Below are positions 1 to 64,000 of a stretch of DNA of 64,000 nt, one piece after another. The stretch lies in the IMG/VR virus record IMGVR_UViG_3300042363_000251; one strand, given 5' to 3'. Under the pieces are notes generated by a model, which saw only the letters and a program-made list of their open reading frames with translations, was not told where the DNA came from and ran no database searches. Position numbers and translations under genes: made by a program. The DNA comes from an uncultured virus (IMG/VR IMGVR_UViG_3300042363_000251) (lineage: Duplodnaviria > Heunggongvirae > Uroviricota > Caudoviricetes). The stretch's first letter is position 1, and each line of letters begins with the position of its first letter.

Positions 1-827
1 GTACTGTCAAATGTAAAACCAGAATTAGCACCAAAATTACCATTGTCATTAAACTGTATTTGTGTATTAGAACCACCAGGTGTACCGTTGCCCCCGCCGG
101 CTACTGCCGCAAATACTCCGTTACCGTACAACACATTAGCATTGCTACCGTTTAGATTTATACTTGCAATGTTTCCCAAAGTACCGATATTGCCGCCAGT
201 TAATTCAATACTATCCATAACAATACTGTTGCCGTTAGCAGTGATTGTAGCATTACCTAGATATAGTGTATTTCCTGTTAGATATAAATCTCTCCACCTA
301 TGTGTAGTATTACCTAGGTCAGATGCGTCATCAGTTGCAGGTATTAAATCTGTTAATGCTAGTAAATTAGCAGTAGGCCCGGTGGCGCCTGTTACTCCAG
401 TAGCACCTGCGGCGCCTGTTACTCCGGTCGCACCTGTTACTCCGGTCGCACCTGCCCCGGGAGATGCCCAAGATAATGCTCCGCTGCCGTTAGTAGATAA
501 AACATAACCTGCTGTTCCGCCGGTGATAGTAACATTACTAACAGGTCCTAAATTTGATAATCCACTTACTGTAAGATTTGCTAGTGTTCCTACTGATGTA
601 ATAGCAGGTTGCGCAGCATTACTTACTGTCTGTGCATTGATAGCTTGGGCAGCAGCAGCAAAATAAGAGCCGCCTGCTCCACTCAAAATCAAGTTACCTA
701 GTATTTGTAAGTTTGCTTTTTCTGTTGTAGGTGTACCTGTCATGTTTACTACTGGTACTAATGTAGTATAAGCTATTGAGTTTCCTATATTGTTAAGTGC
801 TGTTATTTTAATACTTGATATGCTCAT
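1..827 (-). CDS. Tail fibre-like structural protein with collagen-like repeats (runs off the left edge; missing from ORF track)
   Basis: Hand translation from ATG at 827: MSISSIKITALNNIG...GAGATGVTGATGVTGAAGATGVTGATGP...DLGNTTHRWRDLYL...PGGSNTQIQFNDNGNFG, open to the window edge; G-X-Y repeats. Confidence 0.75.
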   Translation of the reverse strand, partial: MSISSIKITALNNIGNSIAYTTLVPVVNMTGTPTTEKANLQILGNLILSGAGGSYFAAAAQAINAQTVSNAAQPAITSVGTLANLTVSGLSNLGPVSNVTITGGTAGYVLSTNGSGALSWASPGAGATGVTGATGVTGAAGATGVTGATGPTANLLALTDLIPATDDASDLGNTTHRWRDLYLTGNTLYLGNATITANGNSIVMDSIELTGGNIGTLGNIASINLNGSNANVLYGNGVFAAVAGGGNGTPGGSNTQIQFNDNGNFGANSGFTFDS

Positions 828-842
828 TTTATTTTCCTGTTT

Positions 843-2330
843 TTATCCTATACGCCAGTTAGTGCTATCACTATATACCGGAACATTGTTAGCCCCGCCT
901 CCGGAAACCATGGCTCCGAAATTTCCTGCTGCTACTAAATTACCATCTGTAATAAATGCTCTACTACCTGCTCCTGCAGTAGATGCTGAAGGCAAAGCAG
1001 AGTACAATGCTGCGGTAGATTTTACCACCATTCCAACTGTAACGTTTGCATTTATACTTACAGCATTGGCGGTGTTAGCAATTAATTCAACACCATTATT
1101 AAAACGAATATCTGCTTGTTTAAATGGAACATCCAGTCCAACTAGTCCTAGATTGATCCATTGTAAGTCAAGACCATAATCAAATCCTGAACCACCTGTG
1201 CTATTTTTCATGCTTACGCCATAAGCAGCAGTAGCAGTTGTTAAACCACCGTCACCATCTAAATAAGCAACAACCGCAGCGTCCGCAGTAGTTGTTTGAT
1301 CGCCCACAACACCAAGCACCCCGGCTTTTATAAAATTACTTGCGTTTGTTCCAGTAATTAAGTATTGTCCAGTAACACCGGTTAAATAGTTGCTATTACC
1401 AGTTAAGTTAGAACCCGTAATACGACCACGTAAACCCTGTGCGCTTGCTGGACTATTAGGATCACTGCTTCCAAAAGCAGAACTAACAGTAAGGATTGAA
1501 CTAGCACCTACAGTAGCACCTGCACCTACTGCATTAGCAGTTCTCGTGATAGATACACTATTAGCAGCAATGTTGCTAGTTACTATATTACCAGAGAAAG
1601 TAACATTGTTTGGTAAGTTAACAGAAATAGTTCCCGCTGAAGTTACCGGGCTGCTGGCAACTACTAATTGAGAACTTGATATACCTACTGAAGTAACTGC
1701 ACCTGAACTTGCAGCCGATACAGTAATATTGCCAGTACTACCGCTTAATGTTATTCCGGATCCGGCTGATAATCTTGTAACACCCGTATTCGTAACTGTA
1801 ATGTTACCATTAGAAGTAATAGGGCCGCCGCTTATTTGAATTCCTGCTCCTGGTATGAAGCCTACGCTAGTAACAGTACCTGCAATAACATTAGTAGACG
1901 CACTTGTTATTCTTCCTGTTGCATCTACTGTTATTGTGGGATTAGTATATTGAGCAGCAGCTACTCCTGAACTTGCTAAGTTTAAAGTAACATTTCCAAA
2001 GTATCCGGTGCCTGTTAAACCAGTACCGGCGATTACTCCAGTGATCGTACCATTACCACCCCCATTGCCACCTAACGAGTCAATTATGATTGCTCCGTTA
2101 GAGTTAGTAAGTATAATGTTATTACCTGCTACTAAGTTAGCAGATACAGTAATAGCGTTAGCTACGTTGCTTATTGCTATACCGTTACCTGCTAAAGGCG
2201 TAGGGCTAGCGTTAGCAAATAAATTAGTAAAATTGTCTTTAGTTTTATTGAAGGCAGCGTATAGTGAATCACTGCCTGTAGATTCATTAGGGAGCCCTAT
2301 ATTGATTTGTTGTAAACCTTGTATAGCCAT
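843..2330 (-). CDS. Gly/Ser/Thr/Asn-rich tail fibre/baseplate-associated protein
   Basis: N-terminal INIGLPNESTGSDSLYAAFNK and ITVDATGRITSAS motifs typical of phage fibres; TAAATA upstream. Confidence 0.7.
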   Translation of the reverse strand: MAIQGLQQINIGLPNESTGSDSLYAAFNKTKDNFTNLFANASPTPLAGNGIAISNVANAITVSANLVAGNNIILTNSNGAIIIDSLGGNGGGNGTITGVIAGTGLTGTGYFGNVTLNLASSGVAAAQYTNPTITVDATGRITSASTNVIAGTVTSVGFIPGAGIQISGGPITSNGNITVTNTGVTRLSAGSGITLSGSTGNITVSAASSGAVTSVGISSSQLVVASSPVTSAGTISVNLPNNVTFSGNIVTSNIAANSVSITRTANAVGAGATVGASSILTVSSAFGSSDPNSPASAQGLRGRITGSNLTGNSNYLTGVTGQYLITGTNASNFIKAGVLGVVGDQTTTADAAVVAYLDGDGGLTTATAAYGVSMKNSTGGSGFDYGLDLQWINLGLVGLDVPFKQADIRFNNGVELIANTANAVSINANVTVGMVVKSTAALYSALPSASTAGAGSRAFITDGNLVAAGNFGAMVSGGGANNVPVYSDSTNWRIG

Positions 2331-2384
2331 TTATATTAGTCCTGTATGATGTATTTATCATACCTAAATAAAATAGGACACTTG

Positions 2385-3230
2385 TTACATCACAAAGATT
2401 TTACCAACAGAACTAGATAGTACATCATCAAACATGTACTCCATGTCTCTACCTAATATTTCTGCTGCTTCTCTAGCGTCTTCGTTGTTTTTATATTCAG
2501 GTTTCATGTTTAAGTATTGTGAAGGATTGCCCCATACTTTTCTGCCATAACCTAGATTACCAGGTAATGGTTTAAAAGTTACTTTACCGGTGCCTAAGTA
2601 TTGAGCAAATATTTCATATAAGAATTCATACGGTCTTTTTATTTCATTGTTTCTACTACTACGCTGAGTACCGATAGCATTGAACAGAGCATTGTATTCT
2701 GGAGTTAAGTCTGATTTCATAGAACCAGATCCACCGTATGCTCTGCCTTTATTATAGTATTCATACAGCATAGAGTTAACTTGATTAAAGAAATGTTTTT
2801 CTGCTTCTTTCCAAGTACTCCATCCTGTATTTTTACGAACACCCGCTTGAATAGCATGACCAAATCTGTGAGCCATGATCCATGGGGTCATTGGCACTTT
2901 AGCATCACCTGCATTTCCTACGAAAACTACAGTGATAGCATCTTCACTACCTGCGATTATTTTTTGTGCTTGCTCATCGCCAAAGATTTCTTGTAGTTTA
3001 GCAGCATCAGCCGGGCCATACTCAGAGTACTTACCAGTACCCGATATGTTGCTAAAGAACAGTCTAAAGTCGTAGGGAGTCTTTTCTAAGAATCTTTGTG
3101 TCTTTAAGATATTTGTAGGATGAGGCACTAGTTTCTTATCAGGTCCTTTGAATGGCCCCGGTTTATTAAAGTCGCCCATGGTGTCATAGCTTTGTAATGG
3201 TGCTTCCGTAATAAAATCTGTTGCTCTCAC
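2385..3230 (-). CDS. Hypothetical putative head-internal protein
   Basis: 281-aa ORF, N-terminus MRATDFITEA; HRFGH motif. Confidence 0.6.
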   Translation of the reverse strand: MRATDFITEAPLQSYDTMGDFNKPGPFKGPDKKLVPHPTNILKTQRFLEKTPYDFRLFFSNISGTGKYSEYGPADAAKLQEIFGDEQAQKIIAGSEDAITVVFVGNAGDAKVPMTPWIMAHRFGHAIQAGVRKNTGWSTWKEAEKHFFNQVNSMLYEYYNKGRAYGGSGSMKSDLTPEYNALFNAIGTQRSSRNNEIKRPYEFLYEIFAQYLGTGKVTFKPLPGNLGYGRKVWGNPSQYLNMKPEYKNNEDAREAAEILGRDMEYMFDDVLSSSVGKIFVM

Positions 3231-3628
3231 TTTGGATATCCTTTAAATCCTTTTACTGGAGATCCTTTATTTGTGTCTAACATTTCGTCACTACCTTGTG
3301 AACTTACTGTTTTTATTCCCTTCTTATTAACTTTTTTCAATGCTTGTTGAATTACTTGTTTAACATCGGGATCAAAGCTACTTATTATTAAATTAGGTCC
3401 CCACTTACTTTGAGCGCGAAACTCTGGAGTTTTATGCGCATGTACATTATCATTCCCGCTTTCACCTCGCACTGCTGCTACCGCAAGACCAAAACGATAA
3501 ATGTCATAAAAATTACTATTGTTTATTTCTGGCATCATATAAGTATTTGGTAACGATAACGCTGCTACATCTAGCGCATCATGTACATCTGATAACTGTT
3601 GTTCTGTTAAAAACTCTTTAGCTCTCAT
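3227..3628 (-). CDS. Hypothetical putative head-internal protein
   Basis: N-terminus MRAKEFLTEQ; TAAATA at 3672-3677. Confidence 0.6.
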   Translation of the reverse strand: MRAKEFLTEQQLSDVHDALDVAALSLPNTYMMPEINNSNFYDIYRFGLAVAAVRGESGNDNVHAHKTPEFRAQSKWGPNLIISSFDPDVKQVIQQALKKVNKKGIKTVSSQGSDEMLDTNKGSPVKGFKGYPK

Positions 3629-3801
3629 CTTTTCTTTACTCTTCCTCTAAACCCTTGAGGGAAACTGTCAGTATTTACCGGTCTATTAAACCATTCTGGT
3701 GATCCAATCTTATAACTTAGTTGTTCTGTAGTTGATTGTTCTTTAGTTTCTTTTATACCAGCTATTCTTTTCCACTGTGCTAGTTCTTGATCATGTGTCA
3801 T
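3625..3801 (-). CDS. Small hypothetical protein (58 aa, not in ORF track)
   Basis: MTHDQELAQWKRIAGIKE...RVKKR*; ATGA overlaps with both neighbours. Confidence 0.6.
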   Translation of the reverse strand: MTHDQELAQWKRIAGIKETKEQSTTEQLSYKIGSPEWFNRPVNTDSFPQGFRGRVKKR

Positions 3802-4352
3802 AAACTCTTACCCCACCTGGTAGATATCACATTCCAGTTGATAATCTTCCACTGTTCGTTTAAGTACTTTTCTTTGTCAGTTCCATAGTCCAACAAAAAT
3901 GCATGTTCCCACCAGTCAATGAGTAACAATATATCATCTCTGACTTCATGATTCTTGATTGTTTTAATCTTGCCGTCGTAGGCCAAGTAAGCCCAACCTG
4001 ATCCCTGTATAGTCATAGCTTCTTTCAAAAACTCATCTTTAAAGTTTTCATAACTTTTAAAGTGTTTGTTTATAAAACTTAACACAGGACCATTAGGTTT
4101 ATTGTTGTTTCTTACTTCACGATACTGAGTGAATAACGTGTTATGTAAAAATGCTCCTGCGAAATTAAACTCAGGATCTCCTTCACCAGCATTATATCGC
4201 GTAGCATAAGCGTGGGCAAGTTTGCCATAGTGTAGTTCTATGGTATCTTTACTCATAACGGGACTAACTTCACTATCAGTAAAGTTGCGTTTGATTATCT
4301 CAATGTCTTGAGGTTTTGACTTTTGTTCTAATAAATTTATAATATCGCGCAT
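3798..4352 (-). CDS. sod: Fe/Mn superoxide dismutase
   Basis: LHYGK, FLHN, GSGW and DWWEHAF metal-ligand motifs. Confidence 0.9.
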   Translation of the reverse strand: MRDIINLLEQKSKPQDIEIIKRNFTDSEVSPVMSKDTIELHYGKLAHAYATRYNAGEGDPEFNFAGAFLHNTLFTQYREVRNNNKPNGPVLSFINKHFKSYENFKDEFLKEAMTIQGSGWAYLAYDGKIKTIKNHEVRDDILLLIDWWEHAFLLDYGTDKEKYLNEQWKIINWNVISTRWGKSL

Positions 4353-4384
4353 AATCTAGTATTTATGATTGTGCGAGAATTAAG

Positions 4385-4603
4385 TTACTTTCGTCTAGTG
4401 ATTCTTCCACGATTCAAATCATAGGGTGAGCATTCTATTTCAACTTTGTCACCCATCAAAATTCTTATTTGATTCTGACGCATCTTGCCAGATATGTGTG
4501 CGAGAATAGTATGTCCTATTTCAGTCTTGACTTTAAACATAGCATTTGGCATAACATCTACTATGTCTCCTTCTAGCTTTACTGTATTGTCTTCTTTGGC
4601 CAT
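4385..4603 (-). CDS. infA: Translation initiation factor IF-1
   Basis: MPNAMFKV...[20 protein letters not shown]...[10 protein letters not shown]. Confidence 0.95.
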
Positions 4604-4623
4604 ATAAGTGGTTTTTATTGCTC

Positions 4624-5034
4624 CTATTTTTTAATTGTGTTCCAAATCTTTTCTTTCTCTAAGATATCTTTTTCAAGTTCTCTATACTGTTCGCCTAGTG
4701 CTTTTAACTGTTCCCAACGTTCTTCTAAGTCTTTATTAGGGTGTAAAATAGCTAATCGTTTTTCAATATTATCTATTGCGTCTGCTAAACTTTTACCTTT
4801 TATTTTTAGATCACCCTCAATTTCAGCATCACCTTTAACATGTAATGGATTATTACTTGTAATAGTAGTATCCCAACTTGTGTTAATACCATTCCACATT
4901 AGTGTTTGCCCTGCCGCACTTAGTGTTTGCCCTGCCGTACCGGTGTTGATAGTATAAGGAGACAGCGTGGTACCTGTAGTGTAAATTCCCTGAGCACTGA
5001 TAGATTCAAGTGATGTAATAGTTTGTTGACTCAT
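4624..5034 (-). CDS. Hypothetical phage protein (Thr-rich N-terminus, coiled-coil C-terminus)
   Basis: 136-aa ORF, coupled with neighbours. Confidence 0.6.
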
Positions 5035-5222
5035 TTATATACCTTTTTAATAAAAATGCGGCCATCTTCTCCTACGCCTATGTCTAGTTCATCACCCTCT
5101 TTCCATCCCATTTGTTTTAGTAAATGAGGCGGAATAGGAAGAATTAAATCTCCTGAGCCGTCGTCGGCTTCGTGAGTAATAGTTTCATAACGTAAATTGT
5201 CTTTACCGGGTTGATTGGCCAT
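5031..5222 (-). CDS. AbrB/MazE-like DNA-binding protein
   Basis: GDLILPIP..LLKQMGWKEGDEL. Confidence 0.65.
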   Translation of the reverse strand: MANQPGKDNLRYETITHEADDGSGDLILPIPPHLLKQMGWKEGDELDIGVGEDGRIFIKKVYK

Positions 5223-5272
5223 GTTGTTATTATATTTACTTTAGAATGATAAGTCAATAATAAAAGGTAACA

Positions 5273-5752
5273 TCACCAAGCCCTGCAACTCCAATAACGT
5301 GCTTTCCAGCGAGGCCCGGGATTATCACAGTTATGTCTAGCTCTGAATGATTTTCTACGAGCAGGATTAGACTTTTTTATACGCATGTTTTTATCGCCAA
5401 AGTTTACTTTAACTACTTTGCCGTTTGGCTTACGGACATAGACCTTCGATTTGGCTACATCTCCAGCCATTGGCTTGCCAAGAGGAACTTTTCTGCCTTG
5501 ATATTCTGCTTCATCTAAATCTTCAGACTCTAACAACACACCATTAAAGTCTAAAAACTCAAGCATAGATTCATCAGCTTCAACGATAATACCATCTTCA
5601 GTAAACCCGACTACGCCAGTTTCAATCACAAAGCTTTCTGAAAGCTCAATATCAAAACTGTCGTATAAGCTTATTTTAGTATCATCCTCGACACTTAGCT
5701 CGTTTATCTTTTTAAAGATATCTCTTATTACATCATTGCCATCATTGCTCAT
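5273..5752 (-). CDS. Protein with acidic N-half and basic Cys-containing C-half (putative internal protein)
   Basis: Acidic region ends LLESEDLDE|AEY, then K/R-rich domain ending RARHNC...YWSCRAW. Confidence 0.6.
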   Translation of the reverse strand: MSNDGNDVIRDIFKKINELSVEDDTKISLYDSFDIELSESFVIETGVVGFTEDGIIVEADESMLEFLDFNGVLLESEDLDEAEYQGRKVPLGKPMAGDVAKSKVYVRKPNGKVVKVNFGDKNMRIKKSNPARRKSFRARHNCDNPGPRWKARYWSCRAW

Positions 5753-6323
5753 TGTTGTTATCCTTGTTGAAAAAGATTTTTTCTAATCTTTTTATAGTTC
5801 TTTCCGCAGCATCAGGTGTTTCATATTCATCTTCATGCTTAATACCAATACCGCCAGCTTGTTGCCATGCATTAATCTTTTTACCATAATCATCAATCAA
5901 GATGTTTGGTCTGCCGCCGTCTAGTGCGTGTTCGTGCTTGTCATGTTTAAAGATAGCACCTTTAACAGCGTTTGGCGTATACTTTTGTAACCATGCTTGC
6001 TTACCCATTATACTAGATTTTGCGTATGGGCCTCTTAGAGGCGCACTTAAAATAGTATAAGAAATGTTATTACTATTTAGCCAATCTGTGATTTTTTTAC
6101 CACCTGGTAATTGTTTAAGCTCAGCAAAGAATTCGTAAACTGCTTTAGGAGAACTATGTGCTAAACGCTCAATTTCATCTTCAGTTTTTTGTTTAGCTTC
6201 TTTATGTGACACTCCAATAGCATCTTGTATTCCACCAGCAAAATCCACCTGTACACCATCCATGTCAAGAAATACATGCGGCATCTTTTGTGTAGTATTT
6301 TCAAACAATTCTTTAATTTTCAT
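5742..6323 (-). CDS. HAD-family 5'(3')-deoxyribonucleotidase-like protein
   Basis: FLDMDGV, ILSAP, GK..W, ILIDDY motifs. Confidence 0.85.
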   Translation of the reverse strand: MKIKELFENTTQKMPHVFLDMDGVQVDFAGGIQDAIGVSHKEAKQKTEDEIERLAHSSPKAVYEFFAELKQLPGGKKITDWLNSNNISYTILSAPLRGPYAKSSIMGKQAWLQKYTPNAVKGAIFKHDKHEHALDGGRPNILIDDYGKKINAWQQAGGIGIKHEDEYETPDAAERTIKRLEKIFFNKDNNNEQ

Positions 6324-6331
6324 ATTATTAT

Positions 6332-6568
6332 TTATTCGTGAACAAGGATAAAGGCAAGATAGTCTTTTTCAGATTCAAAAGAAAAGACATAATCTAAGTT
6401 GTATTTGTTAGTTTTATCAAGAATGGCTTTTGTCCAATTATAGCTACTAAGACTTGTATCATCATGATAGGACCATTTTTCTTTGCAATTGCGGTAACAC
6501 CAGTCTAAGACTGATTGAAGTTTTCCAAAAGGAATAGATAGTTTAGATTTATAAGTCAGGTTCAGCGT
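6332..6568 (-). CDS. Probable small protein without a canonical start codon
   Basis: Open 78-codon frame (T)LNLTYKSKLSIPFGKLQSVLDWC...FSFESEKDYLAFILVHE* filling the gap between genes. Confidence 0.4.
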   Translation of the reverse strand, partial: TLNLTYKSKLSIPFGKLQSVLDWCYRNCKEKWSYHDDTSLSSYNWTKAILDKTNKYNLDYVFSFESEKDYLAFILVHE

Positions 6569-7073
6569 ACTTATGGACCTTAACTCCAGTTTTCTTTAAG
6601 AATTCAATACCGTCATTTGAACGATAATCGTGCTTGTAGTATACATCACTGATACCGGTATTGTAAATGCTTTTAGCACACTCTAAGCAAGGCGAGTGGG
6701 TAACGAACAGTGTAGCACCCAGTGTGCTTTCGTTGCTTGCTGCAACCTTGTCAAGGGCGTTTCTTTCGGCATGCATTGTCTCTGGTTTGGATTTAAGCTT
6801 ATATCTCATTTCTCTGCCCGCATCAGGTCTGTATTCCTTGAATGGCCATTCTTCTTCAATATCTTCTGCGTCCAACCACATACCAGCATCAGATTCTAAC
6901 CATTGTTTTTCCTCACATACATTTTCCCAACCAGAAGGCATACCGTTAAAACCCGATGCTAGTATCTGATTACCCTTAACGATAACTGCACCAACATTCA
7001 AACGAACAGCATAGCTAAGCTTAGCAGTAAGTTCAGCTATTTCCATATAATACTTTACAAACTTTGGTTTCAT
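6549..7073 (-). CDS. dCMP deaminase
   Basis: GFNGMPSG, HAERNA, SPCLECAK zinc motifs; start MKPKF. Confidence 0.9.
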   Translation of the reverse strand: MKPKFVKYYMEIAELTAKLSYAVRLNVGAVIVKGNQILASGFNGMPSGWENVCEEKQWLESDAGMWLDAEDIEEEWPFKEYRPDAGREMRYKLKSKPETMHAERNALDKVAASNESTLGATLFVTHSPCLECAKSIYNTGISDVYYKHDYRSNDGIEFLKKTGVKVHKYAEPDL

Positions 7074-7081
7074 AGTATTAT

Positions 7082-7465
7082 TTAAGACTTTAACTCTTCC
7101 CACATTTTTTTCTTGTCAAGGTTAACTTTTCTTGTTCTTTGTATAAAGTAACAAATTACTGCTAATGGTATTACTACTGGCCAACCAACTGCTACTATAA
7201 ACGGTATGAGAAAAATACTCATTGCTGTCATCAGACAATTAACAGGATGTTTGAAGTAAAAGGGATTTATATAAAATCTTATATCTGATAGGTTTGTTAT
7301 AGTTAAGGTAGGAATGCTAGTAAATTTAGGAATGTCATCACCCTTAGCATACCTATATACAAAGTAAATTAATGACAACACAACATAAATCACAGCAAGT
7401 GATCCGCTTGTTATTATTGCTAAATCACCAAAAGACTTATAAATTTCTAACAAGGGCATATTCAT
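7082..7465 (-). CDS. Hypothetical membrane protein
   Basis: Two hydrophobic segments. Confidence 0.55.
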   Translation of the reverse strand: MNMPLLEIYKSFGDLAIITSGSLAVIYVVLSLIYFVYRYAKGDDIPKFTSIPTLTITNLSDIRFYINPFYFKHPVNCLMTAMSIFLIPFIVAVGWPVVIPLAVICYFIQRTRKVNLDKKKMWEELKS

Positions 7466-7809
7466 TACTCCTTAGGATTAATTTCAAATTCAATTTCATC
7501 TAAAACATCACCAGTAACAAACCAAATTTCTTTGTTATTGTGAGTTACTTTTGCTAGTTCTATTTTTCTTACTTCTAGCAATTTTTCAGCAAGCTCTTCT
7601 ATTGTTGCGGCTTGACATTGAAAATTGTTTGTTTTCTTGTCATACAAGTAAACAGTATTACCGTCAATTTCAGTAAACATAGTTGGTATGCTATCGCGTA
7701 CTTTTTTCTCAATTAGTTTATCTAGTTTCTTTAACTGGTAGTTAGCAAAAATATTAAGTAAGCATAACACTACTGAAAAGATTATTATAAATGGTATTAA
7801 CAGTTCCAT
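7465..7809 (-). CDS. Hypothetical protein with N-terminal TM helix
   Basis: MELLIPFIIIFSVVLCLL. Confidence 0.55.
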   Translation of the reverse strand: MELLIPFIIIFSVVLCLLNIFANYQLKKLDKLIEKKVRDSIPTMFTEIDGNTVYLYDKKTNNFQCQAATIEELAEKLLEVRKIELAKVTHNNKEIWFVTGDVLDEIEFEINPKE

Positions 7810-7811
7810 AA

Positions 7812-8255
7812 TTAGTCTACTAGATACTCAGTGTGAATAATCCAATTGTCGTTTACTAAAAAGCCCCAATCTCTTTTTCTTCTTTTAGGGATAAAAAGAG
7901 TTACAGCTGGTTGATTGTTATCTAATTCAAGCCAATGAAATTCATGTGCGCCGCGACTAATAATACTACCAAAACCACGCCAAACTACTTGATCTGCTAT
8001 TACTTTACCTTGACAGAATTGGGGAGTGTGTTCCCAATAACCGCCTCTTAAAACGATTGTAGTGTAGTCCCATGGGTGGTCATGATAAACCGGGTCGTCA
8101 CTTCTTACAATCTTATGCAAAAGTAAATTAAATGGAAACGATACCCGATCTTTGAACAAAAGATAATATCGGTGCATGTATTGTTCATGCGATTGACGAT
8201 CAAGAATAAGACGGTATCTACCTAGTTTGGTCATCAATTTATGAAAGATGTTCAT
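7812..8255 (-). CDS. Cupin-fold protein
   Basis: HDHPW...LRGGYWEH...FHWLEL; start moved to 8255 because the upstream ORF part is a terminator. Confidence 0.65.
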   Translation of the reverse strand: MNIFHKLMTKLGRYRLILDRQSHEQYMHRYYLLFKDRVSFPFNLLLHKIVRSDDPVYHDHPWDYTTIVLRGGYWEHTPQFCQGKVIADQVVWRGFGSIISRGAHEFHWLELDNNQPAVTLFIPKRRKRDWGFLVNDNWIIHTEYLVD

Positions 8256-8264
8256 AGTAGCCTT

Positions 8265-8299
8265 AAAAAAGAAAGCGGGTTTTAGAAAGGACCCGCTCA
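8265..8299 (-). terminator. Rho-independent terminator
   Basis: AGCGGGT..ACCCGCT stem followed by TTCTTTTTT on the minus strand. Confidence 0.75.
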
Positions 8300-8319
8300 A
8301 GAACCTTTAGTATCTGCTA

Positions 8320-8589
8320 TTAAACAGTTTCGTTCATTTCAGCCAATGCGCGGTAACCAGCAGCTACCACTGCGCGACTAGGATTGCCAATGCGATACTT
8401 AGTGCTTACACGACCTTTTGTGTCAGTCTTACGGTTAGCATATACTGCGTAGCCGTGACGAAGGCGAAGATCGCTTACAGTAGCGGTTGGGTTTGCGATG
8501 TTAAATCGTGCTGCAATTTGCTTAGCAGTAAGTTCTTCACCGTTTTTAAGCGCCTCTACTAGACGCTGAGTTTTAGTTTCTGTCATCAT
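8320..8589 (-). CDS. Winged helix-turn-helix protein
   Basis: LTAKQIAARFNIANPTATVSDLR. Confidence 0.7.
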   Translation of the reverse strand: MMTETKTQRLVEALKNGEELTAKQIAARFNIANPTATVSDLRLRHGYAVYANRKTDTKGRVSTKYRIGNPSRAVVAAGYRALAEMNETV

Positions 8590-8696
8590 TTTTGATTTCC
8601 TATTTTATTCGCTGCATTTCGTATAAACCTACAGCGTATACATATAATACAATAGTAAGTATATGAAAGCAATAGAAAAGGTTAATTTTGTTTATT

Positions 8697-9533
8697 TTAG
8701 ATGTCCAAATACTTAAACTTGTAGTTTTCAGCAATTGGCTCGTGACCGTGATAACCTCTAGGATTACACACTACGCGAGTATTACCCAACATGTAATCAA
8801 ATGCATGATGTGTGTGACCATGATACCACTGGGTAATGTTGCTATCCATGATAACCTCTTCCAAGTTGGTCCTATATGCGCCGTTCATTAAATGTTGGTC
8901 TTTATAACATTCAGCTACCGAAAGATCACTAGGAGCGTGATGAGTTACTACTACTATTTTTTTGCTAGTATTAGCAACTGTATTTTTTATAAACTCCAAG
9001 CTTTTATTATGACGAACGATAACATCATCTGGATGTAAGCTATGGTATCCATTCTTATCATTTTTAATGATTCTAAAATCACTCATACCCTGCTTGACTT
9101 GGTACTTTGTATGCCAATCATTGTTGTTCATGTCAGTCCAAAGCGTAGCACCAACGAACATAACATCGTCTATTTCTTTAACTTGATCTTCCAAGAAATA
9201 GATATTTGCAAACTGATTACATTCCAGTTTCATAGTCTCAAGTGCTTGATACCACCGACCATGATAAAACTCATGATTACCTGCAATCATGATTACATGC
9301 TTGAATTGGCTACTTGCTCGTTCTAGAAAACCTCTGTACTTGATAGCTTCTTTTTGTCTATCACCCAACTTGTTGCCAAGATCAATAGAGCGTTGAATAG
9401 AGTCGGCGCTATGGTCATAGAGGTACTGGGCGATCATAATGTCACCTGCTAAAATTAATACATCAGCACCTTCGTTGGTAAACTCTAAGTCACCAAACTC
9501 CAAATGTATGTCACTGGCTAGTGCTATTTTCAT
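8697..9533 (-). CDS. Calcineurin-like metallophosphoesterase
   Basis: SDIHLE, AGDI, GNHE, HHAP, HGHTH, NPRGY. Confidence 0.9.
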   Translation of the reverse strand: MKIALASDIHLEFGDLEFTNEGADVLILAGDIMIAQYLYDHSADSIQRSIDLGNKLGDRQKEAIKYRGFLERASSQFKHVIMIAGNHEFYHGRWYQALETMKLECNQFANIYFLEDQVKEIDDVMFVGATLWTDMNNNDWHTKYQVKQGMSDFRIIKNDKNGYHSLHPDDVIVRHNKSLEFIKNTVANTSKKIVVVTHHAPSDLSVAECYKDQHLMNGAYRTNLEEVIMDSNITQWYHGHTHHAFDYMLGNTRVVCNPRGYHGHEPIAENYKFKYLDI

Positions 9534-9534
9534 A

Positions 9535-9947
9535 TTAGTTTCTACGCATATTAGCAATATCTACTGCATCTTGTTTAGCAAACACAGGAACCATGTTAGA
9601 CTTGTGGAGGGTAGCAATACCCAAGAGTTTTTGTTCACCTGAATATGTTTGCGGTTGTTGCTTTGAACAGACAGCCAAACCAGTACCCGTTATACTAGCG
9701 TATGTATTAGCACGGTAAGTTGTCGGGATATTACTCACAAAGGTTTCTGTTTTCTTTTTCTCTTTAGTTACCCTACCAAATACTTGGTCAACATATTCTT
9801 CAAAAGTAATTTTAGCCATGTGCTTGGACTTCAAGAATTTATTATACTCTTTGAAGTCTTGCACTAGCTGAGCCTGTTTAGCCTTTGTGATTTTTTGCTT
9901 GGGCTTGCGTGTACTTAAAGTACATACGCCCTTAATAAGATGCATGG
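9535..9947 (-). CDS. Conserved hypothetical phage protein
   Basis: C-terminal GIATLHKSNMVPVF...IANMRR; start uncertain (MTMHL). Confidence 0.55.
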
Positions 9948-9959
9948 TCATAACAAGTA

Positions 9960-10289
9960 TTATAACACCTCTTTGATATGTTTGCAAGTACCTTTGCCAA
10001 ACTTAAACGCTGGACAAGAGCAGGTACTTTTGTCTGGGTCCACCCAATAACTGTTGCCCTTGCTACCTTTGATTTCAATCAGTGTTGACTTTACTTGTGC
10101 TTTGAAAGGGCTGATCTTTAGTTCTTGAAACTTGCGGCCACGCTGGTCTATTCTCATAGGGCGGTTAAGATAAGTAGGCTCAGTTTTACCCATGGGTATG
10201 TAAGCCATGATCTTGTCACCATCTAACAGATAGATGTGATTGGGCTGGCTTTCCATATCCCAAAGAGTAACTTCTTTAACTGCTATCAT
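9960..10289 (-). CDS. SWIM zinc-finger protein
   Basis: GSKGNSY...CSCPAF...CKH. Confidence 0.75.
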   Translation of the reverse strand: MIAVKEVTLWDMESQPNHIYLLDGDKIMAYIPMGKTEPTYLNRPMRIDQRGRKFQELKISPFKAQVKSTLIEIKGSKGNSYWVDPDKSTCSCPAFKFGKGTCKHIKEVL

Positions 10290-10290
10290 A

Positions 10291-10527
10291 TTAGATAAAC
10301 TCGTTAAGGCTGCTAAAAACTTGAGTAATAAACTTGTGTTCCAGGATTACAGTTTCGCCTGCATCGCGCTTTACTGCGCCCTTAAACAGGGAAAACCCTT
10401 TGTCAACTGTAACATGATGCTGAACTTCACCGCCAAATGCTACACGGCTGAGTTTGACCACACCGCTTACATTTACCGAATCCATGTAACGACCCTTAAC
10501 GCGAAGACCTTCCAAGTTCCAGTTCAT
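10291..10527 (-). CDS. Small early hypothetical protein
   Basis: Start MNWNLEG after GGAG. Confidence 0.5.
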   Translation of the reverse strand: MNWNLEGLRVKGRYMDSVNVSGVVKLSRVAFGGEVQHHVTVDKGFSLFKGAVKRDAGETVILEHKFITQVFSSLNEFI

Positions 10528-10528
10528 G

Positions 10529-10750
10529 TTAGTTCCACTCCTTTCGGTTATCAGCATTGTCAGCATAGCCCTGCTTGTATGCAGCCACTTCTTCAGCACT
10601 CATGTCTACTTCTTCAATCTTAGTTGAAGAGTAAGTAGCACCAGTAAAGTAATGGGGCGTATAAGGGCGACCGTAAAAAGCATCTGCTGCACCACGATCA
10701 TAAGCACCACCGTGTCGTGTGAATGGAGTGCGTTTTGAGTAGTCTGTCAT
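10529..10750 (-). CDS. Small early hypothetical protein
   Basis: HGGAYDRGAADAFYGR; AGGAG SD and promoter upstream. Confidence 0.65.
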   Translation of the reverse strand: MTDYSKRTPFTRHGGAYDRGAADAFYGRPYTPHYFTGATYSSTKIEEVDMSAEEVAAYKQGYADNADNRKEWN

Positions 10751-10782
10751 GCTGTTTGCTCCTGTTCGTTGACTATAAAGCT

Positions 10783-10815
10783 ATTATAGCAGATTTGGGC
10801 AAGAAGTCAAGCCTT
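10783..10815 (-). promoter_or_regulatory. Early sigma70-type promoter cassette copy
   Basis: AAGGC-TTGACT-N16-TATAAT. Confidence 0.85.
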
Positions 10816-10993
10816 AATCAAAAAAGTTGCCGGGCTGACATACAAATTCATTCTTACCAGCATCAGCCCATACCATGGGATGCAAATCCAACTTGTCAAT
10901 AACCTGACGGTTACACATTTCCATCGCCTTACCAATGGACTCAGCGGTGAACTCGTAGGTTTCTTTCTTTACATAAAATTTGACTGTAATCAT
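10814..10993 (-). CDS. Small early hypothetical protein (59 aa, not in ORF track)
   Basis: MITVNFYVKKETYEF...GNFFD*; AGAGGA SD. Confidence 0.6.
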   Translation of the reverse strand: MITVKFYVKKETYEFTAESIGKAMEMCNRQVIDKLDLHPMVWADAGKNEFVCQPGNFFD

Positions 10994-11024
10994 AATTTGA
11001 TCCTCTTTATTTTAGTCAAGCCTT

Positions 11025-11381
11025 TTAGATCAGTACTTGAATTTTGTTGAAACCGAAATCGTCAACCATGTGAAACTCACCGGTTGGATCTTGGATGATA
11101 TCGCCGACACTGACAGAATGCATACGGTCAAGGCGAACTATTTTTGCTTCAGGACCGACATTACCGACATGAAATACTTCATCTAAGTCACTAGCGGCAA
11201 TTTCACACACGGGGGTAAAGTAGGCGAACATTGATGGTTCCCACTTAGCAGAACCTTGAAAGCGGATGTCCATTGAAACTTTATATTCGGGGTATTTAAC
11301 AGCAGCTTCAGCGTGTCCGACTTCATTAACGTAATCGTACACTTGTCTTGCAATCTTAAGCTGGTAAACTTTGTATGACAT
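11025..11381 (-). CDS. YodL-like early protein
   Basis: LDEVF...HSVSVGDII...VDDFGF. Confidence 0.6.
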   Translation of the reverse strand: MSYKVYQLKIARQVYDYVNEVGHAEAAVKYPEYKVSMDIRFQGSAKWEPSMFAYFTPVCEIAASDLDEVFHVGNVGPEAKIVRLDRMHSVSVGDIIQDPTGEFHMVDDFGFNKIQVLI

Positions 11382-11414
11382 CTAGACTCGCTCCTTTTCT
11401 CAATTTGTATAGCT

Positions 11415-11447
11415 ATTATAGCAGAAATTACCCAAATGTCAAGCCTT
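11415..11447 (-). promoter_or_regulatory. Early sigma70-type promoter cassette copy
   Basis: TTGACA-N16-TATAAT. Confidence 0.85.
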
Positions 11448-11792
11448 ATTGAACTCCTGAACGTCTTTAATTGCGCTCAATACTTCAGCCAGTGCAGCCA
11501 ATTCATACTGTTCAATAAGATTTGAAGTTGGTAAAGTACTTTGTGCTGGGTACTTGGCTTTATGAATAACGCGATCAGTAACGATAGAAACTATATCGTC
11601 ACCTTGTTCAATGCTTTCAAGTACTTGTTTTAACACACGTTCTTTGGCGGCAGCTTGAAAAACTGAAATACCCCAAGTAAGAGTATAAGCAGCATCAACT
11701 GCCATTTTAGCAGTAAATTCAGCAATCTCGGCTTGTACGCTTACCAAGTCACGCTGAAAACGATTAGTGATATACGCTTTTTCTGAAATCAT
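11439..11792 (-). CDS. Early hypothetical protein
   Basis: AGGAG SD; stop codon lies within the next promoter's -35 region. Confidence 0.65.
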   Translation of the reverse strand: MISEKAYITNRFQRDLVSVQAEIAEFTAKMAVDAAYTLTWGISVFQAAAKERVLKQVLESIEQGDDIVSIVTDRVIHKAKYPAQSTLPTSNLIEQYELAALAEVLSAIKDVQEFNKA

Positions 11793-11823
11793 TTTACTGC
11801 TCCTTTTCTCAATTTGTATAGCT

Positions 11824-11893
11824 ATTATAGCATATTTGGGTAAGAAGTCAAGCCTTTGGGTGAAATAATTTTCCTAAGGAAATCAGTGCTTTT
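11824..11893 (-). promoter_or_regulatory. Early promoter cassette copy with degenerate IHF-like site
   Basis: TTGACT-N16-TATAAT; TTTGGGT motifs; AATCAGTGCTTT 29 nt upstream of -35. Confidence 0.8.
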
Positions 11894-12161
11894 ATACAGT
11901 CTGAGTTACAGTAACATCACCTTCATACACAGTTACTTTCAGTCCAGGTCCCAGATTCCGAATCTGAGCGGCTATAGTATTCGCCTCAGCTTTGCTGATG
12001 TCCGGGGTCCAGGGACCAGTCCTGGTTGACCGATTATCATAAACGCGATATTTATACCCGCGATAATCACCGTAGTTAAAGTTGTCTCTGCGAGTTTTGG
12101 CAACTGTCAGACCGGTAACATTTTTGATGATACGGTTAATTGCTGATGCGTAACTTTTCAT
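11892..12161 (-). CDS. Early hypothetical protein
   Basis: 89-aa ORF downstream of the promoter at 12197-12224. Confidence 0.6.
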   Translation of the reverse strand: MKSYASAINRIIKNVTGLTVAKTRRDNFNYGDYRGYKYRVYDNRSTRTGPWTPDISKAEANTIAAQIRNLGPGLKVTVYEGDVTVTQTV

Positions 12162-12196
12162 GTCTGATTTCTTCGTGTTGTTTGCTATATGTAGTT

Positions 12197-12454
12197 ATTA
12201 TAGCACATTTGGGCAAAGAGTCAAGCCTTTGGCTAAGATATTTTCTATTATTTTAAAGAAACCACTAAGCTAAGTTGTTGATTTATAAAGAGATTTTTAA
12301 CAAAGAATCAATAGCTTACGTTACCTGCTCAACATCTAGGATACTTATGTGAGTGTTGATGCTGCTGTAAAAAAGAAAAACCTGAAACTGTAATGAAATC
12401 AATCACTTACAGTTTCAGGTTATGTTTAGCAATCCTAATAAAATCAATGACTTA
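12197..12454. promoter_or_regulatory. Non-coding control region: early promoter, four IHF-consensus sites and a 15-bp inverted repeat
   Basis: WATCAANNNNTTR at 12271-12283(-), 12306-12318, 12397-12409, 12442-12454; IR 12379-12393/12407-12421. Confidence 0.75.
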
Positions 12455-12459
12455 GTTGG

Positions 12460-12675
12460 TTACCAAGTTTCCTTGATCTGATCAACGATATTTTTAAAAG
12501 TGGGTGCTGTTTCTTTAATCTGATTTCTTATAATCCCAACCATGGCCTTTGCTGTTTCCCAAAGCACCTCAGCAACAATCAGTAGTAACAGAAAGGGAGC
12601 AGCACACAATGCCATCAAAATAATAAGAGGTCTGCGTACCCAAGGGTTTTCCATATCAGGAAAATAGTTGTTCAT
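12460..12675 (-). CDS. Small membrane protein
   Basis: One TM segment. Confidence 0.55.
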   Translation of the reverse strand: MNNYFPDMENPWVRRPLIILMALCAAPFLLLLIVAEVLWETAKAMVGIIRNQIKETAPTFKNIVDQIKETW

Positions 12676-12896
12676 ATATCCTCACTTTGTTTATTTGTTA
12701 TACCAAATTTAATGTATTTATACCATATTCTTTCGTGCATGTAGTACCATACTGTAGCAGTTACTAACTTTGCTCCTCCCAGTATCGCACCTAATTCAAA
12801 ACTACCAGTTACTAACCATGCAATTAGTAAACTGTCAATTGAACCTATTATTCGCCAACTTATAGCTTTGGCAACATGCCTACGCTTTAGGATCAT
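12672..12896 (-). CDS. DUF2061-like membrane protein
   Basis: KAISWRIIG...YYMHERIW. Confidence 0.75.
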   Translation of the reverse strand: MILKRRHVAKAISWRIIGSIDSLLIAWLVTGSFELGAILGGAKLVTATVWYYMHERIWYKYIKFGITNKQSEDI

Positions 12897-13138
12897 TTAA
12901 TATCAAAATGTCTTTTAATCGCAGCACTACATTCTTTGGCAAATATAGCAGTAGGTGCTTGGTCATGTAGAAAACTTCCACCGTCCACAACATTTACACA
13001 TTCTTTCACAATCAACTCGGCGAACTGTTCCATCTGTTCGTAACTTCCACCAATTGAGTATCTACCCACAGTGATGTCATCGCCAAAATCCGCCAACACA
13101 TTTGCTTGTTTAGCAATTTCTAAAATTCGTTCGTTCAT
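12893..13138 (-). CDS. Hypothetical protein (MNERI...FAELIVKEC family)
   Basis: Start MNERILEIAKQA. Confidence 0.65.
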   Translation of the reverse strand: MNERILEIAKQANVLADFGDDITVGRYSIGGSYEQMEQFAELIVKECVNVVDGGSFLHDQAPTAIFAKECSAAIKRHFDIK

Positions 13139-13195
13139 CGCTTTATCACATCCAATTCCATAATTAAAACTATCCTCGCATAATACCAATGTTTT

Positions 13196-14254
13196 TTATT
13201 TGTTTTCATCTTTTTTCCATTTGTTAATTATTTCAATAAAAGTTGTATTAGATTGTAATTGTTGGTACATCTGCTTAGCCAAATCATAATGTTCATTGGG
13301 GCCCGGATGAACGTAGTCTCTTGCTATCGTTTGAACAAACAAATTTTCATATAGCGTTTTGTCTCGTAGATGAGCATCAATGTAGTGATTCTGTAATTCT
13401 TCAGGTATAGAACAATCTATATTTGTATCTTCGGTGTGAGCGGCTATATTATAAGCACTAAGGTCATTACCCCAAAAACTAAAGAACCACGGTATATTTT
13501 TAGATTGTAAAAAATATTTGATGAACAGTAGACTACGAAAACAGTCATGGTATAATTGTCTGTAGTTAATATTTTTTGTCATCGCTTCGTGAGCTGCTGT
13601 CGCGATGTGCGATGCGCCGGGACGCAAATAACCTAAATAATGCCAAATATACGGTATATTTTTATCGTCAGTTATTATTAATTCTTTTCTAGTAACAGGT
13701 GGAAATAAAAAATAAACCATATCAGGACTAGCATTATCATGCTCAATTGCAGTATACACATATCGTATAGCTGCATCTAAGCTTCTACCTCCCTTCCCTA
13801 AATTTAATTTTGCTATAGGTGCACTAATTTGTGTGCAAATCATGTCAGTCAAAAAACTATGCCAAATGTGGTCTTCCGGCAAGCCAATCCCTTCAGTTAA
13901 TGAGCATCCACTTACCATCAAAGTTTTATATTTTCGGGCATCTTCAAATTCTGAAGGGGCGCAACCTGCGCGATGCCCTCTAGAGGTATAGGAATATACT
14001 ATGTCATTTTCGCCATATGTTTTATTACTCGGCACTAAAGCATTCTTTAAGGAGTTTTTTCTGAATGTCTGTTCATCATCCCTTGTACAGTACCATTTAA
14101 ATGACGTAAGAGCTTCCCCAAATGTTGTAAAATCATACCAATTCCAAAGATTTACTCTATTAGCTGGATAGGGACATGTTTTTGGTAATCTTGCTACACT
14201 ACTGCTGTCCCGGACATTTGCTTGTTCAGCAAGTTCTCTAATTCGTTCGTTCAT
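13196..14254 (-). CDS. SGNH/GDSL-like hydrolase-fold protein
   Basis: GCSLTEGIG, NLGKGG, DYVHPGP. Confidence 0.55.
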   Translation of the reverse strand: MNERIRELAEQANVRDSSSVARLPKTCPYPANRVNLWNWYDFTTFGEALTSFKWYCTRDDEQTFRKNSLKNALVPSNKTYGENDIVYSYTSRGHRAGCAPSEFEDARKYKTLMVSGCSLTEGIGLPEDHIWHSFLTDMICTQISAPIAKLNLGKGGRSLDAAIRYVYTAIEHDNASPDMVYFLFPPVTRKELIITDDKNIPYIWHYLGYLRPGASHIATAAHEAMTKNINYRQLYHDCFRSLLFIKYFLQSKNIPWFFSFWGNDLSAYNIAAHTEDTNIDCSIPEELQNHYIDAHLRDKTLYENLFVQTIARDYVHPGPNEHYDLAKQMYQQLQSNTTFIEIINKWKKDENK

Positions 14255-14490
14255 CGTTTTAACACATCCACTAAGTGTATTTGATCGTAAGCTACTTTAG
14301 CAGCTTCGTTTAGTTTGTTTAAATAAGTAGCATAATCATGTGCCCTGCGCGTTTGTGTTTCTTTATCATAAAGATCACCAAAAGGAAACACAGCGGCATG
14401 CGGTCTACCTTCACTGACATCACGAGCATCAGATACTACTATCCAATCACCTCTGTTGTTGATCCAAACTTTAAATACGCGATTACTCAT
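14251..14490 (-). CDS. Hypothetical protein
   Basis: ORF coupled with neighbours. Confidence 0.55.
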   Translation of the reverse strand: MSNRVFKVWINNRGDWIVVSDARDVSEGRPHAAVFPFGDLYDKETQTRRAHDYATYLNKLNEAAKVAYDQIHLVDVLKR

Positions 14491-14753
14491 TAGTGAATCC
14501 TCTCTTCATCCTCAAACGCCACAAACTTACCAGCGTCAATCAGGTTTTCAATTTCAGTGTCAATAGCATCCAGTTCAGGCATTTCAAATTCTAGTTTACC
14601 TAATTCAGATAAAAAATCAATCACAGAGTCTTCAGCACCTTGCGGAATAACGATCACTCGTGGCTCACTTTTATCAAGATGATCATAGTTACCTTCAGCA
14701 GCCTGTTCTATCATTTGTTTTAGTATATCACGCCAATCCATTTTCTCACTCAT
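14490..14753 (-). CDS. Acidic hypothetical protein
   Basis: ORF coupled with neighbours. Confidence 0.5.
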   Translation of the reverse strand: MSEKMDWRDILKQMIEQAAEGNYDHLDKSEPRVIVIPQGAEDSVIDFLSELGKLEFEMPELDAIDTEIENLIDAGKFVAFEDEERIH

Positions 14754-15171
14754 AAGTCCAGCCCAATACCTTCTTTAGTTTATTCTTTACTAAAAGATTG
14801 GGCATTCTAACACGCTTAGTGTCTTCAAAGCCCATCATAACTCCGACTTCTGCTACTGCCCCGCTACGGCACAATCCAGCATGGCAATGTACTATCACAT
14901 GGCGTTTGTAGAACAAAGCAAGTTCCAAGATTTCTATGATCTCCAGAGCCTGAGCATCTGTGATCAGCTTTTTGGGCACGAAAGGAAATTCTCCAGCGCC
15001 CTCGTTGTCTTCAGCATCATGAAACTGAAAATGGTGCTTGGCAACATAGCTATGCGCAGTAACAGGAGCAGGGGTACCTGGATCAGTAATCTGAATCAGA
15101 TAGCTATCACCAGGATGAGGGTAGTCACCTGACTCAGCTTGTGCGTAAGATATGTTGATGATTTTGGGCAT
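14746..15171 (-). CDS. Protein-tyrosine/dual-specificity phosphatase-like protein
   Basis: VHCHAGLCRSG (HCxxGxxR). Confidence 0.85.
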   Translation of the reverse strand: MPKIINISYAQAESGDYPHPGDSYLIQITDPGTPAPVTAHSYVAKHHFQFHDAEDNEGAGEFPFVPKKLITDAQALEIIEILELALFYKRHVIVHCHAGLCRSGAVAEVGVMMGFEDTKRVRMPNLLVKNKLKKVLGWTYE

Positions 15172-15434
15172 TAAAATGCTACCTTTTGCTTTTCAACATC
15201 ACGAAAGTTTACCTGAAATTTCATCATTTTCAAGTAGCCGTGAGTACCGCAGAGTCGCACATGTTTCTCTAAACCATAATATTCATGTGCAAAAGTTTTA
15301 ATCGTGATCCAGGGAATCAATTCTTGATTGGCGTTCAGATCCAGATCAATAGATGTAATCTCTCCACGCATGGTACCTGCATGACACTCCCAGCGTACAC
15401 GATCACCTACACGGATATCAGTAACATTGCTCAT
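15171..15434 (-). CDS. Early hypothetical protein
   Basis: IRVGDRVRW SH3-like start. Confidence 0.55.
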   Translation of the reverse strand: MSNVTDIRVGDRVRWECHAGTMRGEITSIDLDLNANQELIPWITIKTFAHEYYGLEKHVRLCGTHGYLKMMKFQVNFRDVEKQKVAF

Positions 15435-15667
15435 TATCTTGCTCCTCTAGTGTATGATTTTACTGAATCAATTAACTTTTTTGCTTCAGATTTATTTTTA
15501 ACAAGTATCATGCTGTGATTCATAATGCCAAAAACATTTTTCTTATCTTTTGTCTCTAGCCAACATGCAGCATCGGCCACAACCAGCCATCCGTGCTGTT
15601 TTTTACGAGCCACTGCAATCCTACGCTTCCCATCAAAAGCAACCAGTGTATTATCTTTGATGGTCAT
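15434..15667 (-). CDS. Early hypothetical protein
   Basis: AGGAG SD; promoter 15699-15726. Confidence 0.6.
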   Translation of the reverse strand: MTIKDNTLVAFDGKRRIAVARKKQHGWLVVADAACWLETKDKKNVFGIMNHSMILVKNKSEAKKLIDSVKSYTRGAR

Positions 15668-15722
15668 CTGTCTTGCTCCTTTCGTTGACTATAAGATAAT
15701 TATACACTATCTGGGTAGAATG

Positions 15723-16217
15723 TCAAGCCGCGTTAAGCTCTTTCAAAGCTTTGCAAGTATCATTATATCCCAGAACACGCCCGTCCCTGAAGGTATATGA
15801 AACATCGTAGTTTGCGCGTTCGCCACCGGTCTGCATATCATACTGCTCGGTTTTAAAAGCAACTTCCTGACGCATATATCCGTATGCGTCATTCATAACA
15901 GTGCGCCTAGCGACCCAGCGACCCTGCTCATAGAACAGTTCAAACGGGGTTTCCCATTCTTCGCACACAGTAGCATCATCGTCCATGATTGACCAATCAA
16001 TCACATACTCTTGAAAACTCTCGTTGCTAGTCTCAACCAAAGACTTAAGAGTAGGAATACCCGTATCCTTGATCTTGAGAACTTGCGTAACCGTGAGATT
16101 GGGTACTACATAAGTGTCGCCGCCCTTGCACTTCCAATGCTGCGGGCACTCACCTTTACCGTCCCAATCATGCGCACCGTAGTTTTCACGAACTTGAGTC
16201 TGAATTACGAGTTTCAT
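15723..16217 (-). CDS. Early hypothetical protein
   Basis: TQVRENYGAHDWDG...WKCKGG; promoter 16248-16275. Confidence 0.7.
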   Translation of the reverse strand: MKLVIQTQVRENYGAHDWDGKGECPQHWKCKGGDTYVVPNLTVTQVLKIKDTGIPTLKSLVETSNESFQEYVIDWSIMDDDATVCEEWETPFELFYEQGRWVARRTVMNDAYGYMRQEVAFKTEQYDMQTGGERANYDVSYTFRDGRVLGYNDTCKALKELNAA

Positions 16218-16314
16218 TTGTTGCTCCTTTTCGTTGACTATATGATTAGTATACAGTATTTGGGTAAAGAGTCAAGCCTTTGGCTGAAAATAAAACTCTT
16301 TGAAAATCAACAAC

Positions 16315-16689
16315 TTACATTGACCAATACGTTTCCGAAGCAGGGGAGCAGCACAGCGGGGTATCAGCGCGTTCCTGAAACTCTTTACCTGACATAAGAT
16401 TTTTGCGAGTAACCATACGAGCACCGCCATAGCTATTATAGCTGCGAATTCGGCTCTGACGGTTGCAGCGAATAACTTGAATATCAACTTTTTCATTCAA
16501 AGCATTTTTGGCTTTCATGTAGGTAGACATATCACAGTCTTCCTCAAGAAACACGTTATCGCCCTTGGTATAGCTGTAATGAGTAATTTTGTCAGCAATA
16601 TCAAGACGTTCCAATTCGCTATAAGGAACGCGCAACCAACCATGACCGGGATCAGAGTAGAACTGAAACTTGCTTTTTGCTTTAGACAT
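16315..16689 (-). CDS. Early hypothetical protein
   Basis: DPGHGWL...FLEEDCD; C-terminal TPLCCSPASETYWSM; promoter 16720-16747. Confidence 0.7.
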   Translation of the reverse strand: MSKAKSKFQFYSDPGHGWLRVPYSELERLDIADKITHYSYTKGDNVFLEEDCDMSTYMKAKNALNEKVDIQVIRCNRQSRIRSYNSYGGARMVTRKNLMSGKEFQERADTPLCCSPASETYWSM

Positions 16690-16743
16690 TTCGCGCTCCT
16701 TTTCGTTGACTATGAAGTAATTATAGCAGGTTTGGGTAAGAAG

Positions 16744-17214
16744 TCAAGCCTTTTTACTAACTATCTGAACCCGGTTGGTGTAGTTATTGAATTCTTGTTC
16801 GGTCAGCTCTTTGCCGTTGATATACCACTCACAACTGCCATTAGCCCATTCACGAGCAGGGCCGTCTACGCGGTGCCGTTTATCGTTGACATACCACGCG
16901 CGGTCTCCGTTAGTACATTCCACAGCAGGCCCGTCTGTGCGGTGACGTTTGCCGTCGACTACCCAAAAACGGCTACTAGCATATTCGCAAGCAGGGCCGT
17001 TTTCGCGGTGAAGTTTGCCGTTGAAGTACCAAACGCGGACCCCGGTAGTATATTCGAAAGCAGGGCCATCTGTTCTGTGTGGTTTGCCGTTTACCCACCA
17101 AGCACGATAGCCATTAACCCCTTCGATAGCAGGGCCGTCTTCGCGGTGACGTTTGCCATTGACATACCAAAAACGGTCGCCGTTGTCATGTACTTTTACT
17201 TGATATTTTTTCAT
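16744..17214 (-). CDS. MORN-like (WYxNGKxHRxDGPA) repeat protein
   Basis: Five full ~23-aa repeats plus a partial one; AGGAG SD; promoter 17248-17275. Confidence 0.8.
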   Translation of the reverse strand: MKKYQVKVHDNGDRFWYVNGKRHREDGPAIEGVNGYRAWWVNGKPHRTDGPAFEYTTGVRVWYFNGKLHRENGPACEYASSRFWVVDGKRHRTDGPAVECTNGDRAWYVNDKRHRVDGPAREWANGSCEWYINGKELTEQEFNNYTNRVQIVSKKA

Positions 17215-17247
17215 GCATTCGTGCTCCTTTTCGTTGACTATGTGTAT

Positions 17248-17317
17248 ATAATAGCACATTATACCCAAATGTCAAGCCTTTGGGTAAAAATAAAACTCTA
17301 ATAAAATCAATGACTTA
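17248..17317 (-). promoter_or_regulatory. Early promoter with palindromic operator and IHF site
   Basis: TTGACA-N16-TATTAT; TACCCAAA-N9-TTTGGGTA around -35; AATCAATGACTTA at 17305-17317. Confidence 0.8.
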
Positions 17318-17361
17318 CGAAAACTCATAAATAATCTTTATCTTTCAAGGAGTTATGCAAT

Positions 17362-17733
17362 ATGCTAGTACACAAACATTTGATTATTAGAGCAGAAATT
17401 AATAACCCACCCCGTGACCCTGAATGGGTTATTAACTGGTTAAAAGAGTTGACAGGTAAAATTGGTATGAAAATCTGCATGGGACCTATCAGCGCATATG
17501 TTGACGTTCCCGGCAATAGAGGGGTAACTGCGGTTGTAGTAATTGAAACTAGTCATATGGCTATACATGTTTGGGATGAGGGAAGTCCTAGTTTGATTCA
17601 AATGGATGTGTACACTTGTGGCCAGTTAGATACCGATATTATCTTTAAAGAACTAGAACAGTTTGAACCAGTTAAACTAGAATACAAGTATCTAGACAGA
17701 GAACATGGATTAACAGAAATCTCTGTTAACTAG
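17362..17733 (+). CDS. speD: S-adenosylmethionine decarboxylase proenzyme
   Basis: GVTAVVVIETSHMAIHVW...DVYTCG pyruvoyl-forming motif. Confidence 0.85.
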   Translation: MLVHKHLIIRAEINNPPRDPEWVINWLKELTGKIGMKICMGPISAYVDVPGNRGVTAVVVIETSHMAIHVWDEGSPSLIQMDVYTCGQLDTDIIFKELEQFEPVKLEYKYLDREHGLTEISVN

Positions 17734-18115
17734 TAACTCGTTTATAGTCAAACCATCCCAAAACTTCTGCACCTGAAATCTTTTGTTCTTTAAGAGTATT
17801 CAGGTGCTTTTCTATGTATCTAAAAAGAAAGCCATGCATATCTCTTTGTTCATGCTCTTTTCTTCCATCTAGTATGTGATCCCATTTACCTAATGTTTCA
17901 AACGCATTAGCATAGTAAAGTTTTCGGTAGTTAAGATTTAATTCTCGCCTCATCTCTGGAGTAGGATAAATGTTTAACAATGTACCGCCAAAACAAAGAG
18001 CCATTTTATGAGGCATTACTATACCATTCCAATATACAATATAATCATCGCATTGTGGAACGTATTTTAAAACTGGTCTATTATCTAACAAACTCCAAGC
18101 TTTTTCTGCTGACAT
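17726..18115 (-). CDS. Hypothetical protein
   Basis: 129-aa ORF. Confidence 0.5.
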   Translation of the reverse strand: MSAEKAWSLLDNRPVLKYVPQCDDYIVYWNGIVMPHKMALCFGGTLLNIYPTPEMRRELNLNYRKLYYANAFETLGKWDHILDGRKEHEQRDMHGFLFRYIEKHLNTLKEQKISGAEVLGWFDYKRVTS

Positions 18116-18123
18116 GTTAACCC

Positions 18124-18822
18124 CTAAAGTGTATTGTCGTAATCATCAGCACCAGCAAAATCCCAAGAAGAATCTTTAAATTCTTGAATAGCTTCTATTG
18201 TACCCTCTACAGGATTAAATCCATAAGTCCAATACTTGATTAATCTTTTAGGCGCTTGTTTAGTAATATGATTAAATCTAAGTGAATGACTATTAATATC
18301 CTTAACAGTCATTTCACCTAAAATCCATTCGTTACCAGTTGTAGCTACTTGACATACACTAATGTCAAAGTGATCAATAACTTCTTTAATAGTGTCAAAA
18401 TACTTACAAGTAATTATTTGTACTTTCCAATTTTTATTATTTGCATTTATATTAAACGTACATGCGTTATCCGTTTTTATAACTACATGCGAATGACCAT
18501 GGCTATAGTCCGACAATCCAATATGTTTAATATAGTCTATTAGCTTTTCTGCTTGTTTTTCATTTTTACAAAAAACATCTATGTCGCTGTGTTCACCAAC
18601 TGGAATATTTTGAAACCAACGTAAACAAGCTCCACCTGCAATCCAAGGGCCTTTATCTATATCAGGGTTAATAACATTGACGGGCAATTGATCATCAGGA
18701 TGAACTGTTTGATATTTACATAGTGAACCCAGTTCTTTTTTCGCTCGTTTTGGCTCACTAAAGATTGAATCTTCTTGGTTCCACGGGATTGCGATTACAT
18801 TAGACCATATGCTCATTTTCAT
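18124..18822 (-). CDS. Pol-beta-superfamily nucleotidyltransferase (CCA/polyA-polymerase head-like)
   Basis: IAGGAC...SDIDVF...FDISVCQ. Confidence 0.7.
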   Translation of the reverse strand: MKMSIWSNVIAIPWNQEDSIFSEPKRAKKELGSLCKYQTVHPDDQLPVNVINPDIDKGPWIAGGACLRWFQNIPVGEHSDIDVFCKNEKQAEKLIDYIKHIGLSDYSHGHSHVVIKTDNACTFNINANNKNWKVQIITCKYFDTIKEVIDHFDISVCQVATTGNEWILGEMTVKDINSHSLRFNHITKQAPKRLIKYWTYGFNPVEGTIEAIQEFKDSSWDFAGADDYDNTL

Positions 18823-19409
18823 TACCTCTTAGTAACTACTTCGTCTGCTAGTCCATATTCAACAGCTTCGGCAGCAGACATAAAAAAGTCTCGCTCCATG
18901 TCCTTAGCTAATTCTTCAAACGTTTTATTTTTACTGTTATGCTTGACATAGATTTCAGTAAGAGACTTCTTCATTGCCAAGATTTCTTTTACTTGAATTT
19001 CCATATCAGTTGCTTGACCACGAGCACCTCCGGAGGGCTGATGAACCATATGACGAGCATTGGGCAGAATTTTACGTTTACCAGGAGAACCAGCTTGTGC
19101 TAAAAGTGATCCCATTGAACAGGATTGTCCCATTACAATAGTGTTCACATCTGGTTTGATAAACTGAATTGTATCGTAAATAGCCATGCCTGCAGTAACA
19201 GAGCCGCCGGGAGAATTTATATAAAGAAAGATGTCTTTGTCCGGATCTTCTGATTCCAGAAACAAAAGCTGGGCTACAATCAAGTTAGCCATTTGATCAT
19301 GAACTTCACCTTCAAGTAGTATTACCCGATCTTTTAACAAACGTGAATAAATGTCGTAACTACGTTCACCGCGTGAAGTTTGTTCAATTACAATGGGAAT
19401 CAATGCCAT
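18822..19409 (-). CDS. clpP: ATP-dependent Clp protease proteolytic subunit
   Basis: [33 protein letters not shown]. Confidence 0.97.
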
Positions 19410-19484
19410 AAAAAATCCTCTTAGTTATATTATGTGAGATTCTATAATACACTAAGAGGATTAGTAAATCAATATAAATGGTGA

Positions 19485-21020
19485 TTACTTGCGTTTGGCT
19501 CTACCCACATCACCTGTTTTTGTCTTGTCTTTTTCAGGTCTAGTAGCTCTGCCAGTTGCGATTTGTTTTGCTGCCTTATCTAGTTTTACTTCGGGTTTCT
19601 TGCCTGCAGCACTTGCAGTTTCTTCACTATCTTCTTTTGGAACTCCCGCTCCTTTGTCTATCTTAAAGGTAAAGTTTCCTTTTATGCCTGTACTGTAATA
19701 AGTTTTACCAGCAGAAAGATAAACACCTTTAATAGAATCTCCTGGATACACAGTGTTGAATTCTTGTAGAGTCCAAGTATCTTTACCTTCTTTGGCTTTA
19801 GTATAAACTTGAACTAATGCGCCGTTGTTTAAGATATCAGATGCAGCTTTTGGAAAGTCAGTATTATCGTTAACTTTATCTGCTGCTTTGTGTGCTACTT
19901 CTGCTAATAAATGAAAATATAAACTAGTGTTTTCAGGAGTTTTAGTTCCTCTGTTCAACGCCATTTTCTTTAATCGTGATGATATGTCCACACTGTCTAT
20001 ATCGTTTAAGTTTATAGGAGCCATATTTTTTAAGTCTTCTATTTGACTAGCTTCTTTGGCATTGATAATACCAAATTTTACTCCTAACATCAAAGGGGCA
20101 CCTGATTGTCCTTCTCTTTTAATATCTTCTAATAAACCAATAGTTTCTTGATGCTTTCTTATTAATCTACTACCTGCTGGAGTTTGTTTCATTTCTTCAA
20201 CACTATCTAACAAGTTTTTAACACTTGCTTTAGCCCCAGCCCCGCCTTTAGTACTTATTTTTATAATCTTACCTTGAGGATTGGTTAGAATGCTATCACT
20301 AAGTCCAGCAGTTTTACTAGTATCAAACGTGATAAGAGTATCAGCAAATGATCCATCCATGAACACTTCGGCAGCTTCACCTGCGTTACCTGTATAGTTT
20401 CCAGTTTGTAGTGCCATTGGTTGTAAAATCTCGCAGAAGTAATCTCTAAACGCACTAAAGCTTACATCACTAGGAGCAGTAAAATGCAATGGTAGTTTTT
20501 CACCATTAGCTATTCTTCGTGCCACTGTATATAGAGGATTGTCTGTACCTAAACTAGTAGCTAGTTGATTTATGATATCGTCTGAAGTTAAATCAATCTT
20601 GTCAGATAATAAATCTTGTGGTGATAAACCTGCTTGTGCTTTAGCAGCAGCTTTACCTGCAAAAGAGTAATCTCCTATTTTGTTAGGGAAAAAATTACTA
20701 GTTAAGTTTGGTTTTATCTGCTCAAAATATTTACCAAAATATAATTCACCTTGATCTGAAGAAAAAGATGCAATAGCAAATCCGCCAGATTTCGCTGAAG
20801 GTGAGTTCGTCCACTGAACTTCAATACCATCCGTAACTTGATTTACTGTTTGCTCAAGTTCTTCTTTGGTTAGTTTTCCGCCACCTTCAGGAAAAAACTG
20901 TATACTATTGAATACTATTTGGTCATTTTCTGAATTGCGGAAAACGTCTCCGGGCTTTCTACCCGCTAGACCAGTTGATTCGGTTAATAATTCTAATGTG
21001 TTTAATAAGTTTCTAATCAT
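19485..21020 (-). CDS. Large hypothetical late protein (putative head-internal)
   Basis: MIRNLLNTLELLTE|S; TAAATA 21025-21030; basic C-terminus. Confidence 0.6.
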   Translation of the reverse strand: MIRNLLNTLELLTESTGLAGRKPGDVFRNSENDQIVFNSIQFFPEGGGKLTKEELEQTVNQVTDGIEVQWTNSPSAKSGGFAIASFSSDQGELYFGKYFEQIKPNLTSNFFPNKIGDYSFAGKAAAKAQAGLSPQDLLSDKIDLTSDDIINQLATSLGTDNPLYTVARRIANGEKLPLHFTAPSDVSFSAFRDYFCEILQPMALQTGNYTGNAGEAAEVFMDGSFADTLITFDTSKTAGLSDSILTNPQGKIIKISTKGGAGAKASVKNLLDSVEEMKQTPAGSRLIRKHQETIGLLEDIKREGQSGAPLMLGVKFGIINAKEASQIEDLKNMAPINLNDIDSVDISSRLKKMALNRGTKTPENTSLYFHLLAEVAHKAADKVNDNTDFPKAASDILNNGALVQVYTKAKEGKDTWTLQEFNTVYPGDSIKGVYLSAGKTYYSTGIKGNFTFKIDKGAGVPKEDSEETASAAGKKPEVKLDKAAKQIATGRATRPEKDKTKTGDVGRAKRK

Positions 21021-21032
21021 AATGTATTTATC

Positions 21033-21533
21033 TTAACACTTATCTAATCGTTGATATCTAAACCATCTTTTCATGCCGCTTGATCTTTTCAATACAAGTC
21101 CGTATTTAGCAAGTTGTTTTCTAAATGTATAGAAACTAGGACCATGACTCATTACGGGGTATTTGCCTTCTAAATGTCTTGTTTTACTGTACACATCCCA
21201 TTGATACTGATGAGCCATTTCGTGTGCTAATGTGTTTATTAGCCATTGTTTACAATACCATTTATCAGACAGTCTTATTTTACATTGGGAACTTTTCTTT
21301 TTAGGATTGAATCCAGTAGACATACACATACCCCAGTATCCTCTACAATGACTTTTTACTTCTAACTTAGCAGGCGGTAATTCGTTGTTGAAAATTTCTT
21401 CATTGATAATGTTATAAAGTTCTCTTACTTCTCTTTTGGTAGTTCTATATGATAGCTTTTTTTGCAAGACAAGACTTGGAAGAGGTTCAGACATTAGTAG
21501 CATTAGTTTAGAAGTCATGCAATTATTTATCAA
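21033..21533 (-). CDS. SprT-like zinc metalloprotease
   Basis: TLAHEMAHQ...HGPSF. Confidence 0.8.
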   Translation of the reverse strand: MINNCMTSKLMLLMSEPLPSLVLQKKLSYRTTKREVRELYNIINEEIFNNELPPAKLEVKSHCRGYWGMCMSTGFNPKKKSSQCKIRLSDKWYCKQWLINTLAHEMAHQYQWDVYSKTRHLEGKYPVMSHGPSFYTFRKQLAKYGLVLKRSSGMKRWFRYQRLDKC

Positions 21534-21581
21534 TATAAAAATACAAAGTATGCAATAATTAACTAAATATAGTTTTAGGAG

Positions 21582-22064
21582 ATGATCTTTATGATTATAG
21601 AAAGTATTATTGGTATCGTAGTAATAGGAGCAGTTGCATATTTGTTTTGGAAAAGCAACAAAGATGCACCCAGTACTGATTTAAACAATGACGGAAAAAC
21701 TGATATAAAAGATTTTTTTGTAGCTTTAGAAAAATCTGTATCAGGCTTAGCATCAGTAGCTGATGTTAACAAAGATGGAAAAGTAGATGTAGATGACGCT
21801 AAAGTAGTTGTTGAAACTGTTAAGACTAAAATTAGTGAAACAGTAGAAAAAGGCAAAACGGTTGCAAAAAAGATTAAGAAATCTACACCAGAAGTTAAAC
21901 CCGAACCTGCTGCTACTCCCAAAAGAGCTAGAAACAACGGGAAACTTGTTGCTGACAACCCTGCTACCCCTGAAGTAAATGAAGCTTGGGAAGGCGGCAA
22001 AGCACCAGAAAAGAAACCAAAACCCAAGAAGCCAAAAAAGCCTAAAATGACCGTAGTAAAATAA
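21582..22064 (+). CDS. Membrane-anchored protein with EF-hand-like Ca loops and Lys/Pro-rich tail
   Basis: N-terminal TM; DLNNDGKTD, DVNKDGKVD; TAAATA 21564-21569. Confidence 0.65.
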   Translation: MIFMIIESIIGIVVIGAVAYLFWKSNKDAPSTDLNNDGKTDIKDFFVALEKSVSGLASVADVNKDGKVDVDDAKVVVETVKTKISETVEKGKTVAKKIKKSTPEVKPEPAATPKRARNNGKLVADNPATPEVNEAWEGGKAPEKKPKPKKPKKPKMTVVK

Positions 22065-22067
22065 ATT

Positions 22068-22763
22068 ATGGAAATAGGGTTTGATGTAATTAGTGATCTT
22101 TGTCTGTCCCCTAACGATAATTTCAAGTGGACAAACAAAGCAACTAGCTTGTATTGCATTGTTGCAGGTAACATAAGTTCTGATACTAGAACTATCATTC
22201 AAACATTAGGTCATCTTGCTAAGTACTACCAGGGAGTTTTTTATATTCCTGGTAGATTAGAATATGAAGGCTTTGATGATGTTGAAATGAGAACTGAAGA
22301 GTTGGCAGCAATATGTAATCATTTGGATCATGTAGCAATACTTTATCATAATGTAGCCATGATAGATGGTGTTGCAATAGTGGGTGTAAATGGATGGGGT
22401 AACTTAACTGAAGAGTATAGTATTCCTAACATTCAACGGTTGCATGAACGAGAAGATGATTTACTATACCTTTATAAAACCATAGAAAGACTACAAGTAC
22501 ATTTAGATGTTAAAAAAATATTTATAGCTTCTAGTGCTGTTCCTAGAAAAGATTTATATTTCGGTCAACTTCCTGAGTATATAGACACTATGCCTACGCT
22601 AAGCTCATGTGCTCAGTATGATACAGAAAAAAAGATGTCTAATTGGGTGTTTGGTACGTATGAAAACGTAGTTGACATTACGATTGATAATGTCAACTAC
22701 GTTAACAACCCTTATTTTAAATCAAGAAATTATTGGGCCAAACGAGTAACTATTAAGATATAA
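22068..22763 (+). CDS. Degenerate metallophosphoesterase-fold protein
   Basis: ISDL, AGNI, PGRLEY, WVFGT, NNP: fold motifs with metal His/Asp residues lost. Confidence 0.6.
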   Translation: MEIGFDVISDLCLSPNDNFKWTNKATSLYCIVAGNISSDTRTIIQTLGHLAKYYQGVFYIPGRLEYEGFDDVEMRTEELAAICNHLDHVAILYHNVAMIDGVAIVGVNGWGNLTEEYSIPNIQRLHEREDDLLYLYKTIERLQVHLDVKKIFIASSAVPRKDLYFGQLPEYIDTMPTLSSCAQYDTEKKMSNWVFGTYENVVDITIDNVNYVNNPYFKSRNYWAKRVTIKI

Positions 22764-23069
22764 TTACTGTTCGCTTTCTACTTTGATCTGAAGTGGAAAT
22801 CCCTGTGATCTAGCATCAAGAGTTACTTCAATGCCGCGCTGCTCAGCAATTTCATAAGGTAGCACTGCTACTACTGCACTTCCAATCTCATGAATTTTTT
22901 GAGTTATGGTAGACGCAGTATCTGGATTGTAATTAAAATACTCAATAAGTGAAGATATAACAAATTCCATAGATGTTACATTATCATTCATATAAATAAT
23001 TTTAAACAAAGGCGGTTCTTTTAAACTAGTGTTGGGTTTGATTTTACTGTTTATTTCTGCATTTGGCAT
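22764..23069 (-). CDS. clpS: Clp protease adaptor ClpS
   Basis: EPPLFKIIYMNDNVTSMEFV...IHEIG...YEIAE...FPL. Confidence 0.9.
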   Translation of the reverse strand: MPNAEINSKIKPNTSLKEPPLFKIIYMNDNVTSMEFVISSLIEYFNYNPDTASTITQKIHEIGSAVVAVLPYEIAEQRGIEVTLDARSQGFPLQIKVESEQ

Positions 23070-23127
23070 TTCGTATTACCTCTTGTAAAAGCAGCCAGCA
23101 AAACACTGACTGCGTATGTTTATATTA

Positions 23128-23583
23128 CTATTTATTGTAAGCAATAGCAATTGTCTTGGGCTTTTGTTCTTCTGGAATTTCACGTTTTAAGTAAATAGCA
23201 AGAATTCCCAATTCAAGATTCGCATTTACAATTTCTACATGATCAGCTAGTTTAAACTCACGCTTAAAGTATCTGCTACTAATTCCTTTATGTAGAACTT
23301 TATAACTAACATCATCTTCATGAACTGGTATCAGTGGGTTACCTTCTATCACTAAAAAGTTTTTATCCTTAGTAACTTTTAAGTTTTCTGGTCCAAAACC
23401 AGCTACAGCCAATGAAATTGAAAACTCATCTTCATTGATTTGAGTTATGTTATATGGAGGGTAGTTATCAGTTTGTTTAGAATCTAGTCTAAACAGTTCG
23501 TCAAAGACTGAATCAAACCCGATTGCGAATTTGTGTATTGAGGGAATATCGGTGGAACGAAGGGTTAAAGTTTTGCTTGTCAT
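23128..23583 (-). CDS. Small heat-shock protein (IbpA/Hsp20)
   Basis: IGFD, NYPPYNI, LAVAGF, HKGIS.R.F.REF.LA, LELGIL. Confidence 0.95.
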   Translation of the reverse strand: MTSKTLTLRSTDIPSIHKFAIGFDSVFDELFRLDSKQTDNYPPYNITQINEDEFSISLAVAGFGPENLKVTKDKNFLVIEGNPLIPVHEDDVSYKVLHKGISSRYFKREFKLADHVEIVNANLELGILAIYLKREIPEEQKPKTIAIAYNK

Positions 23584-23646
23584 AGTAGTCTCCTTAAGTT
23601 AAGCAAGATTTTTTAATGTAGACCTGACCATTCAGCATCTACATTA
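23584..23646 (-). ncRNA. ROSE-like RNA thermometer in the hsp20 5' UTR
   Basis: 5' hairpin UAAUGUAGA/UCUACAUUA, then UCUUGCUU-AACU-UAAGGAGA pairing UUGCU with the SD. Confidence 0.7.
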
Positions 23647-23684
23647 GTATTTATTATACATGATTGCGTAAAAAAATATATCTT

Positions 23685-24896
23685 TTAGGGAAAATAAAGT
23701 TCTTTTGGATCTAAGACCATGTCTTGTGTAATTACTAAATCCTTAATACCATTTGTTACATAGTGCGATATATGAAACATATGCGGTAATAACACTTTTT
23801 CTATTTCACTGTGTAATCCCCTCGCTCCAGTTTTAAGAATGATACAATTTTCTGCAAGTTGATCTATTGCTTCTGTAGTAAATCTTAAATCTATACCGTC
23901 TAATGAAAAAATATACTTATACTGTTCTATGAAACTGTTCTTGAGTTGTGTTAGTATTCTTATCAACTCAGGTTTATCTAATTGTTCTAATGTTACAGTA
24001 GTTGTAAATCTACCTATAAATTCTGGTATCATTCCAAACTTAATTAAGTCTTCGGGAGTAACCAAACTTTGGTCAATAATATTATCTTTTGATTTTACTT
24101 CAGCACCAAATCCAATTGATGACCCTTGTACTCTACTTCTTAGTATATCACTCAAACCACTAAAAGCTCCGCCGGCAATGAACAAAATATTTTTTGTATC
24201 TACTTCTATTGTATCACTGTTTGGATTCTTTCTTTTACCTGAAGCACTTACGCGACATTTCGTGCCTTCTACAAGTTTGAGCAATGCTTGTTGTACACCT
24301 TCACCAGAAACGTCACGAGTAATACTAGTGCTTTCTCCTTTTCTAGCTATCTTGTCTATTTCATCAATAAACACTATTCCTCTTTCAGCAATAGAAACAT
24401 CTCCGTCAGCTATTGCCAATAACATTGATATCATACTTTCTACGTCATCACCTACATAACCTGCTTCAGTTAAGCTAGTAGCATCAGCAACCACGAAAGG
24501 CACATTAAGATACTTAGCAACTGATTTAGCAAGTAATGTTTTACCGCTGCCAGTTGGACCTATCATTAATACATTACTTTTTGCTATTTCAATATCTTCA
24601 GGAGGTTCGTTATTGATTCTTTTATAATGGTTTGTTATTGCAACACTAATTGCGATTTTTGCTCGGTCTTGCCCTATAACATGATTATCTAAATGCTTTT
24701 TTATACTGTAAGCATCTGCTTTTTTTGCTTTACTTTCTATTATAGTTGGATTGTTTTCTTCTACTATAAGTTGGTTACATAACTCAATACAGTCGCTACA
24801 TATAGCAACGTTATCACTTACTATCAATTTGGTAACTAAATCTTTATGATTATTACAAAACGAACAATAAGACAATTTATTTTCTGACATGAACAC
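23685..24896 (-). CDS. clpX: ATP-dependent Clp protease ATPase ClpX
   Basis: CSFC..CSDC zinc finger, GPTGSGKT, GYVG, DEIDK, IGF loop, TGARGL. Confidence 0.97.
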   Translation of the reverse strand: MFMSENKLSYCSFCNNHKDLVTKLIVSDNVAICSDCIELCNQLIVEENNPTIIESKAKKADAYSIKKHLDNHVIGQDRAKIAISVAITNHYKRINNEPPEDIEIAKSNVLMIGPTGSGKTLLAKSVAKYLNVPFVVADATSLTEAGYVGDDVESMISMLLAIADGDVSIAERGIVFIDEIDKIARKGESTSITRDVSGEGVQQALLKLVEGTKCRVSASGKRKNPNSDTIEVDTKNILFIAGGAFSGLSDILRSRVQGSSIGFGAEVKSKDNIIDQSLVTPEDLIKFGMIPEFIGRFTTTVTLEQLDKPELIRILTQLKNSFIEQYKYIFSLDGIDLRFTTEAIDQLAENCIILKTGARGLHSEIEKVLLPHMFHISHYVTNGIKDLVITQDMVLDPKELYFP

Positions 24897-24923
24897 ATGA
24901 TCCCTTAGATAATGATATTTATG

Positions 24924-26459
24924 TTAAGAATTATGAGTGCTTAAGTATTCTTCTATTTGATTCCTTTCCTGATCAGAAAGAAGCTCAGCATCGTACTCTC
25001 CGCTGTCTATTTTTTCAACTAGATATTTGATGTATTCTTGGTCATAAAGATATGTTGCTGTAAGACTTTTATTTATTTCAATCCATTTGTTACCATCAAA
25101 CCTAAATACTCTATTAGGTAATGTGTCTACTCTAACAAATATATCTTTCTTTTTTGCCATTTTAGGAAATTGAATACCAAAGCTAGAATGTGGCATTACT
25201 GAATCTGGTCTAATAGTAAACAAATCAGGTTTTATTTCTTTTAACGCATCTTTTTGAAAAAGTTGTTTATTATATTCTATGTACCCGTCACCTACATCAT
25301 GTAGTGGAGTAACTCCTTCAGTGATTATATCTTTAGTAGTTATTAAAGTTTTTTTTATGGCTGATTCTGTGATAACTTGTGCTGCATCATCTACACTAGA
25401 AGGTTGATCTTGTACACTTGTGATGATATCAATTGCCCCTGCTGGTTGTAAAGGTACAATATCTCGTTCAGTTGTTTCTGCGACTGTCTCTTGTAAATCG
25501 TCTGTTCTTTCAAGATAGATTGATTCTGTTCCAGATTCTGGTTGTTCATTGCTGCTGGATGTGCTTGTATCGGAGGTAATGGGTGGTTCGGGGATATCTG
25601 TTGTATCGCTGACATTGTTGGAATCCTCTTTAACATTTAATACTTCCTCAGTATTTACTGGTTCTTCTAATATAAGAGTGGGTTCTTCTACTAGTGGAGC
25701 AGAAACTAAGTCTTGTTTTTTTCTATTTACTAATGTGTAATTAGCAGCCATTAACAAAAGAATAGCCATTGGATCAAATACAAATATAAACGCAATGATA
25801 ACCCATCTAACAGCTTCTTCGGTTCTATCCTGCCCGTCATTATATATTAATTCTGCTATATATTTTATAGGACCAACTTCTAATTCAATGGCTCGTAGCT
25901 GTTGCGATAGTTCTAGTTTTTGATCTTCTAACCCGTCTAATTCTGTTTGTGCTGTATCAATAGTTTGACGTAGTAATTCTCGCTGCTCAGCTTGTGATTC
26001 TCTAACTGCTATGGCTCCGTCTGGTCCTCTGATACGATCAAAATTAATTAATGCTTGAACACTTTGATCTAGTTGTGAAATAACTTGTTCAGCATCAGTA
26101 ATTCTAGACTGCTCTCTAGTAATTTGTTGGTCAAGTCTTTCAATTTGGATTTCATTATTTGCTACTGGGCTAGTTTGTTCTAAGTGTGCTTTAGATAACA
26201 ATCCAAAGATACCCATTGAAGTTAGCAACATAGCAATTAATACTAATGGTGCCATTGCGTACTTGATTTTAGTAGGTTCATTCCAATTTCTATATAACCA
26301 ACTAATTCCAACTACTTTGCCTAGTTCAATAACAGCACCCATAACTAAGGCAAATTGAGGCATGCCAGCAAAGATAGCAATGATACCATATATGGCAAAA
26401 ACTGCCGCAACAGTTGCCATTGATAGTGCGGTTAATAAGGTGATTATAGCCATGAACAT
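24924..26459 (-). CDS. Multi-TM coiled-coil membrane protein
   Basis: Three N-terminal TMs, coiled coil, VGPIKYIAE, IFVFDPMA. Confidence 0.65.
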   Translation of the reverse strand: MFMAIITLLTALSMATVAAVFAIYGIIAIFAGMPQFALVMGAVIELGKVVGISWLYRNWNEPTKIKYAMAPLVLIAMLLTSMGIFGLLSKAHLEQTSPVANNEIQIERLDQQITREQSRITDAEQVISQLDQSVQALINFDRIRGPDGAIAVRESQAEQRELLRQTIDTAQTELDGLEDQKLELSQQLRAIELEVGPIKYIAELIYNDGQDRTEEAVRWVIIAFIFVFDPMAILLLMAANYTLVNRKKQDLVSAPLVEEPTLILEEPVNTEEVLNVKEDSNNVSDTTDIPEPPITSDTSTSSSNEQPESGTESIYLERTDDLQETVAETTERDIVPLQPAGAIDIITSVQDQPSSVDDAAQVITESAIKKTLITTKDIITEGVTPLHDVGDGYIEYNKQLFQKDALKEIKPDLFTIRPDSVMPHSSFGIQFPKMAKKKDIFVRVDTLPNRVFRFDGNKWIEINKSLTATYLYDQEYIKYLVEKIDSGEYDAELLSDQERNQIEEYLSTHNS

Positions 26460-26466
26460 AATGTAT

Positions 26467-26676
26467 TTAGTCTTTTTCTACTTCAAAAAGATGCCCATAA
26501 GTACCAATAAACTCATTAAGCTCCATTATTAGTTTTCTAGGAATGCCTGGACCTTGTTGTATATGGTAAGTGACTAGATGTAACTCTTCATTACGACTTT
26601 TTACTTGTATGACTTCAATAGAGTCACCGTCTTCAAATTGGTGTTTGATACCAACTATATTATCTTTCGTTAGCAC
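26467..26676 (-). CDS. Hypothetical protein
   Basis: 69-aa ORF. Confidence 0.5.
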   Translation of the reverse strand: MLTKDNIVGIKHQFEDGDSIEVIQVKSRNEELHLVTYHIQQGPGIPRKLIMELNEFIGTYGHLFEVEKD

Positions 26677-27016
26677 GATAGTTTCCTTTTTCTGGTATTA
26701 CATGGCGAACTCCGCCGCGAGGATCTTTCATGTCACCATACCGTCTAGGTATTAGATGTACATGTGGATACATAACTGTTTGTCCAGCAGCAGTTCCTAT
26801 ATTCTGTCCTATATTGTATCCGTCGCAATAATCTTCTAAAACCCAACGTTCTCCCCATTCATATGCTTCTTGCCAGCATAAGACTAAGTTATCTACCATA
26901 TTTACTTTTGGTACAAAAAGAAGATGACCTTCTGTTACTGGAAAGCCATCTTTAAACACTACATAATCTTCAGTTTCGTAGACCTTTTCAGTCCACGGTG
27001 TTTCATTTATTTTCAT
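26660..27016 (-). CDS. HIT-family hydrolase
   Basis: AGQTVMYPHVHLIPR; FPVTEGHLLFVPK. Confidence 0.9.
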   Translation of the reverse strand: MKINETPWTEKVYETEDYVVFKDGFPVTEGHLLFVPKVNMVDNLVLCWQEAYEWGERWVLEDYCDGYNIGQNIGTAAGQTVMYPHVHLIPRRYGDMKDPRGGVRHVIPEKGNYRANER

Positions 27017-28347
27017 TATACCCCTTGTTTGGCTTCTTCAAAGATTTGCTTGATTTTAACAAAGTCATCGGCTTCAGTCTTATCCAGTCTTTCTTCTACA
27101 AGACGGGGCAAGAACAGTGCCGCAATATCGTTAGACTCCATGATAGAGTTGGCACGAACGGTAATGATTTTCTTGTCAATCCATTCATCACGTTCTCCAT
27201 TGATACGCTCACGATCTTTATCTGAAATACCAGAAACGTTTACACGCAGTTTGCCGTCACTACTTTCAGCAGCAATAGAACCAAACAAGTGAGCATTCTT
27301 GCCGTTACCTGGATTGAACCCGCGAACGATCAAGTCTACTTCAGCTTCAATTTTCAGTTTGATTTGATCTTTAGAAGTTTTGTCTTCCCAAATAGCGTTT
27401 GGATTCTTGATCACCGTACCTTCAATACCGTGTGAAGTCATATCAACATAATGCTTAAATGCTTCATCAAGTGAATAGACGATCTTGGTAGGGATAACAT
27501 CTACAAATTTACCTTTGATGTTTTGGATAGCAGCAAAACGGTCTTTGTACCTGGTTTTGTTTTTGCCATCAGCAATAGCATCACTTACTGGTACGCGATC
27601 CCATACATAGTAAAAGGGCTTTTGATTAGCTTCAAAACATCCGCCCTTTAACACACTGTTCAAGACACCATTACCCAGCTCACGGGGCATTACTTTACCA
27701 TCTTCAAGTACCAACAATTCACCGTGATAGCAGTAACCTTCATCAGCTACGTTGACAAACTCCTGAATAAAGTCTTTGAATTCGGTGTTAGCAAAAAGAG
27801 TGCCATTGCGGCTAGTAATCTTGGTAATAAGATCGGGATACAGATAAATGTTAGCAAACATCCCGTCTGCTTTTTCTTGCGAATAAACACCAGCTTTCCA
27901 ATCAAAGTTAGCAATATTGCTGCCTTTCATTAGAGAGCAACGCATGTAGGGATATTCAGGAATAGTGTTGGGAAACATTTTGTTGATTGTAGCAACACTG
28001 ATACCGCAACGCAGATCGCCCTTGATCATGTTGATGGCTATAGTGGCTTCTTCTGCTGTCAAAGTATTGAGCATAGCTTCAACTTCAGCACGAGCAGCAT
28101 TACCTGTGACACTTCTGCTGGTCAGACGATCAAGCAATGTTTCTACTTGATCCCAAATATTAACCAGTGTGTTAGTACCTACAGAAGTTTGTTCCATTTT
28201 CTTGATGCCGTAAACATACTCAGGAGAGTAAGCACGGTTAAGCAAACGAATGAACTTAGGTTCTTGTTTACCAAACTCATTAACTTTACTTTCTTTGAAC
28301 AAACGACTTTGATCGGAATTTATTACTTCAATGAAATTAGAAAACAT
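27016..28347 (-). CDS. ATP-dependent DNA ligase (T4 gp30-like)
   Basis: EKADG, HGEL, EGTVIK, KLK, LFLPR. Confidence 0.92.
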   Translation of the reverse strand: MFSNFIEVINSDQSRLFKESKVNEFGKQEPKFIRLLNRAYSPEYVYGIKKMEQTSVGTNTLVNIWDQVETLLDRLTSRSVTGNAARAEVEAMLNTLTAEEATIAINMIKGDLRCGISVATINKMFPNTIPEYPYMRCSLMKGSNIANFDWKAGVYSQEKADGMFANIYLYPDLITKITSRNGTLFANTEFKDFIQEFVNVADEGYCYHGELLVLEDGKVMPRELGNGVLNSVLKGGCFEANQKPFYYVWDRVPVSDAIADGKNKTRYKDRFAAIQNIKGKFVDVIPTKIVYSLDEAFKHYVDMTSHGIEGTVIKNPNAIWEDKTSKDQIKLKIEAEVDLIVRGFNPGNGKNAHLFGSIAAESSDGKLRVNVSGISDKDRERINGERDEWIDKKIITVRANSIMESNDIAALFLPRLVEERLDKTEADDFVKIKQIFEEAKQGV

Positions 28348-28411
28348 AACAGATCCTTAACTAAGTAGAAATTCTATTATACAGGAATTACAAGAAATGT
28401 CAAGTACTAAC

Positions 28412-28804
28412 TTAGTGAATTTGCTCTATATAAAACGGCCCCGGAACTAAAAGTTTGGGTACACTAATTTCCCATCCCTGGTCTGCGTACTGCATAGTAG
28501 ATTCTAAGAGATCAGATGCTCTTGCTTTTTCCCAAGTCCATTCAATCGTTTCTTTTTCTATAGCAGTAAAATTACCAGAATATGTAAACTTAGTGCCTTG
28601 AAGGTTACCAGGATTATGTTTGCTATAACTGGTATCAATGGTCCAGTCTTTTTCCTCACTATAAGGGAGTTCTAATGCGCTAGCAACAAAACCCATATCT
28701 GATGAATACGTATCTATTACTTGCCAACGTCTATTTGTACTTGCTTGATACGCTTGAACAAAAATAGAAACTGTATTACCTTGTTTGGAACCTACTGTAA
28801 ACAT
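28412..28804 (-). CDS. Hypothetical protein
   Basis: 130-aa ORF. Confidence 0.5.
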   Translation of the reverse strand: MFTVGSKQGNTVSIFVQAYQASTNRRWQVIDTYSSDMGFVASALELPYSEEKDWTIDTSYSKHNPGNLQGTKFTYSGNFTAIEKETIEWTWEKARASDLLESTMQYADQGWEISVPKLLVPGPFYIEQIH

Positions 28805-29142
28805 TAATTACTCTCCCTAAGTTTTCTTACTAGATTTTCATTGCGAAGGTCTTGCTCTTTTCTTTCTCGTTTTTTGTCGTTCAGCTTTCCTATAACCATG
28901 CTGTCATAGTTTCTAGCCCACTCAATACCGCGAAGCCATATTTTAAGGTCTTCAATTTCACCCACGAATAGTTCAGCATCGCGTGAATATACAGGAAGAG
29001 CCTCGTTATCTTTAGGAAACAAGGATACCACATCACCACGGCCGCCGCGGTACTCGTGTTTAGAGTGACCCAAACGAAATCCCAGTTTATCGCAATTTTC
29101 TTTAAGCCTTTCTATTTCTAAGATTAAACTATAACCTGACAT
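28804..29142 (-). CDS. Hypothetical protein
   Basis: 112-aa ORF. Confidence 0.55.
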   Translation of the reverse strand: MSGYSLILEIERLKENCDKLGFRLGHSKHEYRGGRGDVVSLFPKDNEALPVYSRDAELFVGEIEDLKIWLRGIEWARNYDSMVIGKLNDKKRERKEQDLRNENLVRKLRESN

Positions 29143-29547
29143 TATAAATCTCTTTAGAGTTTAAGATTATTAATTATACACTGAAAACAAACGTTGTCAA
29201 TCGGATTTGGTAACAGCTTTATGAAAGTGTAGCATATAATCATACGAGGTTTCATGTTTACAAACATTTACACATTTAACCACATGATTAGCTAAATGTG
29301 TAGAACTTGTGTACATTACCAATTTATCAAACATGGTATCAATAACGGAGTAATATTTTACTCCGTTAGGATTAAAGCTAATTTCAATCATTCCCCTATT
29401 CATTTAAACAGATTAGTTACTAACTGATATGTAGTAATAGGGGCAATCAGTACAAACATTGAAATTATAAAAAAAGTATAAAGTATTACTGATTTGATCT
29501 TTTTTAACACTTATCTATCCTCACATTGAGCAAAAGCAGATTAAACT

Positions 29548-29718
29548 TCAATCTGCATACTCAAACTGATCTTCTAATGTACTCAACTTTTGTTCTAAGG
29601 ACTCATGTGATTTCATCTCAACTTCACACATATAGTCGTTTTCTGAGTAATATTCGTACAAAACAGCACGAAGTACTTGCAGTTCATCAAAACTTAACTC
29701 TACAGTGTTCTTGCTCAT
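29548..29718 (-). CDS. Small early protein (56 aa, not in ORF track)
   Basis: MSKNTVELSFDELQVL...QFEYAD*; AGGAG SD; promoter 29753-29780. Confidence 0.6.
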   Translation of the reverse strand: MSKNTVELSFDELQVLRAVLYEYYSENDYMCEVEMKSHESLEQKLSTLEDQFEYAD

Positions 29719-29752
29719 GTGCTACTCTCCTGTTTCATCAATTTATACAGTT

Positions 29753-29822
29753 AGTATAGCACATTCTACCCAAATGTCAAGCCTTTGGGTAAAATAAAAA
29801 CTCTTTATAAATCAACAACTTA
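29753..29822 (-). promoter_or_regulatory. Early promoter with palindromic operator and IHF site
   Basis: TTGACA-N16-TATACT; TACCCAAA-N9-TTTGGGTA; AATCAACAACTTA 29810-29822. Confidence 0.8.
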
Positions 29823-30028
29823 CTAAGGGGTGTAAGTAAGCTCCATTCCAAACTTGTTCCCTATATAGTGTTTTCCAGTATTCATCAGCACGATTTTCTC
29901 GTTGGCCAAGTATATAGTAATAGCTTTGTTCGTCATTTCTGCAACTTCTACTTCAACCTTTTTACCGGTATTGGTGTTAGTTACAGTAATAGTTTTGGGG
30001 CGGTTATCGCCAAACTTAGTATTAGGTC

Positions 30029-30457
30029 TCATAGTAGTTTACTCTCAATATCAGCTTCCCATAATGCTTTGGCGTCTTCTAAAGCATTGTGTAAAAGTTT
30101 GCTGTTCACGGCACTTAAATCTCTACGCACTTCACAAGTAAAATTAGGTATGTTCAACATAATACCCGGGCCAGTAATTATTGCCGCACAAAAGTGTGCG
30201 ATATCTTCAGGCCAATCCGCAATTAAGTGTAAACTAGTAAATTCGTTTAAGAATCCAAATAACTTCATTCTAAAGATATGCTCAGGTACAGGATCTTTGT
30301 TCAATATAGGCATAACATTTTGTGCTACCCAAGATTTTGGATTAGTACATTCTAAGACTTCATAAAATTCTGATCCATCCTCAGCCACTAATGCCATAGA
30401 AATAAGTTCACCCTTAAACTCGTTAAACTCTGTGTCAATATAAATTCTCACTTGCAA
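30029..30457 (-). CDS. DEDDh 3'-5' exonuclease-like protein
   Basis: IDTEF, LISMALV, HNALEDA. Confidence 0.8.
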   Translation of the reverse strand: MQVRIYIDTEFNEFKGELISMALVAEDGSEFYEVLECTNPKSWVAQNVMPILNKDPVPEHIFRMKLFGFLNEFTSLHLIADWPEDIAHFCAAIITGPGIMLNIPNFTCEVRRDLSAVNSKLLHNALEDAKALWEADIESKLL

Positions 30458-30822
30458 TCTACCTCAATGTTTCTAATCCATCGTTTCACACAATCAACAA
30501 GCACATGCTTTTGTGTGATGTTTTTGTATCCCAAAGGAGACCAATCATCCGTTTCTAGCATGGTTTTTACTGTACTATAGTCTAGAACAGGAATGCTTTC
30601 CTCACCTGCCATCCACATAGCCAAATACTGATCTTCTCTTTTTTCAGATTTATCTCCGCCCATTGAGTGCCAAAAGATATACCAATCGCTTATTTCAGCA
30701 TCTGGAGTTTTATTTTCTTTACACCACTTTTCAGTAGCTTCTAAACCGTCACCGATAAGAGCAATATATTCTTTATCAGTTAACTCACAGTTAATGATAC
30801 TACCCCAACGAACATAACTCAT
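30448..30822 (-). CDS. Hypothetical protein
   Basis: 124-aa ORF. Confidence 0.5.
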   Translation of the reverse strand: MSYVRWGSIINCELTDKEYIALIGDGLEATEKWCKENKTPDAEISDWYIFWHSMGGDKSEKREDQYLAMWMAGEESIPVLDYSTVKTMLETDDWSPLGYKNITQKHVLVDCVKRWIRNIEVDCK

Positions 30823-31165
30823 TTTAGTTTTTCTTCAGCTACTAATTTTTCATAGTCATGAAAAAGATTTTCAAACTTGATTTGGTATAATGTGAAAAGA
30901 CCTAGTAGAGCATTTTGCATTTCGTTTTCATCTTTATACAACCGTTCACAATGGTAAACTGCTTTTAAGTCATCAACAACTTGCCAGCATTCTTGTATCT
31001 TTTGTTCTAGGTCGAATTTATCCATTATGTGTTTCTTTTGCTTGTTGTTCATGATTGCGTCTAACGAATTCTTGATAGTCATACGCTTGTTGACTCAACC
31101 GATTACGAGACCTAACCCTTCGGTCTCGAAGTTTTAAATCAGTGGCAGTTGGCTTTTTAAAAAAG

Positions 31166-31537
31166 TTAATCAGTTTTTCTTTCATGTTTCTTCTCAAAGT
31201 TATTAATAGAGTTTTCTACTGCTTGAATCCAATTTTTAGCAGCTTGTGGTTTCAGTAAAATTTCATGCTCTTGTTTATTAAGACCAGTAAACAAAATACT
31301 AGCAGCTTGCTTAACGCGATCCCAAAAACTTTTCGGGAACTTGTTGTACATAGTCAAATAGAAGCTAACACTGATATCTGGAATATCGTCCCATTGTTTT
31401 TCTACTTCTATTCTAGTGTCTACCGCATGATTGTGACTAGTACATTCACACTCAATACGATAACATACTGAGTCACTAAATTCTTGTATTTTGGATATAC
31501 CTGTTGCTGGCTTTTCTGCTTTCATACCTAATCCCAA
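31166..31537 (-). CDS. Hypothetical protein
   Basis: CEC..H motif. Confidence 0.5.
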   Translation of the reverse strand: MGLGMKAEKPATGISKIQEFSDSVCYRIECECTSHNHAVDTRIEVEKQWDDIPDISVSFYLTMYNKFPKSFWDRVKQAASILFTGLNKQEHEILLKPQAAKNWIQAVENSINNFEKKHERKTD

Positions 31538-32262
31538 AGTCCTCTGTAGTGCTTAGCGAACAGTCTCAAACCATTTTGAATACGATCATTTACTTTTTTC
31601 ATACCTTCATGATCAATAGTGAAAGTATCGTTTTCACCTTTAATCATTTCATACAAACCGTCTTCGCGTTTTACTGTAAGAGTTTCGTGGTTGCCGGAGT
31701 AAAACTCATGTTCCCAATCATCGTCTACTAGCTTTTCAAAAGCCCAGATCATTTCATCAAGCGCGTAATCCCAACGCTTAAAATGGTTGTCGTCAGTATC
31801 CCAATCGTTTTCCTTTGCAGGGGCTGATGTACTCTTTAGTTCGTCAGGTACATCTTCATCGTCAACAAACGGTGCACCATGCGTAGTGTCTTTTAGTTGC
31901 TTAAGCATGGGCAAAATAATCATGCTTAAAGTATGATCAACGCTCCAAGTATCCCAGGGATCAATTTGAATCTTGATCACACGCTCACCTTGTAGTTTAG
32001 CTATTAGGCTCAAGGCGCCGCAGATTAGTTTAGAGACCCAAGTTTGCTTGCGTTCTTCTTTACCAAACATAGGTCTTTTTTCACCTACTTCAGGCTCAGA
32101 CTCTACATAACCATATGCTAGCCACTCGCCAAAGTCGTGTACCCAATCTGGCTTACGTTTGAAGCCGTATTCGTCTTTTACTGGCTTAGCCCAAAAGCAA
32201 AGAAGTTCTGCTAACTGATATGGCCCAAAGTAATCCTTGTACTTTCCTATTTTTATTTTCAT
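31528..32262 (-). CDS. Conserved T4-like-phage hypothetical protein
   Basis: IDPWDTWSVDHTL...HGAP...GLRLFAKHYRGLWD. Confidence 0.7.
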   Translation of the reverse strand: MKIKIGKYKDYFGPYQLAELLCFWAKPVKDEYGFKRKPDWVHDFGEWLAYGYVESEPEVGEKRPMFGKEERKQTWVSKLICGALSLIAKLQGERVIKIQIDPWDTWSVDHTLSMIILPMLKQLKDTTHGAPFVDDEDVPDELKSTSAPAKENDWDTDDNHFKRWDYALDEMIWAFEKLVDDDWEHEFYSGNHETLTVKREDGLYEMIKGENDTFTIDHEGMKKVNDRIQNGLRLFAKHYRGLWD

Positions 32263-32927
32263 TTAATCCCCGTTCTTACGTTGCTTAATCTAGTAGTTTC
32301 GTGTTTGGTATATTGATCAATAAATAGTGCCTTAACAATAGCATTAGCAGTTACTACACTATTAACACCAATTAGTCTTTTATTCTTAGTAGAGTATGTA
32401 ATCATTTTATTATCAGTAGTAATAGCAGTTATATAATGTCTTTCCCATTCTTCAGAATAATATGACTTTATAATCTTAAAGTTAACTTGTACTTTGTCGC
32501 CTTCTAAACCCACATAACTATGGTTACATTCTCTTACTTGTCTAAACTGTTCGTCTTTTAACTGTTCTCTGATTACAGCATGAGGTGCTGAGGCAATATA
32601 CGCAATATTTTTATCAGTAAGTTTTAACTCATCATCGGATGCCAAGTTGATCAGCTTTTTAAAATAGTCATGTAGCTTATCTTCAGATAGCATTTTAAAA
32701 AGCATACCTTTTAGATAATTGCGAACTTCTGTACCATCTTTAATACTTTGTTCACTGATTTTGTCAGTGTTGAATGCGTAAAATTGAATCAGTTCTCGGT
32801 TAGCTTGTTTACCCTGATGATCTTCTGAATATGTAATATCTTCAGGTTTTAAGTAACCGTTATTAATGCTAAGTGCCTGACAACTAGCACCCCAAATAAG
32901 TTCAACTGTGATATCAGGCATGTTCAT
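32259..32927 (-). CDS. Hypothetical protein with possible C-terminal OB-fold
   Basis: YVGLEGDKV...TRLSNV. Confidence 0.5.
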   Translation of the reverse strand: MNMPDITVELIWGASCQALSINNGYLKPEDITYSEDHQGKQANRELIQFYAFNTDKISEQSIKDGTEVRNYLKGMLFKMLSEDKLHDYFKKLINLASDDELKLTDKNIAYIASAPHAVIREQLKDEQFRQVRECNHSYVGLEGDKVQVNFKIIKSYYSEEWERHYITAITTDNKMITYSTKNKRLIGVNSVVTANAIVKALFIDQYTKHETTRLSNVRTGIK

Positions 32928-33335
32928 TTTGTTAGCCTAGTAGTGTATTAGATTCGTCTATGTGAACCAGTACTTTTTTCGCTTCTTGTTTAGCTATAGC
33001 GGAAATAAGCCTAAGTGCTTGATAAAGTTCTTTATCAGACTTGGGCTCTTTGATTTCTTTAACAGCAGCTTCCAAAACTCTTGCAATACGATCATTTACC
33101 ATCATGGTCTGCACCTCGTGATTTAAGCTTGACTTTGCTTTCTCTACGCAAAGCTTTGAAAGTCTTGCCATGCGCTACTGATTGCTTGTTAGAGCGTATC
33201 ATAGCTAATACAACATGATTTCTGGGTTTCATTTTCTTGTCGCTCATAATCTAATATATATGCTATTATAGCATAAACGGACAATAAGTCAAGCCTTTTT
33301 GCGAAATAAAACCTTAGTTAAAACAATAACTTACG

Positions 33336-33779
33336 TTAATTGACAGATAAAGTTACGGGGATCAAGCTTCCTACTACTGGGCTAAAGCTTCTGTACACGG
33401 TGTGATAGCTACCATTTACGTCAACTGTTACTTTGTACTGAGAAACTTGTTGTACAGTAAAGGGTTCACTCACGCATTGATTTCTAGTTACTGTTCTGTC
33501 ACCTGCTTGATTTTGCCCTATAGCTGCACCAGTTACAGCACCAACCGCTGTTGCGATATCTCTACCTGAGCCTCCGCCAACTTGATTACCAAGGGCTGCA
33601 CCAATTGCGCCACCTAGCAAAGTGCCGCCGATTGATCTGCGAGTTTCTGTTACAGGAGCGCATACTTCACGATGCTGAGTACTCGTGGTATACACCGGTT
33701 CAGTAGCAACTACTTTTGCATCAACAGCAAATACATTAAAACTTACCATTGCAAGTACTAAAAACAAAAACGCTTTCAT
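33336..33779 (-). CDS. Glycine-zipper 2TM exported protein
   Basis: Signal peptide; GGAIGAALGNQVGGGSGRDIATAVGAVTGAAIG. Confidence 0.85.
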   Translation of the reverse strand: MKAFLFLVLAMVSFNVFAVDAKVVATEPVYTTSTQHREVCAPVTETRRSIGGTLLGGAIGAALGNQVGGGSGRDIATAVGAVTGAAIGQNQAGDRTVTRNQCVSEPFTVQQVSQYKVTVDVNGSYHTVYRSFSPVVGSLIPVTLSVN

Positions 33780-34015
33780 GTCTATCTCCTATGTGTTATA
33801 CTATAGTACTATTTATTCTATCCAATATACAACTATTTTGGGTAATTATCTACCCCTACCAGTTCGCTTTACTACGCCCTGGCTTGAATGTCCTTTTTGC
33901 GGTTTTGGCTTATTACCTTTTTGATATGAATTATTGCTTGTTTTCATCTTGTTAAGCATTTCACCATAAACACTGTTTTTTACTACTTTTTTGTTTTCAT
34001 TGTCGCTCATACTAT

Positions 34016-34423
34016 TCACCTCACTGAGTCTAAGTATTCTTGTAGTGTACCGTATATGGTCATCCACATTGCTATTTTATCATCATAAATTATGATTTCA
34101 GGTTCTGTTTTTACATCTTTATTTAATTTGATAATATAAAAAGGACATTTTATCTTTTTACTTAAAGATAAGGTATAACTGTTAGGATTGTTTAAAATAC
34201 TAGTATAATCGGTTTTGTTTGTAAATAATGGAAACTTATAATGTGCTATATTAGCTTCTGTAAATGCTTCGTATCCGTCATCTTTCAACCTTAAGCTCTG
34301 CCCACCTCTGCCACTTACCCACCATTTGAACATTGATTGTTCAACCGTAAAACTACGATGTTTACTATGCTCAGGTAGTTCTTTAAATACAGCTTCAGTG
34401 ATTTCTAACTTGGTGTTACTCAT
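34016..34423 (-). CDS. Hypothetical protein
   Basis: ORF in a coupled run. Confidence 0.55.
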   Translation of the reverse strand: MSNTKLEITEAVFKELPEHSKHRSFTVEQSMFKWWVSGRGGQSLRLKDDGYEAFTEANIAHYKFPLFTNKTDYTSILNNPNSYTLSLSKKIKCPFYIIKLNKDVKTEPEIIIYDDKIAMWMTIYGTLQEYLDSVR

Positions 34424-34715
34424 CTGAATCGGGGTAAACTTGTCTACCAGAGTTCATAAAGACTACAGTGAACTTATTAGTTTTAAACTGCGTATTAAGC
34501 TTTTTACATAAGTTTCTTGCGTGACCTGGATTAGAAAAACTAGTTTTCTTGTATTTAGGTACCGTATCGTTAGACAAGTAATGTGAGGATTTTAAATTGA
34601 TAGGTTGACCATCTAACACAACAGCCCATATACCCGCAGCTTCTACGATTTGATCACATTTGTATGTTTGTTTGTCAACTATTTCCATTAATACTTTTGG
34701 TTGAGACCTGCTCAC
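34416..34715 (-). CDS. Conserved hypothetical protein
   Basis: KYKKTSFSNPGHA. Confidence 0.6.
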   Translation of the reverse strand: MSRSQPKVLMEIVDKQTYKCDQIVEAAGIWAVVLDGQPINLKSSHYLSNDTVPKYKKTSFSNPGHARNLCKKLNTQFKTNKFTVVFMNSGRQVYPDSDE

Positions 34716-34908
34716 TTAAACGACCCACCTGTTAGTTCTACTTGGATTACTTCGTCTTTCTTTTGTTCGCTTGTTAGTAGATGTAGGTCAGCTAACAGCT
34801 TTGCTATATCATCTCTTAAACCCCTAGCCTCTTGCATGGAAATTACTACATCTTTGTTTTGCTTTGATTCCATTGCAGATATTTTATCTATAAATCTTTT
34901 TATATGTA

Positions 34909-35367
34909 TCATCTACTATTTAGTACTTGATTTGCTTGGATTTCAGATGTAAATGGACCGTGATACTCATAACGCTGAATAAAGATGTATTTCGGGCAAA
35001 AAAGTACTTGTATGACACCGTTTTGATTTACAACAAACCATCCAGCAACATGAAAACATTTACTCTTAGGTGAAGTAGTGAATAAGTGCAGCTTTCGCTT
35101 AACATCCATTACTGAGTTATATACTTTATTAGTAGTTGGATACTCAGGATATGGATGATTTTGTTTAGATTTTAGATTTTTTATAGATTGAAAAATAATC
35201 TTGGTTTTTTGTTTGATATCGTCAGTACTAGCAAAATGCAAATTAGTACCATTTAATTTTACATCAAAGCCATTTTGGTCGGCAACAACGTTACCAACCT
35301 TTTTGTCACCGTCAGTGACAACCCAATACTGATTTTTTATAATAGGTTTTGCGATCAAGTCTGACAT
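34909..35367 (-). CDS. Hypothetical protein
   Basis: 152-aa ORF. Confidence 0.55.
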   Translation of the reverse strand: MSDLIAKPIIKNQYWVVTDGDKKVGNVVADQNGFDVKLNGTNLHFASTDDIKQKTKIIFQSIKNLKSKQNHPYPEYPTTNKVYNSVMDVKRKLHLFTTSPKSKCFHVAGWFVVNQNGVIQVLFCPKYIFIQRYEYHGPFTSEIQANQVLNSR

Positions 35368-35368
35368 A

Positions 35369-35830
35369 CTACTCCTTTTGTTGTTCTTTTGTTAATGCCC
35401 ATACTGTTATAAAGTGGTCATATGCTAATTTTACTGCAGGAACTTCAAACATCTTTTCTACTTCTTGTTCTAATGCTTTGATACCTGCTTTTGCTGCATC
35501 TGTCGCTGAAGCACCGTGAATCGCAAAATCTTGATCAGCAAAGCTTTGTTTAAGCTCTTGCCAAAGCTCACGCTGTCGTTCAGTAATAGGCTGTTGCTTT
35601 GGTTTGTATTCCATAGCTTTAACGATAGCACTACTCATACTATCTTCGGCGTACTTACCTGCTGCCAGCATTGGTGCAAACATGGGATCAACATCATACA
35701 TGTATGAAGTCGTACCCGGTCGACATACAACAAGAGTTGTTCCTTTAGGGAAAGCATCCATTAACTCTGAATCATACTCTTTTACTGGCTTGTAACGTTT
35801 ACCTACTTTTTCGTAAAATATTTTCTTCAT
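35369..35830 (-). CDS. Hypothetical protein
   Basis: 153-aa ORF. Confidence 0.55.
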   Translation of the reverse strand: MKKIFYEKVGKRYKPVKEYDSELMDAFPKGTTLVVCRPGTTSYMYDVDPMFAPMLAAGKYAEDSMSSAIVKAMEYKPKQQPITERQRELWQELKQSFADQDFAIHGASATDAAKAGIKALEQEVEKMFEVPAVKLAYDHFITVWALTKEQQKE

Positions 35831-36037
35831 GACTTTAACTCTTCCATCATTAATCGTTTAGACCGTTCGTTAAGTTCATGCTCTTCACGTTTAATCATAT
35901 GCGGAGCCATGATAGTAACATATTCTAAGATGGCTTCTTTACCCTCTTCAGTAAGATGACAATACTCTGAAGAGTAACTCTGGTAGTAAAAAGACTTGTC
36001 TTTCAAAATCTCCATCAATCCAGCATAAACTTGTTTC

Positions 36038-37048
36038 TCAAGCGGCGTTTTCATAAAGAGTACCTTTGTAAGGTGAATTCAACCAACGAGCATAAGTTTC
36101 AGCTTGTTCACTGATTTTGTTAAGCTCATATTTTCCTGCAAATTTCATAAAGTGAACACCAACCTGCGGTATGTGATCAAGCTTTACTGTATCATGAATA
36201 GTTGTATCAACTTGCTGTTTGATATCTTCAGGCTGTGCTGTTAAATCAATCAAGATACGGTTACGTTCGTAATCATCACGTACTCTACGTTCAACACCAA
36301 GATGATCTGTCCACTTTTGCAGCATCATGTTGTTCCAGTTAAAACCCTTCTTGTCACTGTCAGCAAATGCTTCTATCAAGCCAACTTTGTTTTTGCTACC
36401 TTTAGTTCTAACACCGGGATATGCTGAAAACACGTTATCAGTAGCATCACCGCGCATACACTTTTCAAACAAGATAAACTGTGGATCGTCTAGTCCTTTA
36501 TGCTGCTTAGTTTTCTTGTCAATCACTGGACGATCACGATCATCGTAGTAACCACTAAGTGTGATCAACTGATTAGTAATACCATTGTACTGCTTTACAT
36601 TTTCAGTAATCAGTTGAATAAAGTCAGTATCCGAAGAAACAATAATGTGTTGATCATTTGGATGCAAGTGAATGAAACGTGCAATGATATCATCTGCTTC
36701 AGCTACGGGATTTCTGATAACTGAACAGTTTGTTTTCTCACGCAAGTATACTGTCAGAGCCTCATAAGTATCCCAAAACATTTTGTTTTCTTCTACTTCG
36801 GATTCAGTCATTGCAGACTCATCAAGCTTTCTGTTAGCTTTATATGGCTTGTAGAAATCTTTACGCCAAGACCTGCCTTCTAAACAAAATACCACATGAT
36901 CAATACCATGTCGCTTTACAACTTGATTGACTGAAGCCAGTGTAAGATGTAGTGCCATACCAATCTTTTGCCAAGTATCGGCATTACGCGATGCTACGTG
37001 ACGGGCACGAAAGAAAGTGTTAGCAGTGTCTACAAGTGCGTATTTCAT
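36038..37048 (-). CDS. rnh: 5'-3' exonuclease / T4-type RNase H
   Basis: LVDTAN, WRKDFYKPYKANR, EADDII, SSDTDF, GDATDNV. Confidence 0.88.
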   Translation of the reverse strand: MKYALVDTANTFFRARHVASRNADTWQKIGMALHLTLASVNQVVKRHGIDHVVFCLEGRSWRKDFYKPYKANRKLDESAMTESEVEENKMFWDTYEALTVYLREKTNCSVIRNPVAEADDIIARFIHLHPNDQHIIVSSDTDFIQLITENVKQYNGITNQLITLSGYYDDRDRPVIDKKTKQHKGLDDPQFILFEKCMRGDATDNVFSAYPGVRTKGSKNKVGLIEAFADSDKKGFNWNNMMLQKWTDHLGVERRVRDDYERNRILIDLTAQPEDIKQQVDTTIHDTVKLDHIPQVGVHFMKFAGKYELNKISEQAETYARWLNSPYKGTLYENAA

Positions 37049-37143
37049 TTATTAATCCAAAGTTATAGTAAGTTTTTATATAGTAGCATATTTAAATATA
37101 ATAGCAAGATAAAAGGGCAAAAACAACACGAATAAGACAACCA

Positions 37144-37584
37144 CTACAAGAAAGTTTCTATAAAATCCCAGTATTCGGGCATAGACGGATCTCTGTATGG
37201 ATTACCTTTGTAACCATGCCATATTCTTGTTTTGTGCCCGGCACGATAATTTTTCACCGTAATTCCTTTTAGTTTTGAATGACCGTAACCATGCTCTTTT
37301 CGTATTCTTTCTTTGGTATCATCTTCCGGGTATTCAACCGCATTTATTCCTAGAATTTCGTAATGTTCCAGCGTATGAAGAGGATAATATGAATCGTCTT
37401 TTACCCATGATAAAAACCTATCATGGTCCGCACAATAAATAGCAGGGCGGTGTAACCAGTCACAGTATGTTTCTTTTATTATAAGTCTGCAATTCAAATG
37501 CTCTTTATTTTTTTGTAGTGTATTGAGTATAAAAAGTTCAATCTCAGATAAACCTTCTACCCATTTTTGTGTAACTCCTATCAT
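37144..37584 (-). CDS. Hypothetical protein
   Basis: 146-aa ORF. Confidence 0.5.
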   Translation of the reverse strand: MIGVTQKWVEGLSEIELFILNTLQKNKEHLNCRLIIKETYCDWLHRPAIYCADHDRFLSWVKDDSYYPLHTLEHYEILGINAVEYPEDDTKERIRKEHGYGHSKLKGITVKNYRAGHKTRIWHGYKGNPYRDPSMPEYWDFIETFL

Positions 37585-37594
37585 AATAAAATCT

Positions 37595-37707
37595 TCAACT
37601 CACCTCTGCCCGGCCATCGCCGATATTTTTAGTTTGAATTACTCGTATTTGGGATCGTATGTCCTAGTATGCTGGTTGATATTCATGCATTCTAACATTA
37701 CATTTTT
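37595..37707 (-). pseudogene. Decayed duplicate of the 3' end of the gene at 39340-39783
   Basis: Translates RVIQTKNIGDGRAEVS* vs RVIQTKDIGDGRTEVS*; upstream part has an in-frame TAG and a 1-nt deletion. Confidence 0.8.
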
Positions 37708-37747
37708 GTATCAGCAGGTATACTTATTTACCCACGTGATATGTTAC

Positions 37748-38755
37748 CTATAAATTATCAAGCCTAGAATATACTACAGTGTTATCGCTACTTTTTGCGT
37801 TTTTGTTAAGTGTTTGATTACTTTGTCTTTTACTACTTGCTACTGTAAGAATATCCGAAATTTGATATCCAAATTCTTTATGATACTTTTCAACATCAAC
37901 GTTCATATCACGATTTTTAACCTTTCCCACATTCCAGCAGCTAACTCCATTTTCATTAAGGTGAACTAATCCTAACCTAATAACTTCTCTCAAAAAATCG
38001 TCAGCCCAATCTTGATACGTAGACATGTTTTTAATACTTTGAGTATCTTCGTGTACATACACTTCTAAATCAAAATAGGGAGGACTGGTAAGCACCATAT
38101 CAACTTTAGGAATGTTATAACGTGACATATTTCTAGCATCATCACATATTAACGTGACCTTATCTTGGATTCCGAGAAAGTTTACAATCTTTATTAGATT
38201 GTTATATGTTGTAGTGTTTGGTTCAAACCCAATGTAGTTAGCACCATAGCTGACTGTACCTAACATTCTACCTCCCCAACCTGCACAAGGGTCTAAAACA
38301 TATTTAGGTTTGTATTTAATACATGTCAGTTTCATCATTTGAGGACGATACATTGTGTTTTTTGTCATACCACAGCAAAAGTAAATTCCCCGTTTTATCT
38401 CACTCAAATACGGAGTACTATGGCTCTTGCGGTTCCAACGTAAAATCTTTTCTAAGTTCTTAGCCGTCCATAGACTTTTGTAACTTGTGCCGGTTGCGCT
38501 CTCAATATCGTAAAAGTTGGGACAAAAGTGTTCGCTCAACTTCATACCTAGGCGACTAGTAGAATTGATACTATCTTCTGTAGTAGTCCAATCGCAAAGC
38601 TTTTTCCAATCCTTTCTCATATCTTCATCAGTATAAGAAAAGTAAAAACTAGTCTGCTCAAGTTCTAGGGCAAGCATGGGTAATGCTGCTTCAAAATCAG
38701 CATCACTCATGTTTCTAGTAGAATGTCGTTTGTTTAAAATATCACGTAAGAGCAT
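37748..38755 (-). CDS. Amino (N4-C/N6-A) DNA methyltransferase
   Basis: VLDPCAGWGGR (SAM-binding), TSPPYF (catalytic). Confidence 0.85.
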   Translation of the reverse strand: MLLRDILNKRHSTRNMSDADFEAALPMLALELEQTSFYFSYTDEDMRKDWKKLCDWTTTEDSINSTSRLGMKLSEHFCPNFYDIESATGTSYKSLWTAKNLEKILRWNRKSHSTPYLSEIKRGIYFCCGMTKNTMYRPQMMKLTCIKYKPKYVLDPCAGWGGRMLGTVSYGANYIGFEPNTTTYNNLIKIVNFLGIQDKVTLICDDARNMSRYNIPKVDMVLTSPPYFDLEVYVHEDTQSIKNMSTYQDWADDFLREVIRLGLVHLNENGVSCWNVGKVKNRDMNVDVEKYHKEFGYQISDILTVASSKRQSNQTLNKNAKSSDNTVVYSRLDNL

Positions 38756-39338
38756 TATATCTCTTTTTAAGCATATCAAAGTGCGGCTTAGATATGCTAT
38801 TTGTTTCGGCAATGAGATTTTCGTTTAGATACTTAATCTGCAAGCTATCATGATCATAATTCTTGTAACCGAATTCACATACTACTCTTTTGCCAATCCT
38901 GGCGCTATCAACTCTCGTCTTGAGTTTGGGCTTAATTACCTCGTACGGAATTTCAATGACATACAGGAATCTCCCTTCATGAAAACCGGCGCAAATAACA
39001 TCACACCCGTCCTTCTTATCCAGCAATTCATTTGTCATATCATTGAAATTGCCACTATTGGCACCGATCTTTTGACCTTCAACGATAAACTTAGGCTTAA
39101 CCTCTTTTTGCTTGCCTGTTAGAGGACAGTAGCCATCCATGCCATGCTTTTCCGTATATGAAGTATAATTTAGCATACGCAGTACCATTGCCTCTCTAAG
39201 CGTTGATGAATTATTATCACTTAGCATAGCCAACAACAAATTGCGATATCCTGGATCTAAATTTTCAAATACGCTATCATTTCCTAAGGCATATTGGATA
39301 GCAAGGTCAATATTTTCGTCTGAAAGTAAATTTTTCAT
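38742..39338 (-). CDS. Putative PD-(D/E)xK endonuclease
   Basis: REA...GMDGY...QKEVKP; overlaps the MTase start. Confidence 0.5.
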   Translation of the reverse strand: MKNLLSDENIDLAIQYALGNDSVFENLDPGYRNLLLAMLSDNNSSTLREAMVLRMLNYTSYTEKHGMDGYCPLTGKQKEVKPKFIVEGQKIGANSGNFNDMTNELLDKKDGCDVICAGFHEGRFLYVIEIPYEVIKPKLKTRVDSARIGKRVVCEFGYKNYDHDSLQIKYLNENLIAETNSISKPHFDMLKKRYNALT

Positions 39339-39339
39339 C

Positions 39340-39783
39340 TTAACTCACCTCTGTCCTTCCATCACCGATATCTTTAGTTTGAATTACTCGCATTTGTTGA
39401 GCGCGAGTGTCTGGATCTGCTTGTTGCTGTTCATACATTTCTAGTACTACGTTTCTGCATACTTGTGTAAACCAACGATCTACGATATCTGCATCAGTAT
39501 CGTCAGGTTTCATTTTGTACCCAGCTTTAATTAAGTTTAACACAAACTTATCGTTCCAGTCAAGATCAAATGAACCATTATTAATATCATTTGGATCAAC
39601 ATCAACTTTCAAAATATTGATATATGGGTCACCTTTTGCGGTTGCTTGTTCTTTTGCGCTTAGTGTGGGTTCAACTGGTTTAGGTTTTTTAGCTCTAGGC
39701 TTTGGTTCTTTAACAGGTTTTTCTACTGGCTGCTCTGGTTGTGCTTCAGCTTTCTTAAATAGATTTTTCAGTTTATCAAACAT
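39340..39783 (-). CDS. Conserved hypothetical phage protein
   Basis: GSFDLDWNDKFV...IVDRWF..VCRN; start MFDKL after AAGGAG. Confidence 0.7.
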   Translation of the reverse strand: MFDKLKNLFKKAEAQPEQPVEKPVKEPKPRAKKPKPVEPTLSAKEQATAKGDPYINILKVDVDPNDINNGSFDLDWNDKFVLNLIKAGYKMKPDDTDADIVDRWFTQVCRNVVLEMYEQQQADPDTRAQQMRVIQTKDIGDGRTEVS

Positions 39784-40795
39784 TAGTTTTCTCCTTAATG
39801 TATGTATCGTATAATGCAAAGCTAGCAAGGTTTTTTGCTTTGCTTTCGCACAGCATGTCGGCCCACTCATTGTGAGTTATAGCCCAATCATTAACCGCTG
39901 TGTTCCAATAGTAATCAGAATGAGCGCGAAGGTGTTGTTTTTTGTGCCCAGTTTCTAATAGTGTAGTAAGATTGGGTAGTGTGTTTTTACAATGATTAAC
40001 TAAGTAATCTTCGCGTGAAACACTATAATGAATAACAGGTCTAACACCGCGCCAAGAATCAATCACTCGCTTGATACGATCATCTGTAGCTTCAATATAC
40101 TCACCTGTTTTCACCCAATGATGATGAATATCTAGGACTAGTGCAACATGATCTGCAAGCTCAAGTGAAGCATCCAATCCCCATGTCATTTCGTCATTTT
40201 CAATAGTGATCATGTTTCTTGCTTCAGGAGACAAACGAGGCAAAACGTCAATAATACCTTGAGGACCTTTTCTGCCAGAGATATGCACATTGATCTTAAA
40301 GTCTTGAAACTGTTTGCCATAGCCCATCATGCGAGCCATATCAACATGATATTCAAATTCTCTAATAGAGTTTTCTACTATAGAGGGAGTTTCCGAAGCT
40401 AGCACTGTAAACTGACCGGGGTGAAATGAAAGTCTAACGTTATGCTTTCTAGCAGTTTCACCAATGGGCGCAAATAGTTGCTCCATGCGCTTTACTACGT
40501 CAGGCAGTTTGTAAAAGTATTGCCAATCTTCGTGAGTGTAGGCTGTCATCATGTCGCTCGTCAACCTCACAATTCTAAGCTCAAGTGGAAGTTTAGCAAC
40601 ACGCATAACAAGATTATGTGTGTGTTTGATGTTAGTTTCCATTACTTCCCACATTTTGCGTTCAGCTACATTCTTGCCCACTTTTTTCAAGTAAGTAAGA
40701 GTAGTGCCGCCAGTGTTAAGACCTTCAACACTTTCAACAAGACCTTTCTTGTTGATTGCTACAAATTTACACGCAAATCCAATCTTTTTGATCAT
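39776..40795 (-). CDS. uvsE: UV-damage endonuclease UvsE
   Basis: RLSFHPGQF, INVH, IENDE, LDIHHH, HYS, AHSD, ESKAKN. Confidence 0.92.
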   Translation of the reverse strand: MIKKIGFACKFVAINKKGLVESVEGLNTGGTTLTYLKKVGKNVAERKMWEVMETNIKHTHNLVMRVAKLPLELRIVRLTSDMMTAYTHEDWQYFYKLPDVVKRMEQLFAPIGETARKHNVRLSFHPGQFTVLASETPSIVENSIREFEYHVDMARMMGYGKQFQDFKINVHISGRKGPQGIIDVLPRLSPEARNMITIENDEMTWGLDASLELADHVALVLDIHHHWVKTGEYIEATDDRIKRVIDSWRGVRPVIHYSVSREDYLVNHCKNTLPNLTTLLETGHKKQHLRAHSDYYWNTAVNDWAITHNEWADMLCESKAKNLASFALYDTYIKEKTNV

Positions 40796-40869
40796 TGTAG
40801 ATACCCAGTATAATGATAGACTAGTTAAGTATACACGGTTATTTAGAAATGTCAATAGATTTGATGAGA

Positions 40870-40893
40870 AAGGGGTATATTATTATACCCCTT
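40870..40893. terminator. Hairpin, probable terminator
   Basis: AAGGGGTATA-TTAT-TATACCCCTT perfect stem. Confidence 0.6.
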
Positions 40894-40898
40894 ACATA

Positions 40899-42167
40899 TC
40901 AATGCTTTAAGAGTAGGGTACTTAGTACGCCCTGAGAGTTTGCTGTTAGATCGGGTTCACCGGGAGCAATGATAACATTCCATATATTGTTTATAGAATC
41001 TTTACCCTTTTTCTCCCATTCATCATAGCTAAGAATAGTATTTTTATTTAAACCGTATTTAATTGCTAGTCTGTCTTTAAGAGTATCTAATGTTCCTGGC
41101 TGAAGTTGCCATTGTCCACTTGGTCCCTTTTCCAACTTTCCGTCTTTCTTGAGCAACAAATCTTTGAATAATTCGTCGGGAACAATTCTAGAGTTCTTTG
41201 TTTTTTCTAAGTTAGGATCAGTTGCTTTAACTTGTCTTTCTTGTTGTTTACTAGCACCCTCACTCCAGTTTATCATAAAGTTGTCTGGTTTCTTTCCTAA
41301 TGCTGCTCCAGCGATTTTAGTGTAAGCATAGAAATTAACATCAGGTATAGATTGAGCCATTTTAAATGCCAAATCCATATACTGCGGACTAAAGAAATCC
41401 CCAGCATCGTGCCATCTAATAGTAACACGATATCCGTTTTTATCTCCTAAACGTTTTTCTTTTTCAATTTCGGTTTTCAATTGATTAAAGAACCCGTCTG
41501 GATCATTTAACAAATATGTTAATATTCTACCATCGCTTATCCATGCGTTCTTGAACTGAATCTTTCCGCCTTTCATAGCAAAACAATCAACTTTACATGA
41601 TCCAGCACCCGGACATGTATTTACGATAATCAATTTATTATCTGATTCATCAACTGCGATACCAGTTAACGCAGCAAAACCAACGTTAAAGAACTGTTCT
41701 AGTTCTCCGCTGGAGTGTTTCATTTTTTCGTTTTCTTTTAACAGTTCTTTTGGTCTTTGAGACAACACATCAATAACTTTCTTTTCGTCATATCTGTTAC
41801 CCGCCGCATCGTAATATTCTATTACGCTAGATCGGTGCATGTATGGTAATTTATATCTATCTGTCTTTTCTTTACCCGATACATACTTTTCAATACCTTT
41901 CTTATCTACTTTAGGATTACCTTGTTTATCTAAGTCAGGTGTTCCTATGATTCTTTTCATATAATCTTGAAATTCTTGATCACCAAATTCTCTAGAAGGA
42001 GCCGAGAGTTTCGTAGCTTCGTCTACAACTTCATCTTCCGAAATCTCGTCATCACTTAGTTCAGCTTGTACGAATTCTTCTGGTGACATTATCTCTACGC
42101 CAGCAGTTGACCCCGGAAGCGACTCTGCCGCTTCATTAATAATATCTAAAAGTTTTCTAAAATCCAT
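40899..42167 (-). CDS. Gp88-like putative Fe-S (radical-SAM-like) protein with acidic propeptide
   Basis: CPGAGSCKVDCFA (CX5CX3C), RWHDAGDFFS, YAYTK; N-terminus MDFRKLLDIINE. Confidence 0.65.
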   Translation of the reverse strand: MDFRKLLDIINEAAESLPGSTAGVEIMSPEEFVQAELSDDEISEDEVVDEATKLSAPSREFGDQEFQDYMKRIIGTPDLDKQGNPKVDKKGIEKYVSGKEKTDRYKLPYMHRSSVIEYYDAAGNRYDEKKVIDVLSQRPKELLKENEKMKHSSGELEQFFNVGFAALTGIAVDESDNKLIIVNTCPGAGSCKVDCFAMKGGKIQFKNAWISDGRILTYLLNDPDGFFNQLKTEIEKEKRLGDKNGYRVTIRWHDAGDFFSPQYMDLAFKMAQSIPDVNFYAYTKIAGAALGKKPDNFMINWSEGASKQQERQVKATDPNLEKTKNSRIVPDELFKDLLLKKDGKLEKGPSGQWQLQPGTLDTLKDRLAIKYGLNKNTILSYDEWEKKGKDSINNIWNVIIAPGEPDLTANSQGVLSTLLLKH

Positions 42168-42189
42168 AATAAGTTACCTGTCAGTTGTA

Positions 42190-43032
42190 CTATTTATCTA
42201 AAGTAAGCAGTTGTTCAACAGTATACAACTCTACCATATACGGTGAAACATTTTCTAATACACTTGATGGTAAGTCCCCTTTCCTCCTAGAACCTTCTTT
42301 AACTTTAAAGTCACAGTTGTTTACTTGTTTAAATATATCAACCATTTCTCTTACAGTGTGACCGATCCCGTGCCCTAAGCTTTCTACTTTGTTACTAGGA
42401 GTTTCAATAGCTAACTTTAATGCAGTACATATTTCCATAACATGTACATAATCTCTAACCGCTGTACCGTCCCATGATTCTCTATAGTCAGTACCAAAGA
42501 TAGTAAACTCATCAGTGTCTCGTGCTTTCATTAAATTATACATTAAGCCGTCAGGATTAGTTGGCTTGATACCATAATGACTACCGATCACATTATAAAA
42601 TCTAAAAATAGTATAATCCATTGGCTTGTGTACAGTACACATTTCTCTTACACAATCTTCTGCTGCCCGTTTACTAATACCATATGCTGATTCACACCCA
42701 ACCGCTGCTCCAGTAGATGCAAATATAAAGTTGTTAGTTGGTATTTTATTCATTACATTTGTTGTACCATTTAGGTTAGTAAAATAGTACAGCATAGGCA
42801 TTTGTTCACTTTCCCCTACATTAACTAATGCTGCTAAGTGAATAACAGCGTCATATGGTTCAGTTTGATCTGGGATAGTAAACAGTCTAGTAATGTCTAC
42901 TTGATAAAACTTTTTGATAGGTACTTGAGGTTCTTTAACATCTAAACCATGTATTTCATATTCGTTTTCTAATAGTTTGCAAAGATGTGAACCAATATAC
43001 CCTGAGCAACCTGTAATTAAAATCTTTTTCAT
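42190..43032 (-). CDS. galE: NAD-dependent sugar epimerase (GalE-like)
   Basis: GCSGYIGSH, HLAA..VGES, YGISK, RFYNVIG, DGTAVRDYVHV. Confidence 0.85.
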   Translation of the reverse strand: MKKILITGCSGYIGSHLCKLLENEYEIHGLDVKEPQVPIKKFYQVDITRLFTIPDQTEPYDAVIHLAALVNVGESEQMPMLYYFTNLNGTTNVMNKIPTNNFIFASTGAAVGCESAYGISKRAAEDCVREMCTVHKPMDYTIFRFYNVIGSHYGIKPTNPDGLMYNLMKARDTDEFTIFGTDYRESWDGTAVRDYVHVMEICTALKLAIETPSNKVESLGHGIGHTVREMVDIFKQVNNCDFKVKEGSRRKGDLPSSVLENVSPYMVELYTVEQLLTLDK

Positions 43033-44384
43033 TATAATCCTTCAAATAATGCATTTGGTGTATCATCTGTTGGTACAAAAGTTAAATCTTTTGTTAACCA
43101 TGTATCTTGATCTGTATATATTACTCTAAACTTGTGTTTATTAGATAATACGCTTTCAAAGTCCTCTCTTGCTATTTGTGTTCTGTTGAGGTCTTTTATA
43201 TAGTCTTTGTAATTTACGGTTTCGTAAGTGTTTATCTTAGCTGTATTAGTTTTTGCTTGTTTAGCTTTAAAGTCAACTAACAACTGTTCCCAGCCTTCTG
43301 CAACTTGATCATCTAACGATCTGACGTAATCCAAAGCTTCAGGAAGTTGATTAATACCAGCTAACGCCAAGATATATTCATGTGCTTGTGATAAACTTGT
43401 TTTATGATAGAATTTGCTATCAAAGTTATCTGACCAATCTTGAGTATCTAGAACTACGCAAGGCATGTGTCCTAAACATTCTAAAAAGGCAAACGGATAG
43501 TTTTCTCTTAAACTAGGCATGAAAAATATTTTAGAACTTTTAATAAAGTCTACTTTTTCACTACCCACTATACCTGCTTTTATTTGATAGTCTGTTATAC
43601 CTGCTTCTTTAAAAGCTTTTTCAAACTTTTTAGCACCGTTGGAATTAGTCATTACTTTGCAGGGTAACTTACACTCTTTCATCACTTTAATATATGCTTC
43701 AGGGTTTTTACCTTCTTCCCATCTGCCGATAAACAACACACCCGATTTAGTTCCTGCATAGGGTTCTAGTAATTGTCTTTCGCTCATTGGCATTTTTAAC
43801 AGCTTACAATTAGTAGAACCATGTTTGGTTAATTCGTTGATATTTTTTTGACTTTGTGTTCCTATAATAATATCACTAAACTCCATGTGCTTGTTATAGA
43901 AGTTGTGATAACTTGATAGAAAAACATCACTACCTTGTGTTTCTCTAAAGATCATACTGTGTAAATGAGTATAGAACACGATTGGTATGTAGCTGTTTAG
44001 AGTCATTGCATAAGCAGCAGACATTGCTTCCTGTGTGTTACATATTAGCATATCATAAATGTTTGTTTCAAACCCGATAATAATAGATTTGCGAAAGTTT
44101 ACTATCTTTTCAAAGTTAATAGTATCACTAAATGCAAATGTATTAGTATGGTCAGTGTATCTAAGGTTGTCTGAAGGATAAACAATGTTTGCACCTAATG
44201 ACTGCAACAGTTCACTAAACTCGTTAGTAGGTTTTTTATCTACGATGATATCAACTTTCCATTGTAGTCTTGCACACATTTCAGTAAAACCTTTAGCAAA
44301 CTGGCCTATCCCGCCGTGAGGGATAAGATGCTGGTCGCTTATTAAAAATCCAATTCTTTTGTTATATGTTTTTATGTTCCCCAC
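43032..44384 (-). CDS. GT-B (GT4-like) glycosyltransferase
   Basis: HGGIGQF, FIGRWEEGKNP, PSLRENYPFAFLE. Confidence 0.75.
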   Translation of the reverse strand: MGNIKTYNKRIGFLISDQHLIPHGGIGQFAKGFTEMCARLQWKVDIIVDKKPTNEFSELLQSLGANIVYPSDNLRYTDHTNTFAFSDTINFEKIVNFRKSIIIGFETNIYDMLICNTQEAMSAAYAMTLNSYIPIVFYTHLHSMIFRETQGSDVFLSSYHNFYNKHMEFSDIIIGTQSQKNINELTKHGSTNCKLLKMPMSERQLLEPYAGTKSGVLFIGRWEEGKNPEAYIKVMKECKLPCKVMTNSNGAKKFEKAFKEAGITDYQIKAGIVGSEKVDFIKSSKIFFMPSLRENYPFAFLECLGHMPCVVLDTQDWSDNFDSKFYHKTSLSQAHEYILALAGINQLPEALDYVRSLDDQVAEGWEQLLVDFKAKQAKTNTAKINTYETVNYKDYIKDLNRTQIAREDFESVLSNKHKFRVIYTDQDTWLTKDLTFVPTDDTPNALFEGL

Positions 44385-45217
44385 CTATTCCCAAAAAGCG
44401 GGATATGAAGTCTATCGCTGTATCTTAATCCATGTTTCATAGCTAGTTCAGCTACCCGTTGATTGTTTAACCTATATACGCTTTCTACGCCACCGATTGG
44501 CATCAAGTAAACAGGACCTTTGAACCCTTCTTTTCTATACAATTCAGTTACTTCTATAGCTTCCATAGCATCTTCATCGGTTGCTATAACAAACTTTAAG
44601 TAAGTGTATCCTGCATTTTGATAATCTACAACGATTTCGGGAATAATAGCATCTTCACGTTTTTCACCTGAACAACTTAATTTAGGACTTACTGAAAATG
44701 TGATTTCTCTATCCCAATGCTGAGCCGCCCACTCATTCCTTAAGTAATGTCTAAACTCTTTAAACAATGGTTGTGTGCCATTAGTTTCAAACGTAATCTC
44801 TTTTAATGATTGCATCTTTGGATGATTTAATAAGTCAGGATAAGATCGTTGCCACCCTAACAAAGGTTCACCACCAGTAATAACCAAATGTTCGTCACGC
44901 CATTCTTTAAATGGCAACAGATTAACTATTGCTTCAGCAATCGCATCAGTAGTAAGTTTAGGGGATAAGTGTTTAAAGTTTACATCCCAGCTTGCGTAAC
45001 TGTCACAACCAGTCGTAACTAATGGCAAGTCATTATAGTTTTTATAGCTTTTAGGATGAATTAGATTTCTTTCGTTACTGATTTCACCTTTAGGCATACC
45101 AAATCCTGAACAAGTGAAGTTGCAACCAAATGTTCGTAAGAATACACTTGGTACACCAGTATATCTGCCTTCTCCTTGTACTGAATAAAATAGTTCGCTG
45201 ATCTTTATATTAGACAT
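44372..45217 (-). CDS. queE: 7-carboxy-7-deazaguanine synthase (radical SAM)
   Basis: ELFYSVQGEG..GVPSVFLRTFGC, ITGGEP, ETNGT, SVSPK, RLH. Confidence 0.9.
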   Translation of the reverse strand: MSNIKISELFYSVQGEGRYTGVPSVFLRTFGCNFTCSGFGMPKGEISNERNLIHPKSYKNYNDLPLVTTGCDSYASWDVNFKHLSPKLTTDAIAEAIVNLLPFKEWRDEHLVITGGEPLLGWQRSYPDLLNHPKMQSLKEITFETNGTQPLFKEFRHYLRNEWAAQHWDREITFSVSPKLSCSGEKREDAIIPEIVVDYQNAGYTYLKFVIATDEDAMEAIEVTELYRKEGFKGPVYLMPIGGVESVYRLNNQRVAELAMKHGLRYSDRLHIPLFGNRWGT

Positions 45218-45412
45218 TTGTATCTCGTTTAGTTTTCAGGGTCGGGTTCTCTACCGGTCTGCATGATAACTGACTATCACACAAACCGTATCTAGTAGTT
45301 TCTGTTATTATCTCATAACCGTTGTAAATTACAACCTTTTCGGTAGTTTCTGTTTCTAAAAACTTTTTAAAAGAACCAAGTGTGTCCCATTTTAACTTTT
45401 TGGGTACATACA

Positions 45413-45961
45413 TTACTTCCACCAGTTTTCCCAAGAAAACTCTATCCAAGAATCTTCTTCAGCTTTGTTAATAGACAAAGAAGTATAGGCTATATCTTTA
45501 AAGTCGCTGGCTTCATTGTTTATCAATGTAGCAAACTTTACATTATGATTCCATACTGTATCCCAGGCATACCTTTCATTTGGCATACATGACGATTCCC
45601 AGTCTTTCTTAATCCATTTGATAGTTTCACCCGTATCATTGATATCATCTACAATCAAGATATTCTTTCTACGTGATACGTCCCAACGTGACTTTTCAGT
45701 TTGTCTTATTTCAGTTGACAAGTAGCCAAAAGCATGTTCAGGCATCCAAGCATTACACTCTTGTTGCGCATGGTCTCTTAAACTAACTCGCAATGTTTCC
45801 ATTGGCACATTATAATACTGACTGATTAAAAGTGCAGGAAGTAAACCACCTCGCGTAATACCCACAACGTAGTCAGGTTTATATCCAGACAAAGTTATTT
45901 GTCTGATGATATCCATAGTCATTTTTTGTACATCTGAGTTTGATAACGTTACTGTGTTCAT
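45413..45961 (-). CDS. Type I purine phosphoribosyltransferase (Gpt/Hpt-like)
   Basis: VVGITRGGL, ILIVDDINDTGET PRPP-binding loop, WIEFSWE. Confidence 0.85.
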   Translation of the reverse strand: MNTVTLSNSDVQKMTMDIIRQITLSGYKPDYVVGITRGGLLPALLISQYYNVPMETLRVSLRDHAQQECNAWMPEHAFGYLSTEIRQTEKSRWDVSRRKNILIVDDINDTGETIKWIKKDWESSCMPNERYAWDTVWNHNVKFATLINNEASDFKDIAYTSLSINKAEEDSWIEFSWENWWK

Positions 45962-45962
45962 A

Positions 45963-46427
45963 TTATCCTTCATAAATTGCTGAGTTAGCATCATGTTCAA
46001 ATACTTCTACGCTTTTAACAGATACTGTTTTGTTTAATAATGTGCCTGCTTTTTGGCTTTCGTCTAAAATTTGCGTCATTTTCTTAAAAGCCATTTCAGC
46101 AAATCGTTCACATCCAACTGCTGGAACAATTCGCAAATCAGCTACATGTGTGGGCAAATTCTTTAACTGTTCAAGTTCGGGATCATCTTCAGCTACTAAC
46201 AAAGTATGATCAAACATGTGTTCTAGCCACTGTTTAAATTCTTTAAGCCCGCCAAAATCCATGACCCAGTTTCTTTCATCCAAGCTTTCACATTCAAAGA
46301 TGATTTTAACACCTATTGAATAGCCATGAAGTAGCGAACAATGACTATGAGTAGAACGCCACTGTCTAAAGCAACAGCTTAGTCCCCTGTCATTACCATA
46401 TGTTTTTGTACTATAAAACTTACCCAT
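45963..46427 (-). CDS. queD: 6-carboxytetrahydropterin synthase
   Basis: HCSLLHGY, WVMDFG, FDH, CE, VFE. Confidence 0.85.
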   Translation of the reverse strand: MGKFYSTKTYGNDRGLSCCFRQWRSTHSHCSLLHGYSIGVKIIFECESLDERNWVMDFGGLKEFKQWLEHMFDHTLLVAEDDPELEQLKNLPTHVADLRIVPAVGCERFAEMAFKKMTQILDESQKAGTLLNKTVSVKSVEVFEHDANSAIYEG

Positions 46428-46884
46428 TCTTTCTCTCCGATTCTGTTACTCGTTTACGTAAACTACTAGAGCTAAAACTATGATTTCTTTTATTATAAAT
46501 GATTTCTATGTCAATTGCAAGACAATATTCTTTACCAGTGAAATCTTTGTCCATGTACTCTGCTCCCAATATACGAACATCTACTGGAAGTATTTTTAGT
46601 AAATCAAGCAAGTCTTGTTCAGTTTGGTATACCACAACTTCATCTACAAACCTACATGAACTTAATTGTATCTGTCGTTCAACGATACTTTGTACTGGTT
46701 TGTTTTTGGTGTCAGGTCTATCTATAGTTGGATCAGTTTGTAATCCAGCGATCAGGTAGTCGCAGTGATTTTTAGCTTCAGCTAACATTGCTATGTGTCC
46801 GGCATGAAGAAGGTCAAAAGCAGAAAATACTATGCCTATCTTTTTTCCTTCTTCTTTTAATTGTCTAATTACATTAAAGATCAT
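46420..46884 (-). CDS. TagD/RfaE-like cytidylyltransferase
   Basis: FDLLHAGH (HxGH), KPVQSIVER, SSSSLR. Confidence 0.85.
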   Translation of the reverse strand: MIFNVIRQLKEEGKKIGIVFSAFDLLHAGHIAMLAEAKNHCDYLIAGLQTDPTIDRPDTKNKPVQSIVERQIQLSSCRFVDEVVVYQTEQDLLDLLKILPVDVRILGAEYMDKDFTGKEYCLAIDIEIIYNKRNHSFSSSSLRKRVTESERKNG

Positions 46885-47567
46885 TTCTGAGGTTTTCCCA
46901 TTCGTGCAATGCTTAGAAACTCTGCTCTTGCTGCTGGATCAGTTTTGAAACCTCCACCTAATTTACAAGTTACTGTGCTTGACCCAGTGTCTTCAACACC
47001 GCGGCTCTTAACACAATAATGCTGTGCATCTATCATAACAGCAACATGTTCAGTTTCTAAAATATAGGAAAGTGCATGGAATACTTGTTCAGTCAGTCTT
47101 TCTTGGATCTGAGGACGCTTACTGAAATACTCAACAATCCGATTGATCTTTGAAAGACCCAGAACCTTTTCCTGGGGTACGTATGCTACAGTAGCAAGAC
47201 CATCAATGATTACAAAGTGATGTTCACAATTAGATTGTACGTTTACGTTGCGTTCAACGACCATTTCGTCATAGCCCATTTTGTTTGCAACAGTAGTACA
47301 TTTTGGGAATGCATCATAGTCTAGACCCCAAAAGATTTCATTAACATACATCTTAGCAACACGCTTGGGCGTTTCTATAAGACTGTCATCAGATAAATTT
47401 AACCCGAGGGCTTGCATAATATCGGTAAACTTAGCTTCAATGATTTCAATTTTGTCTGTGCGACTTAGATTGTTTTCAACTTGAGGAGTTTCAACTCCCA
47501 TTTTGACTAGATATTTGTGTATCTTTTGACCCAACTCTGGATCACATTTTACTTTATTAAATGACAT
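46881..47567 (-). CDS. folE: GTP cyclohydrolase I
   Basis: ETPKRVAKM, CEHH, GLSKINR, RPQIQERL, HYCVKSRG. Confidence 0.95.
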   Translation of the reverse strand: MSFNKVKCDPELGQKIHKYLVKMGVETPQVENNLSRTDKIEIIEAKFTDIMQALGLNLSDDSLIETPKRVAKMYVNEIFWGLDYDAFPKCTTVANKMGYDEMVVERNVNVQSNCEHHFVIIDGLATVAYVPQEKVLGLSKINRIVEYFSKRPQIQERLTEQVFHALSYILETEHVAVMIDAQHYCVKSRGVEDTGSSTVTCKLGGGFKTDPAARAEFLSIARMGKPQK

Positions 47568-47647
47568 TTATATTCTCCTTTTGAAAGCATCTAACGTTAA
47601 TGCTCAACGACCTTTCGGTATTTGCTACCTTTGTGTAGCAAAGATAT

Positions 47648-48751
47648 TTATCTCTTGTCAAGAAACACCGAATTAAATTGTTTGTTCACTCTAACAAATG
47701 TTGTACACTTTGACAAGTCTTTTAGGCTCGTTGCACCAACATAAGTACAAGTACTGCGAACCCCACCTAAGATATCTTGTACTGTTTTAGCTACTGGACC
47801 TTTGTATGGAACCTTAACAGTCCTACCTTCTGAACTACGATATTCTGCTACCCCGCCATGATGTTTAGTCATAGCAGTATCGGAACTCATACCATAAAAC
47901 TGAACAAACTGCTTCTTTTCTTCAAGCTTTCCCAAACGATTACCGGTTTCAGGGTCAAAGATTATTTGATTGGTTTCGTATACTTCTTCAATTATTTCTC
48001 CGCCACCTTCTGTGTGACCAGCAAGCATACCGCCTAGCATTACAAAATCTGCGCCACCGCCGAATGCTTTTGCTATATCACCAGGACAAGTACAACCACC
48101 ATCAGCAATGATATGACCGCCCAAACCGTGTGCTGCGTCCGCGCATTCAATAATGGCTGATAGTTGAGGATACCCAACACCTGTTTGAATACGAGTAGTG
48201 CAAACACTACCAGGACCAATACCCACTTTAACAATGTCTGCTCCACGTAAAATTAACTCCTGTGTCATATCTGCGGTAACTACATTACCTGCAATAATAG
48301 TTTTAGTTGGACATAATTTTCTAACTTTAGCAACAAACTCACCAAAGTGTTCTGAATATCCGTTAGCTATATCAATACAAATAAACTGTATCATGTCAGG
48401 ATACTTATAAAGAATACTTTGTAACTTTGTAAAGTCACGATCACTAGTACCAGTACTGATAGCAGTATTGTAAGAAAAGAATTTTGAAAAATTATCTTCC
48501 AAATCTTCTAAAGAATAACTTTTAACTAAGCAAGTAATCATATTATATCCAGCAAGCGCAACTGCTATGTCAAAAGTACCAACACCATCCATGTTTGCAG
48601 CTAGGATAGGCACACCAGTCCAATTTGCGTTACTGTGCTTGAACTGATAAGTTCTTTCCAAACTTACTTCTTTTCTGCTAGACAGTGTTGATCTTTTTGG
48701 ACGGATTAGAACATCACTGAAATCTAGTTTTACTTCATTTTCAATACGCAT
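47648..48751 (-). CDS. guaC: GMP reductase
   Basis: [43 protein letters not shown]. Confidence 0.95.
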
Positions 48752-48752
48752 A

Positions 48753-49952
48753 TTAGTACTTGTTTTCCTTTGTGTGTTTTCTATAATCTGTAGACATACG
48801 TAACCATTGCTCGCCTTTGCCTTCTATGATGTCACAAATTCTATCAACAGTTTTGTCTGTCCAATCACTGATTTTGCCCATGTTTTTATGAGGTTTATCC
48901 AACAAAGATTCTAGTTTGCTGATCATATCTTCTATAGACCAGGGCACATACATTCTTTCATGATCGTTAGCAAATACTTCAGGGAAAGAACGATACGCAG
49001 GGAATAAGACATTACATCCTAGTGCGTCAGCTTCACTTACAGTATTACTAGTCCAATCTTGTAGTGCAGTATTAACTAAAACTCTAGAGTCTGTGAGTAA
49101 ACGATAGTACTCATTTTTAGACAAGTTTTCATAAATCGTAAGCAACTTTTCTTCTTGCATAGCTCTAGCCATATCAACAAATTCTTGTTTGTTACTACGC
49201 AACGTTGAGCCTGTAAATATAGAAAATTCTATTTCACCAAACATTTCTTTGGGATATTTAGCATACCATTCTTTGATTAACTGAAGATAAAAGTCTGGAT
49301 TCTTTTCTTGATCCCAACGTGAAGAAAAGCATACGCGCATTTTGCGTTTATTGAATAAGATTAGGTTATGATCTACACGTTCTCTAACTTCTTGCTTATT
49401 AAATGCTAAACCAGATACGTTGTAAATGTTTGCAGTCCATCCTGCTACTTTCATGTGTGCTACCATTTCTTCGTTTGATGCTAATACAGCACCTTTAGAA
49501 ATAGAAACAATAGTGTTGACCATTTGTTCGTATTCGCTCATCCACTTTTGCATACCCCAAACATGAACAAAGTCATCTGGATCAATAGTTTGTGCTAAAC
49601 AGCGAACAAAGATACGAGGTCTTAGATTTTCTGGCACTTGAGTGATAATATATCCCAAGCTTTCAAAACCGGGCTGAAACATATCTTCAAAGTAAATTAC
49701 GTCTTCATTTGTTACTTCACCCTGCTGCATCATACGAACCAAGTTCATCATTTGACTCATAGCAAAGTAACTACGTCCGTGTGCATCTAAAACTTGACCT
49801 ACTACAATTTGGTTAGAGTCATCAAGAGTTTCGCCCGGAACATAAACTACTTTCATCCTTCTATGATCAAATACTCGCTTGTTCCATTCAGTTAATTGAA
49901 GTGTGTACCTTGCTTCGTAACTTTCAAGCCCCATGTAAAACAGTTTTTGCAT
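48753..49952 (-). CDS. GT-B glycosyltransferase-like protein
   Basis: [27 protein letters not shown]. Confidence 0.65.
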
Positions 49953-49970
49953 TCTATCCTCTTTATTAGT

Positions 49971-50000
49971 AAAGAATGGGCTTGAAAGCCCATTCTTTTT
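49971..50000. terminator. Bidirectional Rho-independent terminator
   Basis: AAAGAATGGGCT-TGAA-AGCCCATTCTTT. Confidence 0.75.
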
Positions 50001-50005
50001 AGATT

Positions 50006-50233
50006 TTATCGTGATCCCGAAAGTCTTTCAAGTTGCTGAGCCCACTGATCTTTTACTTCCTTGCCAGTTAGTAGCTTGCCGTATTGACGCCAGACATAGC
50101 TACGATTGCTGTACAAGTCAGCTTCATCAAACCGGTACCCATACTCTCTACAGAAATTTCTATATTTATCCAAATCATCAAAAACTTTCTGAGTACGCGG
50201 ATTAGGTTTAATATTGTTAGTTGAACGTGACAT
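50006..50233 (-). CDS. Hypothetical protein
   Basis: 75-aa ORF. Confidence 0.6.
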   Translation of the reverse strand: MSRSTNNIKPNPRTQKVFDDLDKYRNFCREYGYRFDEADLYSNRSYVWRQYGKLLTGKEVKDQWAQQLERLSGSR

Positions 50234-50303
50234 AAATAAAATTACTCCAATAAGTAATTAAGGTTAAAGTTAAGTTGTTTGAGAAAATTTTATACACTTA
50301 TTC

Positions 50304-50747
50304 TCATCGTGTTAAGCAATTATATTCTATTTCACAACCGTTTTCATTATCTTCGGCAACAGAGATTACTATTTTTCTCCCAGAATAACGAGTTGCAATT
50401 ACTTCGTACAAATCATCAGCAATCATTTCGCAACTTTTATGATTAAGTTCCAAAACACTATTCTTATACTGATTTTCTAACCAGCGTTTGAATTGGATAA
50501 ATTCAATATCTCGGTCATTATGGAAAACTTGAATAGCTACCTTAAAGTAGAAAATATGTCTATGAGGCCAACCTAAAAAGCTAACATCATACTCATCTTT
50601 AGTTTTTAGATTAGGATCAGTGCTAGCATCAGGATAACAATGAATACCTTCCTTTTGAAAAGTTACCCAAATCATACGAGTAGCCTTATTTTTGATTTGA
50701 TTTCTTTGTTCTATCATAGCTATTTCTCTTTGATTAACTGCACTCAT
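50304..50747 (-). CDS. Second QueD-like T-fold protein (candidate DpdL-type CDG decarboxylase)
   Basis: EGIH, HRHIF, RDIEF, SCEMIA, EDNENG. Confidence 0.55.
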   Translation of the reverse strand: MSAVNQREIAMIEQRNQIKNKATRMIWVTFQKEGIHCYPDASTDPNLKTKDEYDVSFLGWPHRHIFYFKVAIQVFHNDRDIEFIQFKRWLENQYKNSVLELNHKSCEMIADDLYEVIATRYSGRKIVISVAEDNENGCEIEYNCLTR

Positions 50748-50953
50748 CTATCATCACCGTAATCCAATCGTTCATGAGTTTCTTCCCATTCTTCTTTTAT
50801 AAGTCTAGACAGTTCCAAAGAGTACTCATTTTTTTGCTTTTGCATTTCAACAAGTTTTTGTTTATTGTAATTCTCGTCTTTCATAGCTGCTTGTATCAGA
50901 GTAGTAAGACGGTTAATATTTTCTCGCACAAACTGAATTCTACTTTTATTCAT
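50744..50953 (-). CDS. Small coiled-coil protein
   Basis: 69-aa ORF. Confidence 0.5.
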   Translation of the reverse strand: MNKSRIQFVRENINRLTTLIQAAMKDENYNKQKLVEMQKQKNEYSLELSRLIKEEWEETHERLDYGDDR

Positions 50954-50966
50954 ATCTTTTCTCTTG

Positions 50967-52523
50967 TTAACTAATACTAAATAAATCAGGATTACCCCAC
51001 TGCGGTAATACTTTCTTTTCTAACTTATCTATTACCATTTTATCATGAAGGTCATCACCCTCAAAATTATCCGTAAGTGTAGTCATGTTGTTTACTGCTT
51101 TCTTACCAGAAAAGCCCTGACTTCCTGACTGCATTTGCATCCAAAACTTGTTATACTGTTCAATAGTATCTAAACTTTCTTGTCTAGTTTTTTTACTAAA
51201 GATTTCATCTACGATGTCATTAAAGTGTTTGGGTTCAAACTTGTTCATAATCATTTTTGGCATAATGCCCTGCTCGTACCTACGATTAGCTTCTTGAACA
51301 GCATAGATGTGTTGATACACATTATGGGCTTGAACTAGTGTATAACTCAAAGTATCCCAACTTGTTTTAGTTTCTTTACCATGCTGTCCCAAAAAGCCAT
51401 GACCCCTATAACACAAGTCCTTAATAAGCATTTTATCAGTTACAGGAGAATCAGTAAATATTTTATGGATGCCGTCAGCTAAAACTGCGTCACTAAACTT
51501 TCTATTATCTGTATCATAGTTTTTATTTTCAGCAGTTTTTTCCATTGAATAGGACCATTTCTTATCATGTTCAATAGAATTATTAAAGTAAACCAAACCT
51601 TTTGCTGCTGCGAAAAACGGGCTAGCACAGTCAAATGTAATTTGCAAGTTTGGATTGTGATACTTTCTAACTGCACGTTGAATGTCAGTAAACAGAACCG
51701 CATACTCTAAGATACTAGTACCCAAACAGTGAATAAGATCGTGTTTACCTGTTTCTAGTAATCCATCGTAAATCATGTTTACTATACGTTTGAGCATCAA
51801 GTGAATGTCAATTTTATTCTGACCACCAAACGCCCAACCGTTAAAGTGATTAGTTGGATATACTTTTGGATCACAGTACTTTTTCATTTCAGCATACCAT
51901 TCATCACTTTGAGTATGAGTTAATCCTTGAAGTACGTTTAATAACTTACATTCGCCTGTTCTGTTATTGATAAAATACTCATTGTTGATATGAGTAGCTG
52001 CAACAGCTTGTTCTATTGTAGAAATACCGTGCTTGTCAAGTAAGTGTTTGTTTCTAAGAGTTTGAGTAGGAACGTCAAGACACATACCATAGTCCATATA
52101 AGTATCCATCCATTTTAGTACTAGTTGACGCTGCTTCATAGCTTTAGGACAGTTAGGATCTTTCCAATCAGCTGGCCATTGCCCCTTCATAATCTGAAAT
52201 CCACCTGAGTCGCCTAACATGAAAGTACCCTTTTCACGCTTTCTGATAATTGACTCACTTGGATCATCTTTAGTAATGTCTAGATTAGCGTGACCTGCAG
52301 AATACAAGCCCCATTTGTACTTGTACAAACCCTGAGTAGAGTTCAAGAAGTTAAGTGGTTCTACGTCACCATTAAACCCTTGAGGAATTCTAGCAGCATC
52401 AAAGTACTGCTCACCTTCTCGTTGTTTGCCTAATCCTGCGATAAAGAATGAAGACACTGCCGGTAAGAACAGTGCCCATTCTGGATTGTGTGCGTTAGTA
52501 AGATTATGCTGGATCTGATCCAT
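50967..52523 (-). CDS. dpdA: TGT-family DNA deazaguanine transglycosylase (DpdA-like)
   Basis: DSGGFQ, LDVP, VLQG, GWAFGG, HCLG, FDCASP, HN; genomic context with folE/queD/queE. Confidence 0.8.
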   Translation of the reverse strand: MDQIQHNLTNAHNPEWALFLPAVSSFFIAGLGKQREGEQYFDAARIPQGFNGDVEPLNFLNSTQGLYKYKWGLYSAGHANLDITKDDPSESIIRKREKGTFMLGDSGGFQIMKGQWPADWKDPNCPKAMKQRQLVLKWMDTYMDYGMCLDVPTQTLRNKHLLDKHGISTIEQAVAATHINNEYFINNRTGECKLLNVLQGLTHTQSDEWYAEMKKYCDPKVYPTNHFNGWAFGGQNKIDIHLMLKRIVNMIYDGLLETGKHDLIHCLGTSILEYAVLFTDIQRAVRKYHNPNLQITFDCASPFFAAAKGLVYFNNSIEHDKKWSYSMEKTAENKNYDTDNRKFSDAVLADGIHKIFTDSPVTDKMLIKDLCYRGHGFLGQHGKETKTSWDTLSYTLVQAHNVYQHIYAVQEANRRYEQGIMPKMIMNKFEPKHFNDIVDEIFSKKTRQESLDTIEQYNKFWMQMQSGSQGFSGKKAVNNMTTLTDNFEGDDLHDKMVIDKLEKKVLPQWGNPDLFSIS

Positions 52524-52859
52524 TATTGTCCTTTAGTAGTATTTTTACTATCTGTATCTTTTCTTCAATATCAGCTTTTTGTTTTAAAAGATCAGCAAAA
52601 GTGGGATTGTCTTTTAATTTTTCTATTGCTTTTTCTTCTGCCATTTTTTACTGGCCCAGTCCATAATCATTCGTGTGTTATAGTCAATATCTATATTAAC
52701 TGTAGATGATATTTTATACCAAGACGAACCATCGTAAACTTCCATATCTGTCCCGTTATATCTAACCATGCCAGCACTATGATTATTCAAACTTACATAC
52801 GGGCCTGAAGAGCCGCCAGTACTTAATAATCCCAAACCTGTTGCTATCTTTGTAATCAT
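52504..52859 (-). CDS. Hypothetical protein apparently split by a frameshift at an A6 run
   Basis: Frame stops at 52623; the -1 frame continues MAEEKAIEKLKDNPTFADLL...DPA* to 52504. Confidence 0.5.
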
Positions 52860-53590
52860 TTTGACATTGCAGGAAGAATGTAAGAGTACACAGCTAAGCC
52901 TGAATCTACTGTGATTTCAGCAGCACCCTGATCAGAGATTTTAACTGTTTTATCGCCGGGCAAGTCCATGATAGAAAGAAACACTTTTACAGGCCATTGC
53001 CAAGCTTTGGTCATAGTACCAGTTACACCTGCATGAAACACAAAGTTACCTGAGTGAGTAGAAGGATCACCAAAATAAATTTTCAAGTTTCCGCTTTCTG
53101 TTTTAGTTGAAAACGTTACTTCTTCACTGTTAGCAGAAGCTTGCATTTTCAAACGCATAATACCAGCTACTGTGGGTTCAAATTCTACGTTCCAAGCTGC
53201 ACCCTTAAATGTAACAGTTTTTACTTTGCTTTCTACAATTTCTTTAGACATAAGTCTGTAATCATTTACAAAGTCGTTATTCTTTGTAGCAAAGTGAATA
53301 GTAGTAGGAACGTCTTCACTATCTCTTGTTTCTCTAACAACACTGATAGAAGCATTTTCGTCATACTCAGCTTCAAAACCTAAAATAGTTTTAAGCTTGC
53401 CTAGATTGGGCATACCAAAAGTACCAATAGCATCAGCGATTGGATGCTTAAAAGTGCCACTGATAATAACGGTCTTATCTTCTGCCATTGCTTCGATCTT
53501 AGTAACTTGATCAGTGCCTGTTACTTTTACTAACTCCACTACTCCCAAGCCATGTGTATGCTGGATCAAATCTTGTAAAAAATCTTTCAT
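52856..53590 (-). CDS. Putative sliding clamp (gp45-like)
   Basis: 244 aa, two-repeat beta-rich pattern, directly downstream of PolB; both sigma70 and TAAATA promoters upstream. Confidence 0.6.
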   Translation of the reverse strand: MKDFLQDLIQHTHGLGVVELVKVTGTDQVTKIEAMAEDKTVIISGTFKHPIADAIGTFGMPNLGKLKTILGFEAEYDENASISVVRETRDSEDVPTTIHFATKNNDFVNDYRLMSKEIVESKVKTVTFKGAAWNVEFEPTVAGIMRLKMQASANSEEVTFSTKTESGNLKIYFGDPSTHSGNFVFHAGVTGTMTKAWQWPVKVFLSIMDLPGDKTVKISDQGAAEITVDSGLAVYSYILPAMSK

Positions 53591-53671
53591 TTTATTTCCT
53601 CTTGTATGAAATTATTTAGGTATTTCTATTATGTATAATATAGGATTTTATTGCGTTTGTCAACTGTTCGT

Positions 53672-56374
53672 TCAACCAAAAGAAAACAAACTATCAAATG
53701 TAGTATTTGTGTCTGTGTTACTTTTCAAGTCCCAGTTTAGTACACCTAATAGGTTTTCAATCTTTTTATCTACTAGTGTAGTTTCCATTAATGAGTCATC
53801 AAACGGTAATTGTTTGAACCAATCTGGAAGTCTAAGCTCATCTGTAGGATAAGCAATGGAAGTGAATCCTAACGGATTGGTTTTAAGCTTACACACAACA
53901 ACTTTCATACCATCTAAAATAGTCATAGAATAATTGTCGCTATGTGCCTTTTTAAGAAAGTTCCAATTGATAGCTGCACGAACATGCCCCGGCATAGTAG
54001 CCTTACCTTTTTTACTTCTAGCTTCTAGTTCGCCGTAAAAAGTAAGCTTGTTTACTGACTTAGGAGAACCCTTAGTCCAACTAGGCTGTTCGGATAGTTC
54101 TCGCTTAAAATCTTTGATACGTTCTATAATATCTTCTTTGGACTTATTGCTTAGAACCATAGTAAGAACGTCTAGTAAAAACTTTTGAATATATTTAGGC
54201 GTATCTGATCTTTTTAGTTCAAGACCCATAGCTTTAATATCACCCGTTTTACCATTTACGTCTTTACGCTTGCCTTCTTTGTCATAGATATTTACCGCAT
54301 AACGCTTTTTCTTGATAAACAAGCCCACGTCACCTATGATTTCTCTGCCACCTTTAATGATAGCACCGTTCTTTCTTGGACAATGACATGCACGTTCCAT
54401 GAACCCGGGAAAGCTATCGTTAACTTGATCAGCAATATTATCATATAATTGGACAACTAGTTCTTTGTTCCATTCCATCTTACCTGCGTTAACTTCTTGC
54501 TCAATAATAGGCCAAGCTGAAAAATAACCTGAGTCGGTATCAGAGTATATCATAGATTCGCCTTCATGATTGTAAGCACCTGTTATAATCTCATTGATCT
54601 GAGAATTCATGTGCTTAACAATTTGTCTACCAGTTAAAGTAACTGACTGACCCAATCGTTTGTCATAGAACCTACAGTGTTCATTTAAGAGTGCACCATA
54701 AGCAGAGTTAAGCAAAATCTTTCTTACCAACTGTCGCTTGTCATAATACTCTTTATCTGTTTCAGTAGTAGCTTCTTTTAGTTTTTTCTGCAAGTCTTTA
54801 CGTTCAGCATACCAACGAGTAAGTAGACCGGGAATAACACCTTCTTGATCACTTCTAAATATAGTACCATTAGCTGATAACATATACGGACTGTGTGAAT
54901 CAAAAATCATTTTCCATATTTCAGCAGCAGACATTTCTTGTGATCTACCATCTTCAAAGTCAACAATAAGCATTGTGCCGCGTTCTTGATTCATTACTGA
55001 AGTATATTCTAGTGAACCAAACAATCCTTCCCAAAGCAATGAACTCATGTCAAGTTCATCATCTTCGTCATAGTTTCGCTTTTCTTTAGCTAGTTCCATT
55101 GCTCTATCGTGTAAGAACTTTTCAGTATGTGTTTGTCTAATTTGCCCTACAATTGTTTCTGGGGCCATGTTCAAAGCACGAATTGTTGAAGGATACAGTG
55201 AGTTAATATCTATAGCTCCCACCCAGTAATGCAATCCTTTCTTTGGTTGGGCAACATAAGCACCAGCAGCAGCCATTTCGCCTGAATGACCTCTTTGCTT
55301 ATCTGGCACGATAAGACCTCTAGCATGTGCTTCATTATAGATAGCCATTTCAATCATAGCTACTGAACCCATTACTGTTGGTAACAATACTGTATTTTCG
55401 TGTGCTAGTTGATTAGCCAACTCTAAGAATTTTAGCTTGTTGTGAATCTTTACTACAAGCATAGTGTCTTGGCGGTTATATCTAATGAATTCTTTGAAGT
55501 CACGATTGTATAGTTGATCTAGTGTGCCTTCATATGGAGTTTTTGTTTCACCAACTTCCATTTCCCCGATAGCATCTAACGAGTAACTGTGTCTGGATTC
55601 ATAGTTGTACTTTTTATACAACTGAAGATAGTCCATATGAATTCTACCTACTAAGTCATATGTTTGTTCTTCTTTACCAAATCGTTCGTAAGTTCTTGGT
55701 TTAGGTAATTGCCCCATTAAACAGAACTTTCTAGTATCATCTTTACTCATGATCTTAGTTACTCTGTTTACTATATATGGAATATCAAATCCTTCTGAGT
55801 TCCATCCTGTTAACACATCAGCATCTTCAATTATTTGAAAGAAAGTTTCAAACATTTCTATTTCACTACGAAACAAAAAAGTGTTTGGAAATTCTGCTAC
55901 TAGCTCTTGTGCTGTTTCGTCTGTTATGTGTTTAGGTGGAATAGCCAAACATATAAGTTGATCTAACCAATCCAAGTACAATGCAATTGCTGTCACTGGA
56001 CTAAAAGGATCACTAGTAGGCGCGTATCCGCGTTCTGGGGAAAAATCAACCTCAATGTCAAAAAACGCTGTGTGAAGTTTTGGAGCTTCTACACCTAAAT
56101 AGTTGTCAGATAAACATCTAAAAACAGTGTTAACATCGCTTTCAAATAACTTCTTACCCGAGTGTATACGCTTTTCTTTTTCAAATTCGCTTTTCTTTCT
56201 AGTAGAAAACCTACTTAAAGAGTCACGATAGATAGAACGATACTTGCCTTTAGAGTCGGGATAATAAAATACATAGTTAGCAGGGAACTCCTGATAGCTT
56301 CTAGTGCCATCAGAAGTTCTTTCTATCACATGTATGCGATCATTTTTTGCATCATTGATTGCATCAACATACAT
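53672..56374 (-). CDS. Family B DNA polymerase
   Basis: Exo DIE/NSEGFD/YNRQD; DINSLYPS, KILLNSAYG, YSDTDS, KKRYA; C-terminal clamp-binding-like TFDSLF. Confidence 0.97.
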   Translation of the reverse strand: MYVDAINDAKNDRIHVIERTSDGTRSYQEFPANYVFYYPDSKGKYRSIYRDSLSRFSTRKKSEFEKEKRIHSGKKLFESDVNTVFRCLSDNYLGVEAPKLHTAFFDIEVDFSPERGYAPTSDPFSPVTAIALYLDWLDQLICLAIPPKHITDETAQELVAEFPNTFLFRSEIEMFETFFQIIEDADVLTGWNSEGFDIPYIVNRVTKIMSKDDTRKFCLMGQLPKPRTYERFGKEEQTYDLVGRIHMDYLQLYKKYNYESRHSYSLDAIGEMEVGETKTPYEGTLDQLYNRDFKEFIRYNRQDTMLVVKIHNKLKFLELANQLAHENTVLLPTVMGSVAMIEMAIYNEAHARGLIVPDKQRGHSGEMAAAGAYVAQPKKGLHYWVGAIDINSLYPSTIRALNMAPETIVGQIRQTHTEKFLHDRAMELAKEKRNYDEDDELDMSSLLWEGLFGSLEYTSVMNQERGTMLIVDFEDGRSQEMSAAEIWKMIFDSHSPYMLSANGTIFRSDQEGVIPGLLTRWYAERKDLQKKLKEATTETDKEYYDKRQLVRKILLNSAYGALLNEHCRFYDKRLGQSVTLTGRQIVKHMNSQINEIITGAYNHEGESMIYSDTDSGYFSAWPIIEQEVNAGKMEWNKELVVQLYDNIADQVNDSFPGFMERACHCPRKNGAIIKGGREIIGDVGLFIKKKRYAVNIYDKEGKRKDVNGKTGDIKAMGLELKRSDTPKYIQKFLLDVLTMVLSNKSKEDIIERIKDFKRELSEQPSWTKGSPKSVNKLTFYGELEARSKKGKATMPGHVRAAINWNFLKKAHSDNYSMTILDGMKVVVCKLKTNPLGFTSIAYPTDELRLPDWFKQLPFDDSLMETTLVDKKIENLLGVLNWDLKSNTDTNTTFDSLFSFG

Positions 56375-56375
56375 A

Positions 56376-56639
56376 TTACTGGACCCTGCCAACAGTCTCC
56401 AGAATCGTGTTTAAATCTTCATGATCTTGATTAGTTTGTGTAAGTGATGACTTGTATGCAGTCTTTACTGCCCGTTTTAGTACGGATGGCTTGATATCTA
56501 GCTCTTCTGCAATAGCTTTTATCGTATCCGATAATCCGCCGTTAAGCGTTTCTATCTCATTTAATACTGAAAGACCCTCATTTATAATCTGGGTCAATTT
56601 AGTTTTTTCGTCTTGATTAAATACTCTACCGTTTGACAT
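56376..56639 (-). CDS. T4 DsbA/GapR-like dsDNA-binding protein
   Basis: 87-aa helical protein, IKAIAEELDIKPSVLKRAVKTAYK. Confidence 0.55.
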   Translation of the reverse strand: MSNGRVFNQDEKTKLTQIINEGLSVLNEIETLNGGLSDTIKAIAEELDIKPSVLKRAVKTAYKSSLTQTNQDHEDLNTILETVGRVQ

Positions 56640-56745
56640 ATGATCTCCTGTTGTTGTGTAGTATATATGTGTGAATTCTGTAGGACAGAATTTTTCTTAG
56701 ACTGTTAGTATAGTCTAAATTATTGAATTATCAATCTAATTGGTA

Positions 56746-57270
56746 TTATTCAAAGATATGTGGGTTGGCAGCACCGTATATTTTTATTAGTTTGCCAGCC
56801 ATCATGTCAGCCATTGCTTCTATCGGTGATCCCGGATAACTTGAATCGGGTTTAATCATATCTAGGTCGTGTTGTTTTACATGTACTAGTTCGTGGAAGG
56901 TAGTTCTTAAAATATCTACTAAGTTTCTGTTTTTAGCATAAATCCAAATCTTACCTGATCCAGGTACGTGTCCACCAGTATGATGATTGCCTTGCGCTTC
57001 ATCAGTATCCATGCTTAGTTCAATTGCGGGTATTTTTGTGATGTTAAGTTTTTTACAAATCCATTCTACTGCTTTAGCTACTTCAGCAGCTTTGTTATCA
57101 TCAATTTCTTCATCCAAGCTTTGTATTGCTTTTTTAGCTATATTTCTTTCTTTTTTAGCATTTTTTACAAGTTTATCTAGAACACTGTATCTATGTTTAT
57201 CTAAGGTAGGCAAACCGTATGCTGGATTTTCTTGAACTGTATTTTCTATAATAAACTCTTTTGCTCTCAT
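56746..57270 (-). CDS. Zincin-like metallopeptidase, putative head-internal
   Basis: RTTFHELVH...EAMAD; N-terminus MRAKEFIIEN. Confidence 0.7.
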   Translation of the reverse strand: MRAKEFIIENTVQENPAYGLPTLDKHRYSVLDKLVKNAKKERNIAKKAIQSLDEEIDDNKAAEVAKAVEWICKKLNITKIPAIELSMDTDEAQGNHHTGGHVPGSGKIWIYAKNRNLVDILRTTFHELVHVKQHDLDMIKPDSSYPGSPIEAMADMMAGKLIKIYGAANPHIFE

Positions 57271-57285
57271 AATAACTCAGTATTT

Positions 57286-57370
57286 GGTGCTACACTTTGA
57301 CTTATGGGGTAGCGAATCCTTCAGTCGCGTAGTAGCTCACGCACATAACCCCAACGGTCCCTGGGTATGT
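57286..57370 (-). ncRNA. Candidate structured intergenic RNA
   Basis: GC-richer than flanks; hairpin CCCAG-GGACCG-UUGGG, then nested GCUAC/GUAGC, GACU/AGUC and GG-AUUCGCUA-CC. Confidence 0.4.
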
Positions 57371-57559
57371 TCACTTCATTTCTTTAATCGTACCAATAAC
57401 AGCATCAGTAATGCCATATTGTTGTTTCATTAATTGCCTAGCCATAAACAAGTTTTGCGCAGTTACAGTAACATCCATATTACCAGTATAACCCGGTTGC
57501 TTTACAAACACCCGGGCAATGTACATTTTATATGGTTGTACAACGTCTGCTACTTTCAT
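57371..57559 (-). CDS. Small hypothetical protein
   Basis: 62-aa ORF MKVADVV. Confidence 0.55.
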   Translation of the reverse strand: MKVADVVQPYKMYIARVFVKQPGYTGNMDVTVTAQNLFMARQLMKQQYGITDAVIGTIKEMK

Positions 57560-58110
57560 TAATTATAATAAGTGGGGCCGCCACTTTTGCTAGGTGCCAT
57601 ATTATCATAAGGTGATTTTGGTCTTGCTTGTCCCTTAAAGAACTTAACAATTTTATCAAAACCTTCTTTGTTTTGGCCACCAACATTTTGCATAGTTTCT
57701 TTATTTGCCGGCATAACTGTTTCATACTTGCGCAAAAACAAGTTAATATCTTCTACCGGTAATTTAGCTTTAGAGCCATCTTTAAAACTAATAGCATAGT
57801 TTCCATCAACGTCAAGTGCTGACCGTAGTTGCATAACCAAGTGCTTTACTTTGTCTTGATCGGCATCAGCAACCGGTTCGTCTTCATCCCAATCGTCAAT
57901 TTCTCTGTTTTTTGCTTCGTTAGTAGGAGTGTGCGTAACATCAGCTAAGTAAACAGCAATACCAGCAGTAGACTTCAAGCCCCACTTTTCAGCAGCTTTT
58001 TTAGCAGCGCCATAGCTTGAACTAGCAGTACATTCATACGTACCTTTTTTAACATGAACACACACGTAAGGGCGTTCTGCGTTTTCTAATAAAACTTCTT
58101 GGATTTTCAT
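57559..58110 (-). CDS. Hypothetical two-module putative head-internal protein
   Basis: MKIQEVLLE|N; internal PTNE|A; TAAATA 58134-58139. Confidence 0.6.
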   Translation of the reverse strand: MKIQEVLLENAERPYVCVHVKKGTYECTASSSYGAAKKAAEKWGLKSTAGIAVYLADVTHTPTNEAKNREIDDWDEDEPVADADQDKVKHLVMQLRSALDVDGNYAISFKDGSKAKLPVEDINLFLRKYETVMPANKETMQNVGGQNKEGFDKIVKFFKGQARPKSPYDNMAPSKSGGPTYYN

Positions 58111-58136
58111 ATTAAGTTCCTTTATTAATTTAGTAT

Positions 58137-58580
58137 TTATGCTCTATCTGTTTTTAATGTGCTGTTTAACTGCCAAGACCATTTTTCATGTGCATCTAGT
58201 CTTTCAGCTAAAAAGTTCATAATACCTTGTTTGTTCTCTTGCTCTGCGGATTTGAAGCAAGTATTCAAAAGATCAATAAGTTTTAAATTGTCTTGATAAA
58301 TTTCAGCTATCATTAATTGGGCACGGGGTATCTTTAGCTGATCTTCTATTATACACAGTTCTGCCATTCGTGTAAAGCTTCCGGGAGCGTAACTGCCCAA
58401 AGTTCTTACATATTCTGCTGTTTGGTCAATGGCATTGTCAAACACATCTTCATAGATTTTCCCAAAAAACTTGTGATATTGGGGAAAGTCTGGTCCCTCT
58501 ACATTCCAATGAAAATTTTGGGCTTTTATAGCAAAGCCATAACAACTTGCTAATAATACTTTTAAATCATCTGATAACAT
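58137..58580 (-). CDS. dps: Dps ferritin-like protein
   Basis: FHWNVEGPDFPQYHKFF, DQTAEYVRTLG, HEKWSWQL. Confidence 0.92.
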   Translation of the reverse strand: MLSDDLKVLLASCYGFAIKAQNFHWNVEGPDFPQYHKFFGKIYEDVFDNAIDQTAEYVRTLGSYAPGSFTRMAELCIIEDQLKIPRAQLMIAEIYQDNLKLIDLLNTCFKSAEQENKQGIMNFLAERLDAHEKWSWQLNSTLKTDRA

Positions 58581-58582
58581 TT

Positions 58583-58972
58583 TTATTCCTCAATATCGTC
58601 TAAGTTTATAAACTTAATAGGTTGTTTACTTTTTACTGCTGCTAACGCTCTGTGATTACCATCAATAATTCTACCGTCAGCAATAACGATTATTTGATTT
58701 GCAAGATTTTGTTTAGCATATGTTTTGACTAACTTCTGTTGATAGCTGTCCATGATATCATATAACTCATCTACGTGTTCTATTCTGTACTGTCCTTTTA
58801 GTAATATTTCTAATTTATAAGGTTGCATAGTTTGAATTTCATGTTGAGTATTCAATTCACTATTAGTAACATATTCCCAAAAAGCTTCGTCACGATCGGG
58901 GAAATCATTTTGATAAACTTGATTTAAAGAAGTAGTATCTTCTTTAAGAGTTATGAATTCGCGGGCTCTCAT
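58583..58972 (-). CDS. ParB/Srx-like domain protein, putative head-internal
   Basis: IIDGNHRALAA; N-terminus MRAREFITLKE. Confidence 0.7.
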   Translation of the reverse strand: MRAREFITLKEDTTSLNQVYQNDFPDRDEAFWEYVTNSELNTQHEIQTMQPYKLEILLKGQYRIEHVDELYDIMDSYQQKLVKTYAKQNLANQIIVIADGRIIDGNHRALAAVKSKQPIKFINLDDIEE

Positions 58973-59472
58973 TTCTTATCTCTAGTACTCTTAGTAGGCA
59001 CGTTCTTTGCCTTACCTTGTCTTTCAGGATTTGGATCTTGTCTACGCTTTCTGCTAGCAGCACTTGCTCTACCTTTTTTACCTAAAGACTGTGCTTTCTT
59101 TTGCGGTAAGCATTTTGGCTTACCTTCACCTTCACTGCCCCTAGCACATGAGCCTCTGATTTTACCGTCAGGACCAAATCTAACCCACTTTTCTTTAAAC
59201 CATTTACGCAAGTCTTCTTCTAGTTGTTCTTCGCTAGTTTCATCTATACTTTCTTTTGGCACACAGTTAGGAACCATTTTGCCACTTTTCTTTTTCATAC
59301 CCACTTGTTTGTATGTATCCCAACATGCTTCATCAAGCTGGTCAACTTCTTCATCAGTCTTTTTTCTGCCCTGACAATGTGCTTTTTGGCTAAAGCCTTT
59401 TGGATTACTACAGTTGATAGAGCGTTTATATTTCTCGCTCCAAGCTTCTGTTATAAACTCACCAGCTCTCAT
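58969..59472 (-). CDS. Basic three-module two-Cys protein, putative head-internal
   Basis: MRAGEFITE|A; modules separated by LDE|A and LEE|D. Confidence 0.65.
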   Translation of the reverse strand: MRAGEFITEAWSEKYKRSINCSNPKGFSQKAHCQGRKKTDEEVDQLDEACWDTYKQVGMKKKSGKMVPNCVPKESIDETSEEQLEEDLRKWFKEKWVRFGPDGKIRGSCARGSEGEGKPKCLPQKKAQSLGKKGRASAASRKRRQDPNPERQGKAKNVPTKSTRDKK

Positions 59473-62000
59473 TTGCTTTTATTACCCCAATTACTAGCGC
59501 CAACTTTGCGGCACTTTACTAACGCACCTGAAGCATACGCACTTGGCCAAACTTTGTAGCGCGATTTTACTTTATGATAGCAAGCATCTTTATTGCCTTC
59601 TTCGTTTAGTTCGCTTTCTGCTACTAGCTTACCGCCGCATTCGGGGCACTTATCAGTATTTTCTGTAACTAATGTTGCTTTGTAGTTTTTATTAGGTAAA
59701 CGAATAAGTTGATATGAATTTCCTTTTAAATCTTTTCGTTGCATCATTTTTGGGCCGTGACTTGCCGCATCATACGCAACTTCTGCACCAAAATGTTTTT
59801 GTAGTGATGCTGAATCGTGTTCTTGATCAGTATTTTCTGTTACACTTTCGTTTTTAGGTTCCCAGTATCTTCCTTTACCCAACATATTATCTTGATAACC
59901 ATACCACTTACCTGATTTACTTTGTTTTAATCCTGCACGACTAGCATCAGTTTCTTTTCCTGCTGGTACATTGTAAAAAAACATACCTTTAGGTTTGTTA
60001 TAAGTTTTGCGTGTTTCGTGACCTAACTCATGTTCCATTTCTCTACGCTTGAAGTCGCGTTTGCTCATTGAACCCCAATCATCATTCTGTTCGTTCTGAA
60101 TACCTCGCATGATAGAACTTTCAAAACTAGGAACGATTGGTTTGTCGTCTGCGCCCATTACTTCGCCTTTACCTAATGACAAACGAGTTTTATGATTTTC
60201 TATTCTTCTTTCTAGTTCTTTAATTTTAGCTTGATCATTTTGCTGTGCAGCCATTTGATGATACTTGATAAGTGTTTGTAGTTGAGGACTATTGCTATAC
60301 ACTTGTTGTGCTTGCTGCTGTCCTATTCCCCAAAGAGAAGCTAACAGTGCTGTACCTGCTAATACTTTTCCTATTACTCCTTCGGACATTTCTCTGTCCA
60401 TCATGGTTAATGTATCATAGTCAATATAAAAGTCTGTGTCTGGGTCATATGCCAAACCAGCTTTTGGATCGTAGTAATATACTTTACCGTTTCTTGCTCT
60501 GAATGGCCCTTCTAAGCCTTGTCTTTCTTGATATTTTTCACGATCAATGTTTGGTAGTATACGGTAGCCTTCCGCCATATCTTGATCAACAGATTCTATT
60601 TTTAATCTCTTACTGATATAATCATGTTGTGCTAATAGTCCACTCCATCTTTCTCTAGAGCTAAAACTTTCATCTTTATCTTGGCGCAACTTATTTATTT
60701 CTCTTTTAGTCTGTTCAAGTTGTTGTTGAAGTTTTATTCTTTCTTCTGGAGATGGTGGTGTTGCTTTAAATGCAGGTTTTACAGGTTGTTTTTCCCCTGG
60801 CTGTCTAATTTTTGCGTTCATGCCCATTGATTTTGCCATACTAGCAAAATCATCTGCTAATCCTTCCCCTACGCCGCCGCCAGCAATAACTCCGCCGGTC
60901 ATTTCATCAAAACGGCGCTGATATGAATTAGCACTTGTAGAATATCTAGAACCTATTGTTTTCATACCTTCGCCGGCTAACAATAAATCATACATTAGTT
61001 TTATAACTTGCATGGGCGAAAACAAACTATCAATTCTATTATAAAAGTAATCTATTTTTTCAGGTTTCATTCTACGATCAGGGAAACCTTTTATTAATTC
61101 TCTTGCTCTAGCTTTAATAGTTTCTAAATCTTTTATTTTTTCTAATTGTTTAATATCGTCTATACTAAAGTTATCTCTTTTGCCTTCAATGGTGTCTTCA
61201 CTTAGTTGTTTATGTTCTAAATACTCACGAACAGTGTTTAAGTAATCATTTGCTTTGATAATCTTTTCTTGAACCCAACCTTCAATACCCACTTCTTCGG
61301 GAATGTCTTTGATCAGTTCATATATCTTTTTAGCATTCTTATTAGATTGAAACAAGTCACTCTTTGCCATTTCAACTTCGTGATCAGTACGGTCTTTTGC
61401 TTTTGGAATAAATCCAGGCTTGATACGATTTCCTTGACCAGGAACAATGATAATGTCTTCTTCATCAAGTTTGGCTTCTGATAAGTCTTGGTTCCAGTCT
61501 TTTGTCCATTTTGCGACTTTATTAGCATCACCCATATGATATCCATATTCTATACCAAACACATAATTTCCTGCATATACGACCCATCCATCGTACTCAG
61601 GGTCTTTACCTTGAACCATAGCGTAATCATCTGTATCAATGCCTTGTAAACCAACTAAGGATTTAATCCATTTTTTACCTAGTTGTTGTATTTGGAAAGG
61701 TCCTTGCCATCCTCGACTTTTTAAGATTTCAACTAGCTTTTCACTACCAAAGTTTTTACGTGTATATGGTGAGTCAGGTATTGTTAACCTGTTACTAGCT
61801 TCTGAAACATCTTGCTCTTGAGATTCTTTAACTGATTTACTGTTAGCAAACTTTTCATTAGTCTTTTTGCCAGTTAATAAGTTGCCGCCTTTTTCGTTAG
61901 GATAAATTCCTTTACCGCGTGTTTGTGTTTTGCCTACAGGTGTAGCAACAGTAGCTATAGCCCCTGAAGTAGTTGATTCTGTGAATTGTTTGCTGTTCAT
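59469..62000 (-). CDS. Large modular putative polyprotein of head-internal peptides
   Basis: 843 aa from MNSKQFTE; many hydrophobic-x-E linkers; TAAATA 62025-62030. Confidence 0.65.
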   Translation of the reverse strand: MNSKQFTESTTSGAIATVATPVGKTQTRGKGIYPNEKGGNLLTGKKTNEKFANSKSVKESQEQDVSEASNRLTIPDSPYTRKNFGSEKLVEILKSRGWQGPFQIQQLGKKWIKSLVGLQGIDTDDYAMVQGKDPEYDGWVVYAGNYVFGIEYGYHMGDANKVAKWTKDWNQDLSEAKLDEEDIIIVPGQGNRIKPGFIPKAKDRTDHEVEMAKSDLFQSNKNAKKIYELIKDIPEEVGIEGWVQEKIIKANDYLNTVREYLEHKQLSEDTIEGKRDNFSIDDIKQLEKIKDLETIKARARELIKGFPDRRMKPEKIDYFYNRIDSLFSPMQVIKLMYDLLLAGEGMKTIGSRYSTSANSYQRRFDEMTGGVIAGGGVGEGLADDFASMAKSMGMNAKIRQPGEKQPVKPAFKATPPSPEERIKLQQQLEQTKREINKLRQDKDESFSSRERWSGLLAQHDYISKRLKIESVDQDMAEGYRILPNIDREKYQERQGLEGPFRARNGKVYYYDPKAGLAYDPDTDFYIDYDTLTMMDREMSEGVIGKVLAGTALLASLWGIGQQQAQQVYSNSPQLQTLIKYHQMAAQQNDQAKIKELERRIENHKTRLSLGKGEVMGADDKPIVPSFESSIMRGIQNEQNDDWGSMSKRDFKRREMEHELGHETRKTYNKPKGMFFYNVPAGKETDASRAGLKQSKSGKWYGYQDNMLGKGRYWEPKNESVTENTDQEHDSASLQKHFGAEVAYDAASHGPKMMQRKDLKGNSYQLIRLPNKNYKATLVTENTDKCPECGGKLVAESELNEEGNKDACYHKVKSRYKVWPSAYASGALVKCRKVGASNWGNKSK

Positions 62001-62054
62001 AATGAAATCCATAAGTGATATGTATATTTATCAAATCTGTAAATTTATAGAACA

Positions 62055-62083
62055 ATAAAAAAGGGGCCTAAGCCCCTTTTTAT
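62055..62083. terminator. Bidirectional Rho-independent terminator
   Basis: AAAAAAGGGGC-CTAA-GCCCCTTTTT. Confidence 0.85.
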
Positions 62084-62095
62084 GTCAAAATATTA

Positions 62096-62989
62096 TTATT
62101 TTACTTCATTTCCTGCTTGATCTACCAGTTTCATTCCTTTAGCTTTTTGTGCTTCTAGATACATAGGTCCAATAGTATTCAACAAATGGTCTTGATTTTC
62201 CTGGCAGAAGGTATAAGTACCTGTGTGTCTTAACAAAACTCGTTTGTCAACCCAAATTCTACCACCTAGATCACGCCAATTTTCACACATAGTCCAGTCT
62301 TCTGAATAATATCTGTTTTGCCTTACTGCTGTGTCAAAGTAAGTTTTCAAGTACTTGTCATATTTAGGGTCAAGACCAATATCATTCTTATACTGCTTCA
62401 CAGCAGGATGTCCGTTCATTTTTTCAAATACATGCTTCTTGGTTAATAAAAATCCAGTACCTGCTTTACTTACTTCTTGTAAACCATCGGCGCCTTCTTC
62501 TGCTCCATCAAACCCGTTTACTACCCATTTAATTGGCATAGTTTTCATCGGGTAAAGTCCACCGATTACATCTACATCTCTGTTTAATAGAACCAGTAGA
62601 TGCCATGGCTCCCAACCAATATCAGCGTCAATAAACATCAAGTGAGATGATTCAGGCATTTCTAAGAACTTGGCAGTCAGTGTATTTCTAGCTCTGCTAA
62701 TTAGCGACTCGTTTACCATTGTCTCAAGAGTCCAGTCAATGCCTAACTGTCTAGCAGTGTTAGCCCACTTGATATAACTCATGAATGTAGATTCTGTTAA
62801 CATGCCACCGTAGCAGGGCATTGCCAAATGTGCTCTTGTAGTTCTTAAAAAATCTACATTGACTTGAACTTGATTTTGTGCGGGAGCTTCAGTGCCGCCG
62901 ATGCTTGCTGCTTGTGGTGCTTTATCAGCTAGTTCCTGAACTGCTTCTACTGGAATAGCTTTGTCTTGATTTGTTTTACGTTTTGCCAT
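62096..62989 (-). CDS. GT-A glycosyltransferase-like protein
   Basis: PCYGG, ESLISRARN, FIDADI (DxD), GTGFLL, YSEDW. Confidence 0.7.
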   Translation of the reverse strand: MAKRKTNQDKAIPVEAVQELADKAPQAASIGGTEAPAQNQVQVNVDFLRTTRAHLAMPCYGGMLTESTFMSYIKWANTARQLGIDWTLETMVNESLISRARNTLTAKFLEMPESSHLMFIDADIGWEPWHLLVLLNRDVDVIGGLYPMKTMPIKWVVNGFDGAEEGADGLQEVSKAGTGFLLTKKHVFEKMNGHPAVKQYKNDIGLDPKYDKYLKTYFDTAVRQNRYYSEDWTMCENWRDLGGRIWVDKRVLLRHTGTYTFCQENQDHLLNTIGPMYLEAQKAKGMKLVDQAGNEVK

Positions 62990-63041
62990 GTTATCCTCTT
63001 CAAATAAGTAATATTATTTACTATCTGAAGAGGACATCAAA

Positions 63042-64000
63042 TTATTTTTCTGAGATATAATCTGTAGATTCGTTAACTTGACTTATATCAATAGAACGAT
63101 TTTTAGCTATAGGTCTGTTACCTTGCTTGGTTTTAAAGTTTTCATATTCAACTAATGCTTTTAACATGTTTTCTACTACACCAGCTTCGTACAGTGAATG
63201 ATACAAATTGCTGTATCTTTTTTCTTTGATCATTTCTACCATACTAGAAAACTTTCTTGTTAAGTTAGATAAAAGTGATTGTTCATCCCAAGTACCCATA
63301 CCGCCGTCTGGTACAATCAAATGACCTTGTTCTGGATCGTTAATAAGAGTTGCTTCTTCAACATCCATTGACTCAAACTGATCTCTATCACTAGCCACTC
63401 TTCTTTCGCTTCCCTGACTTGGAAAACTATTACTTGATGAATTATTATTCTGTGTATTACTCTGTTTCTGTTTGGCTACTTTTGCAGCGGCCATATCTTG
63501 TGCTTTTGCTTTAATACGATTTAAGTCTCTTCTATCTAAAACAAAACCGTCTTCATTCTCTGCGCGATCAACCAATGCTTCATAATACTGTTTAGTTAGT
63601 TGCGTATACTGTTGTATGTTATCCATATCAGAAGTTTGAGCATTAGCTCCCAATGATGCTAATGCTAAAGCACCCCCTGCTACAACGTCTTTCCAGCCCT
63701 CCGCTACACCTTCTTCATTTACTTGATCACCAATAATACCGGCATCTAACATTTTTACTGCTACATCAGCCAGCTTTTTGTTTTGTTGTGTTCTAGGGTA
63801 TAAACTCATTACCATTGCTAATTTTTGTCTTTCGTTTAAGTTAGGCCAAGCGTTTCTTATTTCTGTCGCGCTTTTAATACCGGGTCCAAACTCAATAGTC
63901 GGTAAGTATTCCATGTAAGCATGTTTATTAAAAGATTCTAAATTATCGGGATCATATGGTTGAAAGTATGAAGGTGATCCATCTTTTTTAGTACCACCGG
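63042..64000 (-). CDS. C-terminal part of a large modular protein (start beyond window)
   Basis: Frame open to the window edge (GGTKKDGSPSYFQPY...SATEIR); linkers VNE|E, VAE|G, VEE|A. Confidence 0.65.
   Translation of the reverse strand, partial: GGTKKDGSPSYFQPYDPDNLESFNKHAYMEYLPTIEFGPGIKSATEIRNAWPNLNERQKLAMVMSLYPRTQQNKKLADVAVKMLDAGIIGDQVNEEGVAEGWKDVVAGGALALASLGANAQTSDMDNIQQYTQLTKQYYEALVDRAENEDGFVLDRRDLNRIKAKAQDMAAAKVAKQKQSNTQNNNSSSNSFPSQGSERRVASDRDQFESMDVEEATLINDPEQGHLIVPDGGMGTWDEQSLLSNLTRKFSSMVEMIKEKRYSNLYHSLYEAGVVENMLKALVEYENFKTKQGNRPIAKNRSIDISQVNESTDYISEK

Follow-up and report, generated by a model that had tools for sequence, protein, structure and literature searches.

A probable 7-deazaguanine DNA-modification locus of the DpdA3/DpdL type, with joined glycosyltransferase, purine-salvage, and GMP reductase genes, in a large T4-like cyanophage

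Deazaguanine phages and the gene set of the locus

The phage phiST, which carries a DpdA3, DpdL, and 7-carboxy-7-deazaguanine (CDG) gene set, was reported to have its guanine fully replaced by dDG (302,000 per 10^6 nucleotides; Cui 2023). The phage groups in which 100% replacement of G was measured are phiST, the CP220-type phages, and immuto_2-6A (Cui 2023), and the DNA of PA5oct also carries modified G. PA5oct QCG76197.1 is listed as a DpdA3, together with FolE, QueD, QueE, and DpdL, in Supplementary Data S1 of the same work (Cui 2023), which also reports that heterologous tests of DpdL decarboxylase and DpdA3 transglycosylase activity failed.

Here we describe a related locus in a 64,000-nucleotide stretch (the window) of a large T4-like cyanophage (cyanomyovirus) genome with 36% G+C, the host of which is probably a cyanobacterium because the genome carries heme oxygenase and bilin reductase genes. 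The deazaguanine module sits within the T4-like cyanomyovirus replication gene block, beside PolB (Table 1). An initial annotation had proposed a deazapurine DNA-modification locus here, and our analysis supports this reading: folE, queD, queE, a second T-fold protein, a DpdA-like protein, a phosphoribosyltransferase (PRTase), a GMP reductase, and PolB are all encoded where it had placed them, on the minus strand. Four genes of the interval had been omitted, namely those for two GT-B glycosyltransferases, a cytidylyltransferase-like enzyme, and a GalE-like epimerase. The neighboring clamp exists as a 244-aa protein with a PA5oct counterpart at 33% identity, but its identity as a clamp comes from protein-atlas leads only (neighbors named PCNA-like or sliding clamp, and gp45-slide_C on 16% of one cluster), and a profile search of PDB sequences returned no significant match. 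We consider it rather likely that the interval encodes 7-deazaguanine DNA modification of the DpdA3/DpdL type, with guanine salvage and putative sugar decoration.

Table 1. Features of the locus and its surroundings, in window coordinates
Feature	Position	Strand	Evidence or remark
HIT-family protein	26660..27016	-	PF01230 E 3e-11
GalE-like SDR epimerase, 280 aa, shorter than GalE	42190..43032	-	PF01370 E 5e-33
Second GT-B glycosyltransferase, GT450	43032..44384	-	PF00534 27.8 bits, cut-off 26.4
QueE-like radical SAM enzyme (7-carboxy-7-deazaguanine synthase)	44372..45217	-	phrog_2076 (QueE-like) E 7e-56
u79, 79 aa	45210..45449	-	No family match; closest relatives only, 4/80 loci
Type I purine (6-oxopurine-type) PRTase	45413..46000	-	PF00156 46.8 bits, cut-off 26.3
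QueD-family 6-carboxytetrahydropterin synthase	45963..46427	-	PF01242 E 4e-19; phrog_2389 (QueD-like) E 9e-40
Cytidylyltransferase-like nucleotidyltransferase	46420..46884	-	HxGH motif; PF01467 E 7e-12
FolE, GTP cyclohydrolase I	46881..47567	-	PF01227 E 4e-61; NCBIfam NF006824 316.5 bits, cut-off 202
GuaC-type GMP reductase, accessory	47648..48751	-	NF003470 559.9 bits, cut-off 397; TIGR01305 536, cut-off 492
GT-B (GT4-like) glycosyltransferase, GT399	48753..49952	-	PF00534 E 7e-6, just under cut-off
Basic protein, 75 aa, pI 9.6	50006..50233	-	Between DpdL and glycosyltransferase; no family match
DpdL homologue, QueD-paralogous T-fold, proposed CDG decarboxylase (to 7-deazaguanine)	50304..50747	-	phiST DpdL homology
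u69, 69 aa	50744..50953	-	No family match; in a subset of relatives
TGT-fold protein, 518 aa, candidate DpdA3-family DNA guanine transglycosylase	50967..52523	-	Fold and PA5oct homology
u78, 78 aa	52623..52859	-	No family match; same position in many relatives
Sliding-clamp-like protein, 244 aa	52856..53590	-	phrog_12062 (unknown function); no Pfam match
Family B DNA polymerase (T4 gp43-like), PolB	53672..56392	-	PF00136 E 2e-40, PF03104; phrog_262 E 1e-201

QueD scores 44.6 bits with TIGR03367, under the cut-off of 89, and its motif (C30-SLL-H34-G-Y36) differs from the CxxxHGH of QueD in having HGY for HGH. QueE matches the NCBIfam QueE models with E-values of 2e-15 to 1e-9, every one under cut-off, and shows 47% identity to the QueE of BUCT-ZZ01 and 34-37% to those of the Vibrio phages KVP40, nt-1, and VH7D; neither a CxxxCxxC nor a Cx14CxxC motif was found in its sequence. 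In line with the initial annotation, no match to QueC, QueF, or Gat-QueC was obtained among the 84 ORFs scanned in the window. A divergent QueC-like PP-loop protein is encoded ~190 kb from the cluster in the same genome; this gene was not found in five relatives carrying the cluster.

The DpdL homologue is 32.5% identical to CGPG_00067 of phiST (tblastn E 2e-11) and 59% identical to the QCG76199-equivalent of PA5oct. Its motif LGWPHRHIF (L58-GWP-H62-R-H64-I-F66) matches LxxxHRHxF, the DpdL signature described by Cui 2023. For the 518-aa protein, searches against Pfam, NCBIfam, and PADLOC gave no TGT or DpdA family match. Its AlphaFold model (pLDDT 84.6, pTM 0.85) had tRNA-guanine transglycosylases as all of its best 50 Foldseek matches (E ~1e-7), and aligned over ~300-314 residues with 2ash, 1p0e, 7nq4, and 1iq8 (VIA-align Z 18.9). 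Residues invariant among 24 sequences are D105-S-G-G..Q110, NVLQG196-200, and F297-D298..P302-F303. This protein shares 34% identity with PA5oct QCG76197.1 (E 5e-65; hmmsearch E 2e-129), while the direct comparison of its family with the phiST DpdA3 was not significant (hhalign probability 1.7; hmmsearch E 1.1), and therefore the DpdA3 label rests on the PA5oct intermediate and the fold. The only match of the 518-aa protein in the Pfam, NCBIfam, and PADLOC searches was a weak one to a PADLOC 2TM effector (E 0.003).

The order PolB, clamp-like protein, DpdA-like protein, DpdL, glycosyltransferase, and FolE is repeated in dozens of IMG/VR contigs whose DpdA-like proteins are 37-100% identical, and because of this recurrence the arrangement is not due to chance. 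PA5oct shares this order (PolB, clamp-like, DpdA3, GT, DpdL, PRT, and QueE). An upstream PolB, which anchors the conserved synteny, is found in 69 of 80 related loci, the 244-aa clamp-like protein occurs in 70 of them, and the 75-aa basic protein is kept in 76 (tblastn). Among 68 loci whose downstream flank spans at least 10 kb, all of which have the DpdA-like gene by construction since they were chosen on it, DpdL and FolE were found in 68, GT399 in 64, QueD in 61, and QueE in 50. DpdL was also present in 45/45 loci of a set retrieved through the DpdA-like protein.

Glycosyltransferases and sugar genes

GT399 is a core gene of these loci, adjoining DpdL and DpdA3 almost always. In the set retrieved through the DpdA-like protein, 45 loci extend at least 4 kb downstream; 40 of them contain GT399, and it was missing by tblastn in the other five of these unbiased loci. 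Its sole phage matches database-wide (BUCT-ZZ01, Xanthomonas X1, and BUDD) are 3/3 in DpdL-bearing phages. Weaker homologues flank DpdL in PA5oct and ACP17, while no GT399 lies within 9 kb of DpdL in phiST, RHph_I1_18, and Ahp1. The best PDB matches of its model (pLDDT 83) in Foldseek were BshA, glycogen synthase, WaaG, PimA, and MshA (E 7e-10 to 1e-8), and the glycosyltransferase GT1 of Acidovorax ACP17 ranked second in BFVD. GT450, found in 29/68 loci, is 43% identical to a 447-aa protein adjoining FolE in BUCT-ZZ01.

The cytidylyltransferase-like enzyme scores 81.6 bits with the RfaE domain II model, under the cut-off of 181.5, and among proteins of known structure it comes closest to ethanolamine-phosphate cytidylyltransferase (E 3e-19) and TagD (E 8e-12). 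The GalE-like epimerase matches TIGR01179 galE under cut-off (E 2e-47), and its best 33 PDB matches are, by name, UDP-glucose/galactose 4-epimerases (E 1e-30 to 4e-17). In relatives, a variable region with DegT aminotransferases, extra SDR enzymes, a GT2-like protein, and an HIT protein comes after the glycosyltransferase. The HIT protein of this window is 49-58% identical to the family (c6) that lies inside the cluster in relatives, flanked by QueD on one side and by the epimerase or QueE on the other. The glycosyltransferase beside DpdL and DpdA3, together with the variable sugar genes, may point to a sugar-decorated deazaguanine. Against this, 7-deazaguanine offers a glycosyltransferase no obvious hydroxyl, and the glycosyltransferases could have a different target.

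Phosphoribosyltransferase, GMP reductase, and alternative readings

In a profile search against PDB, the PRTase matched the Pyrococcus purine PRTase 1vdm (E 7e-16), followed by Sulfolobus GpT-2/GpT-1 and then HGPRTs, and its PRPP motif LIxDDxxDxGxT is invariant. The family is phage-specific and not host-like. Homologues accompany the deazaguanine genes, lying among or next to them, in Campylobacter CP220-type phages, Flavobacterium immuto_2-6A, and phiST, that is, in 3/3 of the groups with measured full replacement, as well as in PA5oct and BUCT-ZZ01. We conclude that the PRTase, which the initial annotation had tied to deazaguanine genes, is a real and hitherto undiscussed companion of such loci. 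GuaC is 59.7% identical to its Salmonella namesake and matches human GMPR1 (E 6e-137), with the GPGSVCTTR active-site loop kept and an insertion of ~21 aa; judging from its sequence, it is a canonical GMP reductase. Its expected co-segregation with dpdA proved not to be strict, and GuaC is an accessory gene of the locus: it occurs in 21 of the 68 loci counted above and in 9/32 complete unique loci (at least 12 kb downstream), and it lies ~120 kb away from the cluster in a 100%-complete 374-kb relative (G001). Neither BUCT-ZZ01 nor PA5oct has it anywhere in the genome, and it is missing from the 49 kb of phiST that were examined.

An unlikely alternative to guanine salvage is a pre-replicative route, in which the PRTase would convert 7-deazaguanine (or CDG) and PRPP to 7-deaza-GMP, kinases and ribonucleotide reductase (RNR) would yield the dNTP, and PolB would incorporate it, leaving the TGT-fold enzyme a secondary or different role. 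The presence of this small family in all three fully replaced groups (Cui 2023) is compatible with such a route, as is the ADG nucleoside detected in the cytoplasm of infected cells, cited by the same source. In immuto_2-6A and phiST, the neighbors of the PRTase include genes for (d)NMP kinase and NTP pyrophosphohydrolase: in the former it is flanked by QueE and FolE, in a cluster that also has a thymidylate-kinase-like gene and an NTP pyrophosphohydrolase, and in the latter it adjoins a dNMP-kinase-like gene and RNR, with a MazG/dUTPase-like gene within the deazaguanine cluster. These neighbors fit activation of a deazaguanine base at least as well as they fit guanine salvage, and the present genome also encodes a dNMP kinase, RNR, MazG, and a Nudix protein, with PolB adjoining the cluster. 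However, the cluster itself contains no kinase or dGTP-removing enzyme, the PRTase was detected in only 18 of the 32 complete unique loci, and base exchange by the TGT-fold DpdA3, which accompanies every one of the 68 loci chosen on it, would suffice. The PRTase also retains the DDxxD Asp. In HGPRT-type enzymes this residue acts on the purine N7, an atom absent from 7-deazaguanine, which speaks against the pre-replicative route.

The initial annotation had put forward a branch like that of toyocamycin or tubercidin. Spelled out, the PRTase would form a deazaguanine ribonucleotide, GuaC would reductively deaminate it to 7-deaza-IMP, and host PurA/PurB would make 7-deaza-AMP, ending in 7-deazaadenine or 7-deazahypoxanthine in DNA or in a nucleoside toxin. 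Candidates for all early steps do stand in one cluster, from CDG synthesis and decarboxylation to the PRTase and a GMP reductase homologue, eight of the nine GuaC-positive complete loci also have the PRTase (Fisher p 0.044, relatedness ignored), and GuaC follows GT399 within 1.6 kb in 24 of the 25 loci having both. In G001, a 76%-identical copy of the nucleotidyltransferase adjoins GuaC at its distant site; this pairing and the place after GT399 are left unexplained by simple purine balancing and count against the role that we propose for GuaC below. Even so, the case for the branch is weak and the branch improbable, since most loci lack GuaC, the enzyme is canonical by equivalog score and active-site loop, and neither adenylosuccinate synthetase/lyase (PurA/PurB) nor an in-cluster phosphatase was found among the 266 ORFs scanned. 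In the literature searched, no paper linked a phage 7-deazapurine with GMP reductase and phosphoribosyltransferase, and none of those listed on queE-linked phage DNA modification mentions deazaadenine. Two observations that the initial annotation had named as contrary to it are in part borne out: GuaC does not strictly accompany dpdA, and the genome encodes a QueC-like protein outside the cluster. The simpler alternative given by the same annotation, a putative salvage of guanine excised by DpdA, fits better. More improbable still is synthesis of a pterin glycoside as in cyanobacteria, with DNA not the target, for which FolE, a PTPS-family protein, two GT4-fold enzymes, a GalE-like epimerase, and the probable cyanobacterial host are at hand. 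The Synechococcus tetrahydrobiopterin glucosyltransferase 5ze7 is a fold match of GT399, but only at rank 36, and dozens of generic GT4 enzymes match at least as well. The QueE-like radical SAM enzyme, the DpdL-signature protein, and the TGT-fold enzyme are conserved with the glycosyltransferase, the same module occurs in Pseudomonas, Xanthomonas, and Acidovorax phages, and the modified G of PA5oct is likewise at odds with this reading.

Proposed pathway and comparison with known systems

In the DNA-modification module that we favor, FolE, QueD, and QueE would, by homology, convert GTP to CDG, the DpdL homologue would convert CDG to 7-deazaguanine (DG), and the TGT-fold DpdA3-family enzyme would swap the deazaguanine base into phage DNA in place of guanine, which is set free. 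Under full replacement, the excised guanine would equal the entire G content of progeny DNA. The purine PRTase would then turn it into GMP, which could feed GTP back to FolE, and GuaC, where present, may direct surplus GMP through IMP to adenine nucleotides for the 36% G+C genome. More tentatively, the GT-B glycosyltransferase beside DpdL may attach a sugar or sugar-like group to the deazaguanine, either before the base enters DNA or afterwards, GT450, the GalE-like epimerase, and the cytidylyltransferase-like enzyme might support this step, and the variable sugar genes of relatives might diversify the decoration. The gene set for replacing guanine with 7-deazaguanine is of a known type, and the glycosyltransferase, purine-salvage, and GMP reductase genes joined to it here may indicate a further decoration.

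Gene content and genomic setting of the cluster

The cluster is a DpdA3/DpdL-type deazaguanine system, the core of which is already known, and what distinguishes it is a dedicated glycosyltransferase, changeable sugar genes, and a phosphoribosyltransferase (PRTase). Every gene named in the initial annotation (FolE, QueD, QueE, a second T-fold protein, a DpdA-like transglycosylase, PRTase, the GMP reductase GuaC, the clamp-like protein, and PolB) was borne out, and its reading as a deazapurine DNA-modification locus stands, while GuaC proved to be accessory and the tubercidin-like branch proposed for PRTase and GuaC gained no support. Four genes of the interval were absent from that annotation, namely two GT-B glycosyltransferases of 399 and 450 aa (GT399 and GT450), a cytidylyltransferase-like enzyme (NTase), and a GalE-like epimerase. 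All genes in 42190-56392 lie on the minus strand, and a megablast comparison with cultured phages gave no DNA-level match for the interval. The family profile of the clamp-like protein matched nothing below E 0.034 among PDB sequences.

The window corresponds to bases 362-64361 of a 266,967-bp IMG/VR virus record with an estimated completeness of 76% and a G+C content of 36%. Pfam scans, which took in 266 of the 309 ORFs (at least 60 aa) of this genome, identified a T4-like myovirus (gp23, gp20 portal, gp15-like protein, baseplate proteins, and T4-type terminase) with cyanophage-type auxiliary genes (heme oxygenase, ferredoxin-dependent bilin reductase, PhoH, Hsp20, MazG, and 2OG oxygenases). 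Further auxiliary genes lie in the window, as does part of an unusually full proteostasis set that continues just outside it. Elsewhere in the record there is a single ORF of 18,798 bases (~6,265 aa), and another stretch has a gene content that is odd for a phage.

Order and locations of the features discussed (plain numbers are window positions; G000 is the full IMG/VR record, L-handles are sub-loci, and G001 is a 374-kb, 100%-complete relative)
Order	Feature	Location	Strand
1	PolB		minus
2	244-aa clamp-like protein		minus
3	78-aa protein		minus
4	518-aa DpdA-like protein		minus
5	69-aa protein		minus
6	147-aa T-fold protein		minus
7	75-aa protein		minus
8	GT399		minus
9	GuaC		minus
10	FolE		minus
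11	NTase		minus
12	QueD		minus
13	PRTase		minus
14	79-aa protein (u79)		minus
15	QueE		minus
16	GT450		minus
17	GalE-like epimerase		minus
	Fe/Mn superoxide dismutase	3798-4352	
	Ferritin-like protein	58137-58580	
	S-adenosylmethionine decarboxylase	17362-17733	
	UvdE UV endonuclease	39776-40855	
	ClpP	18822-19409	
	ClpS	22764-23069	
	Hsp20	23128-23583	
	ClpX	23685-24896	
	ClpB/ClpA-like double-AAA protein	L003:1227-3506	
	DnaJ	L003:3524-4315	
	GroES	L003:8366-8653	
	Single large ORF, outside the window	G000:C1:193140-211937 (L010)	minus
	DUF1552 (HXXSHH) protein, TonB-dependent-receptor plug domain protein, GT2 glycosyltransferase	L006:14309-18642 (G000 ~138.4-142.8 kb)	opposite
	Second sugar-metabolism region	L007:13209-15262, L008:10685-18987	
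	Divergent QueC-like protein	G000:C1:239415-240110 (L012:10547-11242)	+
	GuaC beside an NTase copy, relative G001	G001:C1:219333-223415 (L174)	
	416-aa hypothetical protein, phage BUCT-ZZ01	L014:12278-13528	

The DpdA3 candidate, DpdL, and their conservation

The 518-aa protein matched no TGT or DpdA family in Pfam (E 0.01), NCBIfam, or PADLOC, and PF01702 had no match at E 1 across the whole genome; the conclusion that no DpdA is present, drawn from these empty searches, was dropped after a fold search pointed to TGT. Actually, the PF01702 test cannot separate DpdA3 members from non-members, because DpdA3 of phiST and of immuto_2-6A, both accepted members, fail it too, and neither PA5oct QCG76197 nor the annotated queuine tRNA-ribosyltransferase of Xanthomonas X1 matched this family (E 0.1 for all four controls). 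Judging from its AlphaFold model (pLDDT 84.6), the 518-aa protein has a TGT-type fold: the top 50 Foldseek matches were all TGT (E ~1e-7, probability 1.00), and VIA-align placed 297-314 residues on TGT (Z 18.9, rmsd 4.5-4.9) within model residues 12-427. The motifs D105-S-G-G..Q110, NVLQG, and F297-D298..SPF are invariant in an alignment of 24 relatives, and D105 and D298 may be the counterparts of the Zymomonas TGT catalytic Asp residues.

The 518-aa protein is 34% identical to PA5oct EST35_0316 (QCG76197.1; E 5e-65; hmmsearch E 2e-129), which is classed as DpdA3, together with FolE, QueD, QueE, and DpdL, in Supplementary Data S1 of Cui et al. (2023; PMC10516641); the idea of a new DpdA subfamily was abandoned for this reason. 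The DpdA3 label rests on the PA5oct intermediate and the fold, because the direct profile comparison of the 518-aa family with the 259-aa DpdA3 of phiST (hhalign, hmmsearch) was not significant. Probabilities of 0.3-1.7, with short motif-level coincidences only, were obtained by hhalign against phiST DpdA3, the 511-aa and 416-aa proteins of BUCT-ZZ01, and the TGT-annotated protein of Xanthomonas X1, and the family profile matched no PDB sequence at E 10. Sequence and model together make the 518-aa protein a DpdA3-family candidate for guanine/7-deazaguanine exchange in DNA; an attempt to reconstitute DpdA3 activity in E. coli did not succeed (Cui et al., 2023; PMC10516641). The 416-aa protein of BUCT-ZZ01, which lies between a glycosyltransferase gene and DpdL, is probably the DpdA of that phage; its ADSGGLQ motif lines up with DSGGFQ in the 518-aa family, at an insignificant level (hhalign probability 1.5).

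The 147-aa protein is homologous to phiST CGPG_00067 (DpdL; tblastn E 2e-11), and LGWPHRHIF at its residues 58-66 fits the signature LxxxHRHxF, which replaces CxxxHGH and defines DpdL, the proposed decarboxylase of 7-carboxy-7-deazaguanine (CDG; Cui et al., 2023; PMC10516641). We regard it, by homology, as a DpdL and a putative CDG decarboxylase. FolE exceeded its curated NCBIfam equivalog cut-off (316.5 vs. 202). QueD, the motif of which reads HGY, passed Pfam PTPS and strongly matched a phage QueD-like family, with a TIGR03367 score of 44.6 vs. a cut-off of 89.25, and the sole strong match of QueE was the phage QueE-like phrog_2076 (E 7e-56), its scores reaching neither the radical SAM cut-off of Pfam nor any QueE cut-off of NCBIfam. 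The absence of queC from the window held in a Pfam scan of the window ORFs. The search of the rest of the genome, suggested in the same annotation, did find a divergent QueC-like PP-loop protein ~190 kb from the cluster, with an SGGLDS motif and a C-terminal Cys cluster, flanked by an HNH gene and tail genes. This gene was set aside as a pathway member and left out of the module because it was not found in five relatives carrying the cluster, one of which is 100% complete.

In IMG/VR, relatives of the 518-aa protein number at least 583 and those of GT399 at least 599, and the best 80 of each were used. Among these best matches, 68 loci (not de-duplicated; tblastn E 1e-5) hold the 518-aa gene with at least 10 kb downstream; DpdL and FolE occur together in all 68, followed by the 75-aa protein (67), clamp-like protein (65), GT399 and PolB (64 each), QueD (61), QueE and epimerase (50 each), NTase (41), PRTase (34), GT450 (29), and GuaC (21). 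In a set retrieved by the 518-aa protein alone, and so not biased toward the glycosyltransferase (77 unique loci from the best 80 of at least 583), DpdL was present in all 45 loci with at least 4 kb downstream and GT399 in 40, and the corresponding numbers with at least 6 kb were 32 and 28 of 32. Gene-order maps show a fixed head (PolB, clamp-like protein, DpdA3, DpdL, 75-aa protein, and GT399) and then a variable tail, in which FolE, QueD, and QueE are accompanied by DegT-type aminotransferases, extra SDR enzymes, a GT2-like protein, a HIT protein, a B12-radical SAM enzyme, an HhH-GPD protein, and homing endonucleases. The DpdA3/DpdL form, which is able to replace every G, is thereby seen to be abundant in T4-like cyanophage-type contigs.

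Glycosyltransferases, PRTase, and GuaC

GT399 is, judging from its model, a glycosyltransferase of the GT4-type GT-B fold, with BshA (E 7e-10), glycogen synthase, WaaG, PimA, and MshA as the best Foldseek matches; it scored 26.1 bits against PF00534 (cut-off 26.4), GT450 scored 27.8 bits, and the GT399 family profile matched nothing below E 0.038 among PDB sequences. Among all cultured phage records (E 1e-5), GT399 matched only BUCT-ZZ01, Xanthomonas X1, and BUDD, all three of which carry DpdL, and weaker homologs adjoin DpdL and a DpdA in PA5oct and ACP17. The ACP17 protein is the second-best structural match of GT399 among viral models (BFVD), where a cyanophage "DNA alpha-GT" appears at rank 11. 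No GT399-like gene was found in the phiST stretch examined, and phiST DNA holds plain 7-deaza-deoxyguanosine (dDG). The GT399 family is found only beside these deazaguanine genes, and the main text of the 2023 paper does not mention it, the terms "glycosyl" and "sugar" being without occurrence there (Cui et al., 2023; PMC10516641). Titles and opening lines of abstracts likewise yielded no report of glycosylated deazaguanine in phage DNA.

PRTase exceeded the cut-off of PF00156, its PRPP motif is invariant in the family, and the best solved matches of the family profile were Pyrococcus 1vdm (E 7e-16), Sulfolobus GpT-2 and GpT-1, and then HGPRTs, while the cut-offs of the NCBIfam XPRT and HGPRT equivalogs were not reached; by sequence, we classify it as a type I enzyme of the 6-oxopurine type. 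The window protein found relatives in BUCT-ZZ01, the phiST group, and PA5oct among cultured phages (8 records), and phiST PRTase found 34 records including 15 Campylobacter Firehammervirus-type, 4 Flavobacterium immuto-type, and 5 Cellulophaga phages. Complete replacement of G has been reported for the same three groups (Cui et al., 2023; PMC10516641; for CP220 through its citation of Crippen, 2019). PRTase lies between QueE and FolE in immuto_2-6A, followed by genes for an NTP pyrophosphohydrolase, DpdA, DpdN, a thymidylate-kinase-like protein, and QueF; it is one gene away from a radical SAM gene in CP220, and adjoins a dNMP-kinase-like gene and RNR in phiST. It is not universal: of the 32 unique loci among the best matches that extend at least 12 kb downstream, 18 had a detected PRTase, and none was found within 9 kb of DpdL in RHph_I1_18 and Ahp1. 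A purine PRTase is common to every phage group with measured full replacement, and it is never mentioned in the main text of the defining paper, where "phosphoribosyl" has no occurrence; the supplement has this term solely in an HHpred match to PRA-PH (Cui et al., 2023; PMC10516641).

GuaC is 59.7% identical to Salmonella GuaC, exceeds two equivalog cut-offs (NF003470, 559.9 vs. 397; TIGR01305, 536 vs. 492), and aligns with human GMPR1 (E 6e-137) with the catalytic Cys loop GPGSVCTTR conserved and one insertion of ~21 residues. Where both genes occur among the best matches, GuaC lies within 1.6 kb downstream of GT399 in 24 of 25 loci. Co-segregation of GuaC with dpdA, put forward as a check in the initial annotation, was not borne out: GuaC is present in 9 of the same 32 complete loci, lies ~120 kb from the cluster in G001, beside an NTase copy of 76% identity with which it appears to move as a pair, and was not found in BUCT-ZZ01, PA5oct, or two incomplete relatives. 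We therefore regard GuaC as an accessory rather than a defining part of the module. Eight of the 32 loci have both GuaC and PRTase, 10 have PRTase alone, and 13 have neither, an association with a Fisher p of 0.044 when relatedness is ignored.

The best solved relatives of the epimerase are nearly all named UDP-glucose/galactose 4-epimerases, and those nearest to NTase are ethanolamine-phosphate and glycerol-3-phosphate cytidylyltransferases. A second sugar-metabolism region of the genome encodes a DegT aminotransferase, an SDR epimerase/dehydratase, a carbamoyltransferase, and GatZ-like, HAD, shikimate-dehydrogenase-like, MobA-like NTP transferase, and kinase-like proteins. No candidate dCMP/dUMP hydroxymethylase was found among the scanned genome ORFs, the single ThyA being a full-length match (E 9e-110). 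Because the glycosyltransferase adjoins DpdL and DpdA3, sugar genes are present, and there is no hydroxymethylase candidate, we infer that its acceptor is deazaguanine, either as the free base or in DNA. 7-Deazaguanine carries no hydroxyl, and attachment of the sugar at C7 or N2 is our speculation; the decorated base would then be, for example, C7- or N2-glycosyl-7-deaza-2'-deoxyguanosine. FolE, a PTPS-family protein, and a glycosyltransferase could also form a pterin-glycoside pathway, as in cyanobacteria, with DNA not the target, and a Synechococcus BH4 glucosyltransferase is the rank-36 fold match of GT399. We rank this explanation low, since QueE, DpdL, and DpdA3 are conserved alongside the glycosyltransferase, phages that infect hosts other than cyanobacteria have this module too, and PA5oct DNA contains modified G. 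If the glycosyltransferase acts on the base, phage DNA would gain its first example of a glycosylated purine.

As for PRTase, base exchange at every G would free guanine in an amount equal to the G content of the progeny DNA, and PRTase could recycle it to GMP and hence to the GTP used by FolE. We place such salvage narrowly ahead of activation, in which PRTase would make 7-deaza-GMP for a pre-replicative route; activation fits the phage-specific nature of the PRTase family and the kinase and pyrophosphohydrolase genes beside it in other phages, but DpdA3 is conserved and PRTase retains the Asp of the DDxxD motif, the residue that acts on the purine N7 in HGPRT, and these two points favor salvage. 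If PRTase does act on deazaguanine, the published view of all such modifications as post-replicative would have to be revised. A tubercidin-like branch, although conceivable, gained no support. Clustering of PRTase and a GMP reductase homolog with the CDG genes agrees with it; completion of a deazaadenine nucleoside, however, takes adenylosuccinate synthetase and lyase, a phosphatase or Nudix enzyme, and a UbiD-type decarboxylase, and the Pfam scan of 266 of the 309 ORFs revealed no adenylosuccinate synthetase or lyase, no UbiD-type decarboxylase, and no in-cluster phosphatase. A Nudix gene lies ~50 kb away, and host enzymes could supply the missing finishing steps. GuaC is the weakest link in the argument for this branch, and we found no literature joining 7-deazapurine, phage, GMP reductase, and phosphoribosyltransferase.

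As a tentative proposal, which we consider rather doubtful, this phage lineage together with PA5oct, BUCT-ZZ01, and Xanthomonas X1/BUDD would carry sugar-decorated 7-deazaguanine DNA made by DpdL, DpdA3, and a GT4-fold transferase, the epimerase, aminotransferase, and NTase genes would vary the sugar as in the hmC glycosylation of T-even phages, and PRTase would point to a step at the nucleotide level, complete replacement then not being purely post-replicative. Modification of DNA with 7-deazaguanine guards phages against restriction and Cas9, and hosts possess nucleases and glycosylases dedicated to it. The ideas on the glycosyltransferase and PRTase are testable in the cultured phages PA5oct, BUCT-ZZ01, and Xanthomonas X1.

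Comparison with known systems

In phiST, which has DpdA3 and DpdL, dG was undetectable and 302,000 dDG per 10^6 nucleotides were measured, the [M+H]+ value of dDG being 267.109 (Cui et al., 2023; PMC10516641). The window shares with phiST the FolE, QueD, and QueE genes, a T-fold paralog with the DpdL signature, a TGT-related enzyme undetected by Pfam, a homologous small PRTase in the genome, and the location of the cluster near a polymerase. It differs in the length of the TGT-related enzyme (518 vs. 259 aa, with no significant direct alignment) and in having a GT399-like glycosyltransferase, sugar genes, and GuaC, none of which is present in the phiST stretches examined, while the phiST cluster keeps a MazG/dUTPase-like gene.

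PA5oct EST35_0311-0322 shares with the window a gene order that runs PolB, clamp-like protein (33%), DpdA3 (34%), glycosyltransferase (22%, E 5e-11), DpdL (59%), PRTase, and QueE. PA5oct lacks GuaC, and its locus lacks the second glycosyltransferase, an NTase homolog, and a full-length GalE-like epimerase, although a 172-aa ORF has weak SDR/GalE-like matches; its FolE and QueD lie elsewhere in the genome. According to a 2025 preprint, PA5oct DNA withstands five restriction enzymes, the pattern of resistance indicating modified G, and nucleases sensing modified G restrict this phage. Supplementary Data S1 of Cui et al. (2023; PMC10516641) lists the same gene set as in PA5oct for ~20 uncultured phages, RHph_I1_18, and Ahp1. 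The Synechococcus phage BUCT-ZZ01 (Kyanoviridae) holds in one block QueE (47%), PRTase (28%), QueD (49%), FolE (57%), a GT450 homolog (43%), DpdL (40%), and a GT399 homolog (58%), without GuaC, NTase, or epimerase, and its weakly aligning 416-aa ADSGGLQ protein stands where the window has the 518-aa protein.

The toyocamycin and tubercidin pathways of Streptomyces (ToyH/ToyE, TubE/TubD) cluster CDG-forming genes with a type I PRTase and a GMP reductase homolog, and the window brings the same three elements together. Unlike those clusters, it adds a DNA transglycosylase-type enzyme and glycosyltransferases, its GuaC is dispensable across relatives, and no adenylosuccinate synthetase/lyase, UbiD-type decarboxylase, or in-cluster phosphatase was seen in the 266 scanned ORFs. 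T4 glucosylates hydroxymethylcytosine by means of alpha- and beta-glucosyltransferases. The likeness to T4 lies in GT-B-fold transferases encoded among the DNA-metabolism genes of a T4-like phage and in a sugar chemistry that varies among related phages; the differences are that no dCMP hydroxymethylase was found, that the acceptor would be deazaguanine or another group, and that GT399 resembles GT4 enzymes such as BshA.
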